Shown: positions 1-53,887 of the stretch, one piece after another
How the letters are laid out: the number at the start of each line of letters is the position of its first letter
Numbering within the stretch: position 1 is the first letter of the stretch
Assembly (NCBI GenBank): GCA_035290345.1
Contig: DATDUP010000006.1
Span: 1 to 53,887 of the forward strand
Length of the DNA stretch: 53,887 nt
Direction: 5' to 3'
Source: Patescibacteria group bacterium
GTDB taxonomy: Bacteria > Patescibacteriota > Patescibacteriia > Magasanikbacterales > UBA922
The notes under the pieces: model-generated
What the model was told of the DNA's origin: nothing
What the model saw: the letters and a program-made list of their open reading frames with translations, nothing else
The model's database searches: none
Program-made: the position numbers and the translations under genes

Positions 1-861
1 ACGGTCCTGAGCCACCAACATCAGTCCGAAGATGCTGGTGTAGAACAGGTCCATGGCGTTGCTGCCGGACGCATCCCGGTGTTCCCTCAATGCTTTGAGG
101 AAGAACTCGTGGGCCACGTCGGCCTCTCCAGCGCGCCAGGCTCTGATCCCGGCGAACAGGGAGCTGTCGTGATCTGCCGGTGCTCCGAGAACGGGTCCCA
201 TCTGCTGGAAGTAGGGATCGCCGATGGGCGACCTCAAGAGGAAGTGCCCGAGCACGTAGTGCTTACTGGGGTTGAGACCCCACGTGTTCTGCAAACTGCA
301 AGCCTCGTGCAGGGCACTCAGTTCACCCCTGTCGACTCCCCTCTGGATGGCCCAGTTGAGGAGCTCGACCTTGGCCGCGATGATGGAGGTGTTAGCCTCC
401 TGAAACCGACCGGCCTGGGCCAGGGCTGCGCCAGCGCAGATCTGTTCGGCTCCGGCCTTGAGATACTCACCTACCATCCGGTAGAGCAGACCCCCATGGT
501 AGTAGGAGAGCCCCTCAAGCCTGGTCTTCCTGGATCCACCTCCTCCGATTGCCTGAATGGCCTTCTTGGCCGCCAGGAGCATCCCTTCGGTCTCCAGAGT
601 ATTCCAGAGACCAGGCCTCCTCCTGGCTCCGTTGAGAGCCTCGAGGAGATAAGTTGCCTGCCGTTCCGGGTTGGTCACCCGGGCGGCCGCCTTGTCGAAG
701 ATGGCCATGTACATGGCCGGGTCGGGCGTGTAACCGTCGTGCCCCTTGATCAAGGCCTGGTCGAGTGGTCCCCCGGCCATCTCCGTGCCCTCAGGGAGGG
801 ACACCAGGTCATCCCCAATCTTTCCTATCGTCTGTCCCAACTCCAAATTCTTCTTGTTCAT
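1..861 (-). CDS. hypothetical protein, N-terminal 287 codons only (ORF runs off the window start); helical, unusually GC-rich
   Basis: Hand translation of the reverse strand. ATG at 859-861 is preceded by GGAGG (rc of 868-872). The frame MNKKNLELGQTIGKIGDDLVSLPEGTEMAGGPLDQALIKGHDGY... stays open to base 1. It is absent from the ORF track because it has no stop inside the window. The listed + ORFs 79..957 and 765..1130 are its antisense shadows. Confidence 0.6.
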   Translation of the reverse strand, partial: MNKKNLELGQTIGKIGDDLVSLPEGTEMAGGPLDQALIKGHDGYTPDPAMYMAIFDKAAARVTNPERQATYLLEALNGARRRPGLWNTLETEGMLLAAKKAIQAIGGGGSRKTRLEGLSYYHGGLLYRMVGEYLKAGAEQICAGAALAQAGRFQEANTSIIAAKVELLNWAIQRGVDRGELSALHEACSLQNTWGLNPSKHYVLGHFLLRSPIGDPYFQQMGPVLGAPADHDSSLFAGIRAWRAGEADVAHEFFLKALREHRDASGSNAMDLFYTSIFGLMLVAQDR

Positions 862-962
862 CACACACCTCCGTTGTGTTCCATCCAAAAGAGAAAAGAG
901 AGAAAAGTAGTTCCAAATGTAAGGTACAGCCGGAAAATATACCACATCTGGAACTAAAAGTC

Positions 963-990
963 AAGACGCGCCTGGTCAGCGCGTCTTTTT
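963..990. terminator. GC-rich hairpin just downstream of the pnp stop, possibly a bidirectional intrinsic terminator
   Basis: aagacgcgc (963-971) pairs perfectly with gcgcgtctt (979-987) around a 7-nt loop. TTTTTCTT follows on the + strand and CTTTTAG follows on the - strand. Confidence 0.55.
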
Positions 991-1006
991 CTTATTATCT
1001 CTATAA

Positions 1007-3268
1007 TTATTTGTCCCTTCGGAAAAATCCTCTCTTGGGGGGTGGACCATTGCGATGGTCATCCCGACCACCTGGTCTTCCTTGTCCATTCCTTGGCCTT
1101 TCATCTGGCCGGCGTTCTCTTTCTACATAGCCTTCGGGTTTGGGAAGGAGAGCTTTGATAGAAAGATTCACCCGTCCCAAATTATCAATTTCTTTTACTA
1201 CCACTTTGACGAGATCGCCTATCTTGAGAATATCCCCCGGACGACCCACTCTTTGCCAGCTAATTTCACTGACGTGAACCATGCCATCTTTATTGGGAAG
1301 AATTTGGACAAAAGCTCCGAAATCTTCCAAACGGACAACCTTGCCTTCATAGACTTCACCAGCCGTAATTTCTTTAGTCAATTCATCAATCATCTTGATG
1401 GCCGCTTGCATGGCGGATGCTTCTACCGCGGTCACCAGAACACGACCATCTTGTTCAATATCAATGGATACACCGGTGGCTTCAATAATTTTCTTGACAT
1501 TCTTTCCAGCCGGACCAATGAGGTCGCCAATCTTTTCTGGATTGATTCTAATGGTTTCAATGCGTGGAGCGTAAGGAGAAAGTTCAGCGCGGGGATTAGC
1601 AATTACATCACCCATTACCTTGATTAATTTCAATCTGGCTTCCTGAGCCTGCTTCACTGTTTGTTCAACAATTTCCCAAGTCAAACCATGGGTCTTGGTG
1701 TCCATTTGAATAGCGGTAATCCCATCAGTCGTACCTGCAATCTTGAAATCCATACCCCCGGGGCCGTCTTCCACATCTTGTAAATCAGTCAATATTTGCC
1801 AGCGTCCGGAAGCGTCAGAAGCTAAACCCATAGCAATACCAGCTACTGGTTTTTTAATCGGCACACCAGCGGCCATAAGTGACAAAGAAGAACCACAGGT
1901 TGAAGCCATGGAACTCGAACCATTGGAGCCCATAACTTCAGAAACAACGCGAATAGCATAAGGAAAATCCTCTTCTGGAGGCAATACCGGCAAAAGTGCC
2001 CGCTCCGCCAAAGCGCCGTGACCAATCGCTCGACGACCTGGACCGCGCATGGGGCCAGCCTCACCATAGGTAAACGGGGCATCATTGTAATGATGCATGT
2101 AACGCTTGGTTCCGTCTTCTTCCATTGAATCCAAGGTCTGAACATCGCCAGGAGCACCAAGAGTGACAATGGAAACCACCTGGGTATCACCGCGCATAAA
2201 CATAGCTGAACCATGAACACGAGGCAGAAGATCAACTTCAATATTCAAATTACGAATATCAGTCATTGAACGGCCATCCAATCTTTGTTTTTTGTCCAAA
2301 ATTCTTTGGCTGATAATCTCAGAAACATAGGTCTTAATGTTCTTCAAGCCGGCTCCCCAAGCCTCTTCTGGCACACCTTTTTCCTGTAAAGCCTTTTTTA
2401 TTTCTTCTTCAAATTTATTTAGCATTCCCTTTCTCTCATCCTTAGTTACTTTAGGACGATCAAAAATCATGACCTCGCTTTGAGCAGCAATATATTGCTT
2501 GGTAATCTGTCTAGCCTGTTCTTCCACATCATCAGCCACAGCAGCCAAATCATCGGCCAAGGCCGGAATTGGTTCTTTTTCCTTACCAACTTCCGCTTGA
2601 ATTTTTTTAATTAACTCCACCACCGGGCCCAACTGCTCACAACCCCACTTCATTGCTTCTATTGCTTTTGGTTCAGGCACTTCCTTACTCCCGGCCTCTA
2701 CCATCACCAGACGATCAGGGGTACCGGCCACGATCATATCCAGGGCGCCGGTTTCCACTTCATTATTGGTGGCGTTAAGAATGAAAGAACCATCCTCTTT
2801 TATTCCAACTCGGGTGGCTGCAATCGGACCAGCCCAAGCCAAGGGCGAAATGGCTAAAGCACAACTCGCAGCAATCAATCCAACAACAGCCGAACTATTC
2901 TCCCCATCAACAGAAAGAGCAGTAATAACCACTTGCACGTCATTACGCACTCGATCATCAAATAACGGACGAATAGCCCGATCAATCAGACGACCAGAAA
3001 GGATAGCTTCGTCAGATGGCCGACCTTCTCGTTTTACAAAACGGGAACCTTTTATCTTTCCGGCGGCGTATAATCTTTCCTCAAAATCAACCATGAGCGG
3101 AAAATAGTCTATCCCGGCTCGAATATCCTTGCTCTTGACCACGGTCGCTAAAATTACAGTATCACCGTAACGCGCTGTACAAGAAGCATGAGTCTGTAAG
3201 GCCAGCTTACCCACTTCAATGGACAGGGTTCTTCCACCCCATTCCATTGACCAATTTTTTACATCCAT
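1007..3268 (-). CDS. pnp: polyribonucleotide nucleotidyltransferase (PNPase) with an Arg/Gly/Pro-rich C-terminal tail
   Basis: 753 aa with two RNase PH-like halves (GRRAIGHGALAERAL), a KH region (IGPAGKNVKKI) and an S1 domain (GEVYEGKVVRLEDFGAFVQI). GGAGA lies 6 nt before the ATG. Confidence 0.95.
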   Translation of the reverse strand: MDVKNWSMEWGGRTLSIEVGKLALQTHASCTARYGDTVILATVVKSKDIRAGIDYFPLMVDFEERLYAAGKIKGSRFVKREGRPSDEAILSGRLIDRAIRPLFDDRVRNDVQVVITALSVDGENSSAVVGLIAASCALAISPLAWAGPIAATRVGIKEDGSFILNATNNEVETGALDMIVAGTPDRLVMVEAGSKEVPEPKAIEAMKWGCEQLGPVVELIKKIQAEVGKEKEPIPALADDLAAVADDVEEQARQITKQYIAAQSEVMIFDRPKVTKDERKGMLNKFEEEIKKALQEKGVPEEAWGAGLKNIKTYVSEIISQRILDKKQRLDGRSMTDIRNLNIEVDLLPRVHGSAMFMRGDTQVVSIVTLGAPGDVQTLDSMEEDGTKRYMHHYNDAPFTYGEAGPMRGPGRRAIGHGALAERALLPVLPPEEDFPYAIRVVSEVMGSNGSSSMASTCGSSLSLMAAGVPIKKPVAGIAMGLASDASGRWQILTDLQDVEDGPGGMDFKIAGTTDGITAIQMDTKTHGLTWEIVEQTVKQAQEARLKLIKVMGDVIANPRAELSPYAPRIETIRINPEKIGDLIGPAGKNVKKIIEATGVSIDIEQDGRVLVTAVEASAMQAAIKMIDELTKEITAGEVYEGKVVRLEDFGAFVQILPNKDGMVHVSEISWQRVGRPGDILKIGDLVKVVVKEIDNLGRVNLSIKALLPKPEGYVERERRPDERPRNGQGRPGGRDDHRNGPPPKRGFFRRDK

Positions 3269-3362
3269 AGATGTCTCCGTTGCTGACCTGGAAGCAGTAG
3301 ATCCTCCATGAGAATGGCGTGGACCTATTCGTCTCCAGACCAGCGGTTAAAATTAATTTTAA
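3269..3362 (-). promoter_or_regulatory. structured 5' leader of pnp (long-range stem enclosing a smaller hairpin)
   Basis: On the - strand transcript, GCUGGUCUGGAG (rc of 3333-3344) pairs with CUUCCAGGUCAGC (rc of 3282-3294). That gives 12 bp including G-U pairs. An inner CCAU/AUGG hairpin lies between the two arms. Confidence 0.4.
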
Positions 3363-3947
3363 TTAATAATTATTTTTCTTCCGCGAATAACGCAGAGCAG
3401 AACGAGACGCGGACCGATCCTGGATCAGGAACAGTTCCGGACGTTCGCTCAAGTCAATAAAATCATCAGCCGCTTCCATCAATTTGGAAGACGTCGTTTT
3501 ACCGAAAGCCAACACCTCCACCTGTTTACCCGAGCTTTTCTGGAGATATTCCACCAGGGGAAGATAATCACCATCGCCCGACACCAAGACAATGGCATCT
3601 AGGCTAGGAGCTAAACGGATAGCGTCAACAGTCAAACCTACATCCCAATCTGCTTTTTTCAATCCGCTGGTAAATACTTGTAAATCTTTTTCTCGAGTTT
3701 CAATACCTAAATTATACAGAGCTTCAAAAAATGGCTGTTCCTCTTGCGTTTCGGTACGTACGACATAGGCCACTGCCCGGATCAATTTCCGTTGCGCCAC
3801 TGCTTCCTTTACGATGTTGCCAAAATTCACTTTTTGTCCGTGGAGATTTTTAGCTGAATAGTAAAGGTTCTGTACGTCAATAAACACCCCAACGCGTTGC
3901 TCGGGGTGTTTGAGTGGATTCCGATTGTTAACTAATTTCTTCTCCAT
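3363..3947 (-). CDS. NYN/LabA-like (DUF88) domain protein, predicted RNase fold
   Basis: VGVFIDVQNLYYSAKNL ... IVLVSGDGDYLPLVEYL fits the NYN/LabA pattern. I prefer the internal start MEKKLVNN (ATG 3945-3947) over the track start at 3977, which lies deep inside rpsO. Confidence 0.75.
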   Translation of the reverse strand: MEKKLVNNRNPLKHPEQRVGVFIDVQNLYYSAKNLHGQKVNFGNIVKEAVAQRKLIRAVAYVVRTETQEEQPFFEALYNLGIETREKDLQVFTSGLKKADWDVGLTVDAIRLAPSLDAIVLVSGDGDYLPLVEYLQKSSGKQVEVLAFGKTTSSKLMEAADDFIDLSERPELFLIQDRSASRSALRYSRKKNNY

Positions 3948-4269
3948 TGTTATTCGTCTCCTCCTCCGGACTATCAACTTCGACAGTACGGGTCAAACTT
4001 CTAGCAGCTTTCAATTTTAAATTTTTGACCAATTCTTCGTAGGATTGCGGATTATCTTTTTTCAAAAACCGCAACAAACGACGTCGTTCGCCTACCTTAC
4101 GTAAAAGGCCGCGACGGGACGAATGGTCCTTGTGATGAGCTTTAAGGTGCTCGGCCAATTCATTGATCTCTTCTGACAGGATGGCCACCTGCACTTCTGT
4201 AGAACCAGTATCACCCTCATGGGTTTGATACTTTTTAATTATTCTTTGCTTGGTTTTCTTATCAAGCAT
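3928..4269 (-). CDS. rpsO: 30S ribosomal protein S15 with an acidic C-terminal extension of about 25 aa
   Basis: GDTGSTEVQVAILSEEINELAEHLKAHHKDHSSRRGLLRKVGERRRLLRFL is the canonical S15 core. The 113-aa ORF continues past the usual end with ...SLTRTVEVDSPEEETNNNGEEIS. Confidence 0.9.
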   Translation of the reverse strand: MLDKKTKQRIIKKYQTHEGDTGSTEVQVAILSEEINELAEHLKAHHKDHSSRRGLLRKVGERRRLLRFLKKDNPQSYEELVKNLKLKAARSLTRTVEVDSPEEETNNNGEEIS

Positions 4270-4361
4270 ACATATATATGTGTTTACCAGGCCAGAGCGA
4301 GTATTTGTTTACCCCCTCAGGTCCGGCCAGCAAAGCTGGGTTTATTCAATTTACCAAAGAC

Positions 4362-4390
4362 AGTATACCAAAAAGAGGGCGGCTTGTCAA
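4362..4390 (-). promoter_or_regulatory. sigma70-type promoter for rpsO
   Basis: On the - strand, TTGACA (rc of 4385-4390) is followed by a 17-nt spacer and TATACT (rc of 4362-4367). This leaves a leader of about 90 nt. Confidence 0.6.
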
Positions 4391-4400
4391 TGTCCCCACC

Positions 4401-4429
4401 TTGAACACCCCAGAAACGCAAGGTATAAT
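4401..4429 (+). promoter_or_regulatory. sigma70-type promoter for rpiB-rpe
   Basis: TTGAAC (4401-4406), a 17-nt spacer, then TATAAT (4424-4429), lying 22 nt upstream of the rpiB ATG. It sits back to back with the rpsO promoter. Confidence 0.6.
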
Positions 4430-4451
4430 AGTCGAGCAATAACCAAACAAT

Positions 4452-4907
4452 ATGAACAAAAAAACCCCTATTTATCTAGCCTCAGACCACGGTGGCTATC
4501 AATTAAAAAAACGGTTAATCCGTTATTTAGAAAATGAACTCGGGATTGCGACCGAAGACCTCGGCCCCCTCACCCACGATCCAACTGATGATTATCCTGA
4601 TTTTGCCCTGCCTTTAGCTAAAAAAGTATCCCAAACCAAAGGCTATGGCATCCTCATTTGTCGTAATGGCATCGGCGTCTGCATTGCGGCCAATAAAACC
4701 AAAGGGGTCCGAGCTGGAATTGGCTATAACCTGATGGCGGCAGAAACCATGATGAAAGACGATGATACCAACATCCTCTGCCTTGCCGCTGATCTAAGTT
4801 CTGAAGAACACGCTCTGGCCATCGTAAAAAAGTGGCTTGAAACCGATTTCTCCCAAGAAGAGCGCCATATTCGACGTCTGGCCAAAGTGATGGCCCAAGA
4901 AAATTGA
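4452..4907 (+). CDS. rpiB: ribose-5-phosphate isomerase B (RpiB/LacA/LacB family)
   Basis: IYLASDHGGYQLKKRL ... ILICRNGIGVCIAANK ... NILCLAA is the typical RpiB pattern. Confidence 0.85.
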   Translation: MNKKTPIYLASDHGGYQLKKRLIRYLENELGIATEDLGPLTHDPTDDYPDFALPLAKKVSQTKGYGILICRNGIGVCIAANKTKGVRAGIGYNLMAAETMMKDDDTNILCLAADLSSEEHALAIVKKWLETDFSQEERHIRRLAKVMAQEN

Positions 4908-4908
4908 T

Positions 4909-5562
4909 ATGGACATCATTCCTTCAATACTGGTGGACAATCCCCAAGAACTATTGTCCCAATTGCAGGCCGCGACAGGAATCGTCTCCCAAGTCCAAGT
5001 GGATATTGCCGATGGCTGTTTTGTTTCCAGCCTAACCCCCAATGACCCGGAATTGATCTCTCAAGTATCAGGATTAGATATTGAGCTCCACCTCATGGTA
5101 GCGAATCCAATGGCAGAAATATCTCGCTGGACAGGGGTCAGAGCAATAAAAAGAATACTTTTCCATTATGAATCCGCACCTGGACAGATAATCAGTGTCT
5201 GTCAGGCCATCATTGATAGTGGTCGCCAAGCTGGTTTAGTCATCAACCCCAACACTGATTGGCACCAGACCATCCCTTTCTTGCCTAAAATACAAAGTCT
5301 AATGTTCATGGGTGTTTATCCGGGAAAACAGGGCCAGGGCTTGATTCCAGAGGTATTGTCAGCCATCACCGAATGCCGGCAAGAATTCCCCGACCTATAT
5401 CTTGAACTGGACGGCGGCGTCAATCTAAACACTCTTCCGCAAATTATCCCAACCAGAGTCTCAGCCATTTGCCCGGGAAGTGCAATCTTCAAACAACCCA
5501 AGACTCCGGCCGAATGTGTGGCGGAGATGCAACAGATCATTCGCAGTTTAACTTCAAAATAA
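4909..5562 (+). CDS. rpe: ribulose-phosphate 3-epimerase-like TIM-barrel protein
   Basis: IIPSIL...QVDIADG...LHLMV...MGVYPGKQGQ...LELDGGVN matches the Rpe pattern. The start lies 1 nt after the rpiB stop. Confidence 0.75.
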   Translation: MDIIPSILVDNPQELLSQLQAATGIVSQVQVDIADGCFVSSLTPNDPELISQVSGLDIELHLMVANPMAEISRWTGVRAIKRILFHYESAPGQIISVCQAIIDSGRQAGLVINPNTDWHQTIPFLPKIQSLMFMGVYPGKQGQGLIPEVLSAITECRQEFPDLYLELDGGVNLNTLPQIIPTRVSAICPGSAIFKQPKTPAECVAEMQQIIRSLTSK

Positions 5563-5576
5563 TCTTTTTTGTCTCT

Positions 5577-6518
5577 ATGTACGATTTGGTAATCATCGGC
5601 GGTTCGGCAGCGGGTGTCGCGGCTGGTATCTATGCGGCCCGACGTAATTTACACTTCATTGTCGTAGCTAAAGATCTGGGTGGCGAAGTGGCCCTATCTG
5701 GAAAAGTAAATAACTGGCCAGGTATTATTGAAATTCAGGGTTTTGAATTAGCAAAAAACTTTCGCCAACATCTAGAATCATACCAGCCAGATATCTTAGA
5801 GGGTTTTGTTGTTATTAAATTAGAACAAAAGGGACGGACACATATCGTGCATGTCCGCAACCAGGCCGGAGAAGAAAGACAAATAGAAACCAAAGCCGTT
5901 ATTGTTGCTTCCGGCATCCACCCTCGCCAATTAGGCGTAGCCAACGAAGAAAAACTCCGGGGTAAGGGTATAACCTATTGTTCGGTCTGCGACGGTCCTC
6001 TTTTCAAAAACCGGATAACTGCCACCATTGGCGCTGGAAATTCAGCTCTAGAATCAGCTCTGATGATGGCCAGTATTTCTAAAAAGGTCTACCTACTGAC
6101 CAAATACGCCAATGACGAAACCAACAATGGCGGTTTCCCCCGCGGAGAAAACATTTTGATTGACAAGATCAAAAAAACAGAAAACATTGAGATAATATAC
6201 CAAGCTGAAACTCAGGAAATCCTTGGGGATCAATTCGTGACTGGGATAAAATACCTTAACCTGGCCACCAAAGAATTCAAAGAACTCGCCGTTGACGGAA
6301 TCATGATCCATGTCGGAATGGTCCCAAACACGGACTTTGTCTCGGTTCAAAAAAATCGAGGAGGGGAAATCGAAATCGACCAAAAATGCGCCACTTCAGT
6401 ACCAGGAATCTTCGCCGCTGGTGACGCTACCAATATCCCCTACAAACAAATAGCCGTAGCCGCGGGTCAGGGTACTATCGCCGCTCTCAGCGCCATTGAA
6501 TACTTAAACAAGTGGTAA
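5577..6518 (+). CDS. trxB: thioredoxin-disulfide reductase
   Basis: YDLVIIGGSAAGVAAGIYAARR (FAD site), the redox motif CSVCDG, GAGNSALE (NADPH site) and GIFAAGD. I prefer the internal ATG at 5577 because the track start at 5469 overlaps rpe. Confidence 0.9.
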   Translation: MYDLVIIGGSAAGVAAGIYAARRNLHFIVVAKDLGGEVALSGKVNNWPGIIEIQGFELAKNFRQHLESYQPDILEGFVVIKLEQKGRTHIVHVRNQAGEERQIETKAVIVASGIHPRQLGVANEEKLRGKGITYCSVCDGPLFKNRITATIGAGNSALESALMMASISKKVYLLTKYANDETNNGGFPRGENILIDKIKKTENIEIIYQAETQEILGDQFVTGIKYLNLATKEFKELAVDGIMIHVGMVPNTDFVSVQKNRGGEIEIDQKCATSVPGIFAAGDATNIPYKQIAVAAGQGTIAALSAIEYLNKW

Positions 6519-6605
6519 AGAAATCAGATCGTCCCATTCCGAGCCAACCCCCTGGTTTAAATAACCTGGGGTTTTTGTTATAATAACCAAGTCATAAACT
6601 CTCAT

Positions 6606-6914
6606 ATGTTTTTAGAATCTCTGCTTCCCCAATTACCAACCAGTTACCTTGAACTCTCTTTAATCGTGATTGGTCTATTAGGAGGAATCCTTTTGACCTA
6701 CGCTGTATTTTTAGAAACAGAAAAACGTCAGGATGTTGTGTTTATGATTGGTGCTCTTTGTCTGCTTGTCTATGCCCTTTATCGCAATAACTTAATCTTC
6801 ATTATCGCCATGTCCGGCCTATTTTTAGCCTCTTTGATTGAATTCGGAGAAATCATCTTCCACCTGCACCATGACCAACGATCAGAAATAAAGGCGTTGT
6901 TTAAAAAACGTTGA
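6606..6914 (+). CDS. small integral membrane protein (3 predicted TM helices), function unknown
   Basis: 102-aa ORF with three hydrophobic stretches in a compact same-strand gene string. Confidence 0.5.
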   Translation: MFLESLLPQLPTSYLELSLIVIGLLGGILLTYAVFLETEKRQDVVFMIGALCLLVYALYRNNLIFIIAMSGLFLASLIEFGEIIFHLHHDQRSEIKALFKKR

Positions 6915-6918
6915 AATT

Positions 6919-7623
6919 ATGCACCAGCCCCTTACCCGCCACACCCTTGACATCTTCAAAAAAATCCAGGCCAATCTCCCCCCCCTAACACCACCCGAAC
7001 TGGCCAAAGAATACGAACATGCTCTGGAGCACTTAGAAAATGATTTCACCATCGGCCACCGAGAAGTTGAGGACCTGGTAATCTCTCTTGGTAAAAAAAT
7101 CTGGCCATACTGGAAAGCCTTTTTTGAATTTTATGATCTCAACCAAGGAAAATTAGGGGAAAAATTTCTATTGGCCCGTCTTTCTCCAGATTTAAAAAAA
7201 CGCTATCAAGCTTTTTGCGCCCACGGTGGTGATTACCACGACCTACGCAGTGGCGCTCCGGCCTCATTTTTTAAACCAGAAGAACGCATTATAATCACTG
7301 CTGCCCTCATTGCTGTTGATGGAGACATCCGCAATTTCACTCGTCAGGCAGTGACTAGCACTGAAATGAATAAATATGAAGAAGCAATATTTTCTTTCCA
7401 GGAGATAATTGATGACATTGAAAAACGTCTACAAAGTTTACGCCAATTAGCCGAAGATGAAGGTGAACATCCTCGTCTGGCCGAAGAAATCCGAGAACGA
7501 GTCCGCGCCTTTGAATTCGGTCTCTGCATGTTAGGACCACACACCCCCTATCACGAAGTAATTAATGCTCCTGACTATTTTACTGATCGTAGACACAGTA
7601 AGAATTTGCATCGATTTGAATAA
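6919..7623 (+). CDS. hypothetical cytoplasmic helical protein
   Basis: 234-aa ORF tightly packed between neighbours. I recognise no motif. Confidence 0.55.
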   Translation: MHQPLTRHTLDIFKKIQANLPPLTPPELAKEYEHALEHLENDFTIGHREVEDLVISLGKKIWPYWKAFFEFYDLNQGKLGEKFLLARLSPDLKKRYQAFCAHGGDYHDLRSGAPASFFKPEERIIITAALIAVDGDIRNFTRQAVTSTEMNKYEEAIFSFQEIIDDIEKRLQSLRQLAEDEGEHPRLAEEIRERVRAFEFGLCMLGPHTPYHEVINAPDYFTDRRHSKNLHRFE

Positions 7624-7625
7624 AT

Positions 7626-8144
7626 ATGGCCGTCATCTTAGTAGTTGCTTCTCAAGGATTCCAATCTTTTGAGTTCACGGCAATAAAAACAGAATTGGAA
7701 AGAGCTGGCCAAGTAGTACTGGTAGCTTCAGATAAATCTCCGGCCACAGCCAACGACGGATCAAAGGTGATACCAAATTTGTTGTTATCAGCAATTTCCC
7801 CTAAAGACAATACTGGCCTTTTTCTGATTGGTGGTCCTGGTGCTCTCGCCCACCTCGACACTGAAGAATTTATGATAAAGATAAAAGAATGGGCAAACTC
7901 TGGAAAATTATTCGGGGCCATTTGTATCTCCCCCCGTCTCTTAGCCAAAGCCGGGGTCCTGGCTAACAAAAAAATAACTGGCTGGAATTTGGATGATGAA
8001 CTACCAAAGATCCTGACCAAATACCAGGCCCAATATGTACCCCAGCCCGTAGTCCGAGATGGCCAAGTCATCACAGCAGATGGACCCGGATCGGCAATGG
8101 CTTTTGGCCGAGAAATAGCTCGAGCTTTAAAGACCACCCTCTAA
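7626..8144 (+). CDS. DJ-1/PfpI family protein
   Basis: 172 aa with the nucleophile-elbow motif GAICISPRLLAKAG and ...VITADGPGSA. Confidence 0.8.
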   Translation: MAVILVVASQGFQSFEFTAIKTELERAGQVVLVASDKSPATANDGSKVIPNLLLSAISPKDNTGLFLIGGPGALAHLDTEEFMIKIKEWANSGKLFGAICISPRLLAKAGVLANKKITGWNLDDELPKILTKYQAQYVPQPVVRDGQVITADGPGSAMAFGREIARALKTTL

Positions 8145-8162
8145 GGTGGTCTTACTTTTGGC

Positions 8163-9074
8163 TTAATGCTTACCCTTTTTGACTGCGTACTTGATGATCT
8201 CGGCGGCAATGTCCCGTCCAGTTGCTTGGGTGATACCCTCTAAACCTGGATTACAGTTAACCTCAAGAATCTTGGGGCCTTTCTTAGTACGCAGAATATC
8301 AACCCCGGCGATTTGTAAACCGCAGGCCCGAACTGCCGCAAAAGCGGCCCGCTTTTCTGCCTCAGTCATCTCTGCCACCCGCACTCGGCCGCCAAGGTGA
8401 AAATTAGATCGAAATTCGCCCTTCTTGGTGGCCAATCTCTCCATTGCCCCCACAATACGGCTACCGACAATAAATACTCGCATATCTTTTCCGCTTGCTT
8501 CTCGAATATATTCTTGAATCATCAGTGGTGTAGATCTCTGACTGTTAACTAACAGATCTAATAAAGATTTCAAACCTCGCTGACTTTCAATAATCGAAAC
8601 TCCGCTCCCATGCGAACCACTAATGGTCTTTAAAATCACCGGAAAAGAACCAATGTCTTTAATCACTCTCTCTAAGTATTCAGCCGAACGGATAAAATAT
8701 GTTTTGGGAATAGGTAAGCCCTTCTTAGATAAAATCTGCATGGTCCGTAATTTATTCTTAGCCCGCAACACTGCCACCCGCTTGTTAATCACCCGTACTC
8801 CGGCCATCTGAAATTGTTTAATCACGTCGCATTTAAACTCCACATCCTCACGTAAAAAGTTAGCTCTCACCAGCAAAACATCAATCTTGGTTTTCTTGCC
8901 TTTTACCAAGATTTCCGGCCGACGACTCGTGAAACGCAACTGACATTCTCTATCAAAAATTACTTCCACTTGGTGCCCTAATTTTTTCGCTGCTTCGGAC
9001 AATAACAATAAATCTGTACCAGTTGCTTTGCCAGAAACTTCCGGATTCCCAAAGGACAAAATATGAATCTTCAT
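8163..9074 (-). CDS. RimK-family ATP-grasp alpha-L-glutamate ligase-like protein
   Basis: 303 aa. FPVILKTISGSHGSGVSII, MIQEYIREASGKDMRVFIVG and ILEVNCNPGLEGI are typical of the RimK/ATP-grasp family. Confidence 0.8.
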   Translation of the reverse strand: MKIHILSFGNPEVSGKATGTDLLLLSEAAKKLGHQVEVIFDRECQLRFTSRRPEILVKGKKTKIDVLLVRANFLREDVEFKCDVIKQFQMAGVRVINKRVAVLRAKNKLRTMQILSKKGLPIPKTYFIRSAEYLERVIKDIGSFPVILKTISGSHGSGVSIIESQRGLKSLLDLLVNSQRSTPLMIQEYIREASGKDMRVFIVGSRIVGAMERLATKKGEFRSNFHLGGRVRVAEMTEAEKRAAFAAVRACGLQIAGVDILRTKKGPKILEVNCNPGLEGITQATGRDIAAEIIKYAVKKGKH

Positions 9075-9078
9075 ATGA

Positions 9079-9819
9079 TTATTTGTTTGGCGGAAAACAT
9101 TTTTTGATAGCTTCAGTTAAAACTTGGACTAAATATTCCTGATTTTCTACTTGTCGCAAAGTGGTACCGACTTCTAATTGCATGGCGTACTCGTCCTGCG
9201 GTGAGTGACGGTGGAATTGAATCCCCGAAAGCCGACTCCAGCCAGAATAGGCACAACCGACAGTTACTCCCAAGCCCTTATCTGTCTGCAAACGTTCAGT
9301 TAGGATCTGGCTAAACAATTTCACGGTACTTATTTTTGTGGTTATCTCTCCAGTATTACCGCCAACGTCAGCGTGTCTCAGGCTACCATATAATTTCCGT
9401 CCCTGGTGGTGGTTCTTAGCTCCCACCCCAATATCTAAACCGACTGTCATTGATCGAAAACCATGAATATAAACGACTAATGGCTTTTCAACGGCTGTTT
9501 CTTTGGCTTTTTGACAAAAGAAAGCAATGTCTTGGTAAAAAACTTTCATGGCCGGCTTTTTCTTTTTCCAAAGATACTTGTCCGAACGACTGGACCAAGA
9601 GAGAACGTTGAAATCTTCTACCATCTCACCCCTTTTTTTTGCTCGACTATTGTTTGGTTTTAAATATTTATTATTGACCACCAGACTTGCCCCCAGATGT
9701 CGCGCCAATTTTCTGGCCAGACGACCTGTCAACAAATCATCACCAGCGGCATGGGGCGCCACAATCACATAAGGAGCAGAGCCAGCCCGTTGGTAACCAT
9801 ACTCAGTCTTAATCACCAT
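9079..9819 (-). CDS. putative N-formylglutamate amidohydrolase-like / gamma-glutamyl hydrolase-like protein (tentative)
   Basis: YVIVAPHAAGDD..., VVYIHGF and ...YAMQLEV resemble the FGase-type zinc amidohydrolase pattern. This is recognised by eye only. Confidence 0.35.
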   Translation of the reverse strand: MVIKTEYGYQRAGSAPYVIVAPHAAGDDLLTGRLARKLARHLGASLVVNNKYLKPNNSRAKKRGEMVEDFNVLSWSSRSDKYLWKKKKPAMKVFYQDIAFFCQKAKETAVEKPLVVYIHGFRSMTVGLDIGVGAKNHHQGRKLYGSLRHADVGGNTGEITTKISTVKLFSQILTERLQTDKGLGVTVGCAYSGWSRLSGIQFHRHSPQDEYAMQLEVGTTLRQVENQEYLVQVLTEAIKKCFPPNK

Positions 9820-9823
9820 AAGC

Positions 9824-10795
9824 CTAGATTTTTTGAGGAACGATTTTTGAATAACGCCTAATTATTTTCTGTACTCCTGCTTTTGTTAACAGACCCTTCT
9901 GGGCCCCAATCTTTTGCACCACTCCGCCCGCATTGGCTGTCCCCCACTGCATAGCTTCAGTCAGACTCTTTCCCGCAGTTAAGGCCGAAAGAAATCCACT
10001 AGCGTAAGCATCCCCAGCCCCAGTTTTAGCCAATGGCTTCAGAGGGTAAGAAGGCAGGTGATATCTCTCCTGGCCTGAAGACAAATATGACCCTTGCGTA
10101 GAATCAGTTATCACTACAATCTTTATTCCCAGCTTATGGAAACGAGCCATATTCGTTTCAATTTCTTTACCACCTACGATCTTCTCAGCTTCTTGTTTGT
10201 TTACGAATAAAAGATCCAAACGGGGCAATATTTTTCTCAAAGTCTTTAATCCATCCTTGATTTGAAATGAGCCGGGGTTACAGGCCAATTTTATCTCTGG
10301 ATGGGCTTTCAAATATTTCAATAAATTAGCCTGTAAACTGGCATGGGAAGCACCAAGAGAGGTGAAGTAAATCCACCTGGTAGTGGCCAGAGCGGGAAGA
10401 GTATAACGACGAGGTACATGATAGGCTAAAATAGTACGTTCACCTTGATAATTTAAGACCACAGAAAACCGCGTCTCCTGCTTGGGCCATAAATGTACCC
10501 AACGGATGTCTACTTCCGCTCTTTCCAGTTCTTCTTTTATTAATTGCCCATTTAAATCAGCCCCCAATTCAGTCACAATCGCTGTTTTCAACCCCAGCCG
10601 CCGACAACCCACCGCCACATTAGCCGCATTACCGCCGATAGATTGAACAGTTTGCTCAATCGGCACCTTGTCAGCATAGTTAAAACACAAAAGACAGTTT
10701 TCTTTTTTCAGATCACAAGTCACCCGCGCCTTTTGGTGGTCAATAATTATATTACTGTCCACTGTGGAATCCCCAATGGTAATTACATCAAACAT
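9824..10795 (-). CDS. PfkB-family carbohydrate kinase (ribokinase-like)
   Basis: GGNAANVAVGCRRLGL and the C-terminal TGAGDAYASGF signature. Confidence 0.85.
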   Translation of the reverse strand: MFDVITIGDSTVDSNIIIDHQKARVTCDLKKENCLLCFNYADKVPIEQTVQSIGGNAANVAVGCRRLGLKTAIVTELGADLNGQLIKEELERAEVDIRWVHLWPKQETRFSVVLNYQGERTILAYHVPRRYTLPALATTRWIYFTSLGASHASLQANLLKYLKAHPEIKLACNPGSFQIKDGLKTLRKILPRLDLLFVNKQEAEKIVGGKEIETNMARFHKLGIKIVVITDSTQGSYLSSGQERYHLPSYPLKPLAKTGAGDAYASGFLSALTAGKSLTEAMQWGTANAGGVVQKIGAQKGLLTKAGVQKIIRRYSKIVPQKI

Positions 10796-10837
10796 AAAAT
10801 AATTTTACCTGCTTATTATAACAAAAAAACCAGCTAA

Positions 10838-11500
10838 TCAAAACTGCAAAAATTCTTGCCAACGTAAATAAAGAGATCGGGTGGCGGCCAAATCACCAGC
10901 ACAATAACGGGCAATAGTGTCAAACTGTTTCTCGCTAAATAACCGGCCAACGTCCTTACCAGAAATACCGCCTGATTTTGGAGAGTCAATACCAAAGGCC
11001 TTGCAATAAAAATCTAAATTGAATTTTCGATGAGCACCATAAAATTGCAATTGATCCAATAAATCTACATGTTCCTGACTAGTATAACGGTAAGGAACCA
11101 GATTTCGGCTAGGCTTTACTCCTAAAATTGCCGAACGGAGTAACAGCACCGGACAATCAAAACCACGACCATTAAAAGTAACAAAACGATCGGCCCGACC
11201 AATCGCCTGCCAAAATCGTTCTAAAATTTCCTTTTCTGTTCCTGACCAATATTTGATATTTCCTTCTTCCCACTCTTTTTTTTCTTCAGAGACAAAGTAC
11301 ACACCGCCTTTTTCGGTTTCCGCTGATAAAAGACCAATGGCCACCACCTGATTAGTCAGGGCCCACAGCGACATTTCTTCCTTGGTTTTTTTCTCCTCTT
11401 CTGTGGTTTTGGCTTGCTTCAGTAGATAAACCTGCTGCTCTTTATCAAAATCGGAAAAAGATTGGGCCACGGTTTCGATATCGAAAATAATCGTATTCAT
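10838..11500 (-). CDS. DEDD-type 3'-5' exonuclease (PolB-exonuclease-like, RNase H fold)
   Basis: IIFDIET, FNGRGFDCPVL and YCAGDLAATRSLY correspond to the Exo I/II/III motifs. Confidence 0.7.
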   Translation of the reverse strand: MNTIIFDIETVAQSFSDFDKEQQVYLLKQAKTTEEEKKTKEEMSLWALTNQVVAIGLLSAETEKGGVYFVSEEKKEWEEGNIKYWSGTEKEILERFWQAIGRADRFVTFNGRGFDCPVLLLRSAILGVKPSRNLVPYRYTSQEHVDLLDQLQFYGAHRKFNLDFYCKAFGIDSPKSGGISGKDVGRLFSEKQFDTIARYCAGDLAATRSLYLRWQEFLQF

Positions 11501-11510
11501 AGATGATTAA

Positions 11511-11966
11511 TTATTGACTGAGCATATACATGGCAATACCGGCCGCGACACTGACATTCAGGCTTTCCTTGCGCCCCTGCATGGGTATATGAACAACTTG
11601 GTCGCAAAGTTTCATAATCGATTCGGAAATTCCATCCACCTCATTCCCCACCAACAGAGCGAGTGGTTTTTTTGTCTTTCTTACTTTTTTTATATCTACA
11701 CTTTTAGCGGTCTTCTCCAGGGCGATTACCCTAACCCCGGCCTGGCGTAATTCCCGTAACAAACAAGGAAGATCTTGCCGATTTTCCCAAGCCATCCATT
11801 TTTCCGCTCCTAACGAGACTTTGTCTATCTGGGGCTTAGGGGGGCAAGGTGTATAACCAACTAAATATATTTTAGCAAAACCACAAGCATCAGCAGTGCG
11901 AAACATCGCTCCCACATTATGACACGAACGAATATCCGGTAAAATGAGAAAAAGAGTCCTTTTCAT
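11511..11966 (-). CDS. SpoU/TrmH-family RNA 2'-O-methyltransferase
   Basis: NVGAMFRTADACG, LLVGNEVDGIS and IPMQGRKESLNVSVAAGIAMY. I prefer the internal start MKRTLFLIL. Confidence 0.85.
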   Translation of the reverse strand: MKRTLFLILPDIRSCHNVGAMFRTADACGFAKIYLVGYTPCPPKPQIDKVSLGAEKWMAWENRQDLPCLLRELRQAGVRVIALEKTAKSVDIKKVRKTKKPLALLVGNEVDGISESIMKLCDQVVHIPMQGRKESLNVSVAAGIAMYMLSQ

Positions 11967-12029
11967 AAACAAACAGAAATATTGTCTCATAATCCCATCT
12001 AAACGACAACACCGCCAGTAACAGCGGTG

Positions 12030-12815
12030 TCATCCTCCTACAGAAACAAGCAAAGACATGGTAAGAGCGGCCGAGGTGGGAATCAGCAGGTTATCATACT
12101 TCCCACTGATCAATTCGGCCCAAGAAGCCACTACGGTGGCTATGGCAAGGATGAGATAGGCGAAAATCGGACTGACTGTTGCTGGTAAAAGCGGAAATTG
12201 CTCTCGGGGCAGCAAAACAATCAGAGTTGTGGCTATCAAGCCGGCCCCCAGGCCAGACAAAAAACCACCCCAAGACTTTCCCCGAGCCGGCCCCCAGGCA
12301 ATAACCTTTATTGGCCAATACATCCCGAACTTAGCACACGGATCAACTGTGGCAAAGATCAGCCCAGTACCAGCAGCGATCCAGGGGGCATCAACCAAGG
12401 TACAGACGACCCAAGCTAAACCCAGGCCGGACAGACTGACCAGGACATTGCTCGGCCGATTCTTTTCCGTTTCACGAAAAAGATACTGAGCCAGCCACTG
12501 AGACAGGACAAACCGTTGCCCTTCCCTTTTGACGTTTACCACCTTGACTCGATACCAGTCCAGGACCCAGACTATCGGACCAATGGTAAACAGCAGCCAG
12601 CCGACAGTGGCCAGACTCACCCCGACGATCTGGAGCAGAAACCAGGCAGCCAGCCCGGCCGAGGAATGAAACAACCCACGGAACAATTCCCGTCGGCCGT
12701 CCCACTTGCCTCCCCAACCGCGCATCCTTTTTATCGCTCTCTTCAAATTCTTCATCACCACCCTCCTCAGGATTGGTTGTCTCTGAAATAATGTACTAGA
12801 GGCTATTTTACTCAA
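12030..12815 (-). CDS. polytopic membrane protein, possibly of the CTP-transferase/dolichol-kinase-like family (tentative)
   Basis: About 7 hydrophobic helices. ARGKSWGGFLSG resembles the GKS-x-EG motif of the CdsA/dolichol kinase family. The start codon is uncertain. Confidence 0.35.
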   Translation of the reverse strand: MSKIASSTLFQRQPILRRVVMKNLKRAIKRMRGWGGKWDGRRELFRGLFHSSAGLAAWFLLQIVGVSLATVGWLLFTIGPIVWVLDWYRVKVVNVKREGQRFVLSQWLAQYLFRETEKNRPSNVLVSLSGLGLAWVVCTLVDAPWIAAGTGLIFATVDPCAKFGMYWPIKVIAWGPARGKSWGGFLSGLGAGLIATTLIVLLPREQFPLLPATVSPIFAYLILAIATVVASWAELISGKYDNLLIPTSAALTMSLLVSVGG

Positions 12816-12819
12816 CTAA

Positions 12820-12851
12820 CTTAAAAAAGAAAACCCCGCGTTTTCGCGGGG
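12820..12851 (-). terminator. intrinsic terminator after the coiled-coil protein gene
   Basis: The - strand reads CCCCGCG-aaaa-CGCGGGG followed by TTTTCTTTTTT (stem arms at 12834-12840 and 12845-12851). Confidence 0.75.
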
Positions 12852-12879
12852 TCTAACTACTAACCTTAATCAGGAAGTA

Positions 12880-13884
12880 TTACATTGATTGAACTGTAAT
12901 TTCCAAACCAGAATTTTCCAAGGAAACTTCCTCACCATCAACAGTATTGACCTTCACTCCCGAGTTTATCTTTTCTATTTTTTGCGCTTGCCACTGTTGT
13001 TTGGTTTCTTGATATTTCTCCTGATTAGCCTTTAAGGCTTCGTTCCGTTCTTTCCAAAGCAACTGTAATTTTATTATCGCCCCCTCATCACCATTTTTAA
13101 TGGCTTGCAAAAGCTCCTGCTTTTCAATTTTATATTTCTCTTGAATCTTGGCCTGATCCTCAATCTTGGCTTTAACTGCCTCTAGGTGAGCCCTCACCTC
13201 ATCCGGCATTTTATCCTTGGCCATATTTTGAAACATTTTCTGACCTTGCTTTTGTACCTTTTCCCTTAATTGATCAAATTTCTCCTGTTGTTCCGGGGGG
13301 AGCTTTTCTTCTAGTTTGTTCATGACTTCCTCTTTTTTGTCTTGGTAAATAATGACCTGCTGTTGGAGCTGCTCTACTTTATCAGCCTCTTTACTGGTCC
13401 ATTTCTCCTGCTGGGCTTCTAACTTTTCCACATGATCTTGAGCCCGTAACATAATCTTTTCTGCCCAAGCCTGCATCTTGGGATCCTGAGTTTTTTCGGC
13501 AATATGTTCAATGATTCGCAATCTCTCATTTGCGTACTGCATTTGCTTTTCTGCTTTGCGCAAAGGATCAGGGGTAAGCAAAAGAGAAATTCTTTCTCTA
13601 AAACCGCGCCACAATAAAGACCAACGAGTTGGATCCTTCTCTACTTTGTAATCCGACGACCCTACCCCATCTACTTTTTCTTCTGTTGCTGGATTAGTGG
13701 CAATAAGAACCGGCTCAGCCTCCATCCCACCAGCGTCACCAGTGGCGTCTGCTGTCAGACTGGCCGTAGTTACGGCTTCAATCTCAATGGCTGGCAGAGT
13801 CTCGGTGGCCTGAACCGAAGCCGCACCCCAAACCAGGGTAAGGGCAAAAATGAGGGCCAAAACTCCTAAAAATATGTTTCTCAT
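12880..13884 (-). CDS. secreted coiled-coil protein (signal peptide, Lys/Glu/Gln-rich)
   Basis: The N-terminus MRNIFLGVLALIFALTLVWGAASVQA is followed by long heptad-like E/K/Q-rich sequence. It resembles DUF5667-type CPR proteins from memory, which I have not verified. Confidence 0.6.
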   Translation of the reverse strand: MRNIFLGVLALIFALTLVWGAASVQATETLPAIEIEAVTTASLTADATGDAGGMEAEPVLIATNPATEEKVDGVGSSDYKVEKDPTRWSLLWRGFRERISLLLTPDPLRKAEKQMQYANERLRIIEHIAEKTQDPKMQAWAEKIMLRAQDHVEKLEAQQEKWTSKEADKVEQLQQQVIIYQDKKEEVMNKLEEKLPPEQQEKFDQLREKVQKQGQKMFQNMAKDKMPDEVRAHLEAVKAKIEDQAKIQEKYKIEKQELLQAIKNGDEGAIIKLQLLWKERNEALKANQEKYQETKQQWQAQKIEKINSGVKVNTVDGEEVSLENSGLEITVQSM

Positions 13885-14134
13885 ATCTAATTATTAATTA
13901 ATTTATCCTCTCCTAGAGGTATTATAGGACCACGGACCAATAGTGGCAAGGGCTATTTTTTAGCCAACAGAGGTGCGGGGTAGAAATAAAAAAACAGCCA
14001 CCAAAAGCATGATGCCTGCCAAGAAATAATAATAAACGAAAGAAAAATTTTGTCCCAGGGCATTTTCCCTTTGATCTTTTTCGATCATATTTTTGTTTTT
14101 ATTTTTGTTTTTCACTCATCATTATAGCAGAAAA

Positions 14135-14163
14135 TTGACCTTTTGTCAACAGTGTCGTAAAAT
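14135..14163 (+). promoter_or_regulatory. sigma70-type promoter upstream of the 7TM gene
   Basis: TTGACC (14135-14140), a 17-nt spacer, then TAAAAT (14158-14163). Confidence 0.45.
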
Positions 14164-14181
14164 ATATCTATAACAAATCCC

Positions 14182-15036
14182 ATGAATTTCTACGCCATCT
14201 CTTCTTTGGTCAACATTATCGCCCTAACTATCTTGGTGGTCGTCTTGTTAATTAAAAGAAAAACTAATCGGGCACTAGGATACTTCGGCATATTTAATCT
14301 TTTCGTCCTGGGCTGGTCCTTGGGATATTTTTTTTGGCAGACTTCCGCTAGTTTCAACCACGCCCTCTTCTGGGTAAAGTTTTTTATGTTCACCGCCATC
14401 TGGACCGCCCCAATTTTTTTTCATTTTGTCTGTGTCCTGATAGAAAAAGAAGGCCAAAAAATCCCCTGGATAATCACCAGCTATTTTAGCGCCATTCCTT
14501 TTAGTTATTTAAACTTCAATTCCACCCTATTCATTCGTACTTTAGAAAAAAAACTGGATATCCTTTTTTTCCCAACCGCCGGCCCCCTCTTTTTTCTCTT
14601 TCTTCTTCAGTGGGCCAGCTGGTTCGCTTGGGCGTTTTTTCTCATCTTCCAGGCTAGAAATTCTTGTTCAAACGATGAAGAAAAAAAATTCCTTAAAGCA
14701 ATCGGAGTCGGCACCTTAATCTCAGTAGCCTGTGGGAGTGTGAACTACTTTCTGTGGTTTAATCTCCCTGTCCCTCCCATTACTACGATGATTGTCAGCC
14801 TATATGGACTGGTGGTCTCGGCCACTCTGATGCAAAAAAAATCTGGCCCCACTAATTTACGACTTTTCGAGTTAATTAGCGCAACCATTGTCTTTGTTTC
14901 CCTTATCCAATTCGTCCTGGGCTATTTACTAGACTTCCCCGCCAGTCAGTGGTTAGCCTTGGGAATCATCCTCATTATCACTCCAATTTTAGCGGCTAAT
15001 CACCTCATTCATCATTCTCAACTAACCCATGGCTAA
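14182..15036 (+). CDS. stand-alone polytopic membrane protein resembling the N-terminal 7TM sensor module of histidine kinases/cyclases, with no output domain
   Basis: 284 aa with about 7-8 hydrophobic helices. The N-terminus NFYAISSLVNIIALTILVVVLL...GWSLGYFFW resembles a sensor module. The 3' end overlaps the recombinase gene by 8 nt. Confidence 0.45.
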   Translation: MNFYAISSLVNIIALTILVVVLLIKRKTNRALGYFGIFNLFVLGWSLGYFFWQTSASFNHALFWVKFFMFTAIWTAPIFFHFVCVLIEKEGQKIPWIITSYFSAIPFSYLNFNSTLFIRTLEKKLDILFFPTAGPLFFLFLLQWASWFAWAFFLIFQARNSCSNDEEKKFLKAIGVGTLISVACGSVNYFLWFNLPVPPITTMIVSLYGLVVSATLMQKKSGPTNLRLFELISATIVFVSLIQFVLGYLLDFPASQWLALGIILIITPILAANHLIHHSQLTHG

Positions 15037-16018
15037 CGAATTGAAAAAATATTCACGCGATTTCTTGGAATATCTAGAAATCGAAAAAAACCGGAGTGAA
15101 AAAACTATCCGCAATTATGATTTCTACCTCCAACGCTTTTTGCATTGGTTTGGCGAAAACAAAAAGCCGGATAAGCTGGCCGCTGAAGACGTGCGCCAAT
15201 ACCGCCTTTGGCTAAATCGCCTCACTGATGTTCACGGTGATCCACTGAAAAAAAATACTCAAAACTATCACCTCATCGCCCTCCGCTCTTTCCTGAAATA
15301 CCTGGCTAAACGCGACATCCAGACTCTGGTTCCGGAAAAAATTGAACTAATGAAAATGCCAGATCGGGAGGTTTCTTTTTTAGACGGCGACGATCTGGAA
15401 AGACTTCTGTCAGCGCCGTTCCAAGTGGCCCGAATAGACCAAAACCAAAATGCCGAAAAAAAAGGGCGAACCCCAATTTCTGTCCTGATTGCCTTTCGCG
15501 ACAAAGCAATCTTAGAATTGCTTTTCTCCACCGGCCTGCGCGTTTCCGAACTGGTCTCCCTTAAAAAAGAAAATGTTAATCTGAAAAAAGAAGAATTCTC
15601 CGTCCGCGGTAAAGGCCAAAAGACCCGAGTTGTCTTTCTCTCCAACCAGTCTCGTTATTGGCTGACCAAATACCTAGCCCTGCGAACTGACCTCAATCCC
15701 TTTCTTTTTGTTTCTCATGACAAAAGAACCGGGAATCAAAAAACCAACGGAACAGACCAACCCCTGACCAGCCGTTCTGTTCAACGCACTATCCAAAAAT
15801 ACGCCCGGGCGGCGGGTATCACCAAGCCTGTTACGCCCCACACCCTCCGCCATTCCTATGCTACTGACCTTTTGCGCAATGGCGCTGATATCCGCAGTGT
15901 CCAAGCCATGCTCGGACATGCTTCCATTACCACGACCCAAATTTACACCCACGTCACTGATCAAGAGCTTAAACGTGTCTTTCAGAGATACCACAATCGG
16001 AAACAAAACTCGGATTGA
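15029..16018 (+). CDS. tyrosine recombinase, XerC/XerD-like
   Basis: N-terminal SAM-like domain (EKTIRNYDFYLQRFLHWF) and catalytic region GLRVSE...HTLRHSYATDLLRNGADIRSVQAMLGHASITTTQIYTHV. Confidence 0.9.
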   Translation: MANELKKYSRDFLEYLEIEKNRSEKTIRNYDFYLQRFLHWFGENKKPDKLAAEDVRQYRLWLNRLTDVHGDPLKKNTQNYHLIALRSFLKYLAKRDIQTLVPEKIELMKMPDREVSFLDGDDLERLLSAPFQVARIDQNQNAEKKGRTPISVLIAFRDKAILELLFSTGLRVSELVSLKKENVNLKKEEFSVRGKGQKTRVVFLSNQSRYWLTKYLALRTDLNPFLFVSHDKRTGNQKTNGTDQPLTSRSVQRTIQKYARAAGITKPVTPHTLRHSYATDLLRNGADIRSVQAMLGHASITTTQIYTHVTDQELKRVFQRYHNRKQNSD

Positions 16019-16053
16019 CTTTTTGTCCGTCTCCCTGTATATTTTTGCTAATT

Positions 16054-16125
16054 GCCCTGATAGTTCAATGGATAGAACATCAGCCTTCTAAGCTGAGAAC
16101 GTAGGTTCGATTCCTACTCAGGGTA
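16054..16125 (+). tRNA. tRNA-Arg (anticodon TCT)
   Basis: Hand-folded cloverleaf. Acceptor GCCCTGA/TCAGGGT (G1-U72), D stem GTTC/GAAC, anticodon stem TCAGC/GCTGA with loop CTTCTAA, T arm GTAGG-TTCGATT-CCTAC. CCA is not encoded. Confidence 0.9.
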
Positions 16126-16153
16126 CAATAATCCATTATCCCCCCATCCCCCT

Positions 16154-16897
16154 ATGAATATCTTCATTTCCGTCGTCGTGCTCGCCGTTTTTCTTTTGAT
16201 CATCAGCGTCAGACAAATCAACGAATACCAACGCGGGATCAAACTGCAGTTCGGCCGTTATCTAAAAACTGTCCAGCCCGGCTGGCGATTAGTTTTTCCG
16301 ATAATCCAAAGCCTGATAAAAGTCGACATCCGGACCAAGGCCGTAGACGTTCCTTTTCAAGATGCCATCACCAAAGATAATGTTTCTGCCAAAATAAATG
16401 CTGTTATTTACTACAAAGTCGCTGATGCGTCCCTGGCCATCTTTGGAGTGGAAAATTTTTGGTTCGCGGTCAGTCAATTAGCTCAGACCACTATGCGGAA
16501 TGTGGTGGGTGAATTAGAGCTAGACGAGCTTTTGGCTAATCGTGAAATGGCGGCCAAAAAAATAAAGGAAATCGTTGACCGAGCAACTGATCCCTGGGGC
16601 ATAAAAGTGGAAAGTGTTGAACTAAAAGACATTCTCCTACCAGAAGAAATGCAGAGGGTCATTGCCAAACAAGCGGAAGCGGAAAGAGAAAAACGGGCAG
16701 TAATTATTAAATCTGGCGGCGAAGTAATCGCCGCAGAAAATCTGGCCAAGGCCGCCTCCTTACTCCACGGCCAGCCCGGCGCCCTTCACCTGCGCACTCT
16801 CAACAGCATCAACGACATCAGTTCTGACCAATCCAACACCGTTATCTTTGCCCTTCCTCTGGAAGTCTTACGAGCTTTTGAAAGAACGGGGAAATAA
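16154..16897 (+). CDS. SPFH/band-7 (stomatin/prohibitin-like) membrane protein
   Basis: N-terminal TM helix followed by INEYQRGIKLQFGRY...PFQDAITKDNVSAKINAVIYYKV...AEAEREKRA. Confidence 0.85.
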   Translation: MNIFISVVVLAVFLLIISVRQINEYQRGIKLQFGRYLKTVQPGWRLVFPIIQSLIKVDIRTKAVDVPFQDAITKDNVSAKINAVIYYKVADASLAIFGVENFWFAVSQLAQTTMRNVVGELELDELLANREMAAKKIKEIVDRATDPWGIKVESVELKDILLPEEMQRVIAKQAEAEREKRAVIIKSGGEVIAAENLAKAASLLHGQPGALHLRTLNSINDISSDQSNTVIFALPLEVLRAFERTGK

Positions 16898-16915
16898 TCA
16901 ACCACCGAGCTGATA

Positions 16916-16944
16916 AACACAACTCACCAGAGTTGTGTTTTATT
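16916..16944 (+). terminator. intrinsic terminator after the SPFH gene
   Basis: AACACAACTC (16916-16925), loop acca, GAGTTGTGTT (16930-16939), followed by TTATT. Confidence 0.7.
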
Positions 16945-16971
16945 GACAAATCGTTTTTTTTGGCTTATAAT
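16943..16971 (+). promoter_or_regulatory. consensus sigma70 promoter for tRNA-His
   Basis: TTGACA (16943-16948), a 17-nt spacer, then TATAAT (16966-16971). It lies about 22 nt upstream of the tRNA. Confidence 0.7.
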
Positions 16972-16992
16972 GCCCCACAAAACCCCTAAAGG

Positions 16993-17065
16993 GGTGGCCA
17001 TGGTGAAATGGTTATCACGCAGGTTTGTGGTACCTGCAGTACGGGTTCAATTCCCGTTGGCCACC
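16993..17065 (+). tRNA. tRNA-His (anticodon GTG) with encoded G-1
   Basis: Acceptor GTGGCCA/TGGCCAC. G-1 (16993) lies opposite discriminator C (17065). D stem GTGA/TCAC, anticodon stem CAGGT/ACCTG with loop TTGTGGT, T arm ACGGG-TTCAATT-CCCGT. Confidence 0.9.
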
Positions 17066-17092
17066 CCTTTGTGGGTTTTATTTTTTTAATAA

Positions 17093-17121
17093 TTGACAAA
17101 AGGCCAATTTTTTGCTATAAT
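17093..17121 (+). promoter_or_regulatory. consensus sigma70 promoter for the acidic-protein gene
   Basis: TTGACA (17093-17098), a 17-nt spacer, then TATAAT (17116-17121). Confidence 0.65.
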
Positions 17122-17153
17122 TTCAGTAAATATTAATTCTAACTACATAATTT

Positions 17154-17672
17154 ATGACTTCTTTTTCTGAACGTATACCTGGTACCGAGGCCTATAAAAT
17201 GCGAAAGGCAATAGAGGCAGAAGAACAAAAGGATGGTTGGGAGGAAACTGGTGGCCCTGATTTAAATAACCCAGATTCCGAATCTCAGCCCGAGGATCAA
17301 GAGGCAGCAGAAGAAAAAAAGGGCCGATCCTGTTTAGATTATCTAACCCGTGGAAATTATTCTGTTTCTGATCCAGAAACTGGAGAGGATCGGGACATCA
17401 GCCGCGATGAGTTTCATCAACTATTACAAGAAAAACCCGCCCTCGCTGATGAGTTGAACAAGTTAACCAATGACCAACTTACGGCCGGAACATGCGAAAC
17501 CGCTGTCTCCCAGTTAAACGATGTCTGGGGATCACGACGTGAAATGACCGGGATATACAAAGAGGTACAATTTGAATTTCCCAATGGCCTGAAAATGAAA
17601 ATAAAAATCTTTCCTGAGATGGATAATGCTATGTCTTTCTCCGGGGACTGGACTAATCTTAAAGAACAATAA
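17154..17672 (+). CDS. hypothetical acidic protein
   Basis: 172-aa ORF with a Glu/Asp-rich N-terminal half. It has its own promoter and terminator. I recognise no motif. Confidence 0.55.
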   Translation: MTSFSERIPGTEAYKMRKAIEAEEQKDGWEETGGPDLNNPDSESQPEDQEAAEEKKGRSCLDYLTRGNYSVSDPETGEDRDISRDEFHQLLQEKPALADELNKLTNDQLTAGTCETAVSQLNDVWGSRREMTGIYKEVQFEFPNGLKMKIKIFPEMDNAMSFSGDWTNLKEQ

Positions 17673-17686
17673 AAATCATTTAAAAT

Positions 17687-17716
17687 AAAGCCCCTTTCCG
17701 GGGCTTTATTTTTTTT
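17687..17716. terminator. bidirectional intrinsic terminator between convergent genes
   Basis: AAAGCCCC (17687-17694), loop tttcc, GGGGCTTT (17700-17707). T9 follows on the + strand and an A-run precedes it, which gives a T-run on the - strand. The hairpin overlaps the last codons of the GT2 gene. Confidence 0.7.
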
Positions 17717-18419
17717 TCAAAGAAGGTAATTCGTTATGGTATGGTCGACGACCGACACAAAGACAAAGAAAATTAAAAAAATAACGACCCAGATAACGAT
17801 TGAGACGATAGCGACGGCCAGAAACAAAACACTTTAAACTCATATCCAATTTTATCCGTCCCAACCTGGCCAATTTCCGGCACAAATCTGAATCTTCTCC
17901 ATAGCGAAGTTGAGGGTCAAAACCAGTAGTTTGCTGATAATCCTTTTTTCGAAAGGTCATATTGTTCCCCATGGGACCCACCTGCCCCCCTGACACCACT
18001 CGGGCAAAAAACCAGAGAAGATAATGAATAAAAAAACGAATAAAATTAATACCAATCCCGGTATCATAATATATCATCTGCCCCCCCAGGCAAACCAATT
18101 GTTTATCCTGCGCAAACCTTTTCTCTACCTCTACCAAATAATTGGCTGGCAAACGGGTATCAGCGTCAATCTGCAAAATATAATCACCTTGGGCAATTTC
18201 TGTCCCAGTCCTTCTGGCCCAACCCACTCCCAGTCTTTTTTCTGAAACCACCCATACCCCCAATTCTTGCGCTAAAGACAACGTCCTATCCTGAGAATTA
18301 TTATCAACCACCACAATCTCATAGTCGTCGGCCGGGTAATTTAAATGCTTGGCCGCCTGAATACAGGCCACAATATATTCCTCTTCATCATGGGCGGGAA
18401 TAATTATAGAAAACTTCAT
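17706..18419 (-). CDS. family 2 glycosyltransferase
   Basis: FSIIIPAHDEEEYIVACIQAA...YEIVVVDNNSQDRT...QIDADT (DxD-type), a typical GT-A/GT2 N-terminus. Confidence 0.85.
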   Translation of the reverse strand: MKFSIIIPAHDEEEYIVACIQAAKHLNYPADDYEIVVVDNNSQDRTLSLAQELGVWVVSEKRLGVGWARRTGTEIAQGDYILQIDADTRLPANYLVEVEKRFAQDKQLVCLGGQMIYYDTGIGINFIRFFIHYLLWFFARVVSGGQVGPMGNNMTFRKKDYQQTTGFDPQLRYGEDSDLCRKLARLGRIKLDMSLKCFVSGRRYRLNRYLGRYFFNFLCLCVGRRPYHNELPSLKKK

Positions 18420-18474
18420 AATCTCTTAAGTATGCCAAAACAAAAACGCGCCGGCAAGCCGGTGCGTCATTTTT

Positions 18475-19014
18475 CTACCAAGTATTTGCTTCACCACCAT
18501 CCCAGAATTGCCCGAGACCGGTCGACTCTCCCAAGGGGTCGGGATTGTTAAAATCTTTCATATTTTCATCTACCTTGACTTCTACCCCAGCATAGAAAGG
18601 CTTATCAATTCCGCCTCCACCAGTAGTGGCTTCGCGCAAATATCGTTCCACAAACAAAGAAATACTAAAGGCCGAAAGGGTAATCAAAACACCGAGCACT
18701 GCATATTTGATTATTGTCTTTGCCTTATCCACCTGTTCGCTTTCTCCCCGCGAGGTCATAATCAAAAATCCGGCATAGACTGTATAGGCAGTAAAAATCA
18801 CCCCTATCGTCCCTAAAAGTATCTGTACTATATAGGTAGCTACCAACCGTGGGTCGCGGGCCTGCCCAAGATTGGCCCCCTGTTCTCCCGCTGCTGCTTT
18901 CAACTGAGTCTGCAATTCCGTTTTATAATCCGCTCCGACTTCTAAAACCGAAAAGGCTAAGCTACAAAAAACAGCTAAACAGAGAATAATAATGAATGAA
19001 AATTTTTTTTTCAT
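18475..19014 (-). CDS. VirB2/TrbC-like (T4SS-pilin-type) membrane hairpin protein, paralogue 1, Cys-free C-terminal tail
   Basis: Signal peptide MKKKFSFIIILCLAVFC, then hydrophobic helix, loop YAGFLIMTSRGESEQVDKAKTII, and second helix. I prefer the internal ATG at 19014. Confidence 0.7.
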   Translation of the reverse strand: MKKKFSFIIILCLAVFCSLAFSVLEVGADYKTELQTQLKAAAGEQGANLGQARDPRLVATYIVQILLGTIGVIFTAYTVYAGFLIMTSRGESEQVDKAKTIIKYAVLGVLITLSAFSISLFVERYLREATTGGGGIDKPFYAGVEVKVDENMKDFNNPDPLGESTGLGQFWDGGEANTW

Positions 19015-19015
19015 G

Positions 19016-19426
19016 TTATTTCGGTACCACCCCACCCTCGACTACGGCCTTAGAGATCCGTTCCAGGATGAAATAAGTGATTGAATATGAAACAAAAATA
19101 ACTGCCAGACCGATTACCGCGGCTCGAATAGTATTTCGCCCCTTGCTCAATCTTTCTTCTTCACCATGGGAAGTGATATACCAATAGCTCCCAAAAACAA
19201 TCAAAACAATGAACACTGATCCGACGGTTGCTAGGGCGAGGTAAATCAACCAGGCAATCGTCAGACGCGGATCTCCTGGTTGCTCCAGTTCCGCTCCTTT
19301 AGCTCCTGCTCCGATTTGTTGGTTCACCTGACCAACTAAATTAACCGCCTCCACCGGACTACTGGCCAATATGAAAAAAGACAAAAAGAAGAAGAGGGGA
19401 AAAACAAAACTGAAAATTTTTTTCAT
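19016..19426 (-). CDS. VirB2/TrbC-like membrane hairpin protein, paralogue 2 (short form)
   Basis: Signal peptide, DPRL motif shared with paralogue 1, loop FGSYWYITSHGEEERLSKGRNTI, and second helix. Confidence 0.65.
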   Translation of the reverse strand: MKKIFSFVFPLFFFLSFFILASSPVEAVNLVGQVNQQIGAGAKGAELEQPGDPRLTIAWLIYLALATVGSVFIVLIVFGSYWYITSHGEEERLSKGRNTIRAAVIGLAVIFVSYSITYFILERISKAVVEGGVVPK

Positions 19427-19428
19427 AA

Positions 19429-20064
19429 TTACTGACATATGGATGCTTTCACACTGGCCTGATATTCACACTTGTCTGCATCATAACCACCCTTAACGCA
19501 AATCTCCGTACATTCTTCGGCCGAAGCCACATCTAAGTAATATTGGGAGTCAAAGCAACCTTTTTTCCAGCCAGCTTCATCTGCTTCCCCCTCATCTTCA
19601 TCCGCCACCACCCAATCGCCCCAGCAACGTCGGCAGCAACTTACCATACTCTCATCCTCTTGCGTCTTGGGATTTACTTCCTCACTGCTTTCTAAAATGT
19701 TAGGGACAATAAAGGTGGTAACACTGTAAGCTCCCACCGTAAGAATCACTCCAATCACGCTGCCGGTAATTATCTTCTGAGCTTTTTTTACCTGATCCTC
19801 TTCCCCCCGGGCCGTCATCCAAAGATAGCCAGCATAAACCATCAACAAAAGAAAAATCGCCCCGACAAATGACAAGGCAATGGCGATGATATAACCAATG
19901 GTAACAGAAAAGGTCGTCTCGTTAGTTGAACCAGAATAACCAGCTTCAGTAGCAGCCATTTTCGTATCTTTCAAACCAAAATTCAAAGCTAAGGCCGGCT
20001 CAACACTTAGCCACACCAACAAGAGTAAACTAGCTAACAAACCGATTTTCCATTTTATTGACAT
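19429..20064 (-). CDS. VirB2/TrbC-like hairpin protein, paralogue 3, with acidic 8-Cys C-terminal module
   Basis: YAGYLWMTARGEEDQVKKAQKII between two helices. The C-terminus is SCCRRCWGD...GCFDS...ECTEICVKG...KCEY...SICQ. Confidence 0.75.
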   Translation of the reverse strand: MSIKWKIGLLASLLLLVWLSVEPALALNFGLKDTKMAATEAGYSGSTNETTFSVTIGYIIAIALSFVGAIFLLLMVYAGYLWMTARGEEDQVKKAQKIITGSVIGVILTVGAYSVTTFIVPNILESSEEVNPKTQEDESMVSCCRRCWGDWVVADEDEGEADEAGWKKGCFDSQYYLDVASAEECTEICVKGGYDADKCEYQASVKASICQ

Positions 20065-20067
20065 AAT

Positions 20068-20631
20068 TTATTCTTCGGCTTTTGGTTCCACACATTCTTT
20101 GGGATCAATTTTCCCTAAATATTCTCCCCCCTCATCAATACATTGCTTTTTATCCCATTGATATCGATCACAGGTGACTGACCAGGCACTTTCACATTTT
20201 TTACAACAATCTACCCCCAAATCGCCGGTCTCTGTTGTCCCTTCAGTAGAAGCTGTCCGACTCAAAATTCGAGGCACCACAAAATCTGTAATACCATAGG
20301 CTGAAACCACTATCACCAAACCGACCACCGCGGTTATCACTATCTTTTGCGATTTCTCTATATCGTTTTCTTCCCCCCGGGCCGTCATCCAAAGATAACC
20401 GGCATAGACCATCAATCCAAGAAATATCACCCCTAACATAGAAAGACCAGCTTTAACCGCCACTCCCACTGTTCTGGCTAAAGACTGCTCATTTGTTCCG
20501 CTATCATATTCAGCTGTCTTCGCTGCTTTTTCTACTTTACTAAAGCCAATATCCAAAGCCAAGACCTGGTTGGCTAACAAGATACTACTGAAAATTACTA
20601 GAATAACGGCACTGAGCTTAAACCTTCTCAT
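20068..20631 (-). CDS. VirB2/TrbC-like hairpin protein, paralogue 4, with 6-Cys C-terminal module
   Basis: YAGYLWMTARGEENDIEKSQKIV. The C-terminus is DCCKKCESAWSVTCDRYQWDKKQCIDEGG...KECVE. Confidence 0.75.
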   Translation of the reverse strand: MRRFKLSAVILVIFSSILLANQVLALDIGFSKVEKAAKTAEYDSGTNEQSLARTVGVAVKAGLSMLGVIFLGLMVYAGYLWMTARGEENDIEKSQKIVITAVVGLVIVVSAYGITDFVVPRILSRTASTEGTTETGDLGVDCCKKCESAWSVTCDRYQWDKKQCIDEGGEYLGKIDPKECVEPKAEE

Positions 20632-20637
20632 AACAAA

Positions 20638-21231
20638 TTATTTCTTGGGAGCACAACAAATAATATTATCTTTAGTCGCATTGTCGCCGGCCATACATTT
20701 CCCCACCTTACATATTTCAGGTGACTGTTCGCAATCGCTCAGTTGGGCTTCTAAATCTTCCTCATCTTCATCAAATGGATTGTCGTGTGTGGCATTACAG
20801 GTGTTGATATCTACACAACTCCAGCCGGGATTTTGTTTTTCACAATCATTTTGAAGAACCGTTTCTTGACTGCCGGATTGAAAACGCTTGGCCACAAGTA
20901 CGGTGATGGCATAGGCCGAGGCCACAATCACAAACCCAATCATGGTAGAAATAATTATCTTCTGGGCTTTCTCCACCTGACTTTCTTCCCCCCGGGCCGT
21001 CATCCAAAGATAGCCAGCATAAATCATCAGGATCATAAAAATTAAGCCCACAATACTCAAGGCAGCGTTAATTGCCTGACCGACCACTACATCCACACTA
21101 CTATAAGTCGTCGCTCCTGCCTTATCAGCAACAGCCGTTGCCTTGGTGCCAGCATCCTTCAATCCGGCGGCGGTTACTGAACTAAAAACCATTATTCCCA
21201 CAATTATTATTATAAAAACAAATTTCTTCAT
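20638..21231 (-). CDS. VirB2/TrbC-like hairpin protein, paralogue 5, with 8-Cys C-terminal module
   Basis: YAGYLWMTARGEESQVEKAQKII. The C-terminus is NDCEKQNPGWSCVDINTCNATH...DCEQSPEICKVGKCMAG...IICCAPKK. Confidence 0.75.
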   Translation of the reverse strand: MKKFVFIIIIVGIMVFSSVTAAGLKDAGTKATAVADKAGATTYSSVDVVVGQAINAALSIVGLIFMILMIYAGYLWMTARGEESQVEKAQKIIISTMIGFVIVASAYAITVLVAKRFQSGSQETVLQNDCEKQNPGWSCVDINTCNATHDNPFDEDEEDLEAQLSDCEQSPEICKVGKCMAGDNATKDNIICCAPKK

Positions 21232-21254
21232 AATTATTTGTTTGATTAGTCAAT

Positions 21255-21998
21255 TTAATCTTTCCCGATCAAATATTCCCAGCCAGACTGACTATCCTCT
21301 TCTTGCATTTCTGCCGCAGCCTCGCATTTACCGCTACTGGCCACCCCTTCCACAAATTCATAATAAGCCTGACCACACAATTCGTCCTGGTCATCGCAAT
21401 TATACCCGATTTCTTCGCAATCTGCTGCTGTAGTGATCAATCCCCGCCAATGAATAGGATGAATCTCTGATGCGGCCGCGATCGGGTCGCCAATTAAAGG
21501 AATCTCTTCTATTCCTTCCATAGGAAGATTACCAGGAACCCGATAAGCTTCCAAACAACATCCAGTTCCTTCTTCTCCGGCCACTCCAGTACTCTCCCCA
21601 GACAATGCTCCGGCTTTCTGGCCCTCCACCAGACGCGTCATAACAAAATTGGTGATGGCATAAGAGGAAACCGTGAGCACTAATCCAATACTGGCTGCAA
21701 TAATCGTCCCCCGAGCTTTATCTATTTGTTCTTCCTTGCCTTGAGCAGTAAACCACAAAAATCCACCATAAAATACCAAAACAAAGAAAATTAACCCCAC
21801 CATTCCGAGAGCCAGCTTAGCGGCCTTACCTCCGGCCTGTTCAACTGTCATTTCTTCTGCTCCAATTCCCACGTTTGCCTTAGCCGCAAAACTCTCCGCT
21901 TGAGTAGCCTTATATGCCGCTTCTGCTGGCACCACTAAAAACAAGAATAAGAATCCAGTTATCAATCCTCCTGTTATTATTGCTCTACTTCCAATCAC
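21255..21998 (-). CDS. VirB2/TrbC-like hairpin protein, paralogue 6, with 6-Cys C-terminal module
   Basis: YGGFLWFTAQGKEEQIDKARGTI. The C-terminus is GCCLEAY...ADCEEIGYNCDDQDELCGQ...GKCEAA. Confidence 0.7.
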   Translation of the reverse strand: MIGSRAIITGGLITGFLFLFLVVPAEAAYKATQAESFAAKANVGIGAEEMTVEQAGGKAAKLALGMVGLIFFVLVFYGGFLWFTAQGKEEQIDKARGTIIAASIGLVLTVSSYAITNFVMTRLVEGQKAGALSGESTGVAGEEGTGCCLEAYRVPGNLPMEGIEEIPLIGDPIAAASEIHPIHWRGLITTAADCEEIGYNCDDQDELCGQAYYEFVEGVASSGKCEAAAEMQEEDSQSGWEYLIGKD

Positions 21999-22599
21999 AA
22001 TGGTTAGCTTTATTCTTACAAAGTTGTTCAGTTAAACCACCACAAAAGGCGTTGGGGTTGGTCTTATAAGCGTCTTTTATCTTACACTCTACCGGATCGT
22101 TCGTCACCAGTTCACAGTACCCGGAATTAGTACAATCTTCGACCACATCAATTGCCGCACAAAACGACCCCATAGTTGTAGCCGCCGTTGCTTTTGCTAC
22201 ACAACCTGTCGCCACTTGGCTACTGCCGGTATTTGGTCCGCCACTACTTTGAATAGAACTAAAAACAAATTTAGTGATGGCGTAAGAGGACAGGACAATG
22301 ATGATGCCGATAATAGCGGCAATAATCGTTTGCAAAGCCTTTTTTTCCTCTTCCGCGCTTCCTTTAGCCAACATCCAAGTAATACCCCCATAGATCATCA
22401 GGCCAAAAAATAAAACACCGACCAAAGAAAGACCGGTTCCCAAAACTTTACCAATCAAGGTCGGCAGATCCGAACCACCATAGGCTGTCAAACCCGCTTC
22501 ACCAGCGGTCTCGGCCAAGCCATATTGAGCCAAAGTCACACCTGGAATCAAAACTGTAATAACTAGAATCAAGAAAAAAAACTTTCCTAGTCTGCTCAT
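21985..22599 (-). CDS. VirB2/TrbC-like hairpin protein, paralogue 7, with 8-Cys C-terminal module
   Basis: YGGITWMLAKGSAEEEKKALQTI. The C-terminus is GCVAK...FCAAIDVVEDCTNSGYCELV...ECKIK...FCGGLTEQLCKNKANHCDWK. It overlaps paralogue 6 by 14 nt. Confidence 0.7.
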   Translation of the reverse strand: MSRLGKFFFLILVITVLIPGVTLAQYGLAETAGEAGLTAYGGSDLPTLIGKVLGTGLSLVGVLFFGLMIYGGITWMLAKGSAEEEKKALQTIIAAIIGIIIVLSSYAITKFVFSSIQSSGGPNTGSSQVATGCVAKATAATTMGSFCAAIDVVEDCTNSGYCELVTNDPVECKIKDAYKTNPNAFCGGLTEQLCKNKANHCDWK

Positions 22600-22602
22600 A
22601 GC

Positions 22603-23019
22603 TTAAAAATTATCAAAGTTATAATATTCATCCCCCACTGTCGCCTTATACAACTGAGTCATGACAAACCGGGTAATGGCGTAAGCAGCAAAAATAATCA
22701 ATAAACCGATAACTGCCGCTATCAAAGTTTTCTTGGCCGAACCAATGGCGTCTTCATTCCCCGCCGAAGTCATCCACCTAAAACCAGCATAGAGAATGAT
22801 AACCGTACAAATCGTACCCAATAAACCCAAGGCCACAATGATTATTTGGGCAACTGTAAAACGCACATCTTCGCTTCCCAAACCGGTCGCCTTACCATAT
22901 TCCAACCCTAAATAAGGACCGGTACTCTGAGCCGAAGCCAACATCGGTAAACCAAAAACTAAAAACAAAGAAAAAACAACCGCTAACAAAGAAGGTAGTG
23001 CTATTTTTTTTGTGGACAT
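22603..23019 (-). CDS. VirB2/TrbC-like pilin-type protein, paralogue 8 (minimal 138-aa form)
   Basis: Signal peptide ...LPMLASA, then helix, YAGFRWMTSAGNEDAIGSAKKTL, helix and a short tail. AAGGAGGG lies upstream. Confidence 0.75.
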   Translation of the reverse strand: MSTKKIALPSLLAVVFSLFLVFGLPMLASAQSTGPYLGLEYGKATGLGSEDVRFTVAQIIIVALGLLGTICTVIILYAGFRWMTSAGNEDAIGSAKKTLIAAVIGLLIIFAAYAITRFVMTQLYKATVGDEYYNFDNF

Positions 23020-23164
23020 AGTTTAAAACAATAAATACTGGCTACCCTCCTTTTTCTTACCACTATTTACTGCTCATGAGCAGTACCCTGCCCCGGATCA
23101 TGATACGGGGCAGGGTGTGATTGTTACTAAAACTGTTTTAGTAGCCATCGCTACTGGCAAATGA
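23020..23164 (-). promoter_or_regulatory. highly structured intergenic spacer (four consecutive hairpins/palindromes) between paralogues 9 and 8
   Basis: Perfect 18-nt palindrome tactgctcatgagcagta (23068-23085). 10-bp GC stem ccctgccccg/cggggcaggg (23086-23115). tactaaaac/gttttagta (23125-23143). gtagc/gctac (23141-23154). Confidence 0.5.
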
Positions 23165-23593
23165 TTAGAGTTCTTCTGTCGCGTAATCTTCACCAGTGGT
23201 GGCCAAATACAATTGCTCAAGTACGAACCGGGCGATAGCGTAAGCGGTTAGAATAATACCCAAACCGATTACTCCAGCAATGATCAATTTCTTCGCTTCG
23301 GCAACCTTATCTTCATTACCGCCGGCTGTCATCCATTTGAAACCACCAGCCAAGACGATCACAACGGCGACGATACCCAACATACTCAACGCTACGTTGA
23401 TAATATTGGAAATCATGTCGCGCAGATCCTGATTGCCTAAACCGGTTTTCTTGCCATAAACCAAACCGAAGTTTATCGTACCAGTTGCGTCCTCTGCGGA
23501 CACCAACATTGGAGCCACAAAAGTTGCCAATATCAAAGATAGAACCACGGTTACCACTACCTTATTTTTTGCCAAATTTATTAACCAAGACAT
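23165..23593 (-). CDS. VirB2/TrbC-like pilin-type protein, paralogue 9 (minimal 142-aa form, candidate major subunit)
   Basis: Signal peptide ...PMLVSA, LAGGFKWMTAGGNEDKVAEAKKLI between two helices. It has a strong SD AAGGGGGTGA and is the only member flanked by intergenic spacers on both sides. Confidence 0.75.
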   Translation of the reverse strand: MSWLINLAKNKVVVTVVLSLILATFVAPMLVSAEDATGTINFGLVYGKKTGLGNQDLRDMISNIINVALSMLGIVAVVIVLAGGFKWMTAGGNEDKVAEAKKLIIAGVIGLGIILTAYAIARFVLEQLYLATTGEDYATEEL

Positions 23594-23641
23594 GTTCTCA
23601 CCCCCTTTCTGTTTAGGGATAAATAAACTAAATAATTAGTT

Positions 23642-24601
23642 TTATTTTGCTTTTAAACTCCCGGTATCTATCGGAGTTAGCTGTATTCCCTCCAAACTCT
23701 TTCCGCCGGTTGCCCCCAATCCTTGAATCACGAGCTGTAGTATACCATAGGCAGCAAAAATGATAAACAGTCCAATCACTGCGCTCACCATCGCTTTCTG
23801 TCCCTTCTTAAATTTTTCTTCATCACCAGCAGCCGTGATGAACATAAAGCCGCCATAGACAAACACCACCAAGGTCACCGAACCGATCAACCCCATGGCA
23901 TAAGCTATTATCTTTCCTAACAAAACTCGCATATCCAATAGGCCGGTCGGTTTGGCCACTGTCCCACCCAAAGGATTAATCAAGCTCACCACGGTTTGGC
24001 TGACATCTGAAGCTGCACCCGCCGGTGTTGTCCCAGCATCAACCCCCCCTGAAGCTGGTGGGGTATCGGCACATGCCCCCTCTTTCCATTCGCAAGCCTT
24101 ACTACTGGCAATCAATGTCTTACACAATTTTTGACAATCAGAAGCTTCATCCCCAGTGCAATCCCAACTAGTTAATTTGGCGCTGGTCAAGGTCTTCTCA
24201 AAAGCAGCTGGACAATCCAAATTAATATGTTCTTTGACAAAAAGACGAACATAATCAGGGCTGCCAGCACAAGCATCACACTTAGTTGGGTCAGTCAGAC
24301 AGTCGTCCATTTGGTTCGGTTCTTTGCAGAATATTAGGGAAGCGGACCCGTCTTTTATTTTACCATCCAAAAATCCATTCCACAGCACACCAAATACACC
24401 CGAGCCCATACAATCATCTTTCTGAGCAAAAACCAAATCACCAGCCGCTGTCTTAGCCACATCTCCTTCTTCGATTGGTCCTGATTCACTTCCTGTCCCA
24501 TAAAAACAAACCGGAGATACTGTTTCTGCCCGGACGATTAGTGGCAACAACAAAAATGACCCTAGCAGTAGAAATGGTAAAACAAATCTTCGCTTTTCCA
24601 T
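23642..24601 (-). CDS. 12-Cys N-terminal ectodomain fused to a C-terminal VirB2/TrbC-like hairpin, paralogue 10
   Basis: Signal peptide MEKRRFVLPFLLLGSFLLLPLIVRA and a Cys-rich region of about 190 aa. Then LGKIIAYAMGLIGSVTLVVFVYGGFMFITAAGDEEKFKKGQKAM and a second helix. I prefer the internal ATG at 24601. Confidence 0.7.
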   Translation of the reverse strand: MEKRRFVLPFLLLGSFLLLPLIVRAETVSPVCFYGTGSESGPIEEGDVAKTAAGDLVFAQKDDCMGSGVFGVLWNGFLDGKIKDGSASLIFCKEPNQMDDCLTDPTKCDACAGSPDYVRLFVKEHINLDCPAAFEKTLTSAKLTSWDCTGDEASDCQKLCKTLIASSKACEWKEGACADTPPASGGVDAGTTPAGAASDVSQTVVSLINPLGGTVAKPTGLLDMRVLLGKIIAYAMGLIGSVTLVVFVYGGFMFITAAGDEEKFKKGQKAMVSAVIGLFIIFAAYGILQLVIQGLGATGGKSLEGIQLTPIDTGSLKAK

Positions 24602-24611
24602 ACACTTATAA

Positions 24612-25532
24612 TTAATAGTTCCTAAAGTCATAAAGCGGACTGACCCCAACCGCATCTAATAAAAATTCTACCAAAATATAAGCAGATAAAGAAATCGCCA
24701 TCCCTACAACCGCAGCTAAAATTATCTGATAACCTTTCCGTGTTCTCTCTGGATTGCCAAAAGAAGTGATTATTGTGAACCCACCGTAGATAAAAAAGGC
24801 AAAAGCAAATGAACCAATAATTACCAGAAGACCGTTGGCAAAATTCACTAATAACTGCAACAAATCATTGGTACTCCGGCAGGTTCCAGAAAAAGCGCAG
24901 GGGGGCAAGGCCCCTTTATAACCTTCGGGGGTGGGATATTTTTTCTGCCAGTATTGTGACTGAACATCCCCTGGAGCGCCAGCACTTCCTCCGGCCACTT
25001 CCGCACACGTACCATCAGCCTGCAATTCGCAACCGTTAAAAGCGGCACAGATAGATTTACATTTTTCTTTATTCGCCTCTTCATTGCAATCAACTGTTCC
25101 GATGGCTTTGGCAAAATCCTCTTGGCAGGAAGCAGCCACTTTTTGTCCCTGCTTCATTTTGGTCATTTGGCAAGTGCCACACTCATCTGAATTAACACAT
25201 TTGTCATAATCCGCCTCCGGACAAGTGCCTTGAATGCACTTATAGCTAGTTATTTTTTCCGCATCAACCCCTTGCTCAAAGGCCTTGGCTATACTGTTAA
25301 TACAATCGTCAGCGGTTTGATAACTATAAGGAGCATTAAAATCACCACCCAAAGAAAGATTCCCACTACTGCCGAATGGGAAAGCCAGGTTCAATGGTTC
25401 TGTTTCTGCTCCTTCCATCCAGGCACAATTACAAACATCCTTATCAGCCGCGGCTACTGACAATGGAGTGGCCAGACTGAACAAAACGCCAAAGGTAAGA
25501 AAAACTACAACAAAAAATATCTTAGGATGCAT
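24612..25532 (-). CDS. 16-Cys N-terminal ectodomain fused to a C-terminal VirB2/TrbC-like hairpin, paralogue 11
   Basis: Signal peptide ...PLSVAAA and a Cys-rich region (DVCNCAW...KCIQGTCPEADYDKCVNSDECGTCQ...). Then YGGFTIITSFGNPERTRKGYQII and a helix. Confidence 0.7.
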   Translation of the reverse strand: MHPKIFFVVVFLTFGVLFSLATPLSVAAADKDVCNCAWMEGAETEPLNLAFPFGSSGNLSLGGDFNAPYSYQTADDCINSIAKAFEQGVDAEKITSYKCIQGTCPEADYDKCVNSDECGTCQMTKMKQGQKVAASCQEDFAKAIGTVDCNEEANKEKCKSICAAFNGCELQADGTCAEVAGGSAGAPGDVQSQYWQKKYPTPEGYKGALPPCAFSGTCRSTNDLLQLLVNFANGLLVIIGSFAFAFFIYGGFTIITSFGNPERTRKGYQIILAAVVGMAISLSAYILVEFLLDAVGVSPLYDFRNY

Positions 25533-25534
25533 AT

Positions 25535-26914
25535 TTATAGGGTTTGTTGAATTAATTGGGCCGCGTATTTCACTAAAGCGGCATCCCGATCCAATTTTTT
25601 CTTATCCGTACCACCAAAGGGCTGAAGGTAACTATGTAACATATCCTTGATCGCCTTTTCAGCCGCGACCGAATCCCGACCCCGATACCAATTTTTAGAT
25701 TGCAAGAGATATTCAGTAAACGGTGCTAGCACCAAATCCTGGCGTTGCTCTTCCACCTGAGAACGGACTGGGCTGGGTTGTCTAACCGCTTCGGTATATT
25801 TTTTGATATTCTCCTTACTAGTGATGAACTTGATAAAATCCCAGGCTTCATTAGCGTTCTTACTCTTACGCGAGACTGTCTCCACCCAATAATTAGCAAT
25901 ATTTACCGGCGCGCTACTATTGAGTTGGGGTATGGGCAAAATTTCCACATCCATTTGTGGCGCTCGCGCTTTTATCCGCTGGTAATCATAAGAGAAACCA
26001 AAGTAAAAAGTCAGTTTACCTCGAGCAAAAGCCTGAAGAGCGTCCTCATTAGACTCATTCCAACAATAAACTTCTTTGGTGGGCTGGGCAAAATCTGTAT
26101 AAAACCTTAAGGCGGCCAAGGTAGCATTATTCTCTTGTGGTTTATCCAAACCAGCGGTAAAGGCCACCCGATTACCCTCGGTCATTTTCACCCCACTCTG
26201 CAACATGAATAAAGACAAAAGATCAAAAGCCCGAGGAATATTATTCCCTGTTCCCAAAGCCACCCCGGATTGGACAACATTTCCCTGAGCGTCAAACTTG
26301 GTGGTCGCCTTGACTGCTTCCATAAAATCTTCCCAAGTCTGGGGTGGTTCAGGAATGTTAGCTTGATCCAAAAGTTCTTTATTGTAATACAGAGCTAAAG
26401 TATCGACAGACAGAGGAAGACCAATAATTTGACCGTTAACAATGGCGTCTTCGTAGACAGTAGTAATAAAATTAGACTTAATCGCCGCTGGTGTCGGCAT
26501 TTTTACTTCGATCGGAGTCACGATGGTTTCTTTCGCATATTTCCCCTTGATCTGCACATCTGCTACTTTGACACTGGCTGGCATGTCCGCTAGTCGATTA
26601 AGATATTTACGGATATCTTTCACATTTACCGAGATAATATCCGGCGACACATCGTCAGCCAAGGCATTCAAAAGTAAGGTGTCAAATTCTTCATAACCCA
26701 CCTTACGAATATCAACGGTCACATACGGCCGCATCTTTTTATATTCTTCTGCCATTTGTTCCAAGATGCCGATATCATTGGTGATCGTCCAGTATTTCAA
26801 AGTTACTGGTTTGATTGCGGCCTGTTCTTCGGCTGACAATCCTTTACAACCAAAGCCACTGATTAACAAAACAACTGCGGCCAGAAGGGAAAATAATTGT
26901 TTGGTTTTTTTCAT
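25535..26914 (-). CDS. ABC-transporter extracellular solute-binding lipoprotein (sugar-type, family 1-like)
   Basis: MKKTKQLFSLLAAVVLLISGFGC (lipobox-like) followed by a typical SBP sequence of about 440 aa. I prefer the internal ATG at 26914. No permease or ATPase gene is adjacent. Confidence 0.7.
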   Translation of the reverse strand: MKKTKQLFSLLAAVVLLISGFGCKGLSAEEQAAIKPVTLKYWTITNDIGILEQMAEEYKKMRPYVTVDIRKVGYEEFDTLLLNALADDVSPDIISVNVKDIRKYLNRLADMPASVKVADVQIKGKYAKETIVTPIEVKMPTPAAIKSNFITTVYEDAIVNGQIIGLPLSVDTLALYYNKELLDQANIPEPPQTWEDFMEAVKATTKFDAQGNVVQSGVALGTGNNIPRAFDLLSLFMLQSGVKMTEGNRVAFTAGLDKPQENNATLAALRFYTDFAQPTKEVYCWNESNEDALQAFARGKLTFYFGFSYDYQRIKARAPQMDVEILPIPQLNSSAPVNIANYWVETVSRKSKNANEAWDFIKFITSKENIKKYTEAVRQPSPVRSQVEEQRQDLVLAPFTEYLLQSKNWYRGRDSVAAEKAIKDMLHSYLQPFGGTDKKKLDRDAALVKYAAQLIQQTL

Positions 26915-26921
26915 AGTCTTA

Positions 26922-27809
26922 TTATTTTTTGAAAGCTTCAAAGACAAAATTTACCACGACATAACTAGACAGGACCACAATCACCCCTAGACCGGTCTGC
27001 ACTAAAATTTTTTGGGCATGAGCTCTCTTATCTGGGCTACCGCCGGAAAACATCCAAATGATTCCGGCATAGACAAACATGACTAGAGCAATACTTCCTA
27101 ATAATTGTAAAATAGTCTTTATAATCTTCCCTAAAAGACCTTGCAAGGTCACTTTACCGCCGATTTGATTCAATTTACCCGCTCCTACTCCCAAAGAAAA
27201 CGGAGCAGAAGTAATGATCGTTGGCCCACCAGCGTCCCCAGCCTCATTACTCACTGGCGTCCCTCCATCCACATGCCAATTTACAGAAAAATTTTCACAA
27301 AGATTCTCCGTCCCTCCGGGTACTTCTATATCGGTAATCAGGGGCTTTAATCTGCTTTCACATTCTGCCGTCCACCAGTAAACAAAATCCTGGGCCTCTT
27401 TTTGCATTATTCCCCCGCACCCCGCCTCCTTACTTCCCTCTCGGACATAACATTGATAGCCAGTATACCCGTCACTGGCTGCCCGTAAACTGCATTGACT
27501 TACCAAAGTAGATGTTTCTTCTCCCTCGTTCAGATTGGGCATGCACACCCATTTGATATCCACCCCGATGATCAGGGCGGCTCTTACCTCGTCATTACTC
27601 TTACCTTCTTTCTGCATTTGTTCCACTTCTTGAATATTTTCCAAAAGCTTCTCTTTGGCCGTCTCAATCGGCAGTTCCGAACACACACAGTACTTTTCGG
27701 CTTGCACAAAAACAGGAAACAAAACAAAACCCAGGGCCAGAAACAAACTGGCCGCTCCTAAAAAAATCCATTTATTTAAAAGCTTCGAAAACAAAGGTGA
27801 CAATAACAT
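26922..27809 (-). CDS. Cys-rich N-terminal ectodomain fused to a C-terminal VirB2/TrbC-like hairpin, paralogue 12
   Basis: Signal peptide, then CVCSELPIETAKEK...VCMPN...QCSLRAA...YQCYVREGSKEAGCGG...AECES. Then YAGIIWMFSGGSPDKRAHAQKIL and a helix. The start overlaps paralogue 13 by 38 nt and is uncertain. Confidence 0.65.
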   Translation of the reverse strand: MLLSPLFSKLLNKWIFLGAASLFLALGFVLFPVFVQAEKYCVCSELPIETAKEKLLENIQEVEQMQKEGKSNDEVRAALIIGVDIKWVCMPNLNEGEETSTLVSQCSLRAASDGYTGYQCYVREGSKEAGCGGIMQKEAQDFVYWWTAECESRLKPLITDIEVPGGTENLCENFSVNWHVDGGTPVSNEAGDAGGPTIITSAPFSLGVGAGKLNQIGGKVTLQGLLGKIIKTILQLLGSIALVMFVYAGIIWMFSGGSPDKRAHAQKILVQTGLGVIVVLSSYVVVNFVFEAFKK

Positions 27810-28626
27810 AGCTGGCCAAAACGATAATTATTCCTAAAGCTGATTCTAATAAAATCTTCAAAGCCTTGCCCTGTTGATCTGATTTGCCGCCAGCGGTCAT
27901 CCATAATACCCCGGCATAGACAAAAACCACCAAAGCCACACTGCCTAATAATTGAAGAGCGATTTTAATCATCACCCCGATAAAGACCTGAATTTTCCTC
28001 TGGCTCCCACCCAAACCCAATTGATCAATTTTTTTCGCATTCGCACCAAAACTAAAATTGAAACCACTTGCTGCCGCCCCAGTACTCGTAGCTGCACCGG
28101 CTGTCCCCACAGTAGTACCTTTCAAATTTTTATAACTAAAATTGACACTAAGAAAATCACAGGGACTAATAAGTTCCGAAACTCCGTCCCCGGAATATTT
28201 TTGGTACGGTACTAATTTGTCACTGCACTCTACCTGGGCCCAAGCTGACAAATCCTTGGTATGAGCAATGGCCATCTCTTCGCAACTGGCGTATTTTTGC
28301 TCCACTTCACAGGTATAAGCGCTATAAGCACTATCACTGTGCAGTTGTTTGTTGCATTCGGCCAAAATCGTCGCTTTGTCCCCGCCCGTTACTCCCTCCA
28401 AACACACCGCCTGACTCTCCAGCTTTATTTCATCAATCTTAAAGGCCGGATCAGCCTGTTGTTTTGCCTTTAATTCCTCAAATATTCCAGCACTGGCGGC
28501 CTTAACTTGTTCGGTTGTTTCAGAGGCACAAACACACAGGTCAATTGCTCGCGCCACTGACCCAACAAAAAATAAACCCATGACAATTATCAGTCCAAAT
28601 AAAATTTTTTGTCCCCTTCCGGCCAT
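27772..28626 (-). CDS. Cys-rich N-terminal ectodomain fused to a C-terminal VirB2/TrbC-like hairpin, paralogue 13
   Basis: Signal peptide, then LCVCASETTEQVK...VCLEG...ECNKQ...YTCEVEQKYASCEE...VECSD, collinear with paralogue 12. Then YAGVLWMTAGGKSDQQGKALKIL and a helix. Confidence 0.7.
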   Translation of the reverse strand: MAGRGQKILFGLIIVMGLFFVGSVARAIDLCVCASETTEQVKAASAGIFEELKAKQQADPAFKIDEIKLESQAVCLEGVTGGDKATILAECNKQLHSDSAYSAYTCEVEQKYASCEEMAIAHTKDLSAWAQVECSDKLVPYQKYSGDGVSELISPCDFLSVNFSYKNLKGTTVGTAGAATSTGAAASGFNFSFGANAKKIDQLGLGGSQRKIQVFIGVMIKIALQLLGSVALVVFVYAGVLWMTAGGKSDQQGKALKILLESALGIIIVLASYVIVTFVFEAFK

Positions 28627-28633
28627 AAGATAA

Positions 28634-29479
28634 TTATTTCTTTCTGTTCCTTACCCGTTTTTGGTAAAAATGCTTAGTGGCTCGCATTAATTTTTCATCA
28701 TCGCCAGTGTCTAAAAACTTACCTCGATAAATATAAGCGTAGAATTCACCCTTCTGAGCCAGAGCATTAGCCGCATCCGCCATCCAGATCTCACCATCTT
28801 TGCCTTTTTGCTGTTGTTCTAGCGCTGACCAGATCTCCTTGGTAAAAACATAACGCATCCCTCCTACCACCAGATGATCCGGAGAAGCATTTTCTAGGGC
28901 TGGTTTTTCCACAAATTTCTCTACCCGGTAAGTCCGAGGGGCAACTAGACGACCATATACATTGCCATACCGAACCAAGTCCTCTTTATTCCTCAATTGC
29001 TGCACCCCAATTACCGGGGCGTGATATTTTTTATAAACTCGCAACAGTTGTTTGATGGCTGGAGTAGCCGAATCAATAATACTATCGCCCTCTGAACAGA
29101 CAAACGGATCGTCGCCAATCAATTCCTTGGCCATTAGTAGAGCATGGCCATTCCCCAAAGCTTCATTCTGGTAAGCATAGCTGATTTTCACTTTTCCCAA
29201 TAAGTCCACCAAGTGTTCAATCCGATGATACTTGTCTTTGGCTCTTAATGTTTCCTCATATTCCGGATTGCGGCTAAAATAATCCTCTATTAGTCTTTTT
29301 TCCTTATTTATTATAATAACCACTTCCTCCATTCCACTCCCCACTAATTCTTCTACCGTATACTGAAGAACCGGCTTATCCAAAACCGGCAACATTTCTT
29401 TGGGTAACACTTTAGTGACCGGCAAAAAACGCGTCCCCAAACCGGCCGCTAAAATTACTCCTTTGCGTATCTTCGACAT
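28634..29479 (-). CDS. galU: UTP--glucose-1-phosphate uridylyltransferase
   Basis: GVILAAGLGTRFLPVTKVLPKEMLPVLDKPVLQYTVEE is the canonical GalU N-terminus. Confidence 0.85.
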   Translation of the reverse strand: MSKIRKGVILAAGLGTRFLPVTKVLPKEMLPVLDKPVLQYTVEELVGSGMEEVVIIINKEKRLIEDYFSRNPEYEETLRAKDKYHRIEHLVDLLGKVKISYAYQNEALGNGHALLMAKELIGDDPFVCSEGDSIIDSATPAIKQLLRVYKKYHAPVIGVQQLRNKEDLVRYGNVYGRLVAPRTYRVEKFVEKPALENASPDHLVVGGMRYVFTKEIWSALEQQQKGKDGEIWMADAANALAQKGEFYAYIYRGKFLDTGDDEKLMRATKHFYQKRVRNRKK

Positions 29480-29537
29480 AACTAATTAACTGTTAATTGT
29501 GTATTCATTATAACAAGAAAACTCACTTTACCCAAGC

Positions 29538-30923
29538 CTAAAGAATCTCTTCCCAGCTGATTAATTCATAAGAATTACCTGTCGGAAAACCCGGGGGCGG
29601 ATAATACTTCAGATTACCATCATAACTGTGGTTGGTATTTTCGTAACCAGAAATCACATGCCCCCAACCGCTCACATATTTCCAGCCGCCGCCGGCAAAA
29701 GAAATCTGCGAACCAAAAATAGTCAGGGTGTCCTTAAGGTCACCGTCGTAGTAGGGACGATGCACTGCTCCGTATTGAGAAAGCATAGCAGCATTTATTT
29801 CCATAATATCCGGCGTCTCGTAAGGCACAATCACATTGCCCTGGGCCATCAGACCAATTACATCATCCGCTGCTTTTTCCTTGTAAGTCAGGTTGTTATT
29901 CACAATAATCGTCATGTAAGTTTCCTCTTGAACCGGAAACCGGCCGGCCGCAATGGTTATTCGTCCGTCCACCACCCCCTCAACCCAGACGTGGTCATCG
30001 CTAAAAATCATACCATTGGCCGGTAAATTATCAGTGGAAACAAAATCCTCGGTTTTGATGTCAAAACAATTTTGATCATAAACCCACCATTTTCCATGCT
30101 TTTCCCCCTGGCCGTTATAACAATCTCGGTTGTTCACCACATACAGATCATAAGTACCATCTTCGGCAAATACCAGATGCCAGCCTTCTTTTCCCGAAGT
30201 ATACAGATGCAAACCACCATCCTCATCCGCCGCCTCCATTATCTTAGACATGTCCCCACTCACCAAGTCAAAATCAATAGCCGGCACTGGATAGACCCAA
30301 AAAGATTTAGGTCCACCGCCTCCCCACACCCCGTCATGCCACTGGGTTAAATACTGATAACGATCCTTAGCGCTCTTTACCCAAGAGTCAGTCGTCCCAT
30401 CAAAGCGGATACCACCGTTGGAATGAACTGTGCCGTGTACTTCTGTGGTATAACTAAAATTCATGTTGGCATTAGACAAAAAAGTGTAATCCGCCCAAGA
30501 CGGGAATCCCACTCGTACTTGGATAGTGCGAGTAGTCGAGGGATTAACCACAGTCCAACCTGTAGAACGAACCACTACTACCGTACTCCCTGACAAAGGC
30601 GGATCAATATCTAAAGAAAAATACCCAATCAAATTCCCGTCTTTGTCTAAATACTCATGTTCATACGGCCCGGCTGATTCTTCCCCCTGGCCATCATAAT
30701 AATCAGTGGGGTTGTGGGCCAAATGCCAACGATAATAGTTGATACCTGCTTCGGCGATATGAAAGGCGATGTCTCGATCATATTTCCGGTTGGAAGCCTT
30801 GCTTTCAAACAAGGCATAACTAGTAATACCCAGGGTAATCATAGTAAAGGCGACCGTTCCAAAAACCAAAGCCATGACCAAAATGTTGCCTCGATTTTTC
30901 TTATTAGACACCAACCAACACAT
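29538..30923 (-). CDS. PilX-like / pilus-assembly minor component with N-terminal membrane anchor
   Basis: RGNILVMALVFGTVAFTMITLGITSYALF resembles a PilX_N-type anchor. A beta-rich domain of about 400 aa follows. It is translationally coupled to the pseudopilin upstream. Confidence 0.5.
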   Translation of the reverse strand: MCWLVSNKKNRGNILVMALVFGTVAFTMITLGITSYALFESKASNRKYDRDIAFHIAEAGINYYRWHLAHNPTDYYDGQGEESAGPYEHEYLDKDGNLIGYFSLDIDPPLSGSTVVVVRSTGWTVVNPSTTRTIQVRVGFPSWADYTFLSNANMNFSYTTEVHGTVHSNGGIRFDGTTDSWVKSAKDRYQYLTQWHDGVWGGGGPKSFWVYPVPAIDFDLVSGDMSKIMEAADEDGGLHLYTSGKEGWHLVFAEDGTYDLYVVNNRDCYNGQGEKHGKWWVYDQNCFDIKTEDFVSTDNLPANGMIFSDDHVWVEGVVDGRITIAAGRFPVQEETYMTIIVNNNLTYKEKAADDVIGLMAQGNVIVPYETPDIMEINAAMLSQYGAVHRPYYDGDLKDTLTIFGSQISFAGGGWKYVSGWGHVISGYENTNHSYDGNLKYYPPPGFPTGNSYELISWEEIL

Positions 30924-30924
30924 A

Positions 30925-31533
30925 TCAGGTTTGTTTAAGATTTCTAATCTGTACGAGAGTCTCCACTTGCAAAGGAACTGGTGTTTCGGTCGGATCTTTT
31001 TCTAGTTCTAGATGCAAACGCACTGACCGCACATTCGCCGCCTCAATCGGTTCAATCAGGGCGCCTTCACTACCAGTGTAATCTTCATCATAATATAGAA
31101 AAACTGGTTCATCTTTGGTTAAATTAACCACATCACTCGCTAAAATCTTCTCTGTTTCTTCTCCCTCATACGCCAGAGGGGTACCACTAGGTTTGATCAC
31201 TCCCATTTTAAAATCTGTACCAGCTAAATAAAAACGGACGCGTTCTCGATAAGCATCACCATCCACATTAGCATAAAGGACCAGGGTAGTTGAGGAGGCT
31301 GATTCCAAAGCAAAAGAACCAATATTAGAACTTTCCGCCCGACGAACGATGTCAACCACTTTTTGCAGAGCCTGCCGACCCTCGTTTTGGGTCTTTAGTT
31401 GCTCCCAGATAACGGCATTATAACGAAAAGAATAAATTACCAATGCAGTCAAACCGGAAACCAATAAAGAAACAATCGCAATAACAATAATTACCTCTAA
31501 AAGAGAGAACCCCAATTGTGATCTTTTCCTCAT
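30925..31533 (-). CDS. type IV pilin-like pseudopilin (prepilin-type N-terminal cleavage/methylation signal)
   Basis: MRKRSQLG|FSLLEVIIVIAIVSLLVSG is a class III signal peptide (G-F-x-L-L-E followed by a hydrophobic helix). Confidence 0.8.
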   Translation of the reverse strand: MRKRSQLGFSLLEVIIVIAIVSLLVSGLTALVIYSFRYNAVIWEQLKTQNEGRQALQKVVDIVRRAESSNIGSFALESASSTTLVLYANVDGDAYRERVRFYLAGTDFKMGVIKPSGTPLAYEGEETEKILASDVVNLTKDEPVFLYYDEDYTGSEGALIEPIEAANVRSVRLHLELEKDPTETPVPLQVETLVQIRNLKQT

Positions 31534-31534
31534 A

Positions 31535-33331
31535 TTAGGCTGGGGTAAGATTTACTGACAATAAAGTATTCCCTTCCACGGTGACGGTCGTAGCATATTC
31601 AGAATAGCCAACGCCAGTCACTATCAAAGAATACTCCTGGTTGCTCAAATTACCGAAATAGGCCTGGCCCGGGGGTGTGCAGGCATTAGTATAAGTTAGG
31701 GCCAGACTAGATATAGTGGGGGTGTAGGTCGTGGAAGCGGTGGATAAAAATAATTTATAACGAAAGTATTGATCACCGTCGTGAATTTCCGAAATAATAT
31801 TGTTAGTGGAATCGTAATAAGTAGATCCAGTGCCATCAGGACCCAGATAATTCCAAAACTCCGGGATCGTGGATGTGGCCGTAGCCACCTGCCAACGGAC
31901 CGCATCTGTTCCCACAGCTTCTGGCTGAGCCAAAGGTTCCCAAATTAAAGAACCATAGTTGGCTTCTGTACCTAAATCAAAAACCGAAGATTCAAGCTGA
32001 CCACCAGATACATAACCAGGCCACAATTCACTTAACTGAATATTCCCGGGATCAGCCATCACTTCGACTCGACCATCATCTGACCAGTACTTGGTTAAAT
32101 CCTCGGCCAATAGCTGTCCTGTCCCACCAGACCAATCGGTCTGGCTCTTGTGACCAACGCCAGTCAATTGACTAGAAGAATAGCCAATAGCTGACAAAAC
32201 AGCGGTGGCATTAGGTACGGCCTGACCAGTAATACTGTCCGTCACATGTACTAACAAAGAATGGCTGGTATTAGGTCCCAAAATTAGTTGCACCGGCTGA
32301 TCCACTCCTGGTAAAACCGCCACTGGTAATTGCGGAATGGTCCCCAACAAATCGTAATTATCACTGTCCAGACTATAAATGTCCCAAATCAAATTCAGCC
32401 GACTATACAGACCACCCCCGTCAGTATTCACAATTTCGTTAACTTTATAGATGTCCGGTTCTGTGCCAGACAATTTGGTTCCAATCAAACTGACCGGAAC
32501 ACTTGATTCAGATACACACAGGTTGTTAACGGTTGAGAGCAACAAAGAAGAAACTAAATCAATATTGAAACCAATTTCCGTCACCTCCTGGGCCACTACT
32601 GAGGCAGGTAATTTTGTGGGATGAGGATTTTCTTCCGAAGGAATAATCGTTTGGTCAGTGGTAAAATCATCTCCGTCTTTAGAAACACTGACTTGATAGG
32701 CTCCGATACCTTCGCCCAAATCTACCAGCCGCAACATTCCTTCGTTATCAGTCGTATCCCATAAATCAATCGCCGGATCAGTAGAGGTAGCCACCACATG
32801 CACATCCGCGCCCCCAACTGGTTGTCCCTGGGCATTCAGAACATTGATAAACAAGGCGCCATGATCCAGGCTCCCTTCCAAATTTTTCGGGGAAACAAAA
32901 GTGGTGGCAATCAAGGACTGCTTTTGACCACAAGTATCACAAATTACGGCTACCTCTACCAATTTATAATCAGCCGGAGCTATATCATTCGGAACCCCAC
33001 CGATTACACCGTCAAATTCATCGTCAATATTGCGGACAGTGCGAGTCAATGTAAAATCAATACCATTCCGAGTCGTGGTAGCGATGTGAGTCAAGACACC
33101 GCTTGGGCTACCATTAATAATTCCAACATCAACAAAACGTAAGTTACGAATTATTTCCAATTCTTCATTGAGAATCCCTGTTTCCACCACTCGCAACCGC
33201 GACTGATAAACTATTTTAAAAACAAACTGCAGGCCACCATAGATCCCGGCGGCAAAAATTACAAAAACCGCAATTGCTATCACTACTTCTAATAACGCAA
33301 AACCTCTGCTGTTTACAACTGCTTTTTTCAT
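31535..33331 (-). CDS. giant (598 aa) type IV pilin-like protein with prepilin-type signal
   Basis: MKKAVVNSRG|FALLEVVIAIAVFVIFAAG. Beta-rich segments resemble carboxypeptidase-regulatory/Ig-like folds (GGADVHVVATSTDP...NEGMLRL; SLIVTGVGYSEYATTVTVEG). Confidence 0.75.
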   Translation of the reverse strand: MKKAVVNSRGFALLEVVIAIAVFVIFAAGIYGGLQFVFKIVYQSRLRVVETGILNEELEIIRNLRFVDVGIINGSPSGVLTHIATTTRNGIDFTLTRTVRNIDDEFDGVIGGVPNDIAPADYKLVEVAVICDTCGQKQSLIATTFVSPKNLEGSLDHGALFINVLNAQGQPVGGADVHVVATSTDPAIDLWDTTDNEGMLRLVDLGEGIGAYQVSVSKDGDDFTTDQTIIPSEENPHPTKLPASVVAQEVTEIGFNIDLVSSLLLSTVNNLCVSESSVPVSLIGTKLSGTEPDIYKVNEIVNTDGGGLYSRLNLIWDIYSLDSDNYDLLGTIPQLPVAVLPGVDQPVQLILGPNTSHSLLVHVTDSITGQAVPNATAVLSAIGYSSSQLTGVGHKSQTDWSGGTGQLLAEDLTKYWSDDGRVEVMADPGNIQLSELWPGYVSGGQLESSVFDLGTEANYGSLIWEPLAQPEAVGTDAVRWQVATATSTIPEFWNYLGPDGTGSTYYDSTNNIISEIHDGDQYFRYKLFLSTASTTYTPTISSLALTYTNACTPPGQAYFGNLSNQEYSLIVTGVGYSEYATTVTVEGNTLLSVNLTPA

Positions 33332-33407
33332 GTGGTTATTATATCATAATACTTGACTTTTTTCTCTTAATAGGGCAATATAGCAGCACTTTTAACATTT
33401 ATTTTCT

Positions 33408-34691
33408 ATGAAAACCGAGATTAAGACTCTTCCTAAATCCCAAATTCAACTCACTATTACTGTTTCTCCAGCTGATTACGAACCGTTTTTGGACAAAGCC
33501 GCTTCTCGTTTATCTCAAACCATGACCATTAAAGGATTCCGTCCTGGAAAGGCCCCTTTGGAAAAAATCAAACAGGCGGCCGGTGAAATGGCCATCCTTA
33601 ACGAAGCTTTAGAAGATATTGTGCAATCCTCTTTTTATGAATCTGTTCAAAAAGAAAAACTGGAAACCATTGGCATGCCTCAGATTAAGGTAGACAAGAT
33701 CGCTCCTGGCAATGATCTGGTTTACACGGCCACTGTCGCCACCCTCCCTCAAATAAAGCTCCCCGATCTAAAAAAGATTAAAGTGGAAAAAACAGTAAAA
33801 ACTATTGGGGAAAAAGATGTGGAGGAAACCATTAGTGCTCTACGCGGGATGCGGGCCCAAGAAATCTTGAAAGCTGGTCCGGCGGAATCAACCGACAAAC
33901 TGGTAATTGACATGGATATGTTTATCGACAAAGTCCCGGTGGATGGCGGACAAGCCAAGGACTACCAGGTCTATCTCAGCGAAAACCATTATATTCCTGG
34001 CTTCAATGACCAAGTCAAAGGCCTTTCTGCCAACGAAGAAAAGGAATTCAGCCTTGATTTTCCTCCTACCCACTATCAAAAAAACCTGGCTGGAAAAAAG
34101 GTGGACTTTAAAGTAAAAGTAAAAAGTGTTTTCGAACGCCAGCTCCCTGAACTAAACGAAGATCTGGCTAAAAAACTTGGGCAAGAGAGTGTGACCAAGC
34201 TTCAAGAGCTAGTACGTAATAATCTGCAAGAAGAAGCAAACCTGCGCAGTGAACAAAAATTGGAAGCGGAAATCCTGGACCAATTGATTGAAAAAACAGA
34301 GTTCAACGATCTACCAGATGTCTTGATCGATGCGGAAAGACAAAAAATGTATTACGAATTAAAAACCGACTTAGACAAACATGGCGTGGATATTACTGAC
34401 TATCTACGTGATTTGAAAAAAACCCCCGAACAAATGTATGAGGACTTCCGGACGCAAGCGGAAAAACGCGCTCGTGCCGCCCTGCTCTCCCGCCAAATAG
34501 CCGAAGAAAACAATCTGGATGTGCCCAAAGAGGAATTGGAAAAAGAAATAAAGGGCATGGAAGAAATCTATAAAGATAACCCCGAATATCTGGAACGACT
34601 GAAACGAACCGAAGTAAAAAGTGTAATCGCCTCCACCTTACAGAATCGTAAGGTAATGGACTGGCTGAAGAAACAACTCATCAGTCAATAA
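33408..34691 (+). CDS. tig: trigger factor
   Basis: 427 aa. N-terminal KGFRPGKAPLEKIK ribosome-binding signature, a central FKBP-like region and a helical C-terminus. Confidence 0.9.
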   Translation: MKTEIKTLPKSQIQLTITVSPADYEPFLDKAASRLSQTMTIKGFRPGKAPLEKIKQAAGEMAILNEALEDIVQSSFYESVQKEKLETIGMPQIKVDKIAPGNDLVYTATVATLPQIKLPDLKKIKVEKTVKTIGEKDVEETISALRGMRAQEILKAGPAESTDKLVIDMDMFIDKVPVDGGQAKDYQVYLSENHYIPGFNDQVKGLSANEEKEFSLDFPPTHYQKNLAGKKVDFKVKVKSVFERQLPELNEDLAKKLGQESVTKLQELVRNNLQEEANLRSEQKLEAEILDQLIEKTEFNDLPDVLIDAERQKMYYELKTDLDKHGVDITDYLRDLKKTPEQMYEDFRTQAEKRARAALLSRQIAEENNLDVPKEELEKEIKGMEEIYKDNPEYLERLKRTEVKSVIASTLQNRKVMDWLKKQLISQ

Positions 34692-34709
34692 GTACTCTCT
34701 GTACCACCC

Positions 34710-34736
34710 ACACCCTCATTTGAGGGTGTTTTATTT
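34710..34736 (+). terminator. intrinsic terminator after tig
   Basis: ACACCCTCA (34710-34718) pairs with TGAGGGTGT (34721-34729), followed by TTTATTT. Confidence 0.7.
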
Positions 34737-34777
34737 AACCCAAAAATCAGTTATACTACGGCCACACTATTTTTTCT

Positions 34778-35560
34778 ATGATATCTCCAGAATTAAAAGC
34801 CTGTCTCAACCTGCTCCGTCAAACTAATAAGTTATTAAAAAAAAGATTTTCTGAAAATGCCGCCCGCAGCATTTCTTTTAAATCTCACAAGGAAATTGTC
34901 ACGCCCACGGACATCGAGGTCAACCAGTTCATTACCAAAAAACTTTTAGCCTCTTTCCCTGATGACGACATCGTCAGCGAAGAAGCGGAGTTTATTGATC
35001 GACCCGGATCCCGACGCTGGCACCTGGACCCTCTTGACGGCACCACCAATTTTGCCTACGGATTACCTTTGTTTGCCACCTGTCTGGGCTTGGAGAATAA
35101 ATCGGGAATATTCCTAGGGGCCATCGGCCTACCCTTAACCGACGAAATTTATTACGCTGAAAAAGGACGCGGAGGATTTTTAAATGGTAAAAGAATTTCT
35201 GTTTCCAAGACCAAAGAAATAAAGGCTGCCCTAATGCTGATCTGCCGCGGACATTCCCCAGCCGGAAAAAAACGATTTAAGTGTCTGTTAAAAAAATTTA
35301 ATCTGGGCGCTGGGCGCTGGCGCATCTTATCTTCTGCTGGTATTGAATTGGCGGCTGTGGCCAGCGGCAAAGCAGACGCCTGTCTATTATCCAATGTTAA
35401 TTCTTGGGATGTCGCTGCCGGTGTCATCCTTATCCGCGAAGCGGGTGGGCGAGTAACAAATTTTCAAGGAAAACACTGGCAAGTCGGAGACAACACTCTC
35501 CTGGCCTCCAACGGCCGTATCCACCACGCCATTATTACGAAAACAAAAAACATTTACTAA
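34778..35560 (+). CDS. inositol monophosphatase family protein (SuhB/CysQ-like)
   Basis: WHLDPLDGTTNFAYGLP and WDVAAGVILIREAGG are the IMPase signatures. Confidence 0.85.
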   Translation: MISPELKACLNLLRQTNKLLKKRFSENAARSISFKSHKEIVTPTDIEVNQFITKKLLASFPDDDIVSEEAEFIDRPGSRRWHLDPLDGTTNFAYGLPLFATCLGLENKSGIFLGAIGLPLTDEIYYAEKGRGGFLNGKRISVSKTKEIKAALMLICRGHSPAGKKRFKCLLKKFNLGAGRWRILSSAGIELAAVASGKADACLLSNVNSWDVAAGVILIREAGGRVTNFQGKHWQVGDNTLLASNGRIHHAIITKTKNIY

Positions 35561-35564
35561 GCAT

Positions 35565-35789
35565 ATGCATCGAATCAAGGTCTGGGTCACACCTCGGGCC
35601 AAAGAATCGTCTTTGCTAGAAATAAACGACGGTGGTGTCTGGCGGATAAAAATAAAAGCCCCTCCGGCCGAAGGAGAAGCTAACAAAGAATTGCTCCAAT
35701 TTTTAAGTCGCCACCTCCAAATTCCAATTTCACGAATCAGAATCGTTCATGGTTTTAAAAGTCGCCACAAAACCGTTGAGGTTGATTAA
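35565..35789 (+). CDS. DUF167/YggU family protein
   Basis: 74 aa. VWVTPRAKESSL...IKIKAPPAEGEANKELLQFLS is the typical YggU pattern. Confidence 0.75.
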   Translation: MHRIKVWVTPRAKESSLLEINDGGVWRIKIKAPPAEGEANKELLQFLSRHLQIPISRIRIVHGFKSRHKTVEVD

Positions 35790-36043
35790 TGCGGCAGGTC
35801 CACCCCCCCCTTACTCCAGGGATTGCAGCGTAAAATTCTATACCCTGCCTTGAGGCTTCCAACTAACAAGCCTCTTTTGACAATCACTTCCTTGGCATAT
35901 TGGCTACAAGAAGGATAAAAGCGGCAATAACCATGGGGGAACCTACTCCGAAACCAACCATGATCTGGAGAAATTGTTTTTTGATATAACCAAATCAAAC
36001 ATAGAATAAAAAACTGAAGAATCTTGATCGGGTTGAACCTCAT
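35786..36043 (-). CDS. yidD: membrane protein insertion efficiency factor YidD
   Basis: CRFYPSCSQYAKEVIVKRGLLVGSLKAGYRILRCNPWSKGGVDLP. There is a 4-nt ATGA overlap with rnpA. Confidence 0.9.
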   Translation of the reverse strand: MRFNPIKILQFFILCLIWLYQKTISPDHGWFRSRFPHGYCRFYPSCSQYAKEVIVKRGLLVGSLKAGYRILRCNPWSKGGVDLPH

Positions 36044-36414
36044 ATGATCTTGGCCCGTTGTAAAAGGGCCACCATTTGTTTTTCTATATCTGTATACTCC
36101 AATTTCGCTGATCCGGCTTGGGCGATAAAAGCGAGATGATAACCCCCAACCACCTTTTTTTCTTGTAACAATAGACGAACCACTTCCCGCATTTGCCTTT
36201 TTAAACGGTTTCTTACCACCGCTCGTTTATCTATTTTTTTGCTAACCAAAAAACCAATCCTTAAATCTTTGATTGAATACTTGCGCCGCGGATACTTGTC
36301 TGGTTCTAGACGCCAATATTTTAAACTAAAATTTTTCTGCGGCAAATACTGCCCAGCTTCAAATAAAATAGCATAGTCTTTCATGCGCGTCAGACGGTTT
36401 TCTTTGGGTAGCAT
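36040..36414 (-). CDS. rnpA: ribonuclease P protein component
   Basis: MLPKENRLTRMKDY...FLVSKKIDKRAVVRNRLKRQMREV is the RnpA motif. I chose the internal ATG at 36414 because the first 34 codons of the track ORF overlap rpmH out of frame. Confidence 0.85.
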   Translation of the reverse strand: MLPKENRLTRMKDYAILFEAGQYLPQKNFSLKYWRLEPDKYPRRKYSIKDLRIGFLVSKKIDKRAVVRNRLKRQMREVVRLLLQEKKVVGGYHLAFIAQAGSAKLEYTDIEKQMVALLQRAKII

Positions 36415-36475
36415 AATGTTTATTAATCTCCCTAAGTATAACAAAAAGAGCCTCGCTTTGGCGAGACTCTTTGAT

Positions 36476-36652
36476 TTATCTTGTTTTTCTGGTTCGCTTG
36501 CCTTTGCGTTCATCACTGACCGTCAATTTCTTTCGGCCTTTGGCCCGGCGGGTCTTTAAGACTCGACGACCGGTTTTACTTTTCATTCGTTTACGAAAAC
36601 CATGGGCCTTGGCTCTTTTTCTCTTTTTTGGCTGATATGTTCTTTTGGGCAT
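36476..36652 (-). CDS. rpmH: 50S ribosomal protein L34 with a 13-aa basic C-terminal extension
   Basis: Hand translation gives [58 protein letters not shown]. At 58 aa it falls below the ORF-track length cut-off. Confidence 0.85.
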
Positions 36653-36675
36653 ACAAATAATTATTGATGTCCCTC

Positions 36676-36704
36676 AGTTTATTATTTCCCGCAACTTTTG
36701 TCAA
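36676..36704 (-). promoter_or_regulatory. sigma70-type promoter for rpmH-rnpA-yidD
   Basis: On the - strand, TTGACA (rc of 36699-36704), a 17-nt spacer, then TAAACT (rc of 36676-36681). It lies immediately after the stop of the upstream 600-aa gene. Confidence 0.55.
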
Positions 36705-36706
36705 GT

Positions 36707-38509
36707 TTACACCGGCAACATGATTGTCACTGACTGATTTCCAGACTGGATGAAACTTCCATCTGAAAAATAAGCCTTGCCATAATAAGTATAGGATTCA
36801 TCACCCTTAAATGTGCCAGGGAAATTCGTCCTAAGCATGTTCGCTACGCTGGAATAAGCACAAACTTCCTGCTGATGACAGACACTAGCTACCAGACCAT
36901 TAATATACACATAAGTCCGCATCAGTTGTTTGTCTTCCGGATTAACCGTTGTCGTAAAAGTCACCACTTCATTCCCCATGTATAGATTACTTTTTTGCAC
37001 GGGATCAAAGTGTACACTAATGGTTGGATCCTTAGGAACCGCTTTAATCGACAGCATAACCGGAGTCGTCACCTTATAACTACCATCAGTAAAGAAAATG
37101 GCTGCTTTATATTCTATCTCTGAACCAGCAAAAGCCGGATAGGGACCACCAATATAATAACAACTTAGGGTGTCACAAGTTTTGACCACTGGTCCGTTAA
37201 TATAGATGTTGATGTGATGAAACTCTTTGCTCCCGGCAGTTCCGGTGGCCAAGAAAGTAACTGTATCTGATTCTTGGACATAGACCTTGTCAGGGACAAC
37301 AGAAATAGTTGGCTCTACATATTCTGGCTGGGCTGGAGTCGGTGGTGGATTGTTGTCACCGCTTGGAAGGGGGTTGACTGCTACTGTTGAATAACCCGTG
37401 GTCAACCAAGTGCCACTTTTGAAGTAGGCAGTGGCTGCATAATTTATCTGACTACCAGCGTATTCAGTATAAGGGCCACCAAGATAAACACATTCTAATG
37501 AAGAACAGCTCTTCACTAATTTTTTGTTGACAATAATCTCCACATAGCTAAATTCCTCGCTCCCACTGTTTACTTTGGCGGTCAATAGCACCTGCTCTGT
37601 CGCACCAATCACTTGTTTATTCGGACTAACAGAGACTTTTGGAGCGTTATAGGTTTGGGTCTGTTCAGGGACAACTTGGAAACTGCTATTCACTGTCAGC
37701 TTTTCGCCATTCTCCGCGGTTAAAATATATTTATAACTTACCGTACCAATTTGACCCACTGTCATTGGCCCGAAAACCGCGCCACAAACCAAGGACTTCA
37801 CACAAGTATGAAACACCTTGCCTCCATAAATCACCTGAATCTTACTCAAAGCCACTTTGTCTTTTGCGTAGATGGTAGTAGTAAACAACTCTCCCACTTC
37901 CACTTCTGAACCAGAAGTAATTATCTTTTCATATTCAGGCAAAGGTTGAGTTTTAGTGGTAGTGTCTGTTGCTTTAGGAACAGTCGGACTTGTTTTTTGA
38001 GTAGTCGTACCGGAGGTGGTCGTGGTCTTAGAAGTTTCCTGGGTACCAGACTCTTCTGTCTCTACTGCGCTCTCCTCATCCAAAACCTCAAATTCACCTC
38101 GTTCACCAGAGATAACACCCTTGTCATCAAATACTGAAACAGAAAAATTGTGGTCACCAACATCCTCTTTTTCATATGGACCGGACTTGGCCTGACAAAT
38201 CTCATCTTTTTCTGTACAAGTGGTAATTAGTTCACCATCAATATAAATTTTTACCTCTTTGGCGTCTTCTATAGCCGCAGGATTAATGATGATGGTAAAA
38301 ATTTCTCCAATCTTTATGGCCTTATTACTAGTAAACACTAACTTTGCTTTCTCCTCTGCCTCTTCCTCTGTCGTATCCTGATGCCAAATACCTTGGGAGA
38401 TTTTTTCCCAATTTTGGCTAAGTAGAGCCCAAAATATAGATGTCAGAATTATCACTGACAAGGCCCCGATACTTATCAACAGGGCTAATGGTTTGTTTTT
38501 GAAAAACAT
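36707..38509 (-). CDS. membrane-anchored surface protein with five tandem ~100-aa beta-rich repeats, each carrying a Cys pair
   Basis: N-terminal TM helix followed by the repeats. Repeats 1-2: IYIDGELITTCTEKDEICQAKSGPY and VIYGGKVFHTCVKSLVCGAVFGP. Repeats 3-4: IIVNKKLVKSCSSLECVYLGGPY and IYINGPVVKTCDTLSCYYIGGPY. Repeat 5: VYINGLVASVCHQQEVCAYSS. Thr/Pro-rich linkers join them. Confidence 0.7.
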   Translation of the reverse strand: MFFKNKPLALLISIGALSVIILTSIFWALLSQNWEKISQGIWHQDTTEEEAEEKAKLVFTSNKAIKIGEIFTIIINPAAIEDAKEVKIYIDGELITTCTEKDEICQAKSGPYEKEDVGDHNFSVSVFDDKGVISGERGEFEVLDEESAVETEESGTQETSKTTTTSGTTTQKTSPTVPKATDTTTKTQPLPEYEKIITSGSEVEVGELFTTTIYAKDKVALSKIQVIYGGKVFHTCVKSLVCGAVFGPMTVGQIGTVSYKYILTAENGEKLTVNSSFQVVPEQTQTYNAPKVSVSPNKQVIGATEQVLLTAKVNSGSEEFSYVEIIVNKKLVKSCSSLECVYLGGPYTEYAGSQINYAATAYFKSGTWLTTGYSTVAVNPLPSGDNNPPPTPAQPEYVEPTISVVPDKVYVQESDTVTFLATGTAGSKEFHHINIYINGPVVKTCDTLSCYYIGGPYPAFAGSEIEYKAAIFFTDGSYKVTTPVMLSIKAVPKDPTISVHFDPVQKSNLYMGNEVVTFTTTVNPEDKQLMRTYVYINGLVASVCHQQEVCAYSSVANMLRTNFPGTFKGDESYTYYGKAYFSDGSFIQSGNQSVTIMLPV

Positions 38510-38545
38510 ACCTGTCTTTTTTAAAAAAATGGCTTATTTTACACA

Positions 38546-38640
38546 AAAAATTATACCAAAAAAACAAACTTTTGTCAAAAATTATACCAAAACCCGAAAG
38601 AATGGCTAACCTTATCCCCACCATCCACAGTTTGTCCCCA
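38546..38640. promoter_or_regulatory. dnaA upstream region with a direct repeat and DnaA-box-like sites
   Basis: The 16-nt direct repeat aaaaattataccaaaa occurs at 38546-38561 and 38577-38592, 31 nt apart. ttatcccca (38612-38620) has 1 mismatch to TTATCCACA. The adjacent ccatccaca (38621-38629) has 2 mismatches. Confidence 0.45.
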
Positions 38641-38727
38641 AATTATTCAGTTCTTAGCTAAAATATGCGTTTTTTCTTTCTGATAATTATGATAGAATAG
38701 GCCTGAACTTAATTTTTCCCTTTTATT

Positions 38728-40107
38728 ATGACCAATCATGAGATCTGGCAAGCTGTTCTGGCGGAATTTGAATTAGCCCTTTCTAAGGCCAATTTTACCA
38801 CTTGGTTTAAAAGTACAGGTGTGGCTAGTTTAGAAAGCGGCCAGGCCACCATTTGCGTACCTAATGCTTTTACCAAGAGTTGGTTAGAAAAAAAATATCA
38901 CCAAGACATTGTAAAAAGCCTGGAAAGGGTGACCAACAAGCCAATAAAACGGGTAGATTACCGAGTGGAGAATATTAAAAATATCGAAGAACACGAGTGC
39001 TCTCTTTCTCCTCAACCAACCGTTTCTACTGCCGCCACCCCAATCTATTCTGAACAACAGAAAACTCTCGCCACCCGTTTTGGCCTCAGCCCCAAATATA
39101 TTTTCAGTACTTTCATTGTTGGTAAAGGCAATGAATTGGCTCATGCTGCGGCCCAAGCTGTTGTTTCTAAACCTGGGGAGGCCTACAACCCTCTTTTCAT
39201 CTATGGCGGAGTGGGTCTGGGCAAAACCCACCTGCTTCAGGCCATTGGCAATGCCATGTTAGAGACCAATCCAAATACGAAAATCGTTTACGTCAGTTCT
39301 GAAAAATTTACCAATGAATTTGTAGCTGCAATCAAAGAAGGTCGAGGGAAGGAGTTTAAGGATCGGTATCGAAACACCGATCTACTTTTAATCGATGATA
39401 TCCAGTTTATTGGCGGAAAAGAACAAACTCAAGAAGAATTCTTTCATACCTTTAACGAGCTCCACCAACAAGGAAAACAAGTAGTGATGACGTCTGATCG
39501 TCCGCCCAAGGCTATTCCGGCCTTAGAAGATCGACTAAGAAGCCGATTTGAGTGGGGAATGATAGCTGACATTTCTTCACCTGATTTGGAAACAAGAGTG
39601 GCCATCCTTCAGGCTAAGTGTCAAGAAAAAAAGTTTCCTCTGGCCATTGATGTGGTTCAAATGATCGCCACCAGCGTCCAAAGCAATATCCGCGAATTAG
39701 AGGGGGCATTAAACAAAGTAATCGCCATCCATCAATTAAAAAACACACCTCCGAGCAAGGAAAGCGTTCGTTCTATCTTGTCCACCCTGGAGAGCCAGGC
39801 TATGAAACGCTCCATCACAGCCAAAGATATTATCAATATAATCTCTGAGTTCTACGGTGTCCAAATTGATGATATCATCGGTAAAAGCCGAGAAAAAAGA
39901 TTGGCTATGCCCCGTCAAATTATTATGTATTTATTAAGAGAAGACTTAAAAATGTCCTATCCGGCCATCGGCCAAGAATTGGGTGGGCGCGATCACACCA
40001 CCGCCATGCACGCTCACACTAAAATTGGAGTAGAAATTGAAAACGATCCTAAGTTAAAACAAGAGATTGATTCCATCAAACAAAGACTGTATGTTAATAA
40101 TCTGTGA
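38728..40107 (+). CDS. dnaA: chromosomal replication initiator protein DnaA
   Basis: 459 aa. Walker A GGVGLGKTHLL, LLLIDDIQF, RSRFEWG and the C-terminal DNA-binding region ...IGQELGGRDHTTAMHA. Confidence 0.97.
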   Translation: MTNHEIWQAVLAEFELALSKANFTTWFKSTGVASLESGQATICVPNAFTKSWLEKKYHQDIVKSLERVTNKPIKRVDYRVENIKNIEEHECSLSPQPTVSTAATPIYSEQQKTLATRFGLSPKYIFSTFIVGKGNELAHAAAQAVVSKPGEAYNPLFIYGGVGLGKTHLLQAIGNAMLETNPNTKIVYVSSEKFTNEFVAAIKEGRGKEFKDRYRNTDLLLIDDIQFIGGKEQTQEEFFHTFNELHQQGKQVVMTSDRPPKAIPALEDRLRSRFEWGMIADISSPDLETRVAILQAKCQEKKFPLAIDVVQMIATSVQSNIRELEGALNKVIAIHQLKNTPPSKESVRSILSTLESQAMKRSITAKDIINIISEFYGVQIDDIIGKSREKRLAMPRQIIMYLLREDLKMSYPAIGQELGGRDHTTAMHAHTKIGVEIENDPKLKQEIDSIKQRLYVNNL

Positions 40108-40356
40108 TTATCCTTTGTTCCAGGTCTGATAAGTTGTTGATTAAGCCTCTGAAAAATGTAATATACTTGTTTATATCTAGAACCACTTATCAACACCTTT
40201 TAAAACAAAACTGTCTTTTTCCCCAGCGCCCCACTTTCATCCCCTTTTCCCTGTTAACTCTTTTTAATCTAAATCTAGCCTAATTCTCCACTTTTCCCCT
40301 CTATCCACTTCTCTATTACTATTATTAATTTAATATATTAAATATAAAGCAAGAAT
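40108..40356. promoter_or_regulatory. candidate oriC (dnaA-dnaN intergenic region with DnaA-box-like sites and an AT-rich unwinding tract)
   Basis: ttatcaaca (40187-40195) has 1 mismatch. ttctccact (40284-40292) and ctatccact (40301-40309) have 2 mismatches each. An almost pure A/T tract, attactattattaatttaatatattaaatataaag, runs to about 40349. Confidence 0.5.
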
Positions 40357-41484
40357 ATGAGATTTATATGCACAAAGGAAAACTTGTCATATACCTTGGA
40401 CTTGGTGAGTGGAGTAGCAAGCAAACAAGCCAACCTCCCCATCTTGTTAAATATATATATTAAAGCCGAAGAATCCGGAGTAAGATTATCAGCCACAAAT
40501 TTGGAGGTGGCGATTCGGGCTAATCTTCGGGCCAAGGTGGAACGAACCGGGACATTTACCATTCCTGCCAAAACCTTAACCGATTTTGTTCATTTGTTGC
40601 CAGAAGAACAGGTGGAGTTGGAGTTAGAGGGTAATGAATTAAAAATAAATTGTGGGACATCGTCTACCAAAATAAAGGGGATGCCGGCGGATGAATATCC
40701 GGTTGTGCCAGAAGTAGAAGAAAATCATGCTTATGCAATTAAAGTTGATGATTTGAAAAAAGGTTTGAGTCAGGTGGTTATGGCGGTGGCCAAAAATGAG
40801 ATTAGGCCAGAATTGGCCGGGGTCTATCTTGGTTTCTTTACTGACCGCTTCCCCGGACTCATCCTTGCTGCCACTGATTCCTATCGTTTGGCCGAAAAGA
40901 AGTTGGAAGTGGCGCAGGGAAAAGATGAGGTGCGTTGTATTCTTCCGGCTCGGGCCGTTTACGAGATGATTCGTCTTTTGGGATTGGGGAATGGTAAACA
41001 AGGTGAATCCCAGGCCAGATTGTGGGTGAGCGATAATCAGCTAGCGCTTCGCTATGATGATTTTGAAATGACCTCCCGGCTCATTGATGGTAAGTATCCG
41101 GAATATTCTCAGATTATTCCTGATAAATTTAAGACCACCGCTATTCTTTCGTTGGAGGAGGTGGTTAAGAAAATAAAAGCCGCGAGTCTGTTTACCACGA
41201 CCGGTGTAAACGCTGTTTCTTTTGATATTAATGCTGGTCAGGGTACGTTGAATATCTCTTCTACAAATACTCAAACCGGGGAGCATGCTTCGGAGATTGA
41301 TGCTGATATTACGGGTGAAGAAAATTCCATTTTATTAAACCATCGCTATGTGTTGGATGGATTGCAAAATATGGATGATGATCGGGTTGGCTTTATGGTA
41401 AACAGCGGTGATTCACCCTGTTTGTTTAAGTCTCAAAAAGACGGGGACAGCTTTTTGTACATTGTCATGCCCATTAGGCAATAG
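40357..41484 (+). CDS. dnaN: DNA polymerase III beta sliding clamp
   Basis: 375 aa starting MRFICTKENL...ANLPILLNIYIKAEE...RLSATNLEVAI. It has the typical three-domain length and lies immediately after dnaA. Confidence 0.93.
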   Translation: MRFICTKENLSYTLDLVSGVASKQANLPILLNIYIKAEESGVRLSATNLEVAIRANLRAKVERTGTFTIPAKTLTDFVHLLPEEQVELELEGNELKINCGTSSTKIKGMPADEYPVVPEVEENHAYAIKVDDLKKGLSQVVMAVAKNEIRPELAGVYLGFFTDRFPGLILAATDSYRLAEKKLEVAQGKDEVRCILPARAVYEMIRLLGLGNGKQGESQARLWVSDNQLALRYDDFEMTSRLIDGKYPEYSQIIPDKFKTTAILSLEEVVKKIKAASLFTTTGVNAVSFDINAGQGTLNISSTNTQTGEHASEIDADITGEENSILLNHRYVLDGLQNMDDDRVGFMVNSGDSPCLFKSQKDGDSFLYIVMPIRQ

Positions 41485-41508
41485 GCCATAAGATAAAATA
41501 AACAAAAG

Positions 41509-41534
41509 CCACCTGTTTAAAGGGTGGTTTTTTT
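41509..41534 (+). terminator. intrinsic terminator after dnaN
   Basis: CCACC (41509-41513) and GGTGG (41523-41527) flank a 9-nt loop, followed by TTTTTTTG. Confidence 0.55.
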
Positions 41535-41580
41535 GTTTTAAAAAAGGGGGTAAGGCGGGAGGAAGGAGGTCTTGGGGGGA

Positions 41581-42123
41581 TTAGGGCGGGTCCTCAAATG
41601 GTAGGATGGTCATCTGGTAGCGTTGGGCAAATTCCAGTTCGCGGTTCACCCCGGCCGAACCAGCCAAGTCTTCTGTGAAGTACACAAAAGCTTTTTGGCG
41701 TAGGCGCATGAGAGTCAGGATGAAGAACCAGAAGTAGAGATAGCCCGTGCCATTCCAGAGCCAGGAAAGGAATTGTCCCCCCTGGTTGGGGTTGAGGACA
41801 GGGGTGCCGGTGGTCTCGACATACTTCTGTCTTTGTCTCGCCAGATTAAGGTTGCTGGCTTTGTCCCAACCCTTGTCTTTGTTGGGGGCGATTCTTGTGG
41901 ACAGGTATGCCCTCTTAGTCAGGGCGAGAAAGATCTGTTTCCAGACCCAGGGTGTACTGAGCACCAAACCCAGAATGAACCGTCCATGCCACAACGGGCG
42001 GTAGGAGCCATTGGCTCCGATGATGGAAAATGCCTGCTCCTTTTTGGCGATAGCCAGAATGATGAAACCCAGAACAAATTGAGTGCAGCCGACCAAAAGG
42101 ATGAGGATAGTGAGATAGACCAT
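41581..42123 (-). CDS. hypothetical membrane protein
   Basis: 180 aa with about 4 hydrophobic helices. I recognise no motif. Confidence 0.5.
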   Translation of the reverse strand: MVYLTILILLVGCTQFVLGFIILAIAKKEQAFSIIGANGSYRPLWHGRFILGLVLSTPWVWKQIFLALTKRAYLSTRIAPNKDKGWDKASNLNLARQRQKYVETTGTPVLNPNQGGQFLSWLWNGTGYLYFWFFILTLMRLRQKAFVYFTEDLAGSAGVNRELEFAQRYQMTILPFEDPP

Positions 42124-42214
42124 TTCTTCCTCCGCGCAATTGAAAGAACTGAAAGAACCGTGAGAATTGTATCACACCAGTATTTTCTGTAAATGTTTTT
42201 AGTGTTATTGCCCC

Positions 42215-45190
42215 CTATTCCACTCGTAATTTGGTTTGAGAAGCGGCCGAGATTTGATCGGTGATGGAAATGGCTTCAGCTTCTAGTTTCCAGTCACCAG
42301 GCGGAAGCGAATTAATTTTTACCGGAATTTTGAAGTCAATTAAATTGGCGAAGTCGGTGATGGAAATGTAAAGATTTTTTTCGTTGTTCTGGTAGAGATA
42401 GATTTTTATTTCTTTTATTTCTGATAAACGGAAAGGGTTGAGAAAAAGAGTGGTGGGAAAAGAGGACGTGGTTTGTTCGTCTTTGCTCCAACTGACACCG
42501 GGTAATTCTGTCTCGGCCTGTAATTTAAAGAGAACCTCTTTTTCTATTAGATTACCAACATCATCTTCGGCAATGACCCGAAGGATGTGAGTTCCATTTT
42601 CTAGCCATTTGATGTATTTGTTTAGGTTGAAAGGATGTTCTTTGATTATTCCAGCGGGGAGATTGTCAATTTCATAACTGACTTTGTTTATTCCCCGCGG
42701 TGCACTCACCCGGATGTCGGTGTCTATTTGTCTGGTGGTGAAGATCTCGTTTTCTTTAGGGAAAACAATTTCTAAAGTAGGAATGAGTTCCAAAGAATGC
42801 GAGTCGTCAAAGTCTGAAGGGGGGTCAGAAAAGATAATACTCCAGTTTGGATCTTTGGCTTTTTGGCGATTGGCCCAATCTTGGATGGCGGCTTCCCAAA
42901 TTAGGTATTGAGGATCATCTTCCGGGTGTTCGGGGATTGGTCCGAGAGGATCGTCTTTTTTTACATAATGCAAAATGCAGTGAGCAGGCACATAGGTTCT
43001 GGTTTCAATATATTTTTCCGGAGTAGAGCTGGTGGCAATTTTTCCTGTAACCTTGTCTACCAACAAGGTGACAGAACCGCCCGTAGAACCGCGCAAAACA
43101 GGCTTTTCCGCGGTATTAGGTGGTGGTAATGGAAAGTTCTCAATTGGACTGTTGGCAAGGGCCAAACGCATGTATTCATTCCAGATCTCTCCAGCTACCC
43201 GACTGCCGCCATATCCTTGTTTCATAGGAGTGTTATTGGTGTTGCCTGCCCAAACTCCAGTAACCAGGGAGGGGGTGTAGCCCATGGTCCAGGCATCAAC
43301 ATAGTTGTTTGTGGTACCGGTTTTGGCCGCCACCGGACGGCCGGGGAGGGTTAAGGAGCTGTTGGTTCCAAAAACATAGGCCCGGGCCGCGTCATCGCTT
43401 AATACATTAGAGACGAGGCTGGTTATTTCCGGTTTAAGAACTGGTTCTCCTTTTTCTGTTTTCCATTCATATATTTTTTCTCCCTCGGCGTCTTCAACGC
43501 GGAGAATACTCACCGGCTTGTGTTTGGTGCCATTGTTGGCTAGGGTGGCATAGGCGCTGGTGTGTTCCAAAAGATTGACCTCACCACCACCCAAGACCAA
43601 AGACAGTCCAGCCGATTCAGCCTTGAGAGTGGTGTAGCCGAGACGTTCAGCAAATTTTACTGCCTGCCCAGTACCCACCAAGTACATGGTTTTCACTGCC
43701 GGAATATTGAGTGAGCCTTGTAAGGCTTGGCGCATCGTAACTGGCCCGCGCTCAGTCAAATCATAATTAAGAGGACGGTAGGGCTTGCCTGAAACAGCGA
43801 AATCAGTAATGACATCAAACAGGATTGTTTCCGGAGTGTAGCCAAGTTCAAAAGCAGCGGTATAGATAATTGGCTTGAAGGAAGAACCGGGTTGACGTTT
43901 ACCTAAAGTGGCGACATTAAACTGGCCATTTATTTCATCATTAAAAAAATCACGTGACCCGACCATGGCCAGAATTTCTCCAGTTTTGGGGTTGAGAGAA
44001 ACTAGGGCCGTATTGTTGGCCTGAGCTTCTAAAAGTTTTTCTTCGTTGTTTTTGATGGCCGTTTCAGCGGCTTGTTGTTTGTCCCAGTCGAGGCTGGTAA
44101 TGACTTTTAGCCCACCAGTATCAACGGCCTGTTCTCCGTATAGGTCGATTAATTGTTTTTTTACATAAAGGACAAAGTGCGGGGCTTGGATATTGGTTAA
44201 ATTGTTTTTTATGTTTATTGATTCGGCCTGAGCATTGTCCGCCTCTTCGCGGGACAAGTATCCTTCTTCAAACATTCTTTCCAAAACAAAGTCGCGACGA
44301 TTTTTTAGAGCGACCAGATCATGGAGATATATGGATGGACCTTTGGGTAATCCGGCTAAGATGGCTGATTCGGACAGGGTTAAGTCTGAAACATGTTTTC
44401 CAAAGTAGGCCTGGGACGCCGCTTCTACTCCGTAGTTGACAGAACCGTAAGGAATTTCGTTGAAGTATATTTTTAATATTTGTTCCTTAGTATATTTTTG
44501 TTCCAGACGCAAAGACAGCACAATCTCTTTTATTTTTCGGCTTATTTTTCTTTCATTAGTAAGGATGGCGTTACGAACTAGTTGTTGGGTAATGGTTGAA
44601 GTACCGCCAATACGTTTGCTGGTGAAAATGCCGACAACCATGGCTCGGACAATGCTTAATGGCCGCACCCCTTTGTGTTCATAGAATTTGGTGTCTTCCG
44701 TGGCAATGACTCCATTAATTAAATCCTTTGGTACTTCCTCTAATTCCACCAGAGTTCTTTTTTCTTGGGCATATACTTCATAAAGGATGTGCTGGCCGGT
44801 CCGGTCATATATTTTAGTACTTTGGGCCACCTGGCGGTCAGTAAGACGGTCAGGGTCAGGCAGGTCCCGGCTTACCCAAGCTACGACAATTGAGCCAAAA
44901 AGGAAGGTAAAAACCAAAGCGACCAGACCAGAAAGCAGGATTTGTCGTTTTAGCTGTTTTTTTGTCCTTTCTTTTAATTTTGGCTTTTTTTCCCAAAAAA
45001 AGGCTAGAACCAGGACAAAGTATTTGAGGACGAAAAGGATGATTTTTATCGGTAAAATTACCCAAGAATACCAGTTTTGCTGTTTTGCCTTGCCCCACTT
45101 TTCTTTAATGATTTGACCGTGTTTAGATCCCCGATGTTTATTGTCAGGGTTAGCATAACCATAAGAACGGCTCTTGTCTTTGTTGGTCAT
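42215..45190 (-). CDS. bifunctional class A penicillin-binding protein (PBP1A-type) with extended N- and C-terminal regions
   Basis: GT51 motifs EDTKFYEHKGV and RKIKE. Transpeptidase motifs SSFKP, SLN and KTGTT. The pre-TM cytoplasmic head is about 35 aa. The C-terminal region of about 250 aa is Ig-like and beta-rich. Confidence 0.9.
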   Translation of the reverse strand: MTNKDKSRSYGYANPDNKHRGSKHGQIIKEKWGKAKQQNWYSWVILPIKIILFVLKYFVLVLAFFWEKKPKLKERTKKQLKRQILLSGLVALVFTFLFGSIVVAWVSRDLPDPDRLTDRQVAQSTKIYDRTGQHILYEVYAQEKRTLVELEEVPKDLINGVIATEDTKFYEHKGVRPLSIVRAMVVGIFTSKRIGGTSTITQQLVRNAILTNERKISRKIKEIVLSLRLEQKYTKEQILKIYFNEIPYGSVNYGVEAASQAYFGKHVSDLTLSESAILAGLPKGPSIYLHDLVALKNRRDFVLERMFEEGYLSREEADNAQAESINIKNNLTNIQAPHFVLYVKKQLIDLYGEQAVDTGGLKVITSLDWDKQQAAETAIKNNEEKLLEAQANNTALVSLNPKTGEILAMVGSRDFFNDEINGQFNVATLGKRQPGSSFKPIIYTAAFELGYTPETILFDVITDFAVSGKPYRPLNYDLTERGPVTMRQALQGSLNIPAVKTMYLVGTGQAVKFAERLGYTTLKAESAGLSLVLGGGEVNLLEHTSAYATLANNGTKHKPVSILRVEDAEGEKIYEWKTEKGEPVLKPEITSLVSNVLSDDAARAYVFGTNSSLTLPGRPVAAKTGTTNNYVDAWTMGYTPSLVTGVWAGNTNNTPMKQGYGGSRVAGEIWNEYMRLALANSPIENFPLPPPNTAEKPVLRGSTGGSVTLLVDKVTGKIATSSTPEKYIETRTYVPAHCILHYVKKDDPLGPIPEHPEDDPQYLIWEAAIQDWANRQKAKDPNWSIIFSDPPSDFDDSHSLELIPTLEIVFPKENEIFTTRQIDTDIRVSAPRGINKVSYEIDNLPAGIIKEHPFNLNKYIKWLENGTHILRVIAEDDVGNLIEKEVLFKLQAETELPGVSWSKDEQTTSSFPTTLFLNPFRLSEIKEIKIYLYQNNEKNLYISITDFANLIDFKIPVKINSLPPGDWKLEAEAISITDQISAASQTKLRVE

Positions 45191-45379
45191 ATTGCGCTAG
45201 ATTTAGCCAAAAAATACTAGAAATGTAAGTTTAATATATTATATCATACTTGACAAGAAGGAGATAATGTGATACACTCCGTTCGTTCTATAAGATTTAA
45301 GTATACCCAGGTAAACCTAGGGTATACTTTTTTATTAGTCTTAATCGAGCCTGGGCAACCGGACCAAGAACAAGACAGT

Positions 45380-45913
45380 ATGAAAATATTCGGTCGGAAA
45401 ATCAAGAAAAGAGAATTGTTGGAAAATGCCATGGGTTTGGCTATAATTTTGGCTTTTGTCGTGGATATGATGGTGCCAAGAGTAGTGTCTGCTCAAGCGG
45501 TTGAACCTCAGGCCTACCTTTTTGCCCCCTTGATTGATAATGCCCAGATTACAGAAGCGGTTCAGCCAATGTTCCCTCGTTCTGGCGAAAAGAAGCCGGT
45601 AAGGACTATTTGGGTGATTGCCACTGCTTATTCTTCTGACCCGGCTCAAACTGATGATACGCCTTGTATTCCGGCCAGTGGCTATGATTTGTGTGCTGCT
45701 TACGAGGCCAACGGGGTGGCTGATACCATCGCTGCCAACTTTTTACCTTTACACACACAAGTAAGTTTGCCCGACCTTTATACTAATCAAACTTTTGTGG
45801 TGCGTGACCGTATGAACAAAAAGTATGGTTACGGGCGTATTGATATCTGGATGCCGACTTATAAAGAAGCCAAAGACTTTGGTGTTCAGAGGATTCAGAT
45901 GAATATCTACTAA
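45380..45913 (+). CDS. secreted 3D-domain (MltA/RlpA-like double-psi beta-barrel) protein
   Basis: Signal/anchor helix, then ATAYSSDPAQTDDTPCIPASG...VVRDRMNKKYGYGRIDIWM. I prefer the internal ATG at 45380. Confidence 0.7.
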   Translation: MKIFGRKIKKRELLENAMGLAIILAFVVDMMVPRVVSAQAVEPQAYLFAPLIDNAQITEAVQPMFPRSGEKKPVRTIWVIATAYSSDPAQTDDTPCIPASGYDLCAAYEANGVADTIAANFLPLHTQVSLPDLYTNQTFVVRDRMNKKYGYGRIDIWMPTYKEAKDFGVQRIQMNIY

Positions 45914-45923
45914 TCAAACAAAA

Positions 45924-45958
45924 GACAACACCCGGTACGTACCGGGTGTTTTGTTGTC
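45924..45958. terminator. bidirectional terminator hairpin between convergent genes
   Basis: The perfect palindrome aacacccggtac/gtaccgggtgtt (45927-45950) is extended by gacaac/gttgtc. T-runs are available in both orientations. Confidence 0.7.
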
Positions 45959-45971
45959 AATTGGTCTGTTC

Positions 45972-46532
45972 TTATTTTTCTGATTGGAAGGTGGCGACAA
46001 TAGCATCGATCATTTGTTTATACTCTTGGTCGGTTTTGGTGTCACCCATAGCCAGGGCCTGGATTTCATAATAGCCACCGGTTGCCGGGAGGCGAGCAAT
46101 TAGCTGGAATGTGTGTTGCGGATTTTTTAGTGAGTACCAACCGACAAAATTGTTATTGGAATAAACCTGGACGTTTTCTTGTCCTTTGACATCGTTCAAG
46201 ATGATATCTGAAAAATTTTCCCCCGCCACTTGGACAGTATCAGCCACAGTTTGGGGAACAAAGCCAATAACTATGGAGGCGCCGTCGTCAAAAGAAATTT
46301 GTCCGGAATATATTTTAGTACATTCACTTGTTTTTACTTGACCATCATAGTTGAGATTGGTTAACAAAGACCAATCAGTCGGGCAGGTATAGGAAAAATT
46401 ACTGTCGGTGTCCACATACTTTTGTCCCGGAGTAGTTTCCGGAGAGATGATGGATTGGTTTTGGGGTAAATAACGGAAGATGAGAACGATGGCGACTACC
46501 ACTACGAGGCTGAGAATTATTTTTTTTAACAT
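45972..46532 (-). CDS. hypothetical exported/anchored protein
   Basis: 186 aa with N-terminal hydrophobic helix MLKKIILSLVVVVAIVLIF. I recognise no motif. Confidence 0.55.
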   Translation of the reverse strand: MLKKIILSLVVVVAIVLIFRYLPQNQSIISPETTPGQKYVDTDSNFSYTCPTDWSLLTNLNYDGQVKTSECTKIYSGQISFDDGASIVIGFVPQTVADTVQVAGENFSDIILNDVKGQENVQVYSNNNFVGWYSLKNPQHTFQLIARLPATGGYYEIQALAMGDTKTDQEYKQMIDAIVATFQSEK

Positions 46533-46558
46533 ATACTAACAGGTTAAAATTTATTGTT

Positions 46559-46960
46559 CTATTTTCTGTTTTTTATGATTAGTACGTCTTTTGGAATATC
46601 AAACAGTTCCGGAAAATCATTTATTTTGGCGTTGAAGGCGTAACCTTTTTGCAACAAGTCGGCGAATAATTCGTTTAGTACCAAAATATTAGTCCCTTGT
46701 TTGGTTTCTGGCATAGCAATGGCAAAATGATCATGCTCTGAAAATAATGCCTTGACCTGATTAAAAGTATAATCCATCAATTGGGAATAGGCCAGAATTT
46801 GACCAGCAGCCTGATGCTCATTGGGATTGTTGGACCTGGTCCCAATACGGAACGCAAATTTTTCCTTTACCTCAAAATGATCGCGGATAAAAGTCAAAAC
46901 ATCCTCGAAACGCCAAGGTTCCGTCCTCCCTTCAAAAAAGTTAGGGATTTTAGGTGCCAT
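46559..46960 (-). CDS. hypothetical protein, possibly HopJ-like (very tentative)
   Basis: 133 aa. FEDVLTFIRDHF...NPNEHQAAGQILAYSQL resembles the HopJ/PF08888 pattern as I remember it. I have not verified this. Confidence 0.3.
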   Translation of the reverse strand: MAPKIPNFFEGRTEPWRFEDVLTFIRDHFEVKEKFAFRIGTRSNNPNEHQAAGQILAYSQLMDYTFNQVKALFSEHDHFAIAMPETKQGTNILVLNELFADLLQKGYAFNAKINDFPELFDIPKDVLIIKNRK

Positions 46961-46991
46961 AATGGTTAATTAAGATGAATGAACCGATAAA

Positions 46992-47189
46992 TTATTTTTT
47001 GTTTTGACACTCACTAAGATATTTATTATACATTTCTTTATTCAGTTTGGGGACGGCTGTGTCATCATATGCCTTCCAGTATGCCGCCTCCACACATGGT
47101 CTTTCACTGTTTATTTTCAGAATATAAAGAGTAAGTAGGATTACTGGTATTAAGATGATTAATAGCGAAATGATTAGTATTTTTCTCAC
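46992..47189 (-). CDS. small single-pass membrane protein (65 aa, 2 Cys)
   Basis: MRKILIISLLIILIPVILLTLYIL followed by a polar tail with two cysteines. Confidence 0.4.
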   Translation of the reverse strand: MRKILIISLLIILIPVILLTLYILKINSERPCVEAAYWKAYDDTAVPKLNKEMYNKYLSECQNKK

Positions 47190-47232
47190 AACTTTGGAAT
47201 AATTGATTCAATTATGAATTGGTTGTTCGGTA

Positions 47233-47715
47233 TTATCTTATATTGAATTTTTCTATATCCACTCTTTTCTTGATTATTGAGTCCCGTAACCCGTAGTTAT
47301 TCCAGGCCTTTTTGCCAACCTCATTTTTTACATGCACGGTTAATTCGATGTGTTTTAGTTTTTTGTTTTTAAACCATTTTTTTAATTCCGCTAAAAATTG
47401 TTTGGCAATGCCGTTTTTTCTGGAATTTTTTTCTACGAATATGTCACTTATAAATCCAGTTTTTCTAATTTTGAAAACCGGCGGTCTTGAGCTTATTTCG
47501 CCAAGAGCATAGCCGATGATCTTTTTATCTTCCTCGGCCACCAGGAGTAGTCTTGTTTTGGCGTATATACAGCTCCGGAAAAATTTTTGATAGATCTTGT
47601 TTACATTTTTTACAGGAGCGAAGTAGGGGTCAAAAGCATAGTGTTGTTTTAACAGATTGACGCCGTATTTAGTGATTTTGTTAACATCTTTTAATTTTGC
47701 TTTTCTGACAATCAT
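47233..47715 (-). CDS. GNAT-family N-acetyltransferase
   Basis: 160 aa. IFVEKNSRKNGIAKQFLAELKKW fits the acetyl-CoA motif A (R-x-x-G-x-A). Confidence 0.75.
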   Translation of the reverse strand: MIVRKAKLKDVNKITKYGVNLLKQHYAFDPYFAPVKNVNKIYQKFFRSCIYAKTRLLLVAEEDKKIIGYALGEISSRPPVFKIRKTGFISDIFVEKNSRKNGIAKQFLAELKKWFKNKKLKHIELTVHVKNEVGKKAWNNYGLRDSIIKKRVDIEKFNIR

Positions 47716-47861
47716 ATCAGTTGAATTGGATGAAGAAATTACTTTTATATAATGTCTTTGTGTCTATAATATAGTGGAAGTATATAATGGGCCACGGCCG
47801 TATGTCTAACGTTGTTGGTTTGTGGTTCGGAGCCAGGTGGGTGGCAACATCGGCCAACCCC

Positions 47862-48359
47862 CTATTCTTCAAGATCAATCCAATAGAAACGTAGTCGTTC
47901 CCCTTGGTACACCTTTTTTTGTTGTAATCTACCTTTGTTTTTTTCAATAATCTTTTGCGAGGCGATGTTCGTTTCATTGCATGTCACCAGCACTTTATTA
48001 AGATTCAATTTTTTGGCTTCTTTCAGGGCGAGTGTCAAAATTTTATTACCGTAACCCCTTTTGCGTTTTGATGGTCTTATCGCGTAGCCAATATGTCCAC
48101 CAAAATTACGTAAATTTTTGTTCAATTTATGTCTTATGCTCACGCGTCCAATGAAAGTGTCATTGTCTATGAGCCAAAAAGTCGAGGCGGGGACCATGCC
48201 TTTGGGAAGGTCTGTTCCTCTTTTATAACGCCGGCTCTCTTTAATGTACTCTTCAACTTTTGCGGGATTTCCTTCATTTTGTTGGTCAATTTTAAGGAAT
48301 TCTCTCAATCCGTTTTGAAAACTTTTCTTGTACTTTAATGTGGGCTTGATTAATCGCAT
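47862..48359 (-). CDS. GNAT-family acetyltransferase (COG3981-like)
   Basis: GHIGYAIRPSKRKRGYGNKILTLALKEAKKLNLNKVLVTC. I prefer the internal start MRLIKPTLKYKK (ATG 48357-48359). Confidence 0.7.
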   Translation of the reverse strand: MRLIKPTLKYKKSFQNGLREFLKIDQQNEGNPAKVEEYIKESRRYKRGTDLPKGMVPASTFWLIDNDTFIGRVSIRHKLNKNLRNFGGHIGYAIRPSKRKRGYGNKILTLALKEAKKLNLNKVLVTCNETNIASQKIIEKNKGRLQQKKVYQGERLRFYWIDLEE

Positions 48360-48571
48360 CGTAGAAATTATAGACGAGATGTTAATTACGGCTAACGTTC
48401 CTGGATATGCGAGATTTTGCGGAGCGTAGTGGAGGCAAATATGGGTGGAGGCTTTTGGGTAAAAGCCGTAACCGGGCATGCCGTGTTAATTGATGCATGC
48501 CTTTTCCTTTGTTTTCTGGTAAGAAAACTTGTTTTAAAAATTTTCCAATTTTTTTCTGTTTTGGATTTTAC

Positions 48572-49255
48572 CTATCTTTTCCTTCCTAAATATGACCAAA
48601 ATATTTGGGGCTTATATGAGGTCGGGTTTGGAAGCGGCAAATTATTAAAGAGATAAAGGTGCTCGGTAATAAAATATGGATAGAAATTATTATATATATC
48701 ATCAGATGAAAGCCTGATAGGCCCGTCGTTAGTTGGAGAAGGAATCATCCTATTTGAGAAAGAACGTAAGAAAAAAATTCCCTCTCTTTTTAAAAGAGAC
48801 GCCACCTTCTTTACATATGTTTTTCTATCTGCTATCGGAATGTGATGGAAGCATCCTTGGTCAAAAATAAAATCAAAAGTTCCTTTAAGTCCCTTTTCTT
48901 CCAGTTTCAGAAAATTACAACAAATAAAATTCACATCTGCCCCCACAAGTTTTGTATATTTACAGGCCGTCTCTATTGTTTTAGGGATAAAATCAACACC
49001 GGTAACATTCATACCATGCTTCGCTAAAAAACAAGATTCAACGCCGATACTGCATCCGACCTCAAGGACTTTCATGCCAGGTAAAATTGTCCGATCTTTT
49101 AAGAGTCTTTGAAGCTCTGTCCCAACTGCCAGTGTGACCCATGGCGTATTTGTAAGATCCATCTTATTTTCTTGTTTTTTGTCAAAAAATTTTTTTACAC
49201 TATTTAAATTTGATTGCAATAAAGAATTTTCAAAATTTTCTTGTGGTTTTTCCAT
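48572..49255 (-). CDS. class I SAM-dependent methyltransferase
   Basis: Motif I VLEVGCSIGVESCFLAKHGMNVTGVDF, followed by FDFIFDQGCFHH. Confidence 0.8.
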   Translation of the reverse strand: MEKPQENFENSLLQSNLNSVKKFFDKKQENKMDLTNTPWVTLAVGTELQRLLKDRTILPGMKVLEVGCSIGVESCFLAKHGMNVTGVDFIPKTIETACKYTKLVGADVNFICCNFLKLEEKGLKGTFDFIFDQGCFHHIPIADRKTYVKKVASLLKREGIFFLRSFSNRMIPSPTNDGPIRLSSDDIYNNFYPYFITEHLYLFNNLPLPNPTSYKPQIFWSYLGRKR

Positions 49256-49271
49256 ATTAAGATGGGTATAA

Positions 49272-50276
49272 TTATTTTAATTTAATTATAGTATACAAAT
49301 TAATGGGGCATTTTTCACAATAAAAGAACAAATTTTTTCTAAAATCATCAAATTTTTTACTCTGCCATATTTCCGTGAAGGATGTATTGAATAAATTTCC
49401 CATTATTGGTTCGTGCGTATATTCGACAGCATTGCAAGGATGAACGTCTCCGTTTGCGAGAATTAGGGCGAACCACTGAGGCCTGGTGCACTTGTTTAAT
49501 TTTCGATTTATGGGTTGATATAACCCACTCGCCCAATCGGCATCAGATATTCTGTTAGAAAAGAGATTTTTCAGCGCCGACTCATTCTCGTTGCGGTTTT
49601 TTTCTGGTAAACCAGAAATTTCGGTCAAACAGTCTTTAGTAATTTTATTTCGGAAATTTAAAATTTCGTTAATGTTTAATAGCAACTCTCGATTGAAATC
49701 ACCCTCTAAGTAGGATATCGCCATTTCTGATATTCCCAACTCTCTGTTTAATTTTATCAAACCAGGAATATCTTTATAATTATTTTTGTTTATTAATGTT
49801 TGGGTTTTTATTTTAAAATTAGGAAATTTTTCTTGCAAATTAGAAAAAATTTTTATTGTATTTACAGCACTTTGCCATAATCCAGGTTTGTTCCTCATCC
49901 TGTCGTGTGTATCGGGTTTGTGGCTATATAGCGAAACATAAACGCTGTCTAATCCAGCCTTCACCATGTCCGCAGCTTTATCTGTAGTTAAAACACTGCC
50001 GTTGGTATTTATATTGACGAAACAATTTCTGTTTTTACCCGCTTTAACTAAATCCAAAAGACCGGGGAAAAGAGTTGGCTCGCCTCCGCTTATGTCAATC
50101 CTTTCCAACCCCAAAGCAACAGCTTCATCGAAAATTCTTTGCCAATCTTGAACATGAAGATTATTTTTTCCCGACAAGTTTCTATGAAGAAGTTTCCTTG
50201 TGCCACAAGTGGGACAATTTGCCGTGCAGGCAAAAGTCGGTTTTATAACAAGGTGTTTTATTTTGTATTTATTCAT
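49272..50276 (-). CDS. radical SAM enzyme with C-terminal Cys-rich (SPASM/twitch-like) region
   Basis: CTANCPTC (CxxxCxxC) at the N-terminus, then IDISGGEPTL. The C-terminus has CTRPQW...HPCNAVEY...FFYCEKCPINLY. Confidence 0.8.
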   Translation of the reverse strand: MNKYKIKHLVIKPTFACTANCPTCGTRKLLHRNLSGKNNLHVQDWQRIFDEAVALGLERIDISGGEPTLFPGLLDLVKAGKNRNCFVNINTNGSVLTTDKAADMVKAGLDSVYVSLYSHKPDTHDRMRNKPGLWQSAVNTIKIFSNLQEKFPNFKIKTQTLINKNNYKDIPGLIKLNRELGISEMAISYLEGDFNRELLLNINEILNFRNKITKDCLTEISGLPEKNRNENESALKNLFSNRISDADWASGLYQPINRKLNKCTRPQWFALILANGDVHPCNAVEYTHEPIMGNLFNTSFTEIWQSKKFDDFRKNLFFYCEKCPINLYTIIKLK

Positions 50277-50283
50277 TTTGGAA

Positions 50284-51774
50284 TTATCTATCTGGCTTAA
50301 GCAATGGAAACATCACAACGTCACGCAAATTTGGTTGTTGCGTCAAGAGAGCGATTATTCTATCAATACCCATTCCCCAGCCCGACACCGGCGGCATTCC
50401 ATATTCCATAGCCTCAACAAATTCGTCGTCTTTGAGCATGGCTTCTTCATCTCCGTGTTTTCGCATATCCATTTGTTTTTCAAATCTTTCTTTTTGATCA
50501 ACGGGATCAATCAGTTCGCTATACGCATTAACTATTTCCCATCCATTTATAATCAATTGAAACCGATCAGTTACCATAGGATTATCATCATTTCTTCTAG
50601 CCAAGGGAGAAATATCTATAGGATGATGAATTAGAAAAGTTGGCTCAATAATTTTCTCTCGCGAAGTTGCCTTGTACAATGCGTCTATAAGATTTCCCCG
50701 GCCCAGATTCTCAATTTTATCAATCGAAATTTTTTTCTTCTTAATAATATTTTTTAATTCTTTAACATCGGGAAACTCGTCTATATCGATTCCACAGTCC
50801 TGCAAAATTAAGTTTTTAAAGGAAACTGTTTTCCATGGTAACGAAAGGTCAACTGTTACTAATTCTCCTTTACGATTTAGAATTTCTATTTTTAATTCCC
50901 CATTTATTCTTTTTATAATCTCAGTTAACATCTGCTCTGTAAAACGCATATTCATTTTATAATCCCAATAAGCACAATAATGCTCCACCATGGTAAAATC
51001 TTGCAGATGACTTTGGTCTACACCCTCGTTGCGAAATGATCTAGCCACCTCATAAATTTTCTCAAAACCGCCGATTATTGCCTCTTTAAGATATATTTCT
51101 GGCGCAATTCTCAAATAGACATCATTGCCGTAAGCGTTATGATGAGATTTAAACGGTTTAGCCAAGGCTCCGGAAGGGGTATTGCAAAGAATAGGAGTTT
51201 CAACCTCTGTAAAACCATTATCATGATAATATTTCCTGAGTTCCCACAAAAATCTACTCCTTAATATAAATCTTTTTTTAGTCTCCTCATTCATTATTAG
51301 ATCTAAATATCTTTTTCTATATTTCAATTCCGTGTCTTTTATTCCATGCCATTTTTCCGGAAGCGGCCTCATAGCTTTACTTAAAAATTCGCATCTTTTA
51401 ATCATAATGGAGATTTCCCCTTTTTTTGTTACAAAAACCTCTCCCTCTATACCGAGGAAGTCACCCATATTGAGAAAGTTTAATATCGTTTTATATTCTA
51501 CCTCTCCCATGACATCCTCTTTAAATATAATCTGCACCCTGCTGTAAAAATCTTGCAGATGAGCAAAAGTAATTTTGCCCATGTCTCTTAGCAAAACAAC
51601 TCTTCCTGCAGACTTAACCCTGTCTCCCACTGCCATTTTTTTAATCTGGTCTAAAGTCGTCTCTCTATTATATTTAGATCCAAATGGAACAATTTTTCTT
51701 TCTCTCATCAGTTTAATACTTTCTATACGGCTTCTTCTTTCATCGTTAAGATTTGTCTCTTGACTATTTTGCAT
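50284..51774 (-). CDS. lysS: lysine--tRNA ligase, class II
   Basis: 496 aa. N-terminal OB region, motif 2 YEVARSFRNEGVDQSHLQDFTMVEHY and motif 3 GWGMGIDRIIALLT. Confidence 0.92.
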   Translation of the reverse strand: MQNSQETNLNDERRSRIESIKLMRERKIVPFGSKYNRETTLDQIKKMAVGDRVKSAGRVVLLRDMGKITFAHLQDFYSRVQIIFKEDVMGEVEYKTILNFLNMGDFLGIEGEVFVTKKGEISIMIKRCEFLSKAMRPLPEKWHGIKDTELKYRKRYLDLIMNEETKKRFILRSRFLWELRKYYHDNGFTEVETPILCNTPSGALAKPFKSHHNAYGNDVYLRIAPEIYLKEAIIGGFEKIYEVARSFRNEGVDQSHLQDFTMVEHYCAYWDYKMNMRFTEQMLTEIIKRINGELKIEILNRKGELVTVDLSLPWKTVSFKNLILQDCGIDIDEFPDVKELKNIIKKKKISIDKIENLGRGNLIDALYKATSREKIIEPTFLIHHPIDISPLARRNDDNPMVTDRFQLIINGWEIVNAYSELIDPVDQKERFEKQMDMRKHGDEEAMLKDDEFVEAMEYGMPPVSGWGMGIDRIIALLTQQPNLRDVVMFPLLKPDR

Positions 51775-51777
51775 ATT

Positions 51778-52350
51778 CTATAATTTAATTTTTTGAACTT
51801 TTGAAAGTTCACCATCGCAAGCAACGCGGATTAAACACTTAGCTTTTAGTCCAGTTTCTTTTTCAATTCTCTCCAATCCCCCGTATCCGATTTTTTCTGC
51901 AACTGCAATGATACTCAAAATACGAATGTTCGCATTCCTTAATAGCTTAATCATCGCTATAAGTGTTCCACCTGTGTCAATTATGTCTTCAACTAAAATC
52001 ACCTTATCCCCCTTTTTTATGCCGTGCAAATACATTTTACCATGAGTATATGAATTTCTGAAATCTATACACAAAGCACCCCTTAGGCCAGGTGGATTCC
52101 ATTTAACAAGCGCGAGACATTTTTTCAGTTTGTATGCCATTAATGCGGCAATATAACCACCACGATCTTCCTCCCCTACTATTTTGTTTGCCTTATCAAA
52201 GTCCGTAGCCACGGACAACTCCTCGACAACGTCCTCCAATAGTTTATAATTAGTTTCCGGTTCATGATCAATCAACTTATTAATAATATACTTCCTGCCC
52301 TTTATGTTGATGACTGGTTGTCGGTCGAATGCTTTAATAATTTCTTTCAT
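51778..52350 (-). CDS. type I phosphoribosyltransferase (purine/adenine PRTase-like)
   Basis: PRPP loop KVILVEDIIDTGGTL. I prefer the internal start MKEIIKAFDR (ATG at 52350), which removes the overlap with the upstream gene. Confidence 0.7.
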   Translation of the reverse strand: MKEIIKAFDRQPVINIKGRKYIINKLIDHEPETNYKLLEDVVEELSVATDFDKANKIVGEEDRGGYIAALMAYKLKKCLALVKWNPPGLRGALCIDFRNSYTHGKMYLHGIKKGDKVILVEDIIDTGGTLIAMIKLLRNANIRILSIIAVAEKIGYGGLERIEKETGLKAKCLIRVACDGELSKVQKIKL

Positions 52351-52360
52351 TTTATGTTTG

Positions 52361-53629
52361 TTAATTTTTAATAGTTTGTAAAATTGTTTTGGAAACTGAT
52401 TTTGCACCCTTGAAGGATGGGATAAACTCGCTGATAGCAGATTTTTGTATGGTCATTAAATTTTTCTTTTTGTTGAAATCGTTTACTATCTTTCGGAATT
52501 TTTCTTTGTACTCTTTACGAAATTTTGCATCATCAAAATATTTACCTGTGAAATACCTTATCATAGCCATAGACTCGTCTACTTTTCTTATGTTTTTAAG
52601 ATTTGAACAACTTAGGGTAAATAGTAGATTTGGAAATACAGAATCTCTCTTGCGTTTTATTTTTTCAGTAATTATTAGATACTCATAAACATGTCCGTTA
52701 TGATTGTCGGGCAAAAATATAAGAGGTGTGTCTGAAGCCAGTGATTCAAATATAGTGGTAAATCCACATGGAACCAACACCACAATGGCCCTATTTATTT
52801 CTTTCAAAAACTGTTCATGGTTTAATGCAACAAGATTGAATAAATCCTTTTTATCAAACTCACTTTTTTTAATAATTTCAATTACGTTCGGGTGACCAGT
52901 TAAAACAAAGCGTTTGGCTGCGGGGAAATTTTTTATTTCCCCGGATATCAGATCAATAATCATTTTGGTATACCTGACTGCAGCACTCAAATTGGTTACA
53001 GGAGAAATTCCTCCGCTAAGCGACACCAGGACAGTATCCTTTTTACATTTCTTAGTAAAAGTTAAATCAATCATTGACCCAACATTCTCAACCCTATTTT
53101 TGGTTTCTCTTATAAATTGTGGCGTACCTTGAGTAAAAATTCTATTAGAAAAAAGATGCCCCAGTAGTTGTCTGTCATCTGGCATCATCCTGCAAATTAT
53201 TTTTATTCCTTGGTTTGAATCCAGACGTTTCAATGAGGCAAATTTTTTTAAAACCTGCTTTTTATTTTTCCATATCCAAAAACGACTCATGCTGTCAGCA
53301 TAAAAAACAGGAATATTGCTTTTCTTCCCCATGAACGCCAAAAATGGATCCATTACCGATATCACGGCATCATAATTTTTAAAGTCTATTTTTAGGTAAT
53401 CTTTGTTCGATTTTACACAAAAAACGTTGATAAAATATCCTGTCTTTTTGCAAAAATCAAAAGATGTGTCTGCGCCGACAAAATCCACCAATGCACCCCG
53501 TTTTTTTAGTTCATGTCCAATAGCAGACGCTTTTCCTGCTGGTCCATAAGCCCATGATTGAGCGCCAATCAGAATTTTAGTTTTTCTATATTTTTTATAC
53601 TGGGTCGGGATAGTTGAATTAGCGAACAT
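52361..53629 (-). CDS. GT-B fold glycosyltransferase-like protein (GT1/GT28-like, tentative)
   Basis: 422 aa. N-terminal KILIGAQSWAYGPAGKASAIGHELKKRG. C-terminal ...VVLVPCGFTTIFESLASDTPLIFLPDNHNGHVYEY resembles the nucleotide-sugar binding half of GT-B enzymes. Confidence 0.45.
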   Translation of the reverse strand: MFANSTIPTQYKKYRKTKILIGAQSWAYGPAGKASAIGHELKKRGALVDFVGADTSFDFCKKTGYFINVFCVKSNKDYLKIDFKNYDAVISVMDPFLAFMGKKSNIPVFYADSMSRFWIWKNKKQVLKKFASLKRLDSNQGIKIICRMMPDDRQLLGHLFSNRIFTQGTPQFIRETKNRVENVGSMIDLTFTKKCKKDTVLVSLSGGISPVTNLSAAVRYTKMIIDLISGEIKNFPAAKRFVLTGHPNVIEIIKKSEFDKKDLFNLVALNHEQFLKEINRAIVVLVPCGFTTIFESLASDTPLIFLPDNHNGHVYEYLIITEKIKRKRDSVFPNLLFTLSCSNLKNIRKVDESMAMIRYFTGKYFDDAKFRKEYKEKFRKIVNDFNKKKNLMTIQKSAISEFIPSFKGAKSVSKTILQTIKN

Positions 53630-53887
53630 ATCGGGTGGGGTAAGTAAAAAATAATGAAATTAAGATAAATCGTTTTCGTAGCGGAGCGGAGAGAACACCT
53701 TATCCCCTCTATAATTAAAGAAAAAGAAATTTGAAAATTTTTTAAAACAATTGGGCGATAGCCCAAAAAAGAAAAGGAATATTTCGGCTCACAGTGGATA
53801 GGCATATTCATTCGTATAATACGCTAAAATAGCGGAATATGTCCACTGATGAATAATAGGGGTGGTGTGTTGAGGTACCGGCGGGAA

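Follow-up and report, generated by a model that had tools for sequence, protein, structure and literature searches.

The 13 tandem pilin-like genes described here, which lie in a 53,887-nucleotide stretch of DNA from a member of the Patescibacteria with an ultrasmall genome (GCA_035290345.1, DATDUP010000006.1:1-53887; hereafter the window), may well represent the Magasanikbacteria version of the VirB2-like 'pilin array' of Patescibacteria T4SSs, encoding a heteromeric host-contact pilus and not a conjugation system. We place the probability of this reading at about 55%. VirB2-like arrays were already known in Patescibacteria, including an essential one in a cultured Saccharibacterium; what is new is a lineage-wide operon of fixed gene order, a major-subunit signature at one gene (pil9), hypervariable ectodomains, and a conserved gene for a solute-binding protein (SBP).

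Array composition and pilin family

The ORF listing of the window places 13 co-directional pilin genes on the minus strand between positions 18475 and 28626, with a single SBP gene between them (Table 1); they are transcribed in the order pil13, pil12, SBP, pil11, pil10, pil9, and so on down to pil1. An independent gene caller chose later starts for pil10 (319 aa), SBP (459 aa), pil5 (184 aa), and pil1 (179 aa). All 13 pilins carry SPase-I-type signal peptides, and their hydropathy profiles show an N-terminal hydrophobic signal segment followed by two transmembrane helices, establishing each as a Sec-type preprotein of the PF18895 family that inserts as an N-out/C-out two-helix hairpin. A Pfam profile search matched all 13 to PF18895 (T4SS_pilin; E = 9e-10 to 1.9e-4), and 10 reached the gathering score of 26.6 bits; pil1, pil2, and pil3 fall under it (21.9-23.4 bits), yet their alignments span the whole module. 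Matches to PF04956 (TrbC/VirB2) were sub-threshold, none of the 13 reaching the curated cutoff. On these profile scores pil8 (E = 1.7e-5; 25.3 bits against a cutoff of 27.9; profile positions 1-96 of 98) appears to be the best bridge to the classical TrbC/VirB2 proteins, and 25 of 118 relatives also match PF04956 (best E = 8.7e-7). NCBI labels identical proteins 'pilin'. The module is on average 33% identical between paralogues, a sequence-based profile search with the hairpin recovered no solved pilin, and comparing folds with those of solved conjugative pilins gave no specific match (best E = 1.1). An earlier sequence-only reading of this DNA had described 13 same-strand genes with one SBP interruption, each encoding a signal peptide and a VirB2/TrbC-like hairpin; the ORFs fall at exactly the coordinates it gave, the five loop strings it quoted all occur in the translations, and both the topology (13/13) and the family assignment are borne out.

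Table 1. Features of the array and its flanks, in order of transcription
Feature	Position	Strand	Description
Three type-IV-pilus minor-pilin-like genes	29538-33331	-	PF07963/TIGR02532, weak PilX_N
GalU-like UTP-glucose-1-phosphate uridylyltransferase	28634-29479	-	PF00483; TIGR01099 galU E=3.8e-76, below strict cutoff
pil13	27772-28626	-	VirB2-like pilin; ~196-aa N-terminal Cys-rich (8 Cys) ectodomain; PF18895 28.2 bits
pil12	26922-27809	-	VirB2-like pilin; ~202-aa N-terminal Cys-rich ectodomain; PF18895 36.7 bits; PF04956 E=0.0085
SBP	25535-26947	-	Carbohydrate-type solute-binding protein; SBP_bac_8 E=2e-32, SBP_bac_1 E=5e-24
pil11	24612-25532	-	~210-aa, 16-Cys N-terminal ectodomain; PF18895 26.6 bits
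pil10	23642-24655	-	~206-aa N-terminal Cys-rich ectodomain; PF18895 36.1 bits
Shine-Dalgarno-like site	23598-23608	-	AAAGGGGGTGA; 7 nt before pil9 ATG
pil9	23165-23593	-	Minimal 142-aa pilin; PF18895 38.9 bits; candidate major subunit
GC-rich stem-loop	23085-23116	-	11 bp, ACCCTGCCCCG / CGGGGCAGGGT; within 145-nt pil9-pil8 spacer
pil8	22603-23019	-	Minimal 138-aa pilin; PF18895 36 bits
pil7	21985-22599	-	~97-aa C-terminal 8-Cys tail; PF18895 31.5 bits
pil6	21255-21998	-	~128-aa C-terminal 6-Cys tail; PF18895 28.7 bits
pil5	20638-21231	-	C-terminal 8-Cys tail; pil3-5 subfamily; PF18895 33.4 bits
pil4	20068-20631	-	C-terminal 6-Cys tail; PF18895 27.3 bits
pil3	19429-20064	-	C-terminal 8-Cys tail; PF18895 23.4 bits (below cutoff), E=6.6e-5
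pil2	19016-19438	-	140-aa pilin, zero Cys; PF18895 21.9 bits (below cutoff), E=1.9e-4
pil1	18475-19035	-	Last pilin; ~57-aa C-terminal tail without Cys; PF18895 23.1 bits (below cutoff), E=8.1e-5
GT2 glycosyltransferase	17706-18419	-	PF00535; 55 nt downstream of pil1

A conserved operon of ancient paralogues

The array is a single tightly packed operon near oriC, present lineage-wide in Magasanikbacteria (Patescibacteria, class ABY1). Its conservation in 79 related loci, nearly all from Magasanikbacteria, places it far beyond chance. The 43 related arrays that lie wholly within their locus have a median of 11 genes (range 5-14), and 20 of them have at least 12. Gene order across 44 arrays is perfectly collinear (median 9 of 13 reciprocal best hits; Spearman rho 1.00), and orthologous hairpins are 43-66% identical compared with the 33% among paralogues; the last two genes have reciprocal-best-hit orthologues in 40 (pil2) and 54 (pil1) loci. 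The paralogues are thus ancient and keep the same positions throughout the lineage, with some 10-11 orthogroups plus recent local duplications accounting for the 13 genes here. By sequence, pil13 appears to be a recent duplicate of pil12: the two map to one orthologue in most arrays, share 56% module identity, and align at all 8 Cys. A single common orthologue of pil3 and pil4 in most arrays likewise points to recent duplication, and pil3-5 form a subfamily marked by YAGYLWMTARGEE with internal module identities of 49-54%.

A candidate major subunit

The pil9 orthogroup is the most conserved of all, with the highest orthologue hairpin identity (66%) and 914 homologues, and the AF2 model of pil9 is a helical hairpin with core pLDDT >90. 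The Shine-Dalgarno-like site preceding pil9 is the only one in the 19-gene cluster, and such a core lies upstream of 44 of 49 (90%) pil9 orthologues versus 5-18% of genes in other orthogroups. The spacer behind the gene has a folding energy of -49.1 kcal/mol. Of 49 loci, 71% have a strong hairpin after the pil9 orthologue, versus 0-23% at other junctions. No T-tract follows the stem-loop and a terminator scan gave no call there; the structure could possibly serve as a transcript stabiliser or attenuator. Together, the ribosome-binding and stem-loop signals argue for high pil9 expression and, being unique to pil9, mark it as the probable major subunit.

Cysteine-rich ectodomains

Many of the subunits bear species-specific, fast-evolving, disulfide-rich surface domains, extracytoplasmic and attached at the N- or C-terminus: a combined topology and Cys map of the array pilins assigns 80 of 84 Cys to these extensions. 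Among orthologues the ectodomains are 21-36% identical, variable in length, and unalignable; pil10 orthologues, for example, measure 204±81 aa, and the median Cys count of pil7 orthologues is 8. Searching 1.84 billion proteins with the ectodomains yielded only 5 matches, the pil13 ectodomain was an orphan in searches, and a structural neighbour search with the pil11 model (AF2 pLDDT 73.7) found none. The pil11 orthogroup alignment shows a conserved juxtamembrane motif, LPPCAFSGTCRxxNDLL.

The embedded SBP gene and the genomic neighbourhood

The carbohydrate-type SBP gene is a conserved operon member, lying inside the array in 37 of 41 related loci. Its product, probably a lipoprotein, is weakly similar to GanS/MalE/NgcE/UgpB, and no ABC permease or ATPase was found in the window. 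The GalU-like gene begins 7 nt upstream of pil13 and is directly upstream of the array in 29 of 41 loci, while a GT2 or diglucosyl-DAG-synthase-like gene is directly downstream in 45 of 62. The same co-directional cluster opens with three T4P-like genes, spaced 1 nt apart, for two prepilin-type N-methylation proteins (598 and 202 aa) and a PilX_N-like protein of 461 aa; a PilX-like gene directly precedes GalU in only 15 of 32 loci, indicating a clade-specific linkage. In 5 related loci, a PilB-type ATPase gene lies ~4 kb downstream. A tyrosine recombinase gene and two tRNA genes are situated 2-3 kb downstream of the array. The neighbourhood as a whole is conserved core chromosome beside oriC/dnaA, in which the recombinase (XerC/D-type) and Band7 genes are syntenic in 24 loci, and the array does not differ from its surroundings in GC content.

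Secretion machinery and proposed function

Family searches of window ORFs of at least 110 aa gave no match to VirB4, VirB6, VirB8-10, VirD4, relaxase, or peptidase families, and unannotated window ORFs searched at a permissive threshold likewise gave no T4SS machinery or relaxase family. Nor was T4SS machinery found within 10 kb of the 79 related loci. The contig itself extends about 1 kb past the window. According to published Table S1, VirB4 is nevertheless marked 'Yes' in 6 of 7 Magasanikbacteria genomes with a syntenic array, one MAG being VirB4-negative, and excerpts of a 2025 survey (PMC12102498) report that ~40% of Patescibacteria assemblies have their pilin genes apart from virB4. The lack of machinery is therefore true of the locus, not of the lineage. 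The sequence-only reading, which had proposed a display scaffold rather than conjugation, stands in part: the machinery and relaxase genes that it reported lacking in 54 kb are indeed absent, no full T4SS adjoins the array in relatives, and the display idea fits the extracytoplasmic Cys and the hypervariable orphan extensions. Its implication of a function without a secretion system is not supported by the VirB4 records, its novelty is overtaken by arrays of 2-11 genes in print in 2025 (PMC12102498) and an essential array in 2023 (PMC10633639), and the weight it gave to 13 copies is lost in a lineage whose median is 11 and maximum 14-16.

In the mechanism we favour, pil9, perhaps with pil8, would supply the abundant major subunit, and the remaining ~10 types would serve as minor or tip subunits, present at low abundance and non-redundant ('modular pilins'). 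A VirB4/VirB3/VirB6/TrsD-type machine with its genes at another place in the genome would extract the subunits from the membrane and polymerise them, and the appended domains would cover the exterior of a filament, or of a stub, and make contact with the host cell. The role would be epibiotic host attachment or exchange; conjugation is disfavoured because the locus has no relaxase or T4CP and belongs to syntenic core chromosome near dnaA. Against a pilus stand the non-specific fold comparison, the hairpin profile that recovered no solved pilin, the VirB4-negative related MAG, the bulk of the ectodomains, and the fact that, to our knowledge, no filament has been observed for any PF18895 protein so far.

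Alternative explanations

The VirB4-negative MAG and the lack of a fold-level match to assembled pilins lend some credence to a doubtful alternative in which the hairpin is a mere two-helix membrane anchor and the array, with the SBP lipoprotein, forms an adhesin or receptor set that neither polymerises nor needs a secretion ATPase. The absence of virB4 linkage in the window and in 79 of 79 related loci agrees with this, as do the ectodomains, since a helical filament would have little room for 200 aa on each subunit and such members might never polymerise. Yet the minimal pil8, pil9, and pil2 display almost nothing, although pil9 is the most conserved and the best-expressed candidate; the family shares homology with TrbC/VirB2 and with a pilin-like protein of a Mycoplasma ICE, the Saccharibacteria array sits inside a T4SS cluster, and most array-carrying relatives have VirB4. 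It is unlikely, too, that the paralogues are interchangeable major pilins for antigenic variation or host-range switching, an idea raised for Patescibacteria in excerpts of the 2025 survey (PMC12102498). Their deep divergence and the strong differences in exposed extensions among species would suit such a repertoire, but fixed-position ancient orthogroups in strict one-to-one, collinear orthology point to differentiated genes without turnover. The packed operon lacks per-gene promoters (a promoter scan of the region was not above shuffles), the Shine-Dalgarno signal is confined to one orthogroup, and strains within one population share 99.4-100% identity over the array, their sole 'variant' being a scaffold gap.

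That the hairpin proteins are accessory subunits of a T4P machine instead of a T4SS is very improbable. The closely spaced T4P-like trio and the PilB-type ATPase genes of some relatives invite the suggestion, but 0 of the 13 pilins has a prepilin (GFxxxE) N-terminus, SPase-I-type signal peptides being present instead, and the PilX linkage is not conserved. The recombinase and tRNA genes downstream could similarly evoke a remnant of an integrated conjugative element that has lost its machinery, a notion we consider scarcely credible: the recombinase is XerC/D-type and, like Band7, syntenic, the array has the GC content of its surroundings and sits in conserved core chromosome beside oriC, relaxase and T4CP genes are missing, and neither flanking attachment-site repeats nor array-less sister genomes were found.

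Comparison with known systems

Subunits of F and T pili turn their termini to the filament exterior, and their loop borders a lumen with bound phospholipid; by this precedent, the appended domains here would lie on the exterior. With the VirB2/TrbC/TraA pilins (PF04956) the array proteins share a long cleavable leader, a two-helix hairpin, and termini that are both outside the cytoplasm, a similarity that is profile-level, sub-threshold but significant. They differ in scoring below the PF04956 cutoff, in matching no solved pilin in sequence or fold, in their monoderm host, in the lack of neighbouring VirB machinery and of a cyclase or acetylase gene, and in their large ectodomains, which are not a classical pilin feature.

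Excerpts of the Patescibacteria survey describe 441 VirB2 arrays of 2-11 genes, often near dnaA, some with a non-pilin gene in between, and commonest in Microgenomatia and Saccharimonadia (Quinonero-Coronel et al. 2025; PMC12102498). The Magasanikbacteria array resembles these in being chromosomal, near dnaA, and without a relaxase, but differs in its 13 genes (at least 12 in 20 of 43 uncut related arrays of class ABY1) and in being unlinked to virB4; in those excerpts, fixed gene order, a major-subunit signature, modular ectodomains, and a conserved SBP are not reported. Southlakia epibionticum ML1, also a monoderm epibiont, has a comparable series of sequence-divergent, structurally similar VirB2-like pilins without a coupling protein or relaxase, whose essentiality (Wang et al. 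2023; PMC10633639) fits non-redundant subunits. That array has 6 genes inside a virB4 cluster, whereas the one here has 13, includes an SBP, and lies >18 kb from any machinery gene.

Divergent tandem virB2 copies also occur in Anaplasma and Bartonella, where they are interpreted as antigenic or host-range variants (cited in the excerpts of PMC12102498), unlike the ancient position-fixed orthogroups here. The same design principle as that proposed for the array is seen, by analogy only, in modular type IV pilins such as Streptococcus sanguinis PilB, which excerpts of PMC8179133 describe as a functional module grafted on a pilin moiety and a minor subunit of a filament with a simple major pilin; these belong to an unrelated filament superfamily (T4P, class III signal peptide). 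Finally, of 7 members tested against NCBIfam, 6 score best with NF045849, the Mbov_0395 family of Mycoplasma ICE pilin-like conjugal transfer proteins, whose hosts are likewise wall-less or monoderm but in which the gene is a single-copy part of a mobile element. The matches cover nearly the whole 80-position model (E = 2e-8 to 7e-3; pil1, E = 7e-8), with scores of 16-34 bits below the cutoff of 40.

The pilin array and its genomic setting

Thirteen pilin ORFs (pil13 to pil1 in order of transcription) occupy the minus strand of the array region, at sizes that agree with those given by an earlier sequence-only reading, and the series is interrupted once, by a 470-aa ORF coding for an SBP_bac_1/8 solute-binding protein (SBP). 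The module common to all 13 paralogues, two hydrophobic helices joined by a short conserved loop, is 18–56% identical among them (mean 33%). The locus thus conforms to the VirB2-array type described for Patescibacteria in a 2025 survey, namely at least two divergent pilin genes arranged in tandem or split by one non-pilin gene (PMC12102498). It sits within a co-directional cluster of 19 genes that codes, in order, for two prepilin-type N-methylation proteins, a PilX_N-like protein, a GalU-like protein, pil13, pil12, the SBP, pil11 to pil1, and a GT2 glycosyltransferase. Intergenic distances in this cluster range from −38 to +58 nt, with the exception of 145 nt after pil9; promoter and terminator scans returned counts not above those of shuffles. 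The window is core chromosome beside the replication origin, with dnaA, dnaN and rnpA in place, rpmH and yidD adjoining rnpA, and a sign change in GC skew at ~40 kb.

Features of the window and of related loci (L-numbers; strand in parentheses)
Feature	Position	Occurrence in related loci
19-gene co-directional cluster	17706–33331 (−)	
pil13 to pil1	18475–28626 (−)	
SBP gene	25535–26947 (−)	inside array, usually after first pilin, 37 of 41 loci covering the position
GalU-like gene		directly upstream of array, 29 of 41
GT2 or diglucosyl-diacylglycerol-synthase-like gene		directly downstream of array, 45 of 62
T4P minor-pilin (PilX-like) genes		directly upstream of GalU, 15 of 32
Genes with prepilin motif	30925–33331	
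11-bp GC stem 3′ of pil9	23085–23116	
rnpA	36040–36516	
dnaA	38728–40107	
dnaN	40357–41484	
GC-rich left end	1–1000	
102-aa ORF	6606–6914 (+)	
RimK-type ligase and 246-aa protein	8163–9819 (−)	
600-aa repeat protein	36707–38509 (−)	
Low-GC block	~46000–52000	
Diglucosyl-diacylglycerol-synthase-like (UgtP/MGDG_synth) gene	L050, 11271–12512 (−)	homologues in 31 of 62
Small-pilin array with tandem ~550–576-aa copies	L080, 2634–9164 and 11191–16165	also L074
PilB-type ATPase with FtsH	L014, 15198–16997	five loci, including L030, L008 and L027

Family membership and relation to classical pilins

In a Pfam scan all 13 proteins match PF18895 (T4SS_pilin), at E-values from 9e-10 to 1.9e-4. Ten reach the family's gathering score of 26.6 bits and are members by that measure; pil1-3 score 21.9–23.4 bits, and their sub-cutoff alignments (E 6.6e-5 to 1.9e-4) span the full module. 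Hydropathy and motif mapping place an N-terminal hydrophobic signal segment ahead of two TM helices in every one of the 13, the architecture of PF18895 with its signal peptide and two-helix hairpin closed by a short conserved loop. An AF2 model of pil9 has helices at residues 57–89 and 94–133 with pLDDT >90, and three glycines are invariant in the hairpin across the 13-way alignment. The ORFs, the five quoted loop strings (all present), the PF18895 matches, the hydropathy and the invariant glycines together confirm that the array of 13 hairpin pilins is real and that the sequence-only reading identified it correctly, topology included.

Protein pil8 matches the classical TrbC/VirB2 family, PF04956, at E=1.7e-5 over 96 of 98 profile positions, and pil12 at 16.7 bits; the gathering score of 27.9 bits is reached by none of the 13, pil8 coming closest with 25.3 bits. 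Among close relatives of pil9, 118 of 118 match PF18895 and 25 also match PF04956 (E≤1e-3; best E 8.7e-7). The nearest NCBIfam model is NF045849, the 'Mbov_0395 family pilin-like conjugal transfer protein' of Mycoplasma ICEs, matched at E ~1e-8 with scores of 16–34 bits that stay below its cutoff of 40 bits. A hairpin profile run against PDB sequences with hmmsearch recovered no solved pilin and nothing else relevant, and a Foldseek search of the PDB with the confident pil9 hairpin model gave a best E of 1.1 with no pilin among the top 50, a bare helical hairpin matching non-specifically. Profile matches thus support homology to VirB2/TrbC, but not membership of PF04956.

The type IV prepilin motif GFxxxE gave no PF07963 or TIGR02532 match on any of the 13 pilins and is confined to the genes upstream of the array. 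A homologue labelled 'TRAP small permease' in one source suggested that the hairpins might be small transporter subunits partnering the SBP, a reading rejected because the SBP is of ABC type, the hairpin signal peptides are cleavable, and an ABC or TRAP membrane component is absent.

Conservation across Magasanikbacteria

Related loci were sought in one genome per species with an alignment of the pil3-6 hairpins, adopted since the full 13-member alignment is too divergent for locus finding; this choice biases the sample towards Magasanikbacteria. The search yielded 79 loci, almost all labelled Candidatus Magasanikbacteria, a group that the survey places in class ABY1 (Table S1 of PMC12102498). 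An HMM built from the 13 window hairpins and run on all ORFs of these loci detected co-directional arrays in every one. The 43 arrays contained whole within their locus have a median of 11 genes (range 5–14), with 12 or more in 20 and 13 or more in 7, and looser counting gives 15–16 pilin genes in three further arrays. Thirteen genes are therefore ordinary for the lineage, and many of its arrays exceed the published maximum of 11 (PMC12102498).

Orthologues were assigned by reciprocal best hits, the 13 window proteins being compared with 44 arrays of at least 10 members in turn; the median was 9 orthologous pairs per array, perfectly collinear in order (Spearman rho 1.00 in almost every array). 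Hairpin identity is 43–66% between orthologues vs 33% between paralogues. As pil13 and pil12 share one orthologue, and pil4 and pil3 another, the window's 13 genes resolve into ~10–11 ancient orthogroups plus recent local duplications. Collinear orthology, with orthologues closer than paralogues, is the pattern expected of specialised, non-redundant subunits rather than of a rapid-turnover repertoire of variants. Over the array, population variants of the same organism share 99.4–100% identity. In one locus (L086) pil13/pil12 looked fragmented at strain level, but the breaks are runs of N at a scaffold gap and represent no variation.

Two loci, L080 and L074, carry an array of a different type, with twelve uniformly small pilin genes (121–156 aa), almost no one-to-one orthology to the window set, and, after it, three tandem copies of a gene for an unannotated protein of ~550–576 aa. 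Five related loci encode a PilB-type T2SSE ATPase and FtsH ~4 kb downstream of the array, placing T4P machinery near the array within that sub-clade.

Modular ectodomains and a candidate major subunit

Outside the hairpin the pilins differ widely. N-terminal extensions of ~200 aa are present in pil10-13, and C-terminal tails of 57–128 aa in pil3-7 and pil1. Of 84 Cys residues in total, 80 fall in extensions, 3 in signal peptides, 1 in TM1 and 0 in the loop, a distribution that fits an N-out/C-out topology with predicted disulfide-bonded extracytoplasmic domains. The extensions are only 21–36% identical between orthologues, and their length and Cys count vary widely; in the pil11 orthogroup the alignable parts are limited to the hairpin and a juxtamembrane motif, LPxCAFSGTCRxVNDLL, with two invariant Cys. 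Database searches with pil13 matched the hairpin and nothing in the ectodomain, and a profile of the pil12/13 ectodomain, run exhaustively with HMMER against 1.84 billion representatives, produced just five hits, one a fragment of the same gene and four weak and repeat-like. The AF2 model of pil11 (pLDDT 73.7) has an alpha/beta ectodomain, for which a fold search found no structural neighbour. In F and T pilins the membrane-inserted form has its two termini outside the cytoplasm, and in the filament these termini face outwards, with the loop lining the lumen and binding a phospholipid. Given that exposure, the domains appended here would decorate the exterior of a filament.

At the other extreme is pil9, a minimal pilin of 142 aa with no Cys that forms the most conserved orthogroup. 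The only Shine-Dalgarno-like site in the 19-gene cluster, AAAGGGGGTGA, lies 7 nt upstream of its ATG, and the cluster's only long spacer, 3′ of the gene, has a folding energy of −49.1 kcal/mol and holds an 11-bp GC stem. Both features recur: SD-like cores precede 44 of 49 pil9 orthologues (90%) vs 5–18% in each of the 12 other groups, and 71% of loci have a strong hairpin after the pil9 orthologue vs 0–23% at every other junction. The SD site and stem-loop would mark pil9 for high expression and, by analogy with other pilus operons, we infer that it is the major subunit and the other pilins minor ones.

Secretion machinery probably encoded elsewhere

The Pfam scan covered all window ORFs of at least 110 aa, with the unannotated ones rescanned at E≤1 and small intergenic ORFs inspected. 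None of these codes for VirB4, VirB6, VirB3, VirD4, a relaxase or a peptidase, and no window ORF matches any part of the relaxase, coupling protein and VirB4 ATPase set that defines a conjugative T4SS or ICE locus. A VirB4-like ORF is likewise absent within 10 kb of any related array, so that neither the window nor the related loci show the proximity to virB4 (≤20 CDS) used in the survey (PMC12102498). Large ORFs of non-window type around the related arrays code for FtsH, a PilB-type ATPase (5 loci), NrdD, IF-2, recombinases and similar proteins. Table S1 of the survey nevertheless records VirB4 in 6 of 7 Magasanikbacteria genomes with recovered arrays (positive: L010, L021, L023, L030, L036 and L039; negative: L031, an 870-kb MAG). 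With VirB4 in six of seven related genomes and none near the arrays, T4SS machinery is encoded in the lineage and unlinked to the array. The claim of a pilin array without secretion machinery accordingly holds for the locus and probably fails for the organism, for which VirB4 in related genomes is indirect evidence.

Such separation has precedent. Among 3,035 Patescibacteria genomes searched with PF18895 and PF04956, pilin genes lay near virB4 in just 1,135 of 1,948 assemblies and were unlinked in ~40%; dnaA, dnaN and rnpA were frequent neighbours of T4SS genes, and relaxases were for the most part missing (PMC12102498). In Southlakia epibionticum the series of pilin genes within the T4SS cluster is essential (Wang et al. 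2023, PMC10633639), their number being given as six in a 2025 review. With the survey and the essential Southlakia array in print, the kind of feature is already known, and the present locus is not a new kind but a variant, specific to its lineage, of the pilin array published for Patescibacteria, with a new, testable structure.

A possible pilus for epibiosis

The best reading of these findings, to which we assign a probability of roughly 0.55, is a heteromeric host-contact pilus or stub. Its bulk would be formed by pil9, and the structure would carry some ten specialised minor 'modular' pilins; assembly would fall to an unlinked monoderm-type T4SS, and the role would be epibiosis rather than conjugation.

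Other readings account less well for the data. If the hairpins were T4SS-independent membrane anchors for surface display, which seems fairly unlikely, the appended ectodomains would be their cargo, and the reading gives a poor account of why the bare pil9 should be the most conserved and predicted best expressed member. An interchangeable repertoire of pilin variants, an explanation of antigenic variation taken over from Rickettsiales and Bartonella, is weakened by the present results: it is contradicted by the collinear orthology and by the operon structure, and we regard it as unlikely. That the proteins are accessory subunits of the T4P whose minor-pilin genes lie upstream is highly improbable, as the prepilin motif is absent from all 13 and only about half of the loci show the linkage. 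Least credible is an ICE remnant, the locus lying in core synteny and its GC content being uniform.

Returning to the host-contact pilus, it is tempting to extend the proposal, tentatively and with odds against the full scheme, to a multi-subunit organelle of Magasanikbacteria. An abundant bare major pilin, pil9, would be joined by about ten modular minors at fixed positions, whose disulfide-rich, species-specific ectodomains would serve host recognition; co-expressed with these would be a dedicated sugar-binding lipoprotein and UDP-glucose/glycolipid enzymes, and an unlinked monoderm T4SS would assemble the whole. The logic resembles that of chaperone-usher and type IV pili and, if true, this would be the first heteropolymeric, adhesin-decorated T4SS pilus, with a role in epibiosis and not in DNA transfer. 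Together with the SBP, the conserved flanking genes (GalU and glucolipid synthase/GT2) may point to a sugar or glycolipid connection. Conjugative pili consist of pilin and lipid as co-polymers, and by that analogy a glycolipid link of the array is conceivable. In 31 of 62 related loci a UgtP/MGDG_synth-like gene is convergent to the array end, and loci of this kind have a GalU-like UDP-glucose pyrophosphorylase at the array start; in the window, GT2 occupies the position of the former.

The role of the T4SS and of pilin arrays is a stated open question in the biology of Patescibacteria, described as 'completely unknown' in a 2024 perspective, and arrays are essential in the single tractable species. 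With this locus and its 79 relatives, the vague notion of 'many divergent pilins' becomes a concrete and testable architecture: a candidate major subunit, a fixed, non-redundant minor set with exposed, fast-evolving domains, and a conserved partner SBP. The exposed and rapidly evolving minor-pilin domains are obvious candidates for host specificity.

Other features of the window

Beside dnaA lies a gene for a 600-aa protein that combines an N-terminal TM helix with a Thr-rich linker and some five repeats of ~90 aa, in each of which a Cys pair is conserved (e.g. TCTEKDEICQAKSGPY, SCSSLECVYLGGPY and TCDTLSCYYIGGPY); it falls into no family of Pfam or NCBIfam and is probably a surface protein built of repeat domains. 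The left end of the window is unusually GC-rich (0.524 over the first 2 kb), and its sole ORF (292 aa) is compositionally odd and lacks both a family and an Rfam hit; this end may be an artefact of the assembly. A second, independent gene caller likewise reports an unannotated 102-aa ORF with three predicted TM helices and no family. Next to a RimK-type ATP-grasp ligase, and following it, is a 246-aa protein whose only similarity, a faint one, is to poly-gamma-glutamate hydrolase (E=0.09), and the two may form a peptide-tailing and trimming pair. Finally, a low-GC block (0.355–0.374 vs ~0.44 elsewhere) with the end of the 54,781-bp contig just beyond codes for two GNAT acetyltransferases, a methyltransferase, a radical-SAM/SPASM enzyme, a HopJ-like protein and a class II aminoacyl-tRNA synthetase, and may be an island or a peptide-modification cluster.

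Follow-up and report, generated by a model that had tools for sequence, protein, structure and literature searches.

Cysteine-rich domains on VirB2-like pilins encoded by a conserved tandem gene array in Patescibacteria

The window analysed here, a stretch of 53,887 nucleotides from an uncultured, ultra-small patescibacterium, is essentially the whole of its 54,781-bp contig and contains 13 tandem copies of a conjugation-type pilin gene (P1 to P13; Table 1). Nine of the 13 paralogues carry cysteine-rich outer domains ("heads") of 45 to 200 aa, five at the C-terminus (P3 to P7) and four on the N-terminal side of the hairpin (P10 to P13). Positions 19429 to 22599 correspond exactly to five minus-strand open reading frames, P3 to P7, and each of these encodes a Sec signal peptide, a conserved two-helix PF18895 hairpin, a linker of 19 to 28 aa, and a cysteine-containing tail. 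The headless P8 and P9 are the best conserved paralogues across species (the P9 core is 80% identical to its orthologue in locus L004) and are candidate major subunits. Homology between the N-terminal domains of P12 and P13 is evident from 24% identity across 184 aa (E 1.5e-11). The last array position is occupied in most related loci by a protein with a cysteine-free tail of about 48 aa.

Table 1 Genes and features of the pilin array and its surroundings
Feature	Coordinates	Strand	Description
Terminator-like hairpin	17682-17712		bidirectional, after the GT2 gene
GT2 glycosyltransferase	17706..18419	-	downstream end of the gene block; present in 22/79 related loci
P1 and P2	18475..19438	-	last two array genes; P1 with 61-aa Cys-free acidic tail, P2 bare
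P3	19429..20064	-	signal peptide, PF18895 hairpin (aa 54-119), 8-Cys acidic C-tail (tail DNA 19432-19707)
P4	20068..20631	-	signal peptide, hairpin, 6-Cys C-tail (tail DNA 20071-20277)
P5	20638..21231	-	signal peptide, hairpin, 8-Cys C-tail with CC at the end (tail DNA 20641-20898)
P6	21255..21998	-	signal peptide, hairpin, 6-Cys tail (tail DNA 21258-21641)
P7	21985..22599	-	signal peptide, hairpin, 8-Cys tail (tail DNA 21988-22263)
P8 and P9	22603..23593	-	bare pilins of 138 and 142 aa, without head
P10 and P11	23642..25532	-	Cys-rich domain (12 and 16 Cys) between signal peptide and hairpin
Solute-binding lipoprotein (SBP), sugar-type	25535..26947	-	inside the array; Pfam SBP_bac_8/1, lipobox SGFGC
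P12 and P13	26922..28626	-	pilins with 8-Cys N-terminal domains of ~180 aa
Upstream neighbours	28634..33331	-	sugar-nucleotidyl transferase, PilX-like protein, two type IV pilin-like (N_methyl) proteins

In a Pfam profile search, PF18895 (T4SS_pilin) matches all 13 paralogues. The matches for P3 to P7 have E values of 5e-8 to 7e-5, and four of the five are above the gathering score (27.3 to 33.4 bits for P4 to P7 against a cut-off of 26.6). The P3 match (23.4 bits, E 6.6e-5) falls under this cut-off, and its hairpin aligns to that of P5 with an E value of 1e-27. P8 and P9 score 36 and 38.9 bits. P8 additionally reaches 25.3 bits against TrbC (PF04956), short of the cut-off of 27.9, and the mycoplasma ICE pilin-like family NF045849 is likewise matched only below threshold. 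Hydropathy segments in 13/13 paralogues follow the same plan, in which a Sec signal peptide with an AxA-type site precedes two hydrophobic helices. These helices are joined by a short polar loop, and the AlphaFold2 (AF2) models of P3 (helices 45-85 and 89-128) and P7 show a two-helix hairpin. The assignment of the scaffold to the VirB2/TrbC type, as proposed in an earlier note on this DNA, is supported. Searches of PDB sequences with a bare pilin, the P11 N-terminal domain, and a hairpin profile returned no match at all, solved pilin structures included. The N-methylation motif of type IV pilins (class III signal peptide) is absent from P1 to P13 and was found only in the neighbouring genes at 30925-31533 and 31535-33331. 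Since a cleavable Sec signal peptide precedes the two transmembrane helices, the tails must, on this predicted topology, lie outside the cytoplasm, as the note had expected. Every head in the window either precedes helix 1 or follows helix 2. [quoted passage not shown]

Cysteine counts after the hairpin in P3 to P7 are 8, 6, 8, 6, and 8, exactly as first reported, and the peptides quoted in that report are all present; the hairpins of these five proteins contain no cysteine. Counted from where the Pfam match to the hairpin stops, the tails are 92, 69, 86, 128, and 92 aa long and hold 36 cysteines in 467 residues (7.7%), a tenfold enrichment over the 34 other proteins of the window (0.82%). All nine cysteine-bearing ectodomains in the window have even counts when P10 is read from Met19, the start given to this gene in the public annotation of the source contig; the longer open reading frame adds one cysteine before the signal peptide. 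The same parity holds in the arrays of 79 related species, where 194 of 197 cysteine-containing C-terminal tails have even and three have odd numbers (binomial p about 1e-53) and where the hairpin is cysteine-free in 675 of 721 paralogues. Chance does not account for this parity. No disulfide oxidoreductase gene was detected in the window; MdbA-like thiol-disulfide oxidoreductases adjoining VKOR are reported to be enriched in CPR genomes (bioRxiv 10.1101/335083). Asp and Glu are indeed abundant in the tails of P3 to P6, as first described (20% to 24% D+E, net charge -5 to -20); the P7 tail, with 9.8% and a net charge of -2, does not fit that description.

The five tails differ in cysteine arrangement and predicted structure. 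The P4 tail has the pattern CCxxC...C...C...GxxxG...EC, and the P6 tail is the longest and most acidic (net charge -20). The P7 tail consists of two tandem 4-Cys modules, C-x13-C-x8-C-x5-C-E-L and C-x13-C-x7-C-x6-C-D-W, which are modelled confidently by AF2 (pLDDT 75-89) as a strand-helix-helix-strand unit repeated at 133-165 and 171-203, with each cysteine at the equivalent structural position in both repeats. The P3 tail model has strands at 141-146, 177-179, and 199-204 and a helix at 182-191 (pLDDT about 86). At E<=1, Pfam searches with the tails and N-terminal domains gave only one weak and unrelated match (DUF5981 to the P7 tail, E 0.044). Foldseek searches of the P3 and P7 models, which include the hairpin, found nothing in the PDB at E<=0.001, a search that very small domains could escape, and the P7 model had no match at this threshold in BFVD; only non-significant hairpin matches were returned, such as 8dfu at E 3.4. 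Neither Pfam nor Foldseek, used in this way, related the tails to knottin, defensin, or EGF-like folds.

Within the array, mean pairwise identity among P3 to P7 is 49% for the hairpins and 16% for the tails. In nine of the ten pairwise comparisons the tails do not outscore shuffled sequence; P3 and P4, however, share a linker and a CCxxC start and align with 31% identity over 70 aa (z = 7.6 versus shuffles), so that the claim of complete divergence holds for all pairs but this one. Between two related species (L006 and L020), the hairpins are 86% to 98% identical and the cysteine tails 29% to 79%, with cysteine numbers unchanged, confirming that the tails are the variable part. At three positions the tails are only 29% to 49% identical while the hairpins are 97% to 98%, and in one case the whole head seems to have been exchanged. 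The corresponding dN values are 0.038 for hairpins and 0.39 for tails, that is, the heads diverge about ten times faster with their cysteine number kept. This pair was used for dN/dS because the genomes nearest to the window are only ~60% identical in flanking proteins, which precludes the calculation for its own orthologues; a metagenome scan with the SBP reached 42% at best. The ratio in well-aligning tails, 0.13 to 0.16, is above that of the hairpin and, as judged from these alignments, is not positive selection. In a strain variant of P7, the signal peptide and hairpin show 100% identity, and three substitutions and one indel fall within the 20 residues that follow. The linker adjoining the hairpin is conserved, and an identical P3 protein was called on contigs from three metagenome samples.

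The architecture is widespread among the 79 related species compared, with arrays typically of 11 to 13 genes in conserved order and 0 to 9 heads per array, depending on the lineage. L006 and the window are collinear, and the cysteine series 8-6-8-6-8 is common to the window, L006, and L020. Cysteine numbers per position are identical across species even where the hairpins are only 56% to 77% identical. As free "hypervariable modules" the tails are misdescribed, since each array position keeps its own cysteine framework across species. The tails of P4, P6, and P7 belong to recognisable families. Relatives of the P4 tail occur in other genomes (P0008, E 5e-13; L006, E 5e-13; also P0005, P0012, and P0006), the P6 tail matches 10 of the 79 loci, and the P11 N-terminal domain matches 26. 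The P5 tail matches 3/79 loci at E<=1e-3 and had no relative among the protein-search hits. No significant phmmer match was obtained between the N-terminal head of P10 and the C-terminal heads of its positional orthologues; position and hairpin orthology are the basis on which a move of a domain between termini is suggested here. A profile of the P7-type double module had eight matches among 1.84 billion representative proteins, of which five were its seeds and three were non-pilin secreted proteins with tandem Cx7Cx5CxWx5C repeats (E 2.6e-6 to 8.6e-4), which could reflect convergence of cysteine patterns.

The genes accompanying the array are also conserved in part. The SBP gene is present in 52 of the 79 related arrays. 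When loci were retrieved by way of the SBP, 22 of 22 contained a pilin-type gene, and in the 21 whose layout was read this gene lies immediately downstream of the SBP gene. The NTP transferase is found in 46/79 loci and the PilX-like gene in 23/79, directly upstream in 11 of the 20 loci with enough flank. No VirB3, VirB4, VirB6, or VirD4 was found among the open reading frames of the 54-kb contig scanned against Pfam, and none of the 79 related loci has a conserved neighbour of VirB4 size within 10 kb of the array. The earlier note had missed this lack of a T4SS machinery gene on the contig, as well as the four N-terminally decorated paralogues and the wide distribution of the architecture. 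A TraF-like peptidase and a reverse transcriptase domain are absent from the window, and the gene block contains no ABC permease or ATPase gene. DNA repeats between paralogues fall in the hairpin-coding region (129-nt, 49-nt, and 29-nt families), the rest being matches of 18 to 25 nt, and none has a shufflon-like inverted-repeat arrangement. Programmed variation by a shufflon, a diversity-generating retroelement (DGR), or gene conversion was rejected, given the lack of suitable repeats and of a reverse transcriptase.

VirB2-like pilin arrays (PF18895/PF04956) are known in Patescibacteria (Quinonero-Coronel et al. 2025, PMC12102498), including the "Sec-secreted array" of TM7x (PMC7427843), and one is essential in Ca. 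Southlakia epibionticum, the one genetically tractable species (Wang et al. 2023, PMC10633639). They have been interpreted as adaptation to hosts. The array described here resembles them in being tandem and chromosomal, close to the replication origin, and composed of divergent pilins with signal peptide and hairpin. However, the published arrays comprise 2 to 11 small pilins, often near virB4, whereas this one has 13 genes and no virB4 within 54 kb, and it differs further in its nine genes with cysteine-rich domains, its embedded SBP lipoprotein, and its fixed gene order. Neither heads nor cysteines are mentioned in the three publications. While the arrays themselves are already published, the heads are not in the literature that could be searched, and the statement that no characterised VirB2 homologue carries such heads stands within it. 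TraA (F), TrbC (RP4), and VirB2 (Ti) share the signal peptide, the two-helix hairpin with short polar loop, and the exterior position of both termini (PMC5018250). Unlike P3 to P7, they are 60 to 75 aa when mature, have no extra domain, and are in some cases acetylated or cyclised. Anaplasma and Bartonella also have several divergent virB2 copies in a row, a presumed means of varying the exposed surface (as cited in PMC12102498), but these vary within the pilin, without appended disulfide domains, and sit in diderm T4SS loci with machinery genes. As an evolutionary analogy only, the heads recall conotoxins, defensins, and knottins, small acidic or charged secreted domains in which an even-cysteine framework is kept while the loops diverge rapidly. 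Pfam and Foldseek gave no sequence or fold match to these, the heads are tethered to a membrane or filament hairpin rather than free, and the predicted P7 module is not a knottin. Type IV pilus minor pilins and tip adhesins such as PilV of the R64 shufflon likewise combine a constant pilin scaffold with a variable C-terminal part, which serves in partner recognition, and type IV pilin-like genes adjoin the present array. In contrast to R64 PilV, P3 to P7 lack the N-methylation motif, there is one complete gene per variant, and neither inverted repeats nor recombinase-driven cassette switching was found.

We favour, at a probability of roughly 0.55, the reading that P3 to P7 are decorated VirB2/TrbC-type pilins, in which extracytoplasmic, disulfide-bonded, and fast-evolving heads are carried on a VirB2-like filament or membrane anchor and serve in host contact, a function that we infer. 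After export, the hairpin would insert with its short charged loop toward the cytoplasm and both termini outside the cell, where the head cysteines would pair into disulfides. The hairpins would polymerise into a VirB2-like filament consisting mostly of the bare paralogues P8, P9, and perhaps P2, with the head-bearing paralogues incorporated as minor or specialised subunits. Heads projecting from the filament surface would probably form the surface with which the cell contacts and recognises its host; its loops may change rapidly while the disulfide framework stays fixed. The adhesin or toxin-like role first proposed for the tails is likewise an inference. Several observations weigh against decorated pilins. 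T4SS assembly genes were not found on the contig, nor was a conserved neighbour of VirB4 size near the 79 related arrays, and the window is without a disulfide oxidoreductase. Accommodating a head of 7 to 13 kDa on every subunit of a VirB2-type helix may pose steric problems. That each head type is strictly tied to its position is easier to reconcile with fixed structural roles than with an interchangeable adhesin repertoire, and dN/dS in alignable tails is low. We know of no experimental observation of a filament of PF18895 proteins.

The hairpin could instead be a two-helix anchor that displays the cysteine-rich domains at the outer face of the cytoplasmic membrane without any filament, perhaps acting with the SBP lipoprotein in an envelope or uptake-associated complex. 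The missing T4SS machinery, the SBP embedded in most arrays and always accompanied by a pilin-type gene in the loci fetched through it, and a fixed gene order suggestive of a complex with defined subunit ratios are in line with this arrangement. We nevertheless regard it as unlikely, since linkers of 19 to 28 aa are too short to cross cell wall and S-layer, which makes the fast divergence hard to explain; in addition, the hairpin keeps VirB2/TrbC-like features, the bare paralogues look like major subunits, and the block lacks transporter permease and ATPase genes. The collinear one-to-one orthology, with its constant cysteine numbers on diverged hairpins, and the omega of 0.13 to 0.16, not above 1, would also fit a fixed structural or assembly role for each head (tip complex, base, or envelope-layer cap), the divergence then reflecting weak constraint on loops outside the disulfide framework and not host recognition. 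This seems less plausible still in view of the three positions with strongly diverged tails on nearly identical hairpins, the apparent replacement of one entire head, the clustering of strain-level changes in the tail, and the variation in head number between lineages.

The C-terminus of RP4 TrbC and of Ti VirB2 is trimmed before cyclisation. By this precedent, the tails might be cut off as pro-regions and set free as secreted, disulfide-rich peptides acting as toxin, bacteriocin, or signal, and small acidic even-Cys domains with variable loops do resemble secreted toxins. Release of the N-terminal domains of P10 to P13 would, however, need a second and different cleavage; no TraF-like peptidase is encoded in the window, and the conserved hairpin-side linker has no recognisable cleavage motif, making this an improbable account. 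Five tails in one window are a small sample, and read-through open reading frames with incidental cysteines might in principle produce such a picture. This origin by chance or annotation artefact is already refuted by the parity in 79 species, the tenfold enrichment, the confident model of the P7 tail, the conservation of tails in syntenic orthologues, and the repeated calls of an identical P3 protein.

More tentatively, decorated pilins point to an undescribed surface organelle, a "decorated conjugative-type pilus", that many Patescibacteria (Magasanikbacteria and relatives) might build from a fixed set of 11 to 13 VirB2-like subunits, several with globular disulfide-bonded heads on either terminus; its genes would lie beside those for a sugar-binding lipoprotein and for glycosylation enzymes, apart from any VirB4 gene. 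Such an organelle could be assembled by a different machine, or used for host attachment and nutrient capture rather than for DNA or protein transfer. Patescibacteria, which account for much of bacterial diversity, live attached to host cells. VirB2-like arrays have until now been treated as sets of plain small pilins. The fast-evolving disulfide-framed domains, their position-specific order, and the coupling to an SBP provide concrete candidates for the host-contact surface, with the prediction that head swaps should change host range, and would, if correct, extend what a VirB2-type pilin can carry. Decorated pilins may also account for the predominance of PF18895 proteins among the freshwater-specific structure clusters of large structure surveys (bioRxiv 10.1101/2025.04.23.650224).

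Five closely packed minus-strand genes, P3 to P7, lie within a tandem run of 13 VirB2-like pilin paralogues (P1 to P13), all of which match the Pfam family PF18895 'T4SS_pilin'; NCBIfam matches, to the 'pilin-like conjugal transfer protein' family of mycoplasma ICEs, are sub-threshold only. The earlier note described cysteine-rich tails C-terminal of the conserved two-helix hairpin in P3 to P7, and the translations bear out its counts of 8, 6, 8, 6, and 8 cysteines, with none in the hairpins. These tails are 69 to 128 aa long and contain 7.7% cysteine, compared with 0.82% in 34 other window proteins. Mean identity among the five is 49% in the hairpins versus 16% in the tails, and nine of ten tail pairs are no more alike than shuffled sequences. 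The exception to complete divergence is P3/P4, which have a common linker and CCxxC start, and the acidic character proposed for all five applies to P3 to P6 (20% to 24% Asp plus Glu) but not to P7 (9.8%). Since the cysteine counts and the divergence hold, the original observation stands with these two small corrections.

The feature is wider than first noted, as P10 to P13 are decorated as well, each with a cysteine-rich domain of about 180 to 220 aa. Thus 9 of the 13 paralogues carry heads, at either end of the hairpin. Sampling one genome per species yielded 79 related loci with 741 hairpin genes, and the P11 N-terminal domain was found again in 26 of these loci. The P12 and P13 N-terminal domains are mutually homologous (E 1.5e-11). 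A cysteine-rich head is absent from P1, P2, P8, and P9; P1 has an acidic, cysteine-free tail of 61 aa.

Coordinates and features of the pilin array, its flanks, and other window regions
Feature	Coordinates	Strand	Annotation	N-terminal head (signal peptide to hairpin)
Minus-strand locus compared across species	17706-33331			
P3-P7	19429-22599	-	five genes	
GT2 glycosyltransferase	17706-18419	-	array flank, same strand	
P1	18475-19035	-	PF18895; last array gene	
P2	19016-19438	-	PF18895	
P3	19429-20064	-	PF18895	
P4	20068-20631	-	PF18895	
P5	20638-21231	-	PF18895	
P6	21255-21998	-	PF18895	
P7	21985-22599	-	PF18895	
P8	22603-23019	-	PF18895; also TrbC/VirB2 match	
P9	23165-23593	-	PF18895	
P10	23642-24655	-	PF18895	12 Cys (counted from Met19, the start in the public gene call)
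P11	24612-25532	-	PF18895	16 Cys
Solute-binding protein	25535-26947	-	sole interruption of the 13-paralogue run; lipobox SGFGC	
P12	26922-27809	-	PF18895	8 Cys
P13	27772-28626	-	PF18895	8 Cys
Type IV pilin-like genes (two N_methyl plus PilX-like), sugar-nucleotidyl transferase	28634-33331	-	array flank	
GC-rich contig end	1-860			
Plus-frame ORF	79-957	+	without Pfam match	
Orphan protein, 600 aa	36707-38509	-	between rnpA and dnaA	
Radical SAM/SPASM enzyme	49272-50276	-	adjoins methyltransferase and GNAT genes	

All 13 paralogues begin with a Sec signal peptide of typical form, with an AxA-type site. Two hydrophobic helices come next, with about 12 polar residues in the loop between them, and the helical hairpin is present in AlphaFold models. 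With the signal peptide cleaved and an even number of spans, the mature N-terminus and C-terminus would both lie outside the cell, so that a head on either terminus would be extracytoplasmic and, were the pilins to form a filament, would sit on its surface. Of the database homologues of P3 and P7, 159 in all, 70 carry a tail of 35 aa or more; cysteine number is even in 66 of the 68 tails that contain cysteine, and the two odd ones both come from short contigs (774 and 1,555 bp). The proposal of even-numbered-cysteine modules also held in the 79 loci, where 231 C-terminal tails of at least 35 aa comprise 194 with an even non-zero count, 3 with an odd count, and 34 with none (p about 1e-53). N-terminal domains are likewise even in the overwhelming majority, and the hairpin is cysteine-free in 675 of 721 paralogues. 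Cysteine numbers thus rise and fall in pairs, and in exported parts only, the pattern predicted by disulfide bonding. Enrichment of MdbA-like thiol-disulfide oxidoreductases beside VKOR has been reported for CPR bacteria (bioRxiv 10.1101/335083); none of the MdbA-like type is encoded within the window.

AF2 models were built from alignments of 36 to 37 homologues. In P3 (mean pLDDT 71.7), the tail is predicted to contain strands at 141-146, 177-179, and 199-204 and a helix at 182-191 bearing a CxxxC motif (pLDDT about 86). The P7 model (mean 77.9; tail 75 to 89) has two equivalent strand-helix-helix-strand units, 133-165 and 171-203, each with four cysteines at the same structural positions. 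These units agree with a sequence repeat, C-x8-13-C-x7-10-C-x4-10-C-x-W, that is common in homologous tails, and seven of the eight cysteine columns are invariant when seven such tails (21% to 27% identity) are aligned. Neither Pfam searches of the tails nor Foldseek searches with the P3 and P7 models matched a known fold. Three secreted non-pilin proteins in the database (P0160, P0161, and P0162), one with a T9SS C-terminal sorting domain, consist of tandem CxxLxxxxCxxxxxCxWxxxxxC repeats similar to the P7-type module (E 2.6e-6 to 8.6e-4); this may be either homology or convergence.

The order of the locus is kept across dozens of species: type IV pilin-like genes, a PilX-like gene, a sugar-nucleotidyl transferase, at least one pilin with an N-terminal head, the solute-binding protein, a pilin with an N-terminal head, a pilin with an N- or C-terminal head, two bare pilins, two to five pilins with C-terminal heads, at least one bare pilin, a pilin with a cysteine-free tail of about 48 aa, and then GT2, Band7, and Xer genes. 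Many species share both gene order and head type per position (L004, L006, L014, L020, L034, L057, and others). Hairpin similarity places the window and locus L006 in collinear order (P12 to P1 corresponding to L006 genes 0 to 11), and the C-terminal series of 8, 6, 8, 6, and 8 cysteines is common to the window, L006, and L020, even though the window tails are only 20% to 35% identical to their L006 counterparts. In P10 the head is N-terminal; in L004, L006, and L034 the orthologues at that position have C-terminal heads, to which homology is not demonstrable by sequence. In most related arrays the last position, that of P1 in the window, likewise has a cysteine-free tail, there about 48 aa long, and the L006 and L020 tails are 85% identical; this is thus a conserved appendage, but of a different kind.

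The description of the modules as hypervariable is apt for their extreme diversity (75 ectodomains form 43 BLAST clusters) but not in the sense of free-floating cassettes, given the conserved locus architecture. Between L006 and L020 the hairpins are 86% to 98% identical (dN 0.038, dS 0.62), versus 29%, 38%, 49%, 67%, 72%, and 79% for six cysteine-rich tails (pooled dN 0.39), whose cysteine numbers are equal in the two loci. Loops are rewritten, the hairpin-proximal linker and cysteine framework are kept, and one head looks to have been replaced outright. Omega is 0.13 to 0.16 in the three well-aligning tails, in which dS is also raised, versus 0.04 to 0.07 in their hairpins; overall there is no signal of positive selection, a comparison reliable for these three tails, with the most diverged out of range. 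A strain variant of P7 is identical over the signal peptide and hairpin (121 aa) and has three differences and one indel in the next 20 residues, and the P3 protein is identical across three samples. Programmed variation was considered and left no sign: inter-paralogue DNA repeats lie in the hairpin-coding region, and other matches are short (18 to 25 nt).

In 52 of the 79 related loci, the array contains the gene for this sugar-type solute-binding lipoprotein. Conversely, when loci were retrieved by the solute-binding protein alone (26% to 42% identity to it; L090 to L111), all 22 had a PF18895-type hairpin gene, which is directly downstream on the same strand, at 0 to 390 nt, in all 21 examined for layout. 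In the window, the lipoprotein gene has neither an ABC permease nor an ATPase gene beside it, and a description of its coupling to pilin arrays was not found in the literature. The sugar-nucleotidyl transferase and GT2 genes are conserved neighbours in 46 and 22 of 79 loci, respectively, raising the possibility that the Ser/Thr/Gly-rich linkers are glycosylated. T4SS machinery genes are absent among the window ORFs scanned against Pfam, and related loci show no conserved one within 10 kb of the array.

The decorated-pilin feature is real, statistically solid, and widespread, and its domain architecture, parity, conservation pattern, and rate contrast are direct observations. The best-supported reading is of VirB2-type pilins bearing extracytoplasmic, disulfide-bonded, fast-evolving heads; from these data we infer polymerisation, surface exposure, and host binding. 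P8 and P9, which are bare and best conserved, would be the bulk subunits, and the decorated paralogues specialised subunits whose heads form an exposed surface, most plausibly serving host contact. There are three main alternatives. The heads may be displayed at the membrane without a filament, perhaps tied to the embedded sugar-binding lipoprotein; they may have fixed structural roles, with the loops loosely constrained; or they may be cleaved and released.

VirB2-like pilin arrays of Patescibacteria are known; the arrays described here add disulfide-rich heads and an unusual conserved locus. A survey placed such pilins near virB4 in 1,135 of 1,948 assemblies, in arrays of 2 to 11 genes with about 25% identity, and proposed host adaptation (PMC12102498); it is silent on extra domains, cysteines, and the solute-binding protein. 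In Ca. S. epibionticum such an array is essential (PMC10633639). No paper was found on pilins of Patescibacteria/CPR with cysteine-rich or disulfide domains in the present sense; Peregrinibacteria are reported to have large extracellular proteins rich in cysteine, but these (about 1,600 aa) are unrelated proteins. The arrays are of clear interest for T4SS and CPR biologists, with head function putative.

The window is chromosomal DNA from a groundwater-type metagenome, with dnaA, dnaN, PNPase, trigger factor, PBP1, LysRS, and two tRNAs, and its GC skew changes sign near 40 kb; its closest relatives carry the name Candidatus Magasanikbacteria. virB4 has been reported at the corresponding rnpA/dnaA neighbourhood in other Patescibacteria. 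The orphan protein there has an N-terminal hydrophobic segment and 10 cysteines, no match in Pfam or NCBIfam, and no ATPase signature. The first 860 nt or so of the window have a GC content of 59%, compared with about 44% elsewhere, and a minus-strand ORF that seems to run past the contig end; this stretch could have a foreign origin or mark a chimeric end of the assembly. The radical SAM/SPASM group, a possible peptide-modification cluster, has no connection with the array.

Follow-up and report, generated by a model that had tools for sequence, protein, structure and literature searches.

The window analysed here, a stretch of 53,887 nucleotides from a Patescibacterial contig, contains an array of 13 PF18895 hairpin genes, all co-oriented on the minus strand according to the ORF list and Pfam matches. 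Paralogues 1–7 occupy 18475..22599 (minus strand; ORFs, PF18895 matches and Cys counts), and five of them (paralogues 3–7) carry tails with 6–8 Cys behind the hairpin, a polarity opposite to that of paralogues 10–13. Adjacent to them lie the minimal paralogues 8 and 9 (22603..23593, minus strand; PF18895), of 138 and 142 aa and without an ectodomain, which are the most conserved members of the array (56–75% identity to orthologues in other genomes) and candidate core subunits. The remaining four genes, paralogues 10–13, encode an N-terminal ectodomain and a C-terminal hairpin, and an orphan solute-binding lipoprotein (SBP) gene is found inside the array (25535..26947, minus strand; SBP_bac_8 and SBP_bac_1 matches), its start in public gene calls being 26914. 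The upstream neighbours, at 28634..33331 on the same strand, are two type IV pseudopilins (N_methyl), a 461-aa protein and a GalU-type nucleotidyltransferase. In a promoter and terminator scan, sites inside the array did not exceed chance and no convincing terminator was detected within it.

Paralogues 10–13 are 284–319 aa long and share one plan, in which a signal peptide is followed by a Cys-rich region that includes a flexible linker and, at the extreme C-terminus, by a helix-loop-helix, unlike the usual small PF18895 protein. This order, ectodomain first and hairpin last, had been proposed in the earlier note and is borne out by the ORFs and by the positions of the PF18895 matches (residues 245–308 of 337, 226–291 of 306, 221–289 of 295, and 209–279 of 284 for paralogues 10, 11, 12, and 13, respectively). 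Signal peptide and hairpin are separated by about 180–200 aa, including a low-complexity linker of 30–50 aa; the 190–230 aa previously given for the ectodomain has to be corrected to about 181–200 aa, with that linker counted in. Paralogue 10 (23642..24601, minus strand; 319 aa from Met19) comprises a signal peptide (aa 1–26), a 12-Cys ectodomain with its linker, the motif LINPLGGT, the hairpin (aa 227–290 of the 319-aa form; 23732..23923, minus strand) and a 29-aa tail. Its ORF reaches 24655 (337 aa), and Met19 is the start in public gene calls. Paralogue 11 (24612..25532, minus strand; 306 aa) has a signal peptide (aa 1–28), a 16-Cys ectodomain, a juxta-hairpin motif conserved in alignments, TPEGYKGALPPCAFSGTCRSTN (24867..24932, minus strand; family consensus P.GY.GPLP.CAF.G.CR..N), and a hairpin (24648..24872, minus strand) with predicted helices at aa 221–256 and 261–295 (pLDDT about 77–87); NCBI names this protein 'pilin' (P0152). 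Paralogue 12 (26922..27809, minus strand; 295 aa) is made of a signal peptide (aa 1–37, ...VQA|EKYCVC), an alpha/beta 8-Cys ectodomain (about aa 38–174), a disordered linker (about aa 175–221) and a hairpin (aa 222–294; 26928..27146, minus strand) with predicted helices at 222–254 and 259–294. Lastly, paralogue 13 (27772..28626, minus strand; 284 aa) combines a signal peptide (aa 1–27, ...ARA|IDLCVC), an 8-Cys ectodomain, a linker rich in Gly, Ala, Thr and Ser, and a hairpin (aa 209–284; 27775..28002, minus strand), with the second helix terminating the protein. The total Cys counts are 13, 16, 8, and 8, so that of the 12 and 16 Cys formerly ascribed to paralogues 10 and 11 the second number stands, while the first holds from Met19 and becomes 13 in the full ORF. 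A misassembly or fused-ORF artefact was rejected, given that these genes were recovered from five contigs assembled independently of one another (four among the matches listed) and that the architecture is seen again in 55 related loci.

All four C-terminal segments match PF18895 (T4SS_pilin, VirB2-like; curated gathering score 26.6 bits), with scores of 36.1 (paralogue 10), 26.6, exactly the threshold (paralogue 11), 36.7 (paralogue 12), and 28.2 bits (paralogue 13). Profile-profile alignment had been set beforehand as the test able to refute their homology to the minimal members, and homology was what it returned, the segments of paralogues 10–13 aligning with paralogues 8, 9, and 2 (hhalign) over 83 columns with a probability of 99% and an E value of 5.4e-18. 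A hydrophobicity scan, AF2 models of paralogues 11 and 12 and the loop sequences describe in these proteins a Sec-type signal peptide and two long hydrophobic helices, about 35 residues each, joined by a short charged loop, and the hairpin retains the signature residues of the family (Y-G-G, loop G, K-G, helix 2 G, and A-Y). Matches to PF04956 (gathering score 27.9 bits) were below threshold for both paralogue 12 (16.7 bits) and paralogue 8 (25.3 bits, spanning positions 1–96 of the 98-position model), and weak matches appeared in 10 of 94 relatives at E<1e-3. Searching PDB sequences with the profile of the family retrieved nothing, no solved pilin included. Foldseek against the PDB gave no significant hit for the models of paralogues 11 and 12, the top matches being generic helical hairpins; the Aeropyrum pernix conjugation pilus (8dfu) ranked 8 with a non-significant E of 3 (TM 0.57 to target), alongside hairpins of ATP-synthase c and complex I, a fold search being unable to discriminate between hairpin types.

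The four genes had been described as two tandem-duplicate pairs. This is clear for paralogues 12 and 13, which are collinear over their full length (31% identity, E 7e-42) and also when their N-domains alone are compared (E 4e-10), with 60% identity in the hairpin vs. 26% in the ectodomain. The collinear Cys pattern attributed to them is confirmed, but with eight Cys, all aligned, one more than had been listed. Paralogues 10 and 11 do not form such a pair: their N-domains alone are weakly similar (E 0.02), their hairpins are 33% identical, and they fall in two separate, older orthologous groups, both of which have positional orthologues in further genomes. The paralogue 11 group is conserved and invariably placed behind the SBP gene (17 positional orthologues), with hairpins 46–62% identical and C-terminal in every case.

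The ectodomains themselves are mostly orphans, and those of paralogues 10–13 matched no Pfam family and, in the models of paralogues 11 and 12, no PDB fold. A well-known enzyme family, which could have explained the N-domains trivially, did not emerge from the Pfam, profile and fold searches. A word-index homologue search with paralogue 12 returned nothing, not even paralogue 12 itself, and an exhaustive profile search only self-fragments (P0001 and P0002) besides P0006, a full-length relative of doubtful status. No homologues of the N-domains of paralogues 12/13 and 10 were found in 78 related loci by phmmer or iterated HMM searches, and a deep alignment was therefore not available. The two AF2 models, with mean pLDDT of 57 and 60, are weak for the ectodomains: in that of paralogue 11 (11 sequences) the N-domain is poor (pLDDT about 40–60), while that of paralogue 12 (two sequences) predicts with moderate confidence an alpha/beta N-domain (pLDDT 70–83 for aa 40–165, <30 for aa 180–220).

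This architecture is by no means restricted to the window, as it was recovered in 94 of the best 150 family representatives and in 107 ORFs from 55 of 76 related loci. The term "invert" used before is hence misleading, since the C-terminal-hairpin form is a stable and widespread class and no local rearrangement. Gene order is conserved: 101 of these 107 ORFs are within the first three genes, at the 5' end of the arrays, nearly always beside the conserved orphan SBP gene and with the minimal members downstream. The related loci contain a median of 9 and a maximum of 14 PF18895 paralogues (13 in the window), the SBP orthologue lies within or heads the array in 57 of 78, and the upstream neighbour set is syntenic in 31–56 of 78.

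It was also claimed that one hairpin module serves at either protein terminus, with domains shuffled around it, and the orthologues of paralogue 10 substantiate this. Their hairpins are 44–50% identical and have the pre-hairpin motif LINPxGGT in common; their Cys-rich domain may be C-terminal, at both ends, or absent. Moreover, a Cys module of ~59 aa precedes the hairpin in loci L039 and L078 and follows it in the orthologous L069 (E 7e-11 and 7e-9), and direct BLAST of N-domains against C-tails with a reversed-sequence control gave genuine, pairwise-confirmed module matches. A 4-Cys regular expression (C-x6-10-C-x4-7-C-x-[WFYL]-x3-9-C) considered as a module common to N-domains and C-tails was dropped; its enrichment was weak (14 vs. 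a shuffled mean of 3–5 and a shuffled maximum of 11–14) and it was not found in paralogues 10–13. Elsewhere, the hairpin is combined with Big_5 Ig-like repeats in proteins of 2771–3025 aa.

Cys makes up 4–10% of the extensions vs. a background of 0.84%, and there is about 0.09 Cys per hairpin. Even Cys counts were obtained for 118 of 141 N-ectodomains (84%, p 7e-17) and for 128 of 129 C-tails (99%, p 2e-37), and this parity argues for a location of both N-domains and C-tails outside the cell; the hairpin loop has only a slightly positive net charge, so topology mainly rests on Cys parity. At the sequence level, the case is strong that both hairpin ends are extracytoplasmic and that the ectodomains are disulfide-bonded. 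These domains appear to diversify rapidly, the N-domains of 111 proteins forming 55 clusters, compared to hairpins about 45–62% identical among orthologues, and the ectodomains cannot be aligned across orthologues where the hairpins can.

We propose that paralogues 10–13 represent a class of Patescibacterial VirB2-like (PF18895) hairpins with an N-terminal ectodomain, acting as accessory subunits that co-assemble with paralogues 8 and 9, a reading that we consider about evenly balanced between right and wrong. A cleavable Sec signal peptide would direct the export of a disulfide-bonded, fast-evolving ectodomain followed by the flexible linker; the first helix would then stop transfer, leaving the short charged loop in the cytoplasm, and the second helix would return to the outer face, steps for which the indications are strong. 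With both hairpin ends outside, a further domain attached to either one would still be displayed. The hairpin would be an assembly module beyond a mere anchor, as suggested by the retention of all signature residues and by a conservation far above that of the ectodomains. Paralogues 10–13 may then be low-abundance priming, tip or decorating subunits that, together with paralogues 8 and 9, enter one VirB2-like membrane or filament structure and present variable host-contact domains, like the minor pilins of other pilus systems. Co-assembly is supported by operon logic (fixed 5' position, conserved minimal members next, no convincing internal terminator), and display by the adhesin-type Ig-like Big_5 cargo on the same hairpin elsewhere. 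A VirB2 lattice could hardly accommodate subunits that all carry a domain of about 20 kDa, or of 3000 aa, so that such subunits would have to enter it sparsely or at its end. Counting against a filament, no VirB4, VirB6 or VirD4 was found in the 54-kb window, nor up to 10 kb from the arrays of the 78 related loci.

This absence of T4SS machinery also favours a different reading, in which the hairpin is a general-purpose anchor holding surface proteins (adhesins, binding proteins) in the cytoplasmic membrane of a single-membrane cell and paralogues 10–13 never enter a filament. The giant Ig-repeat proteins with the same hairpin, the long flexible linkers, the generic hairpin fold and the lipoprotein SBP, likewise a membrane-tethered surface protein and a conserved locus member, all agree with it. 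However, an anchor requires hydrophobicity alone, yet signature residues are kept and hairpins are well conserved beside unalignable ectodomains, and the place of the genes is fixed within a conserved array whose minimal members have nothing to anchor; we lean against this possibility while taking it seriously. Partnership of the array with the neighbouring type IV pilus system, as its accessory and instead of a T4SS, is unlikely: the two N_methyl pseudopilins and the 461-aa protein precede the array on its own strand, both in the window and in 31–35 of 78 loci, with a T2SSE ATPase in one locus, but paralogues 10–13 have SPase-I-type signal peptides and no match to the N_methyl class III prepilin signal (PF07963) that these neighbours do match, their hits are to PF18895 and weakly to TrbC rather than to type IV pilins, and gene linkage speaks at most for co-regulation. 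It is very improbable that they are secreted effector or toxin subunits with the Cys-rich domain as released cargo and the hairpin as carrier or pro-domain, by analogy with pertussis toxin and the Saccharibacterial 'Sec-secreted arrays', a reading put forward for the TM7x array (PMC7427843) and compatible with the signal peptides and with disulfide-rich domains of the kind that secreted proteins typically have, as neither a protease site nor a toxin domain was found, two hydrophobic helices of ~35 residues predict stable membrane integration, and later literature re-read these arrays as VirB2-like pilins (PMC12102498).

Returning to accessory subunits of a VirB2-like assembly, the architecture is a common, conserved design that probably exposes variable domains for host contact, either on a filament or at the cell surface. 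More tentatively, and with considerable doubt, the hairpin may be a display scaffold of either polarity, where two core subunits, changeable ectodomains and the SBP set host range and nutrient capture, and module hopping creates new specificities; if so, a single-membrane ultrasmall epibiont would build one hairpin filament or platform at the site of host contact. Patescibacteria are a large, mostly uncultured and host-dependent group, in which a VirB2-like pilin array is essential in the one species genetically tested, Southlakia epibionticum (Wang et al., 2023, PMC10633639). Far from being bare pilins, many members of such arrays have hypervariable, presumably disulfide-bonded outer domains at either hairpin end, and conserved gene order ties the extended hairpins to the SBP and type IV pilus genes. 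The ectodomains are concrete candidates for host recognition, with a division of labour in which conserved minimal members would be core and variable extended ones accessory, and a hairpin accepting cargo at either end could serve in engineering as a surface-display scaffold.

VirB2-like pilin arrays are widespread in Patescibacteria (Quinonero-Coronel et al., 2025, PMC12102498), the published ones having 2–11 small pilins and being mostly near virB4 (PMC12102498, PMC10633639); no observed filament of PF18895 proteins is reported in PMC12857230, PMC10633639 or PMC11665869. Our array shares with them PF18895, a Sec signal peptide, the two-helix hairpin, tandem divergent paralogues, a location close to dnaA on the chromosome and an interruption by a non-pilin gene, and differs in its 13 members, none near virB4, of which four have a Cys-rich ectodomain of 180–200 aa before the hairpin and five have Cys-rich tails after it. 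The array itself is of this known kind, whereas the N-terminal-ectodomain class is undescribed in the searchable literature, where we found no mention of it, of the Cys-rich tails or of the SBP partner. The usual PF18895 protein has about 110–160 aa with the hairpin straight after the signal peptide, from which paralogues 10–13 depart. A signal peptide plus a hairpin of two hydrophobic helices is also typical of the TrbC/VirB2/TraA (PF04956) pilins of two-membrane bacteria and of archaeal CedA1. In the F-pilus and T-pilus structures both pilin ends lie on the outer side, with the loop turned towards the cytoplasm or lumen. Unlike TrbC/VirB2/TraA, the proteins described here have sub-threshold PF04956 scores and match no PDB pilin by sequence, and no linked VirB machinery was found; classical conjugative pilins are 70–120 aa long and have no globular domain. 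The proposed logic, a conserved assembly module with a variable outward domain, resembles that of type IV minor pilins with large additional domains, such as those located at the tip, and of the VirB5 tip protein of T4SS pili, which are of low copy, have genes clustered with that of the major subunit and play a role in priming or adhesion. The type IV pilin module is a single N-terminal helix bearing a class III signal and VirB5 is a helical bundle; here, by contrast, the module is an unrelated two-helix hairpin that takes cargo at either end.

A helix-loop-helix is common to 13 co-oriented minus-strand ORFs at 18475-28626, and the ten of these 13 paralogues that were scanned with Pfam all matched PF18895 (T4SS_pilin, VirB2-like). 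In paralogues 10, 11, 12 and 13 the Pfam match is C-terminal, at aa 245-308 of 337, 226-291 of 306, 221-289 of 295 and 209-279 of 284, respectively. As the earlier note had read them, these four proteins have a signal peptide, then a Cys-rich stretch and then the hairpin, although the stretch measures 181-200 aa and not the 190-230 aa claimed there. We recovered the 12 and 16 Cys reported for paralogues 10 and 11 (the 12 when counted from Met19, the start of paralogue 10 in public gene calls), and found eight in paralogue 12 and eight in paralogue 13. Compared profile to profile with the minimal members, which was the note's own refutation test, the C-terminal segments aligned over 83 columns with a probability of 99% (E 5.4e-18). 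The C-terminal hairpin preceded by a Cys-rich domain is confirmed in paralogues 10-13. Paralogues 3-7 have the opposite design, in which the hairpin adjoins the signal peptide and a tail with 6-8 Cys comes behind it; paralogues 8 and 9 are both of the minimal type. The extensions often open with adjacent or near-adjacent Cys; the C-tails of paralogues 3, 4 and 6 (19429-21998) begin SCCRRC, DCCKKC or GCCLEA, and the N-ectodomains of many relatives have CxC or CC two to six residues past the signal-peptide cleavage site.

The same genes are found on five independently assembled contigs (four shown), and paralogue 11 (P0152) is annotated as 'pilin' by NCBI. A word-index protein search with paralogue 12 gave no matches, though database entries for the five contigs include exactly this protein, so that an empty result from this search is not evidence of absence; paralogue 11 itself was retrieved later as P0152.

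The proposal of two tandem-duplicate pairs held for one of them. Paralogues 12 and 13 are genuine duplicates, aligning at full length with E 7e-42 and by their N-domains alone with E 4e-10, with all eight Cys in register and 60% identity in the hairpin versus 26% in the ectodomain. Paralogues 10 and 11 make no comparable pair: their N-domains alone align at E 0.02, and their hairpins are 33% identical and have separate orthologues elsewhere. Between the two pairs, alignment is limited to the hairpin.

An exhaustive profile search with paralogues 12 and 13 as the query retrieved 19,530 members of the family (E<=1e-3). Among the best 150 of these, a list biased towards 12/13-like hairpins and classified with a purpose-built hairpin HMM, 94 have a C-terminal hairpin preceded by at least 110 aa, 27 are minimal, one has a domain on both sides and 28 are single chains with 2-6 tandem hairpins (e.g., P0091, P0099, P0065, P0135, and P0004), which look like whole arrays fused into one polypeptide. 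Cys are present in 92 of the 94 C-terminal-hairpin representatives and 38 carry a CxC motif just past the signal peptide, a feature also of paralogues 11-13; a Pfam scan of the 94 gave the hairpin and no other domain. A scan of species-representative genomes provided 78 related loci. Their 613 hairpin ORFs comprise 336 minimal forms, 151 that have a C-tail, 107 whose hairpin is C-terminal, 16 that have a domain on each side and three that have more than one hairpin. C-terminal-hairpin members occur in 55 of 76 loci. The class is present in 23 of the 24 loci (of the 78) labelled Magasanikbacteria and absent from three Falkowbacteria and two Uhrbacteria loci.

The earlier idea that one hairpin module serves at either end of the protein is borne out by the orthologues of paralogue 10, which has the pre-hairpin motif LINPLGGT. 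Their hairpins are 44-50% identical to that of paralogue 10, and the Cys-rich domain follows the hairpin (L026, L066, and L057), stands on both sides of it (L006, L078, L039, and L022) or is absent (L007). A Cys module of ~59 aa precedes the hairpin in L039 and L078 but follows it in their orthologue L069, the transposed copies being 41% identical over 59 aa (E 7e-11) or 35% over 93 aa (E 7e-9). Overall, BLAST of N-domains against C-tails gave 11 matches at E<=1e-3 (best 6e-9), versus two (best 9e-5) in a reversed-sequence control. Orthologues of the paralogue 11 hairpin (46-62% identical) always have it C-terminal and always come first after a solute-binding lipoprotein gene; their N-domains are very unequal in length and have in common the juxta-hairpin motif P.GY.GPLP.CAF.G.CR..N. 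The closest hairpins to those of paralogues 12 and 13, whose N-domains are orphans, are nearly all C-terminal, with 0-3 aa beyond the hairpin in all but two top matches. The best-conserved array members are the minimal ones (56-75% identity).

Cys account for 4-10% of the sequence in the extensions, against 0.84% in other ORFs and ~0.09 Cys per hairpin; their total is even for 118 of the 141 N-ectodomains (p 7e-17) and for 128 of the 129 C-tails (p 2e-37). The simplest reading of these sequences is that the Cys form disulfides and that both extensions would therefore be extracytoplasmic. This would place both termini of the hairpin outside the cell and its loop on the cytoplasmic side, an orientation that would explain how either end can tolerate cargo. 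AF2 predicts a compact alpha/beta N-domain in paralogue 12 (aa 40-165, pLDDT 70-83), followed by a disordered linker (aa 175-227, pLDDT <50) and then the hairpin, and no confident model for the N-domain of paralogue 11; fold search with the two models gave no significant PDB match.

The window is chromosomal and near the replication origin, with dnaA, dnaN and a GC-skew sign change near 40 kb. Upstream of the array, the same minus strand encodes two N_methyl pseudopilins, a GalU-type nucleotidyltransferase and a 461-aa protein (28634-33331), and a GT2 glycosyltransferase (17706-18419, minus strand) closes the block, with a bidirectional terminator of 13-bp stem (17682-17712) between it and the converging ORF 17154-17672. 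This terminator is the only strong one between 17.5 and 33.6 kb, as would be expected of a single long transcription unit, and the larger one-strand block, from the type IV pseudopilins to the glycosyltransferase, is conserved. Since sugar-nucleotide and glycosyltransferase genes flank proteins with Ser/Thr/Gly-rich linkers, these linkers may be glycosylated. Between paralogues 12 and 11 lies the SBP_bac_8/SBP_bac_1 solute-binding lipoprotein gene (25535-26947, minus strand), an orphan with no adjoining permease or ATPase and far better conserved than its neighbours. It has orthologues in 57 of the 78 related loci (E down to 1e-177); in 18 of them, as here, the gene lies between hairpin genes, and in 38 it heads the array. 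Of the other neighbours, GalU is retained in 56 loci and the pseudopilins are retained in 31-35. C-terminal-hairpin ORFs fall within the first three genes of the array in 101 of 107 cases.

We favor the view that paralogues 10-13 co-assemble with the minimal paralogues 8 and 9 as accessory subunits, because they retain the signature residues of the family and high identity in the hairpin, and because gene order in the operon is conserved. Nearly as likely is that the hairpin serves only as a membrane anchor, in which case these proteins would not assemble with 8 and 9. Linkage to VirB4 is missing, which supports a mere anchor: Pfam found no VirB4, VirB6, VirD4, VirB3 or VirB8 in the window among the other ORFs of at least 100 aa not inside a longer ORF, and no large ATPase recurs within 10 kb of the arrays (FtsK, SMC, a T2SSE ATPase and RecQ were checked as candidates; none was recurrent). 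Giant proteins in two loci (L016, 9887-18964, 3025 aa, 112 Cys; L041, 9857-18172, 2771 aa, 121 Cys) also support it; they have an N-terminal T4SS_pilin hairpin and then 4-5 Big_5 Ig-like domains, and look like adhesins anchored by an array-type hairpin.

Elsewhere in the window, GC content is low at ~46000-52000 (0.355-0.374, against ~0.44 in the rest). This stretch carries genes for a HopJ-like protein, a radical-SAM/SPASM enzyme, a methyltransferase and two GNAT acetyltransferases, and could be an island acquired from outside or a cluster for peptide modification. Several sizeable minus-strand ORFs had no Pfam match: 36707-38509 (600 aa, directly adjoining dnaA), 12880-13884 (334 aa), 12030-12815 (261 aa) and 52361-53629 (422 aa).

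VirB2-like arrays of 2-11 pilins have been described in Patescibacteria, frequently close to dnaA and in some cases split by a gene for something other than a pilin (PMC12102498). In S. epibionticum an array of this kind is essential (PMC10633639). A review from 2025 highlighted the arrays as possible pili of a single-membrane (monoderm) bacterium (PMC12857230), and an older name for them is Sec-secreted arrays of small proteins (PMC7427843). As far as these four sources are searchable, they make no mention of Cys-rich ectodomains, C-terminal hairpins, polarity switching or the conserved solute-binding lipoprotein.
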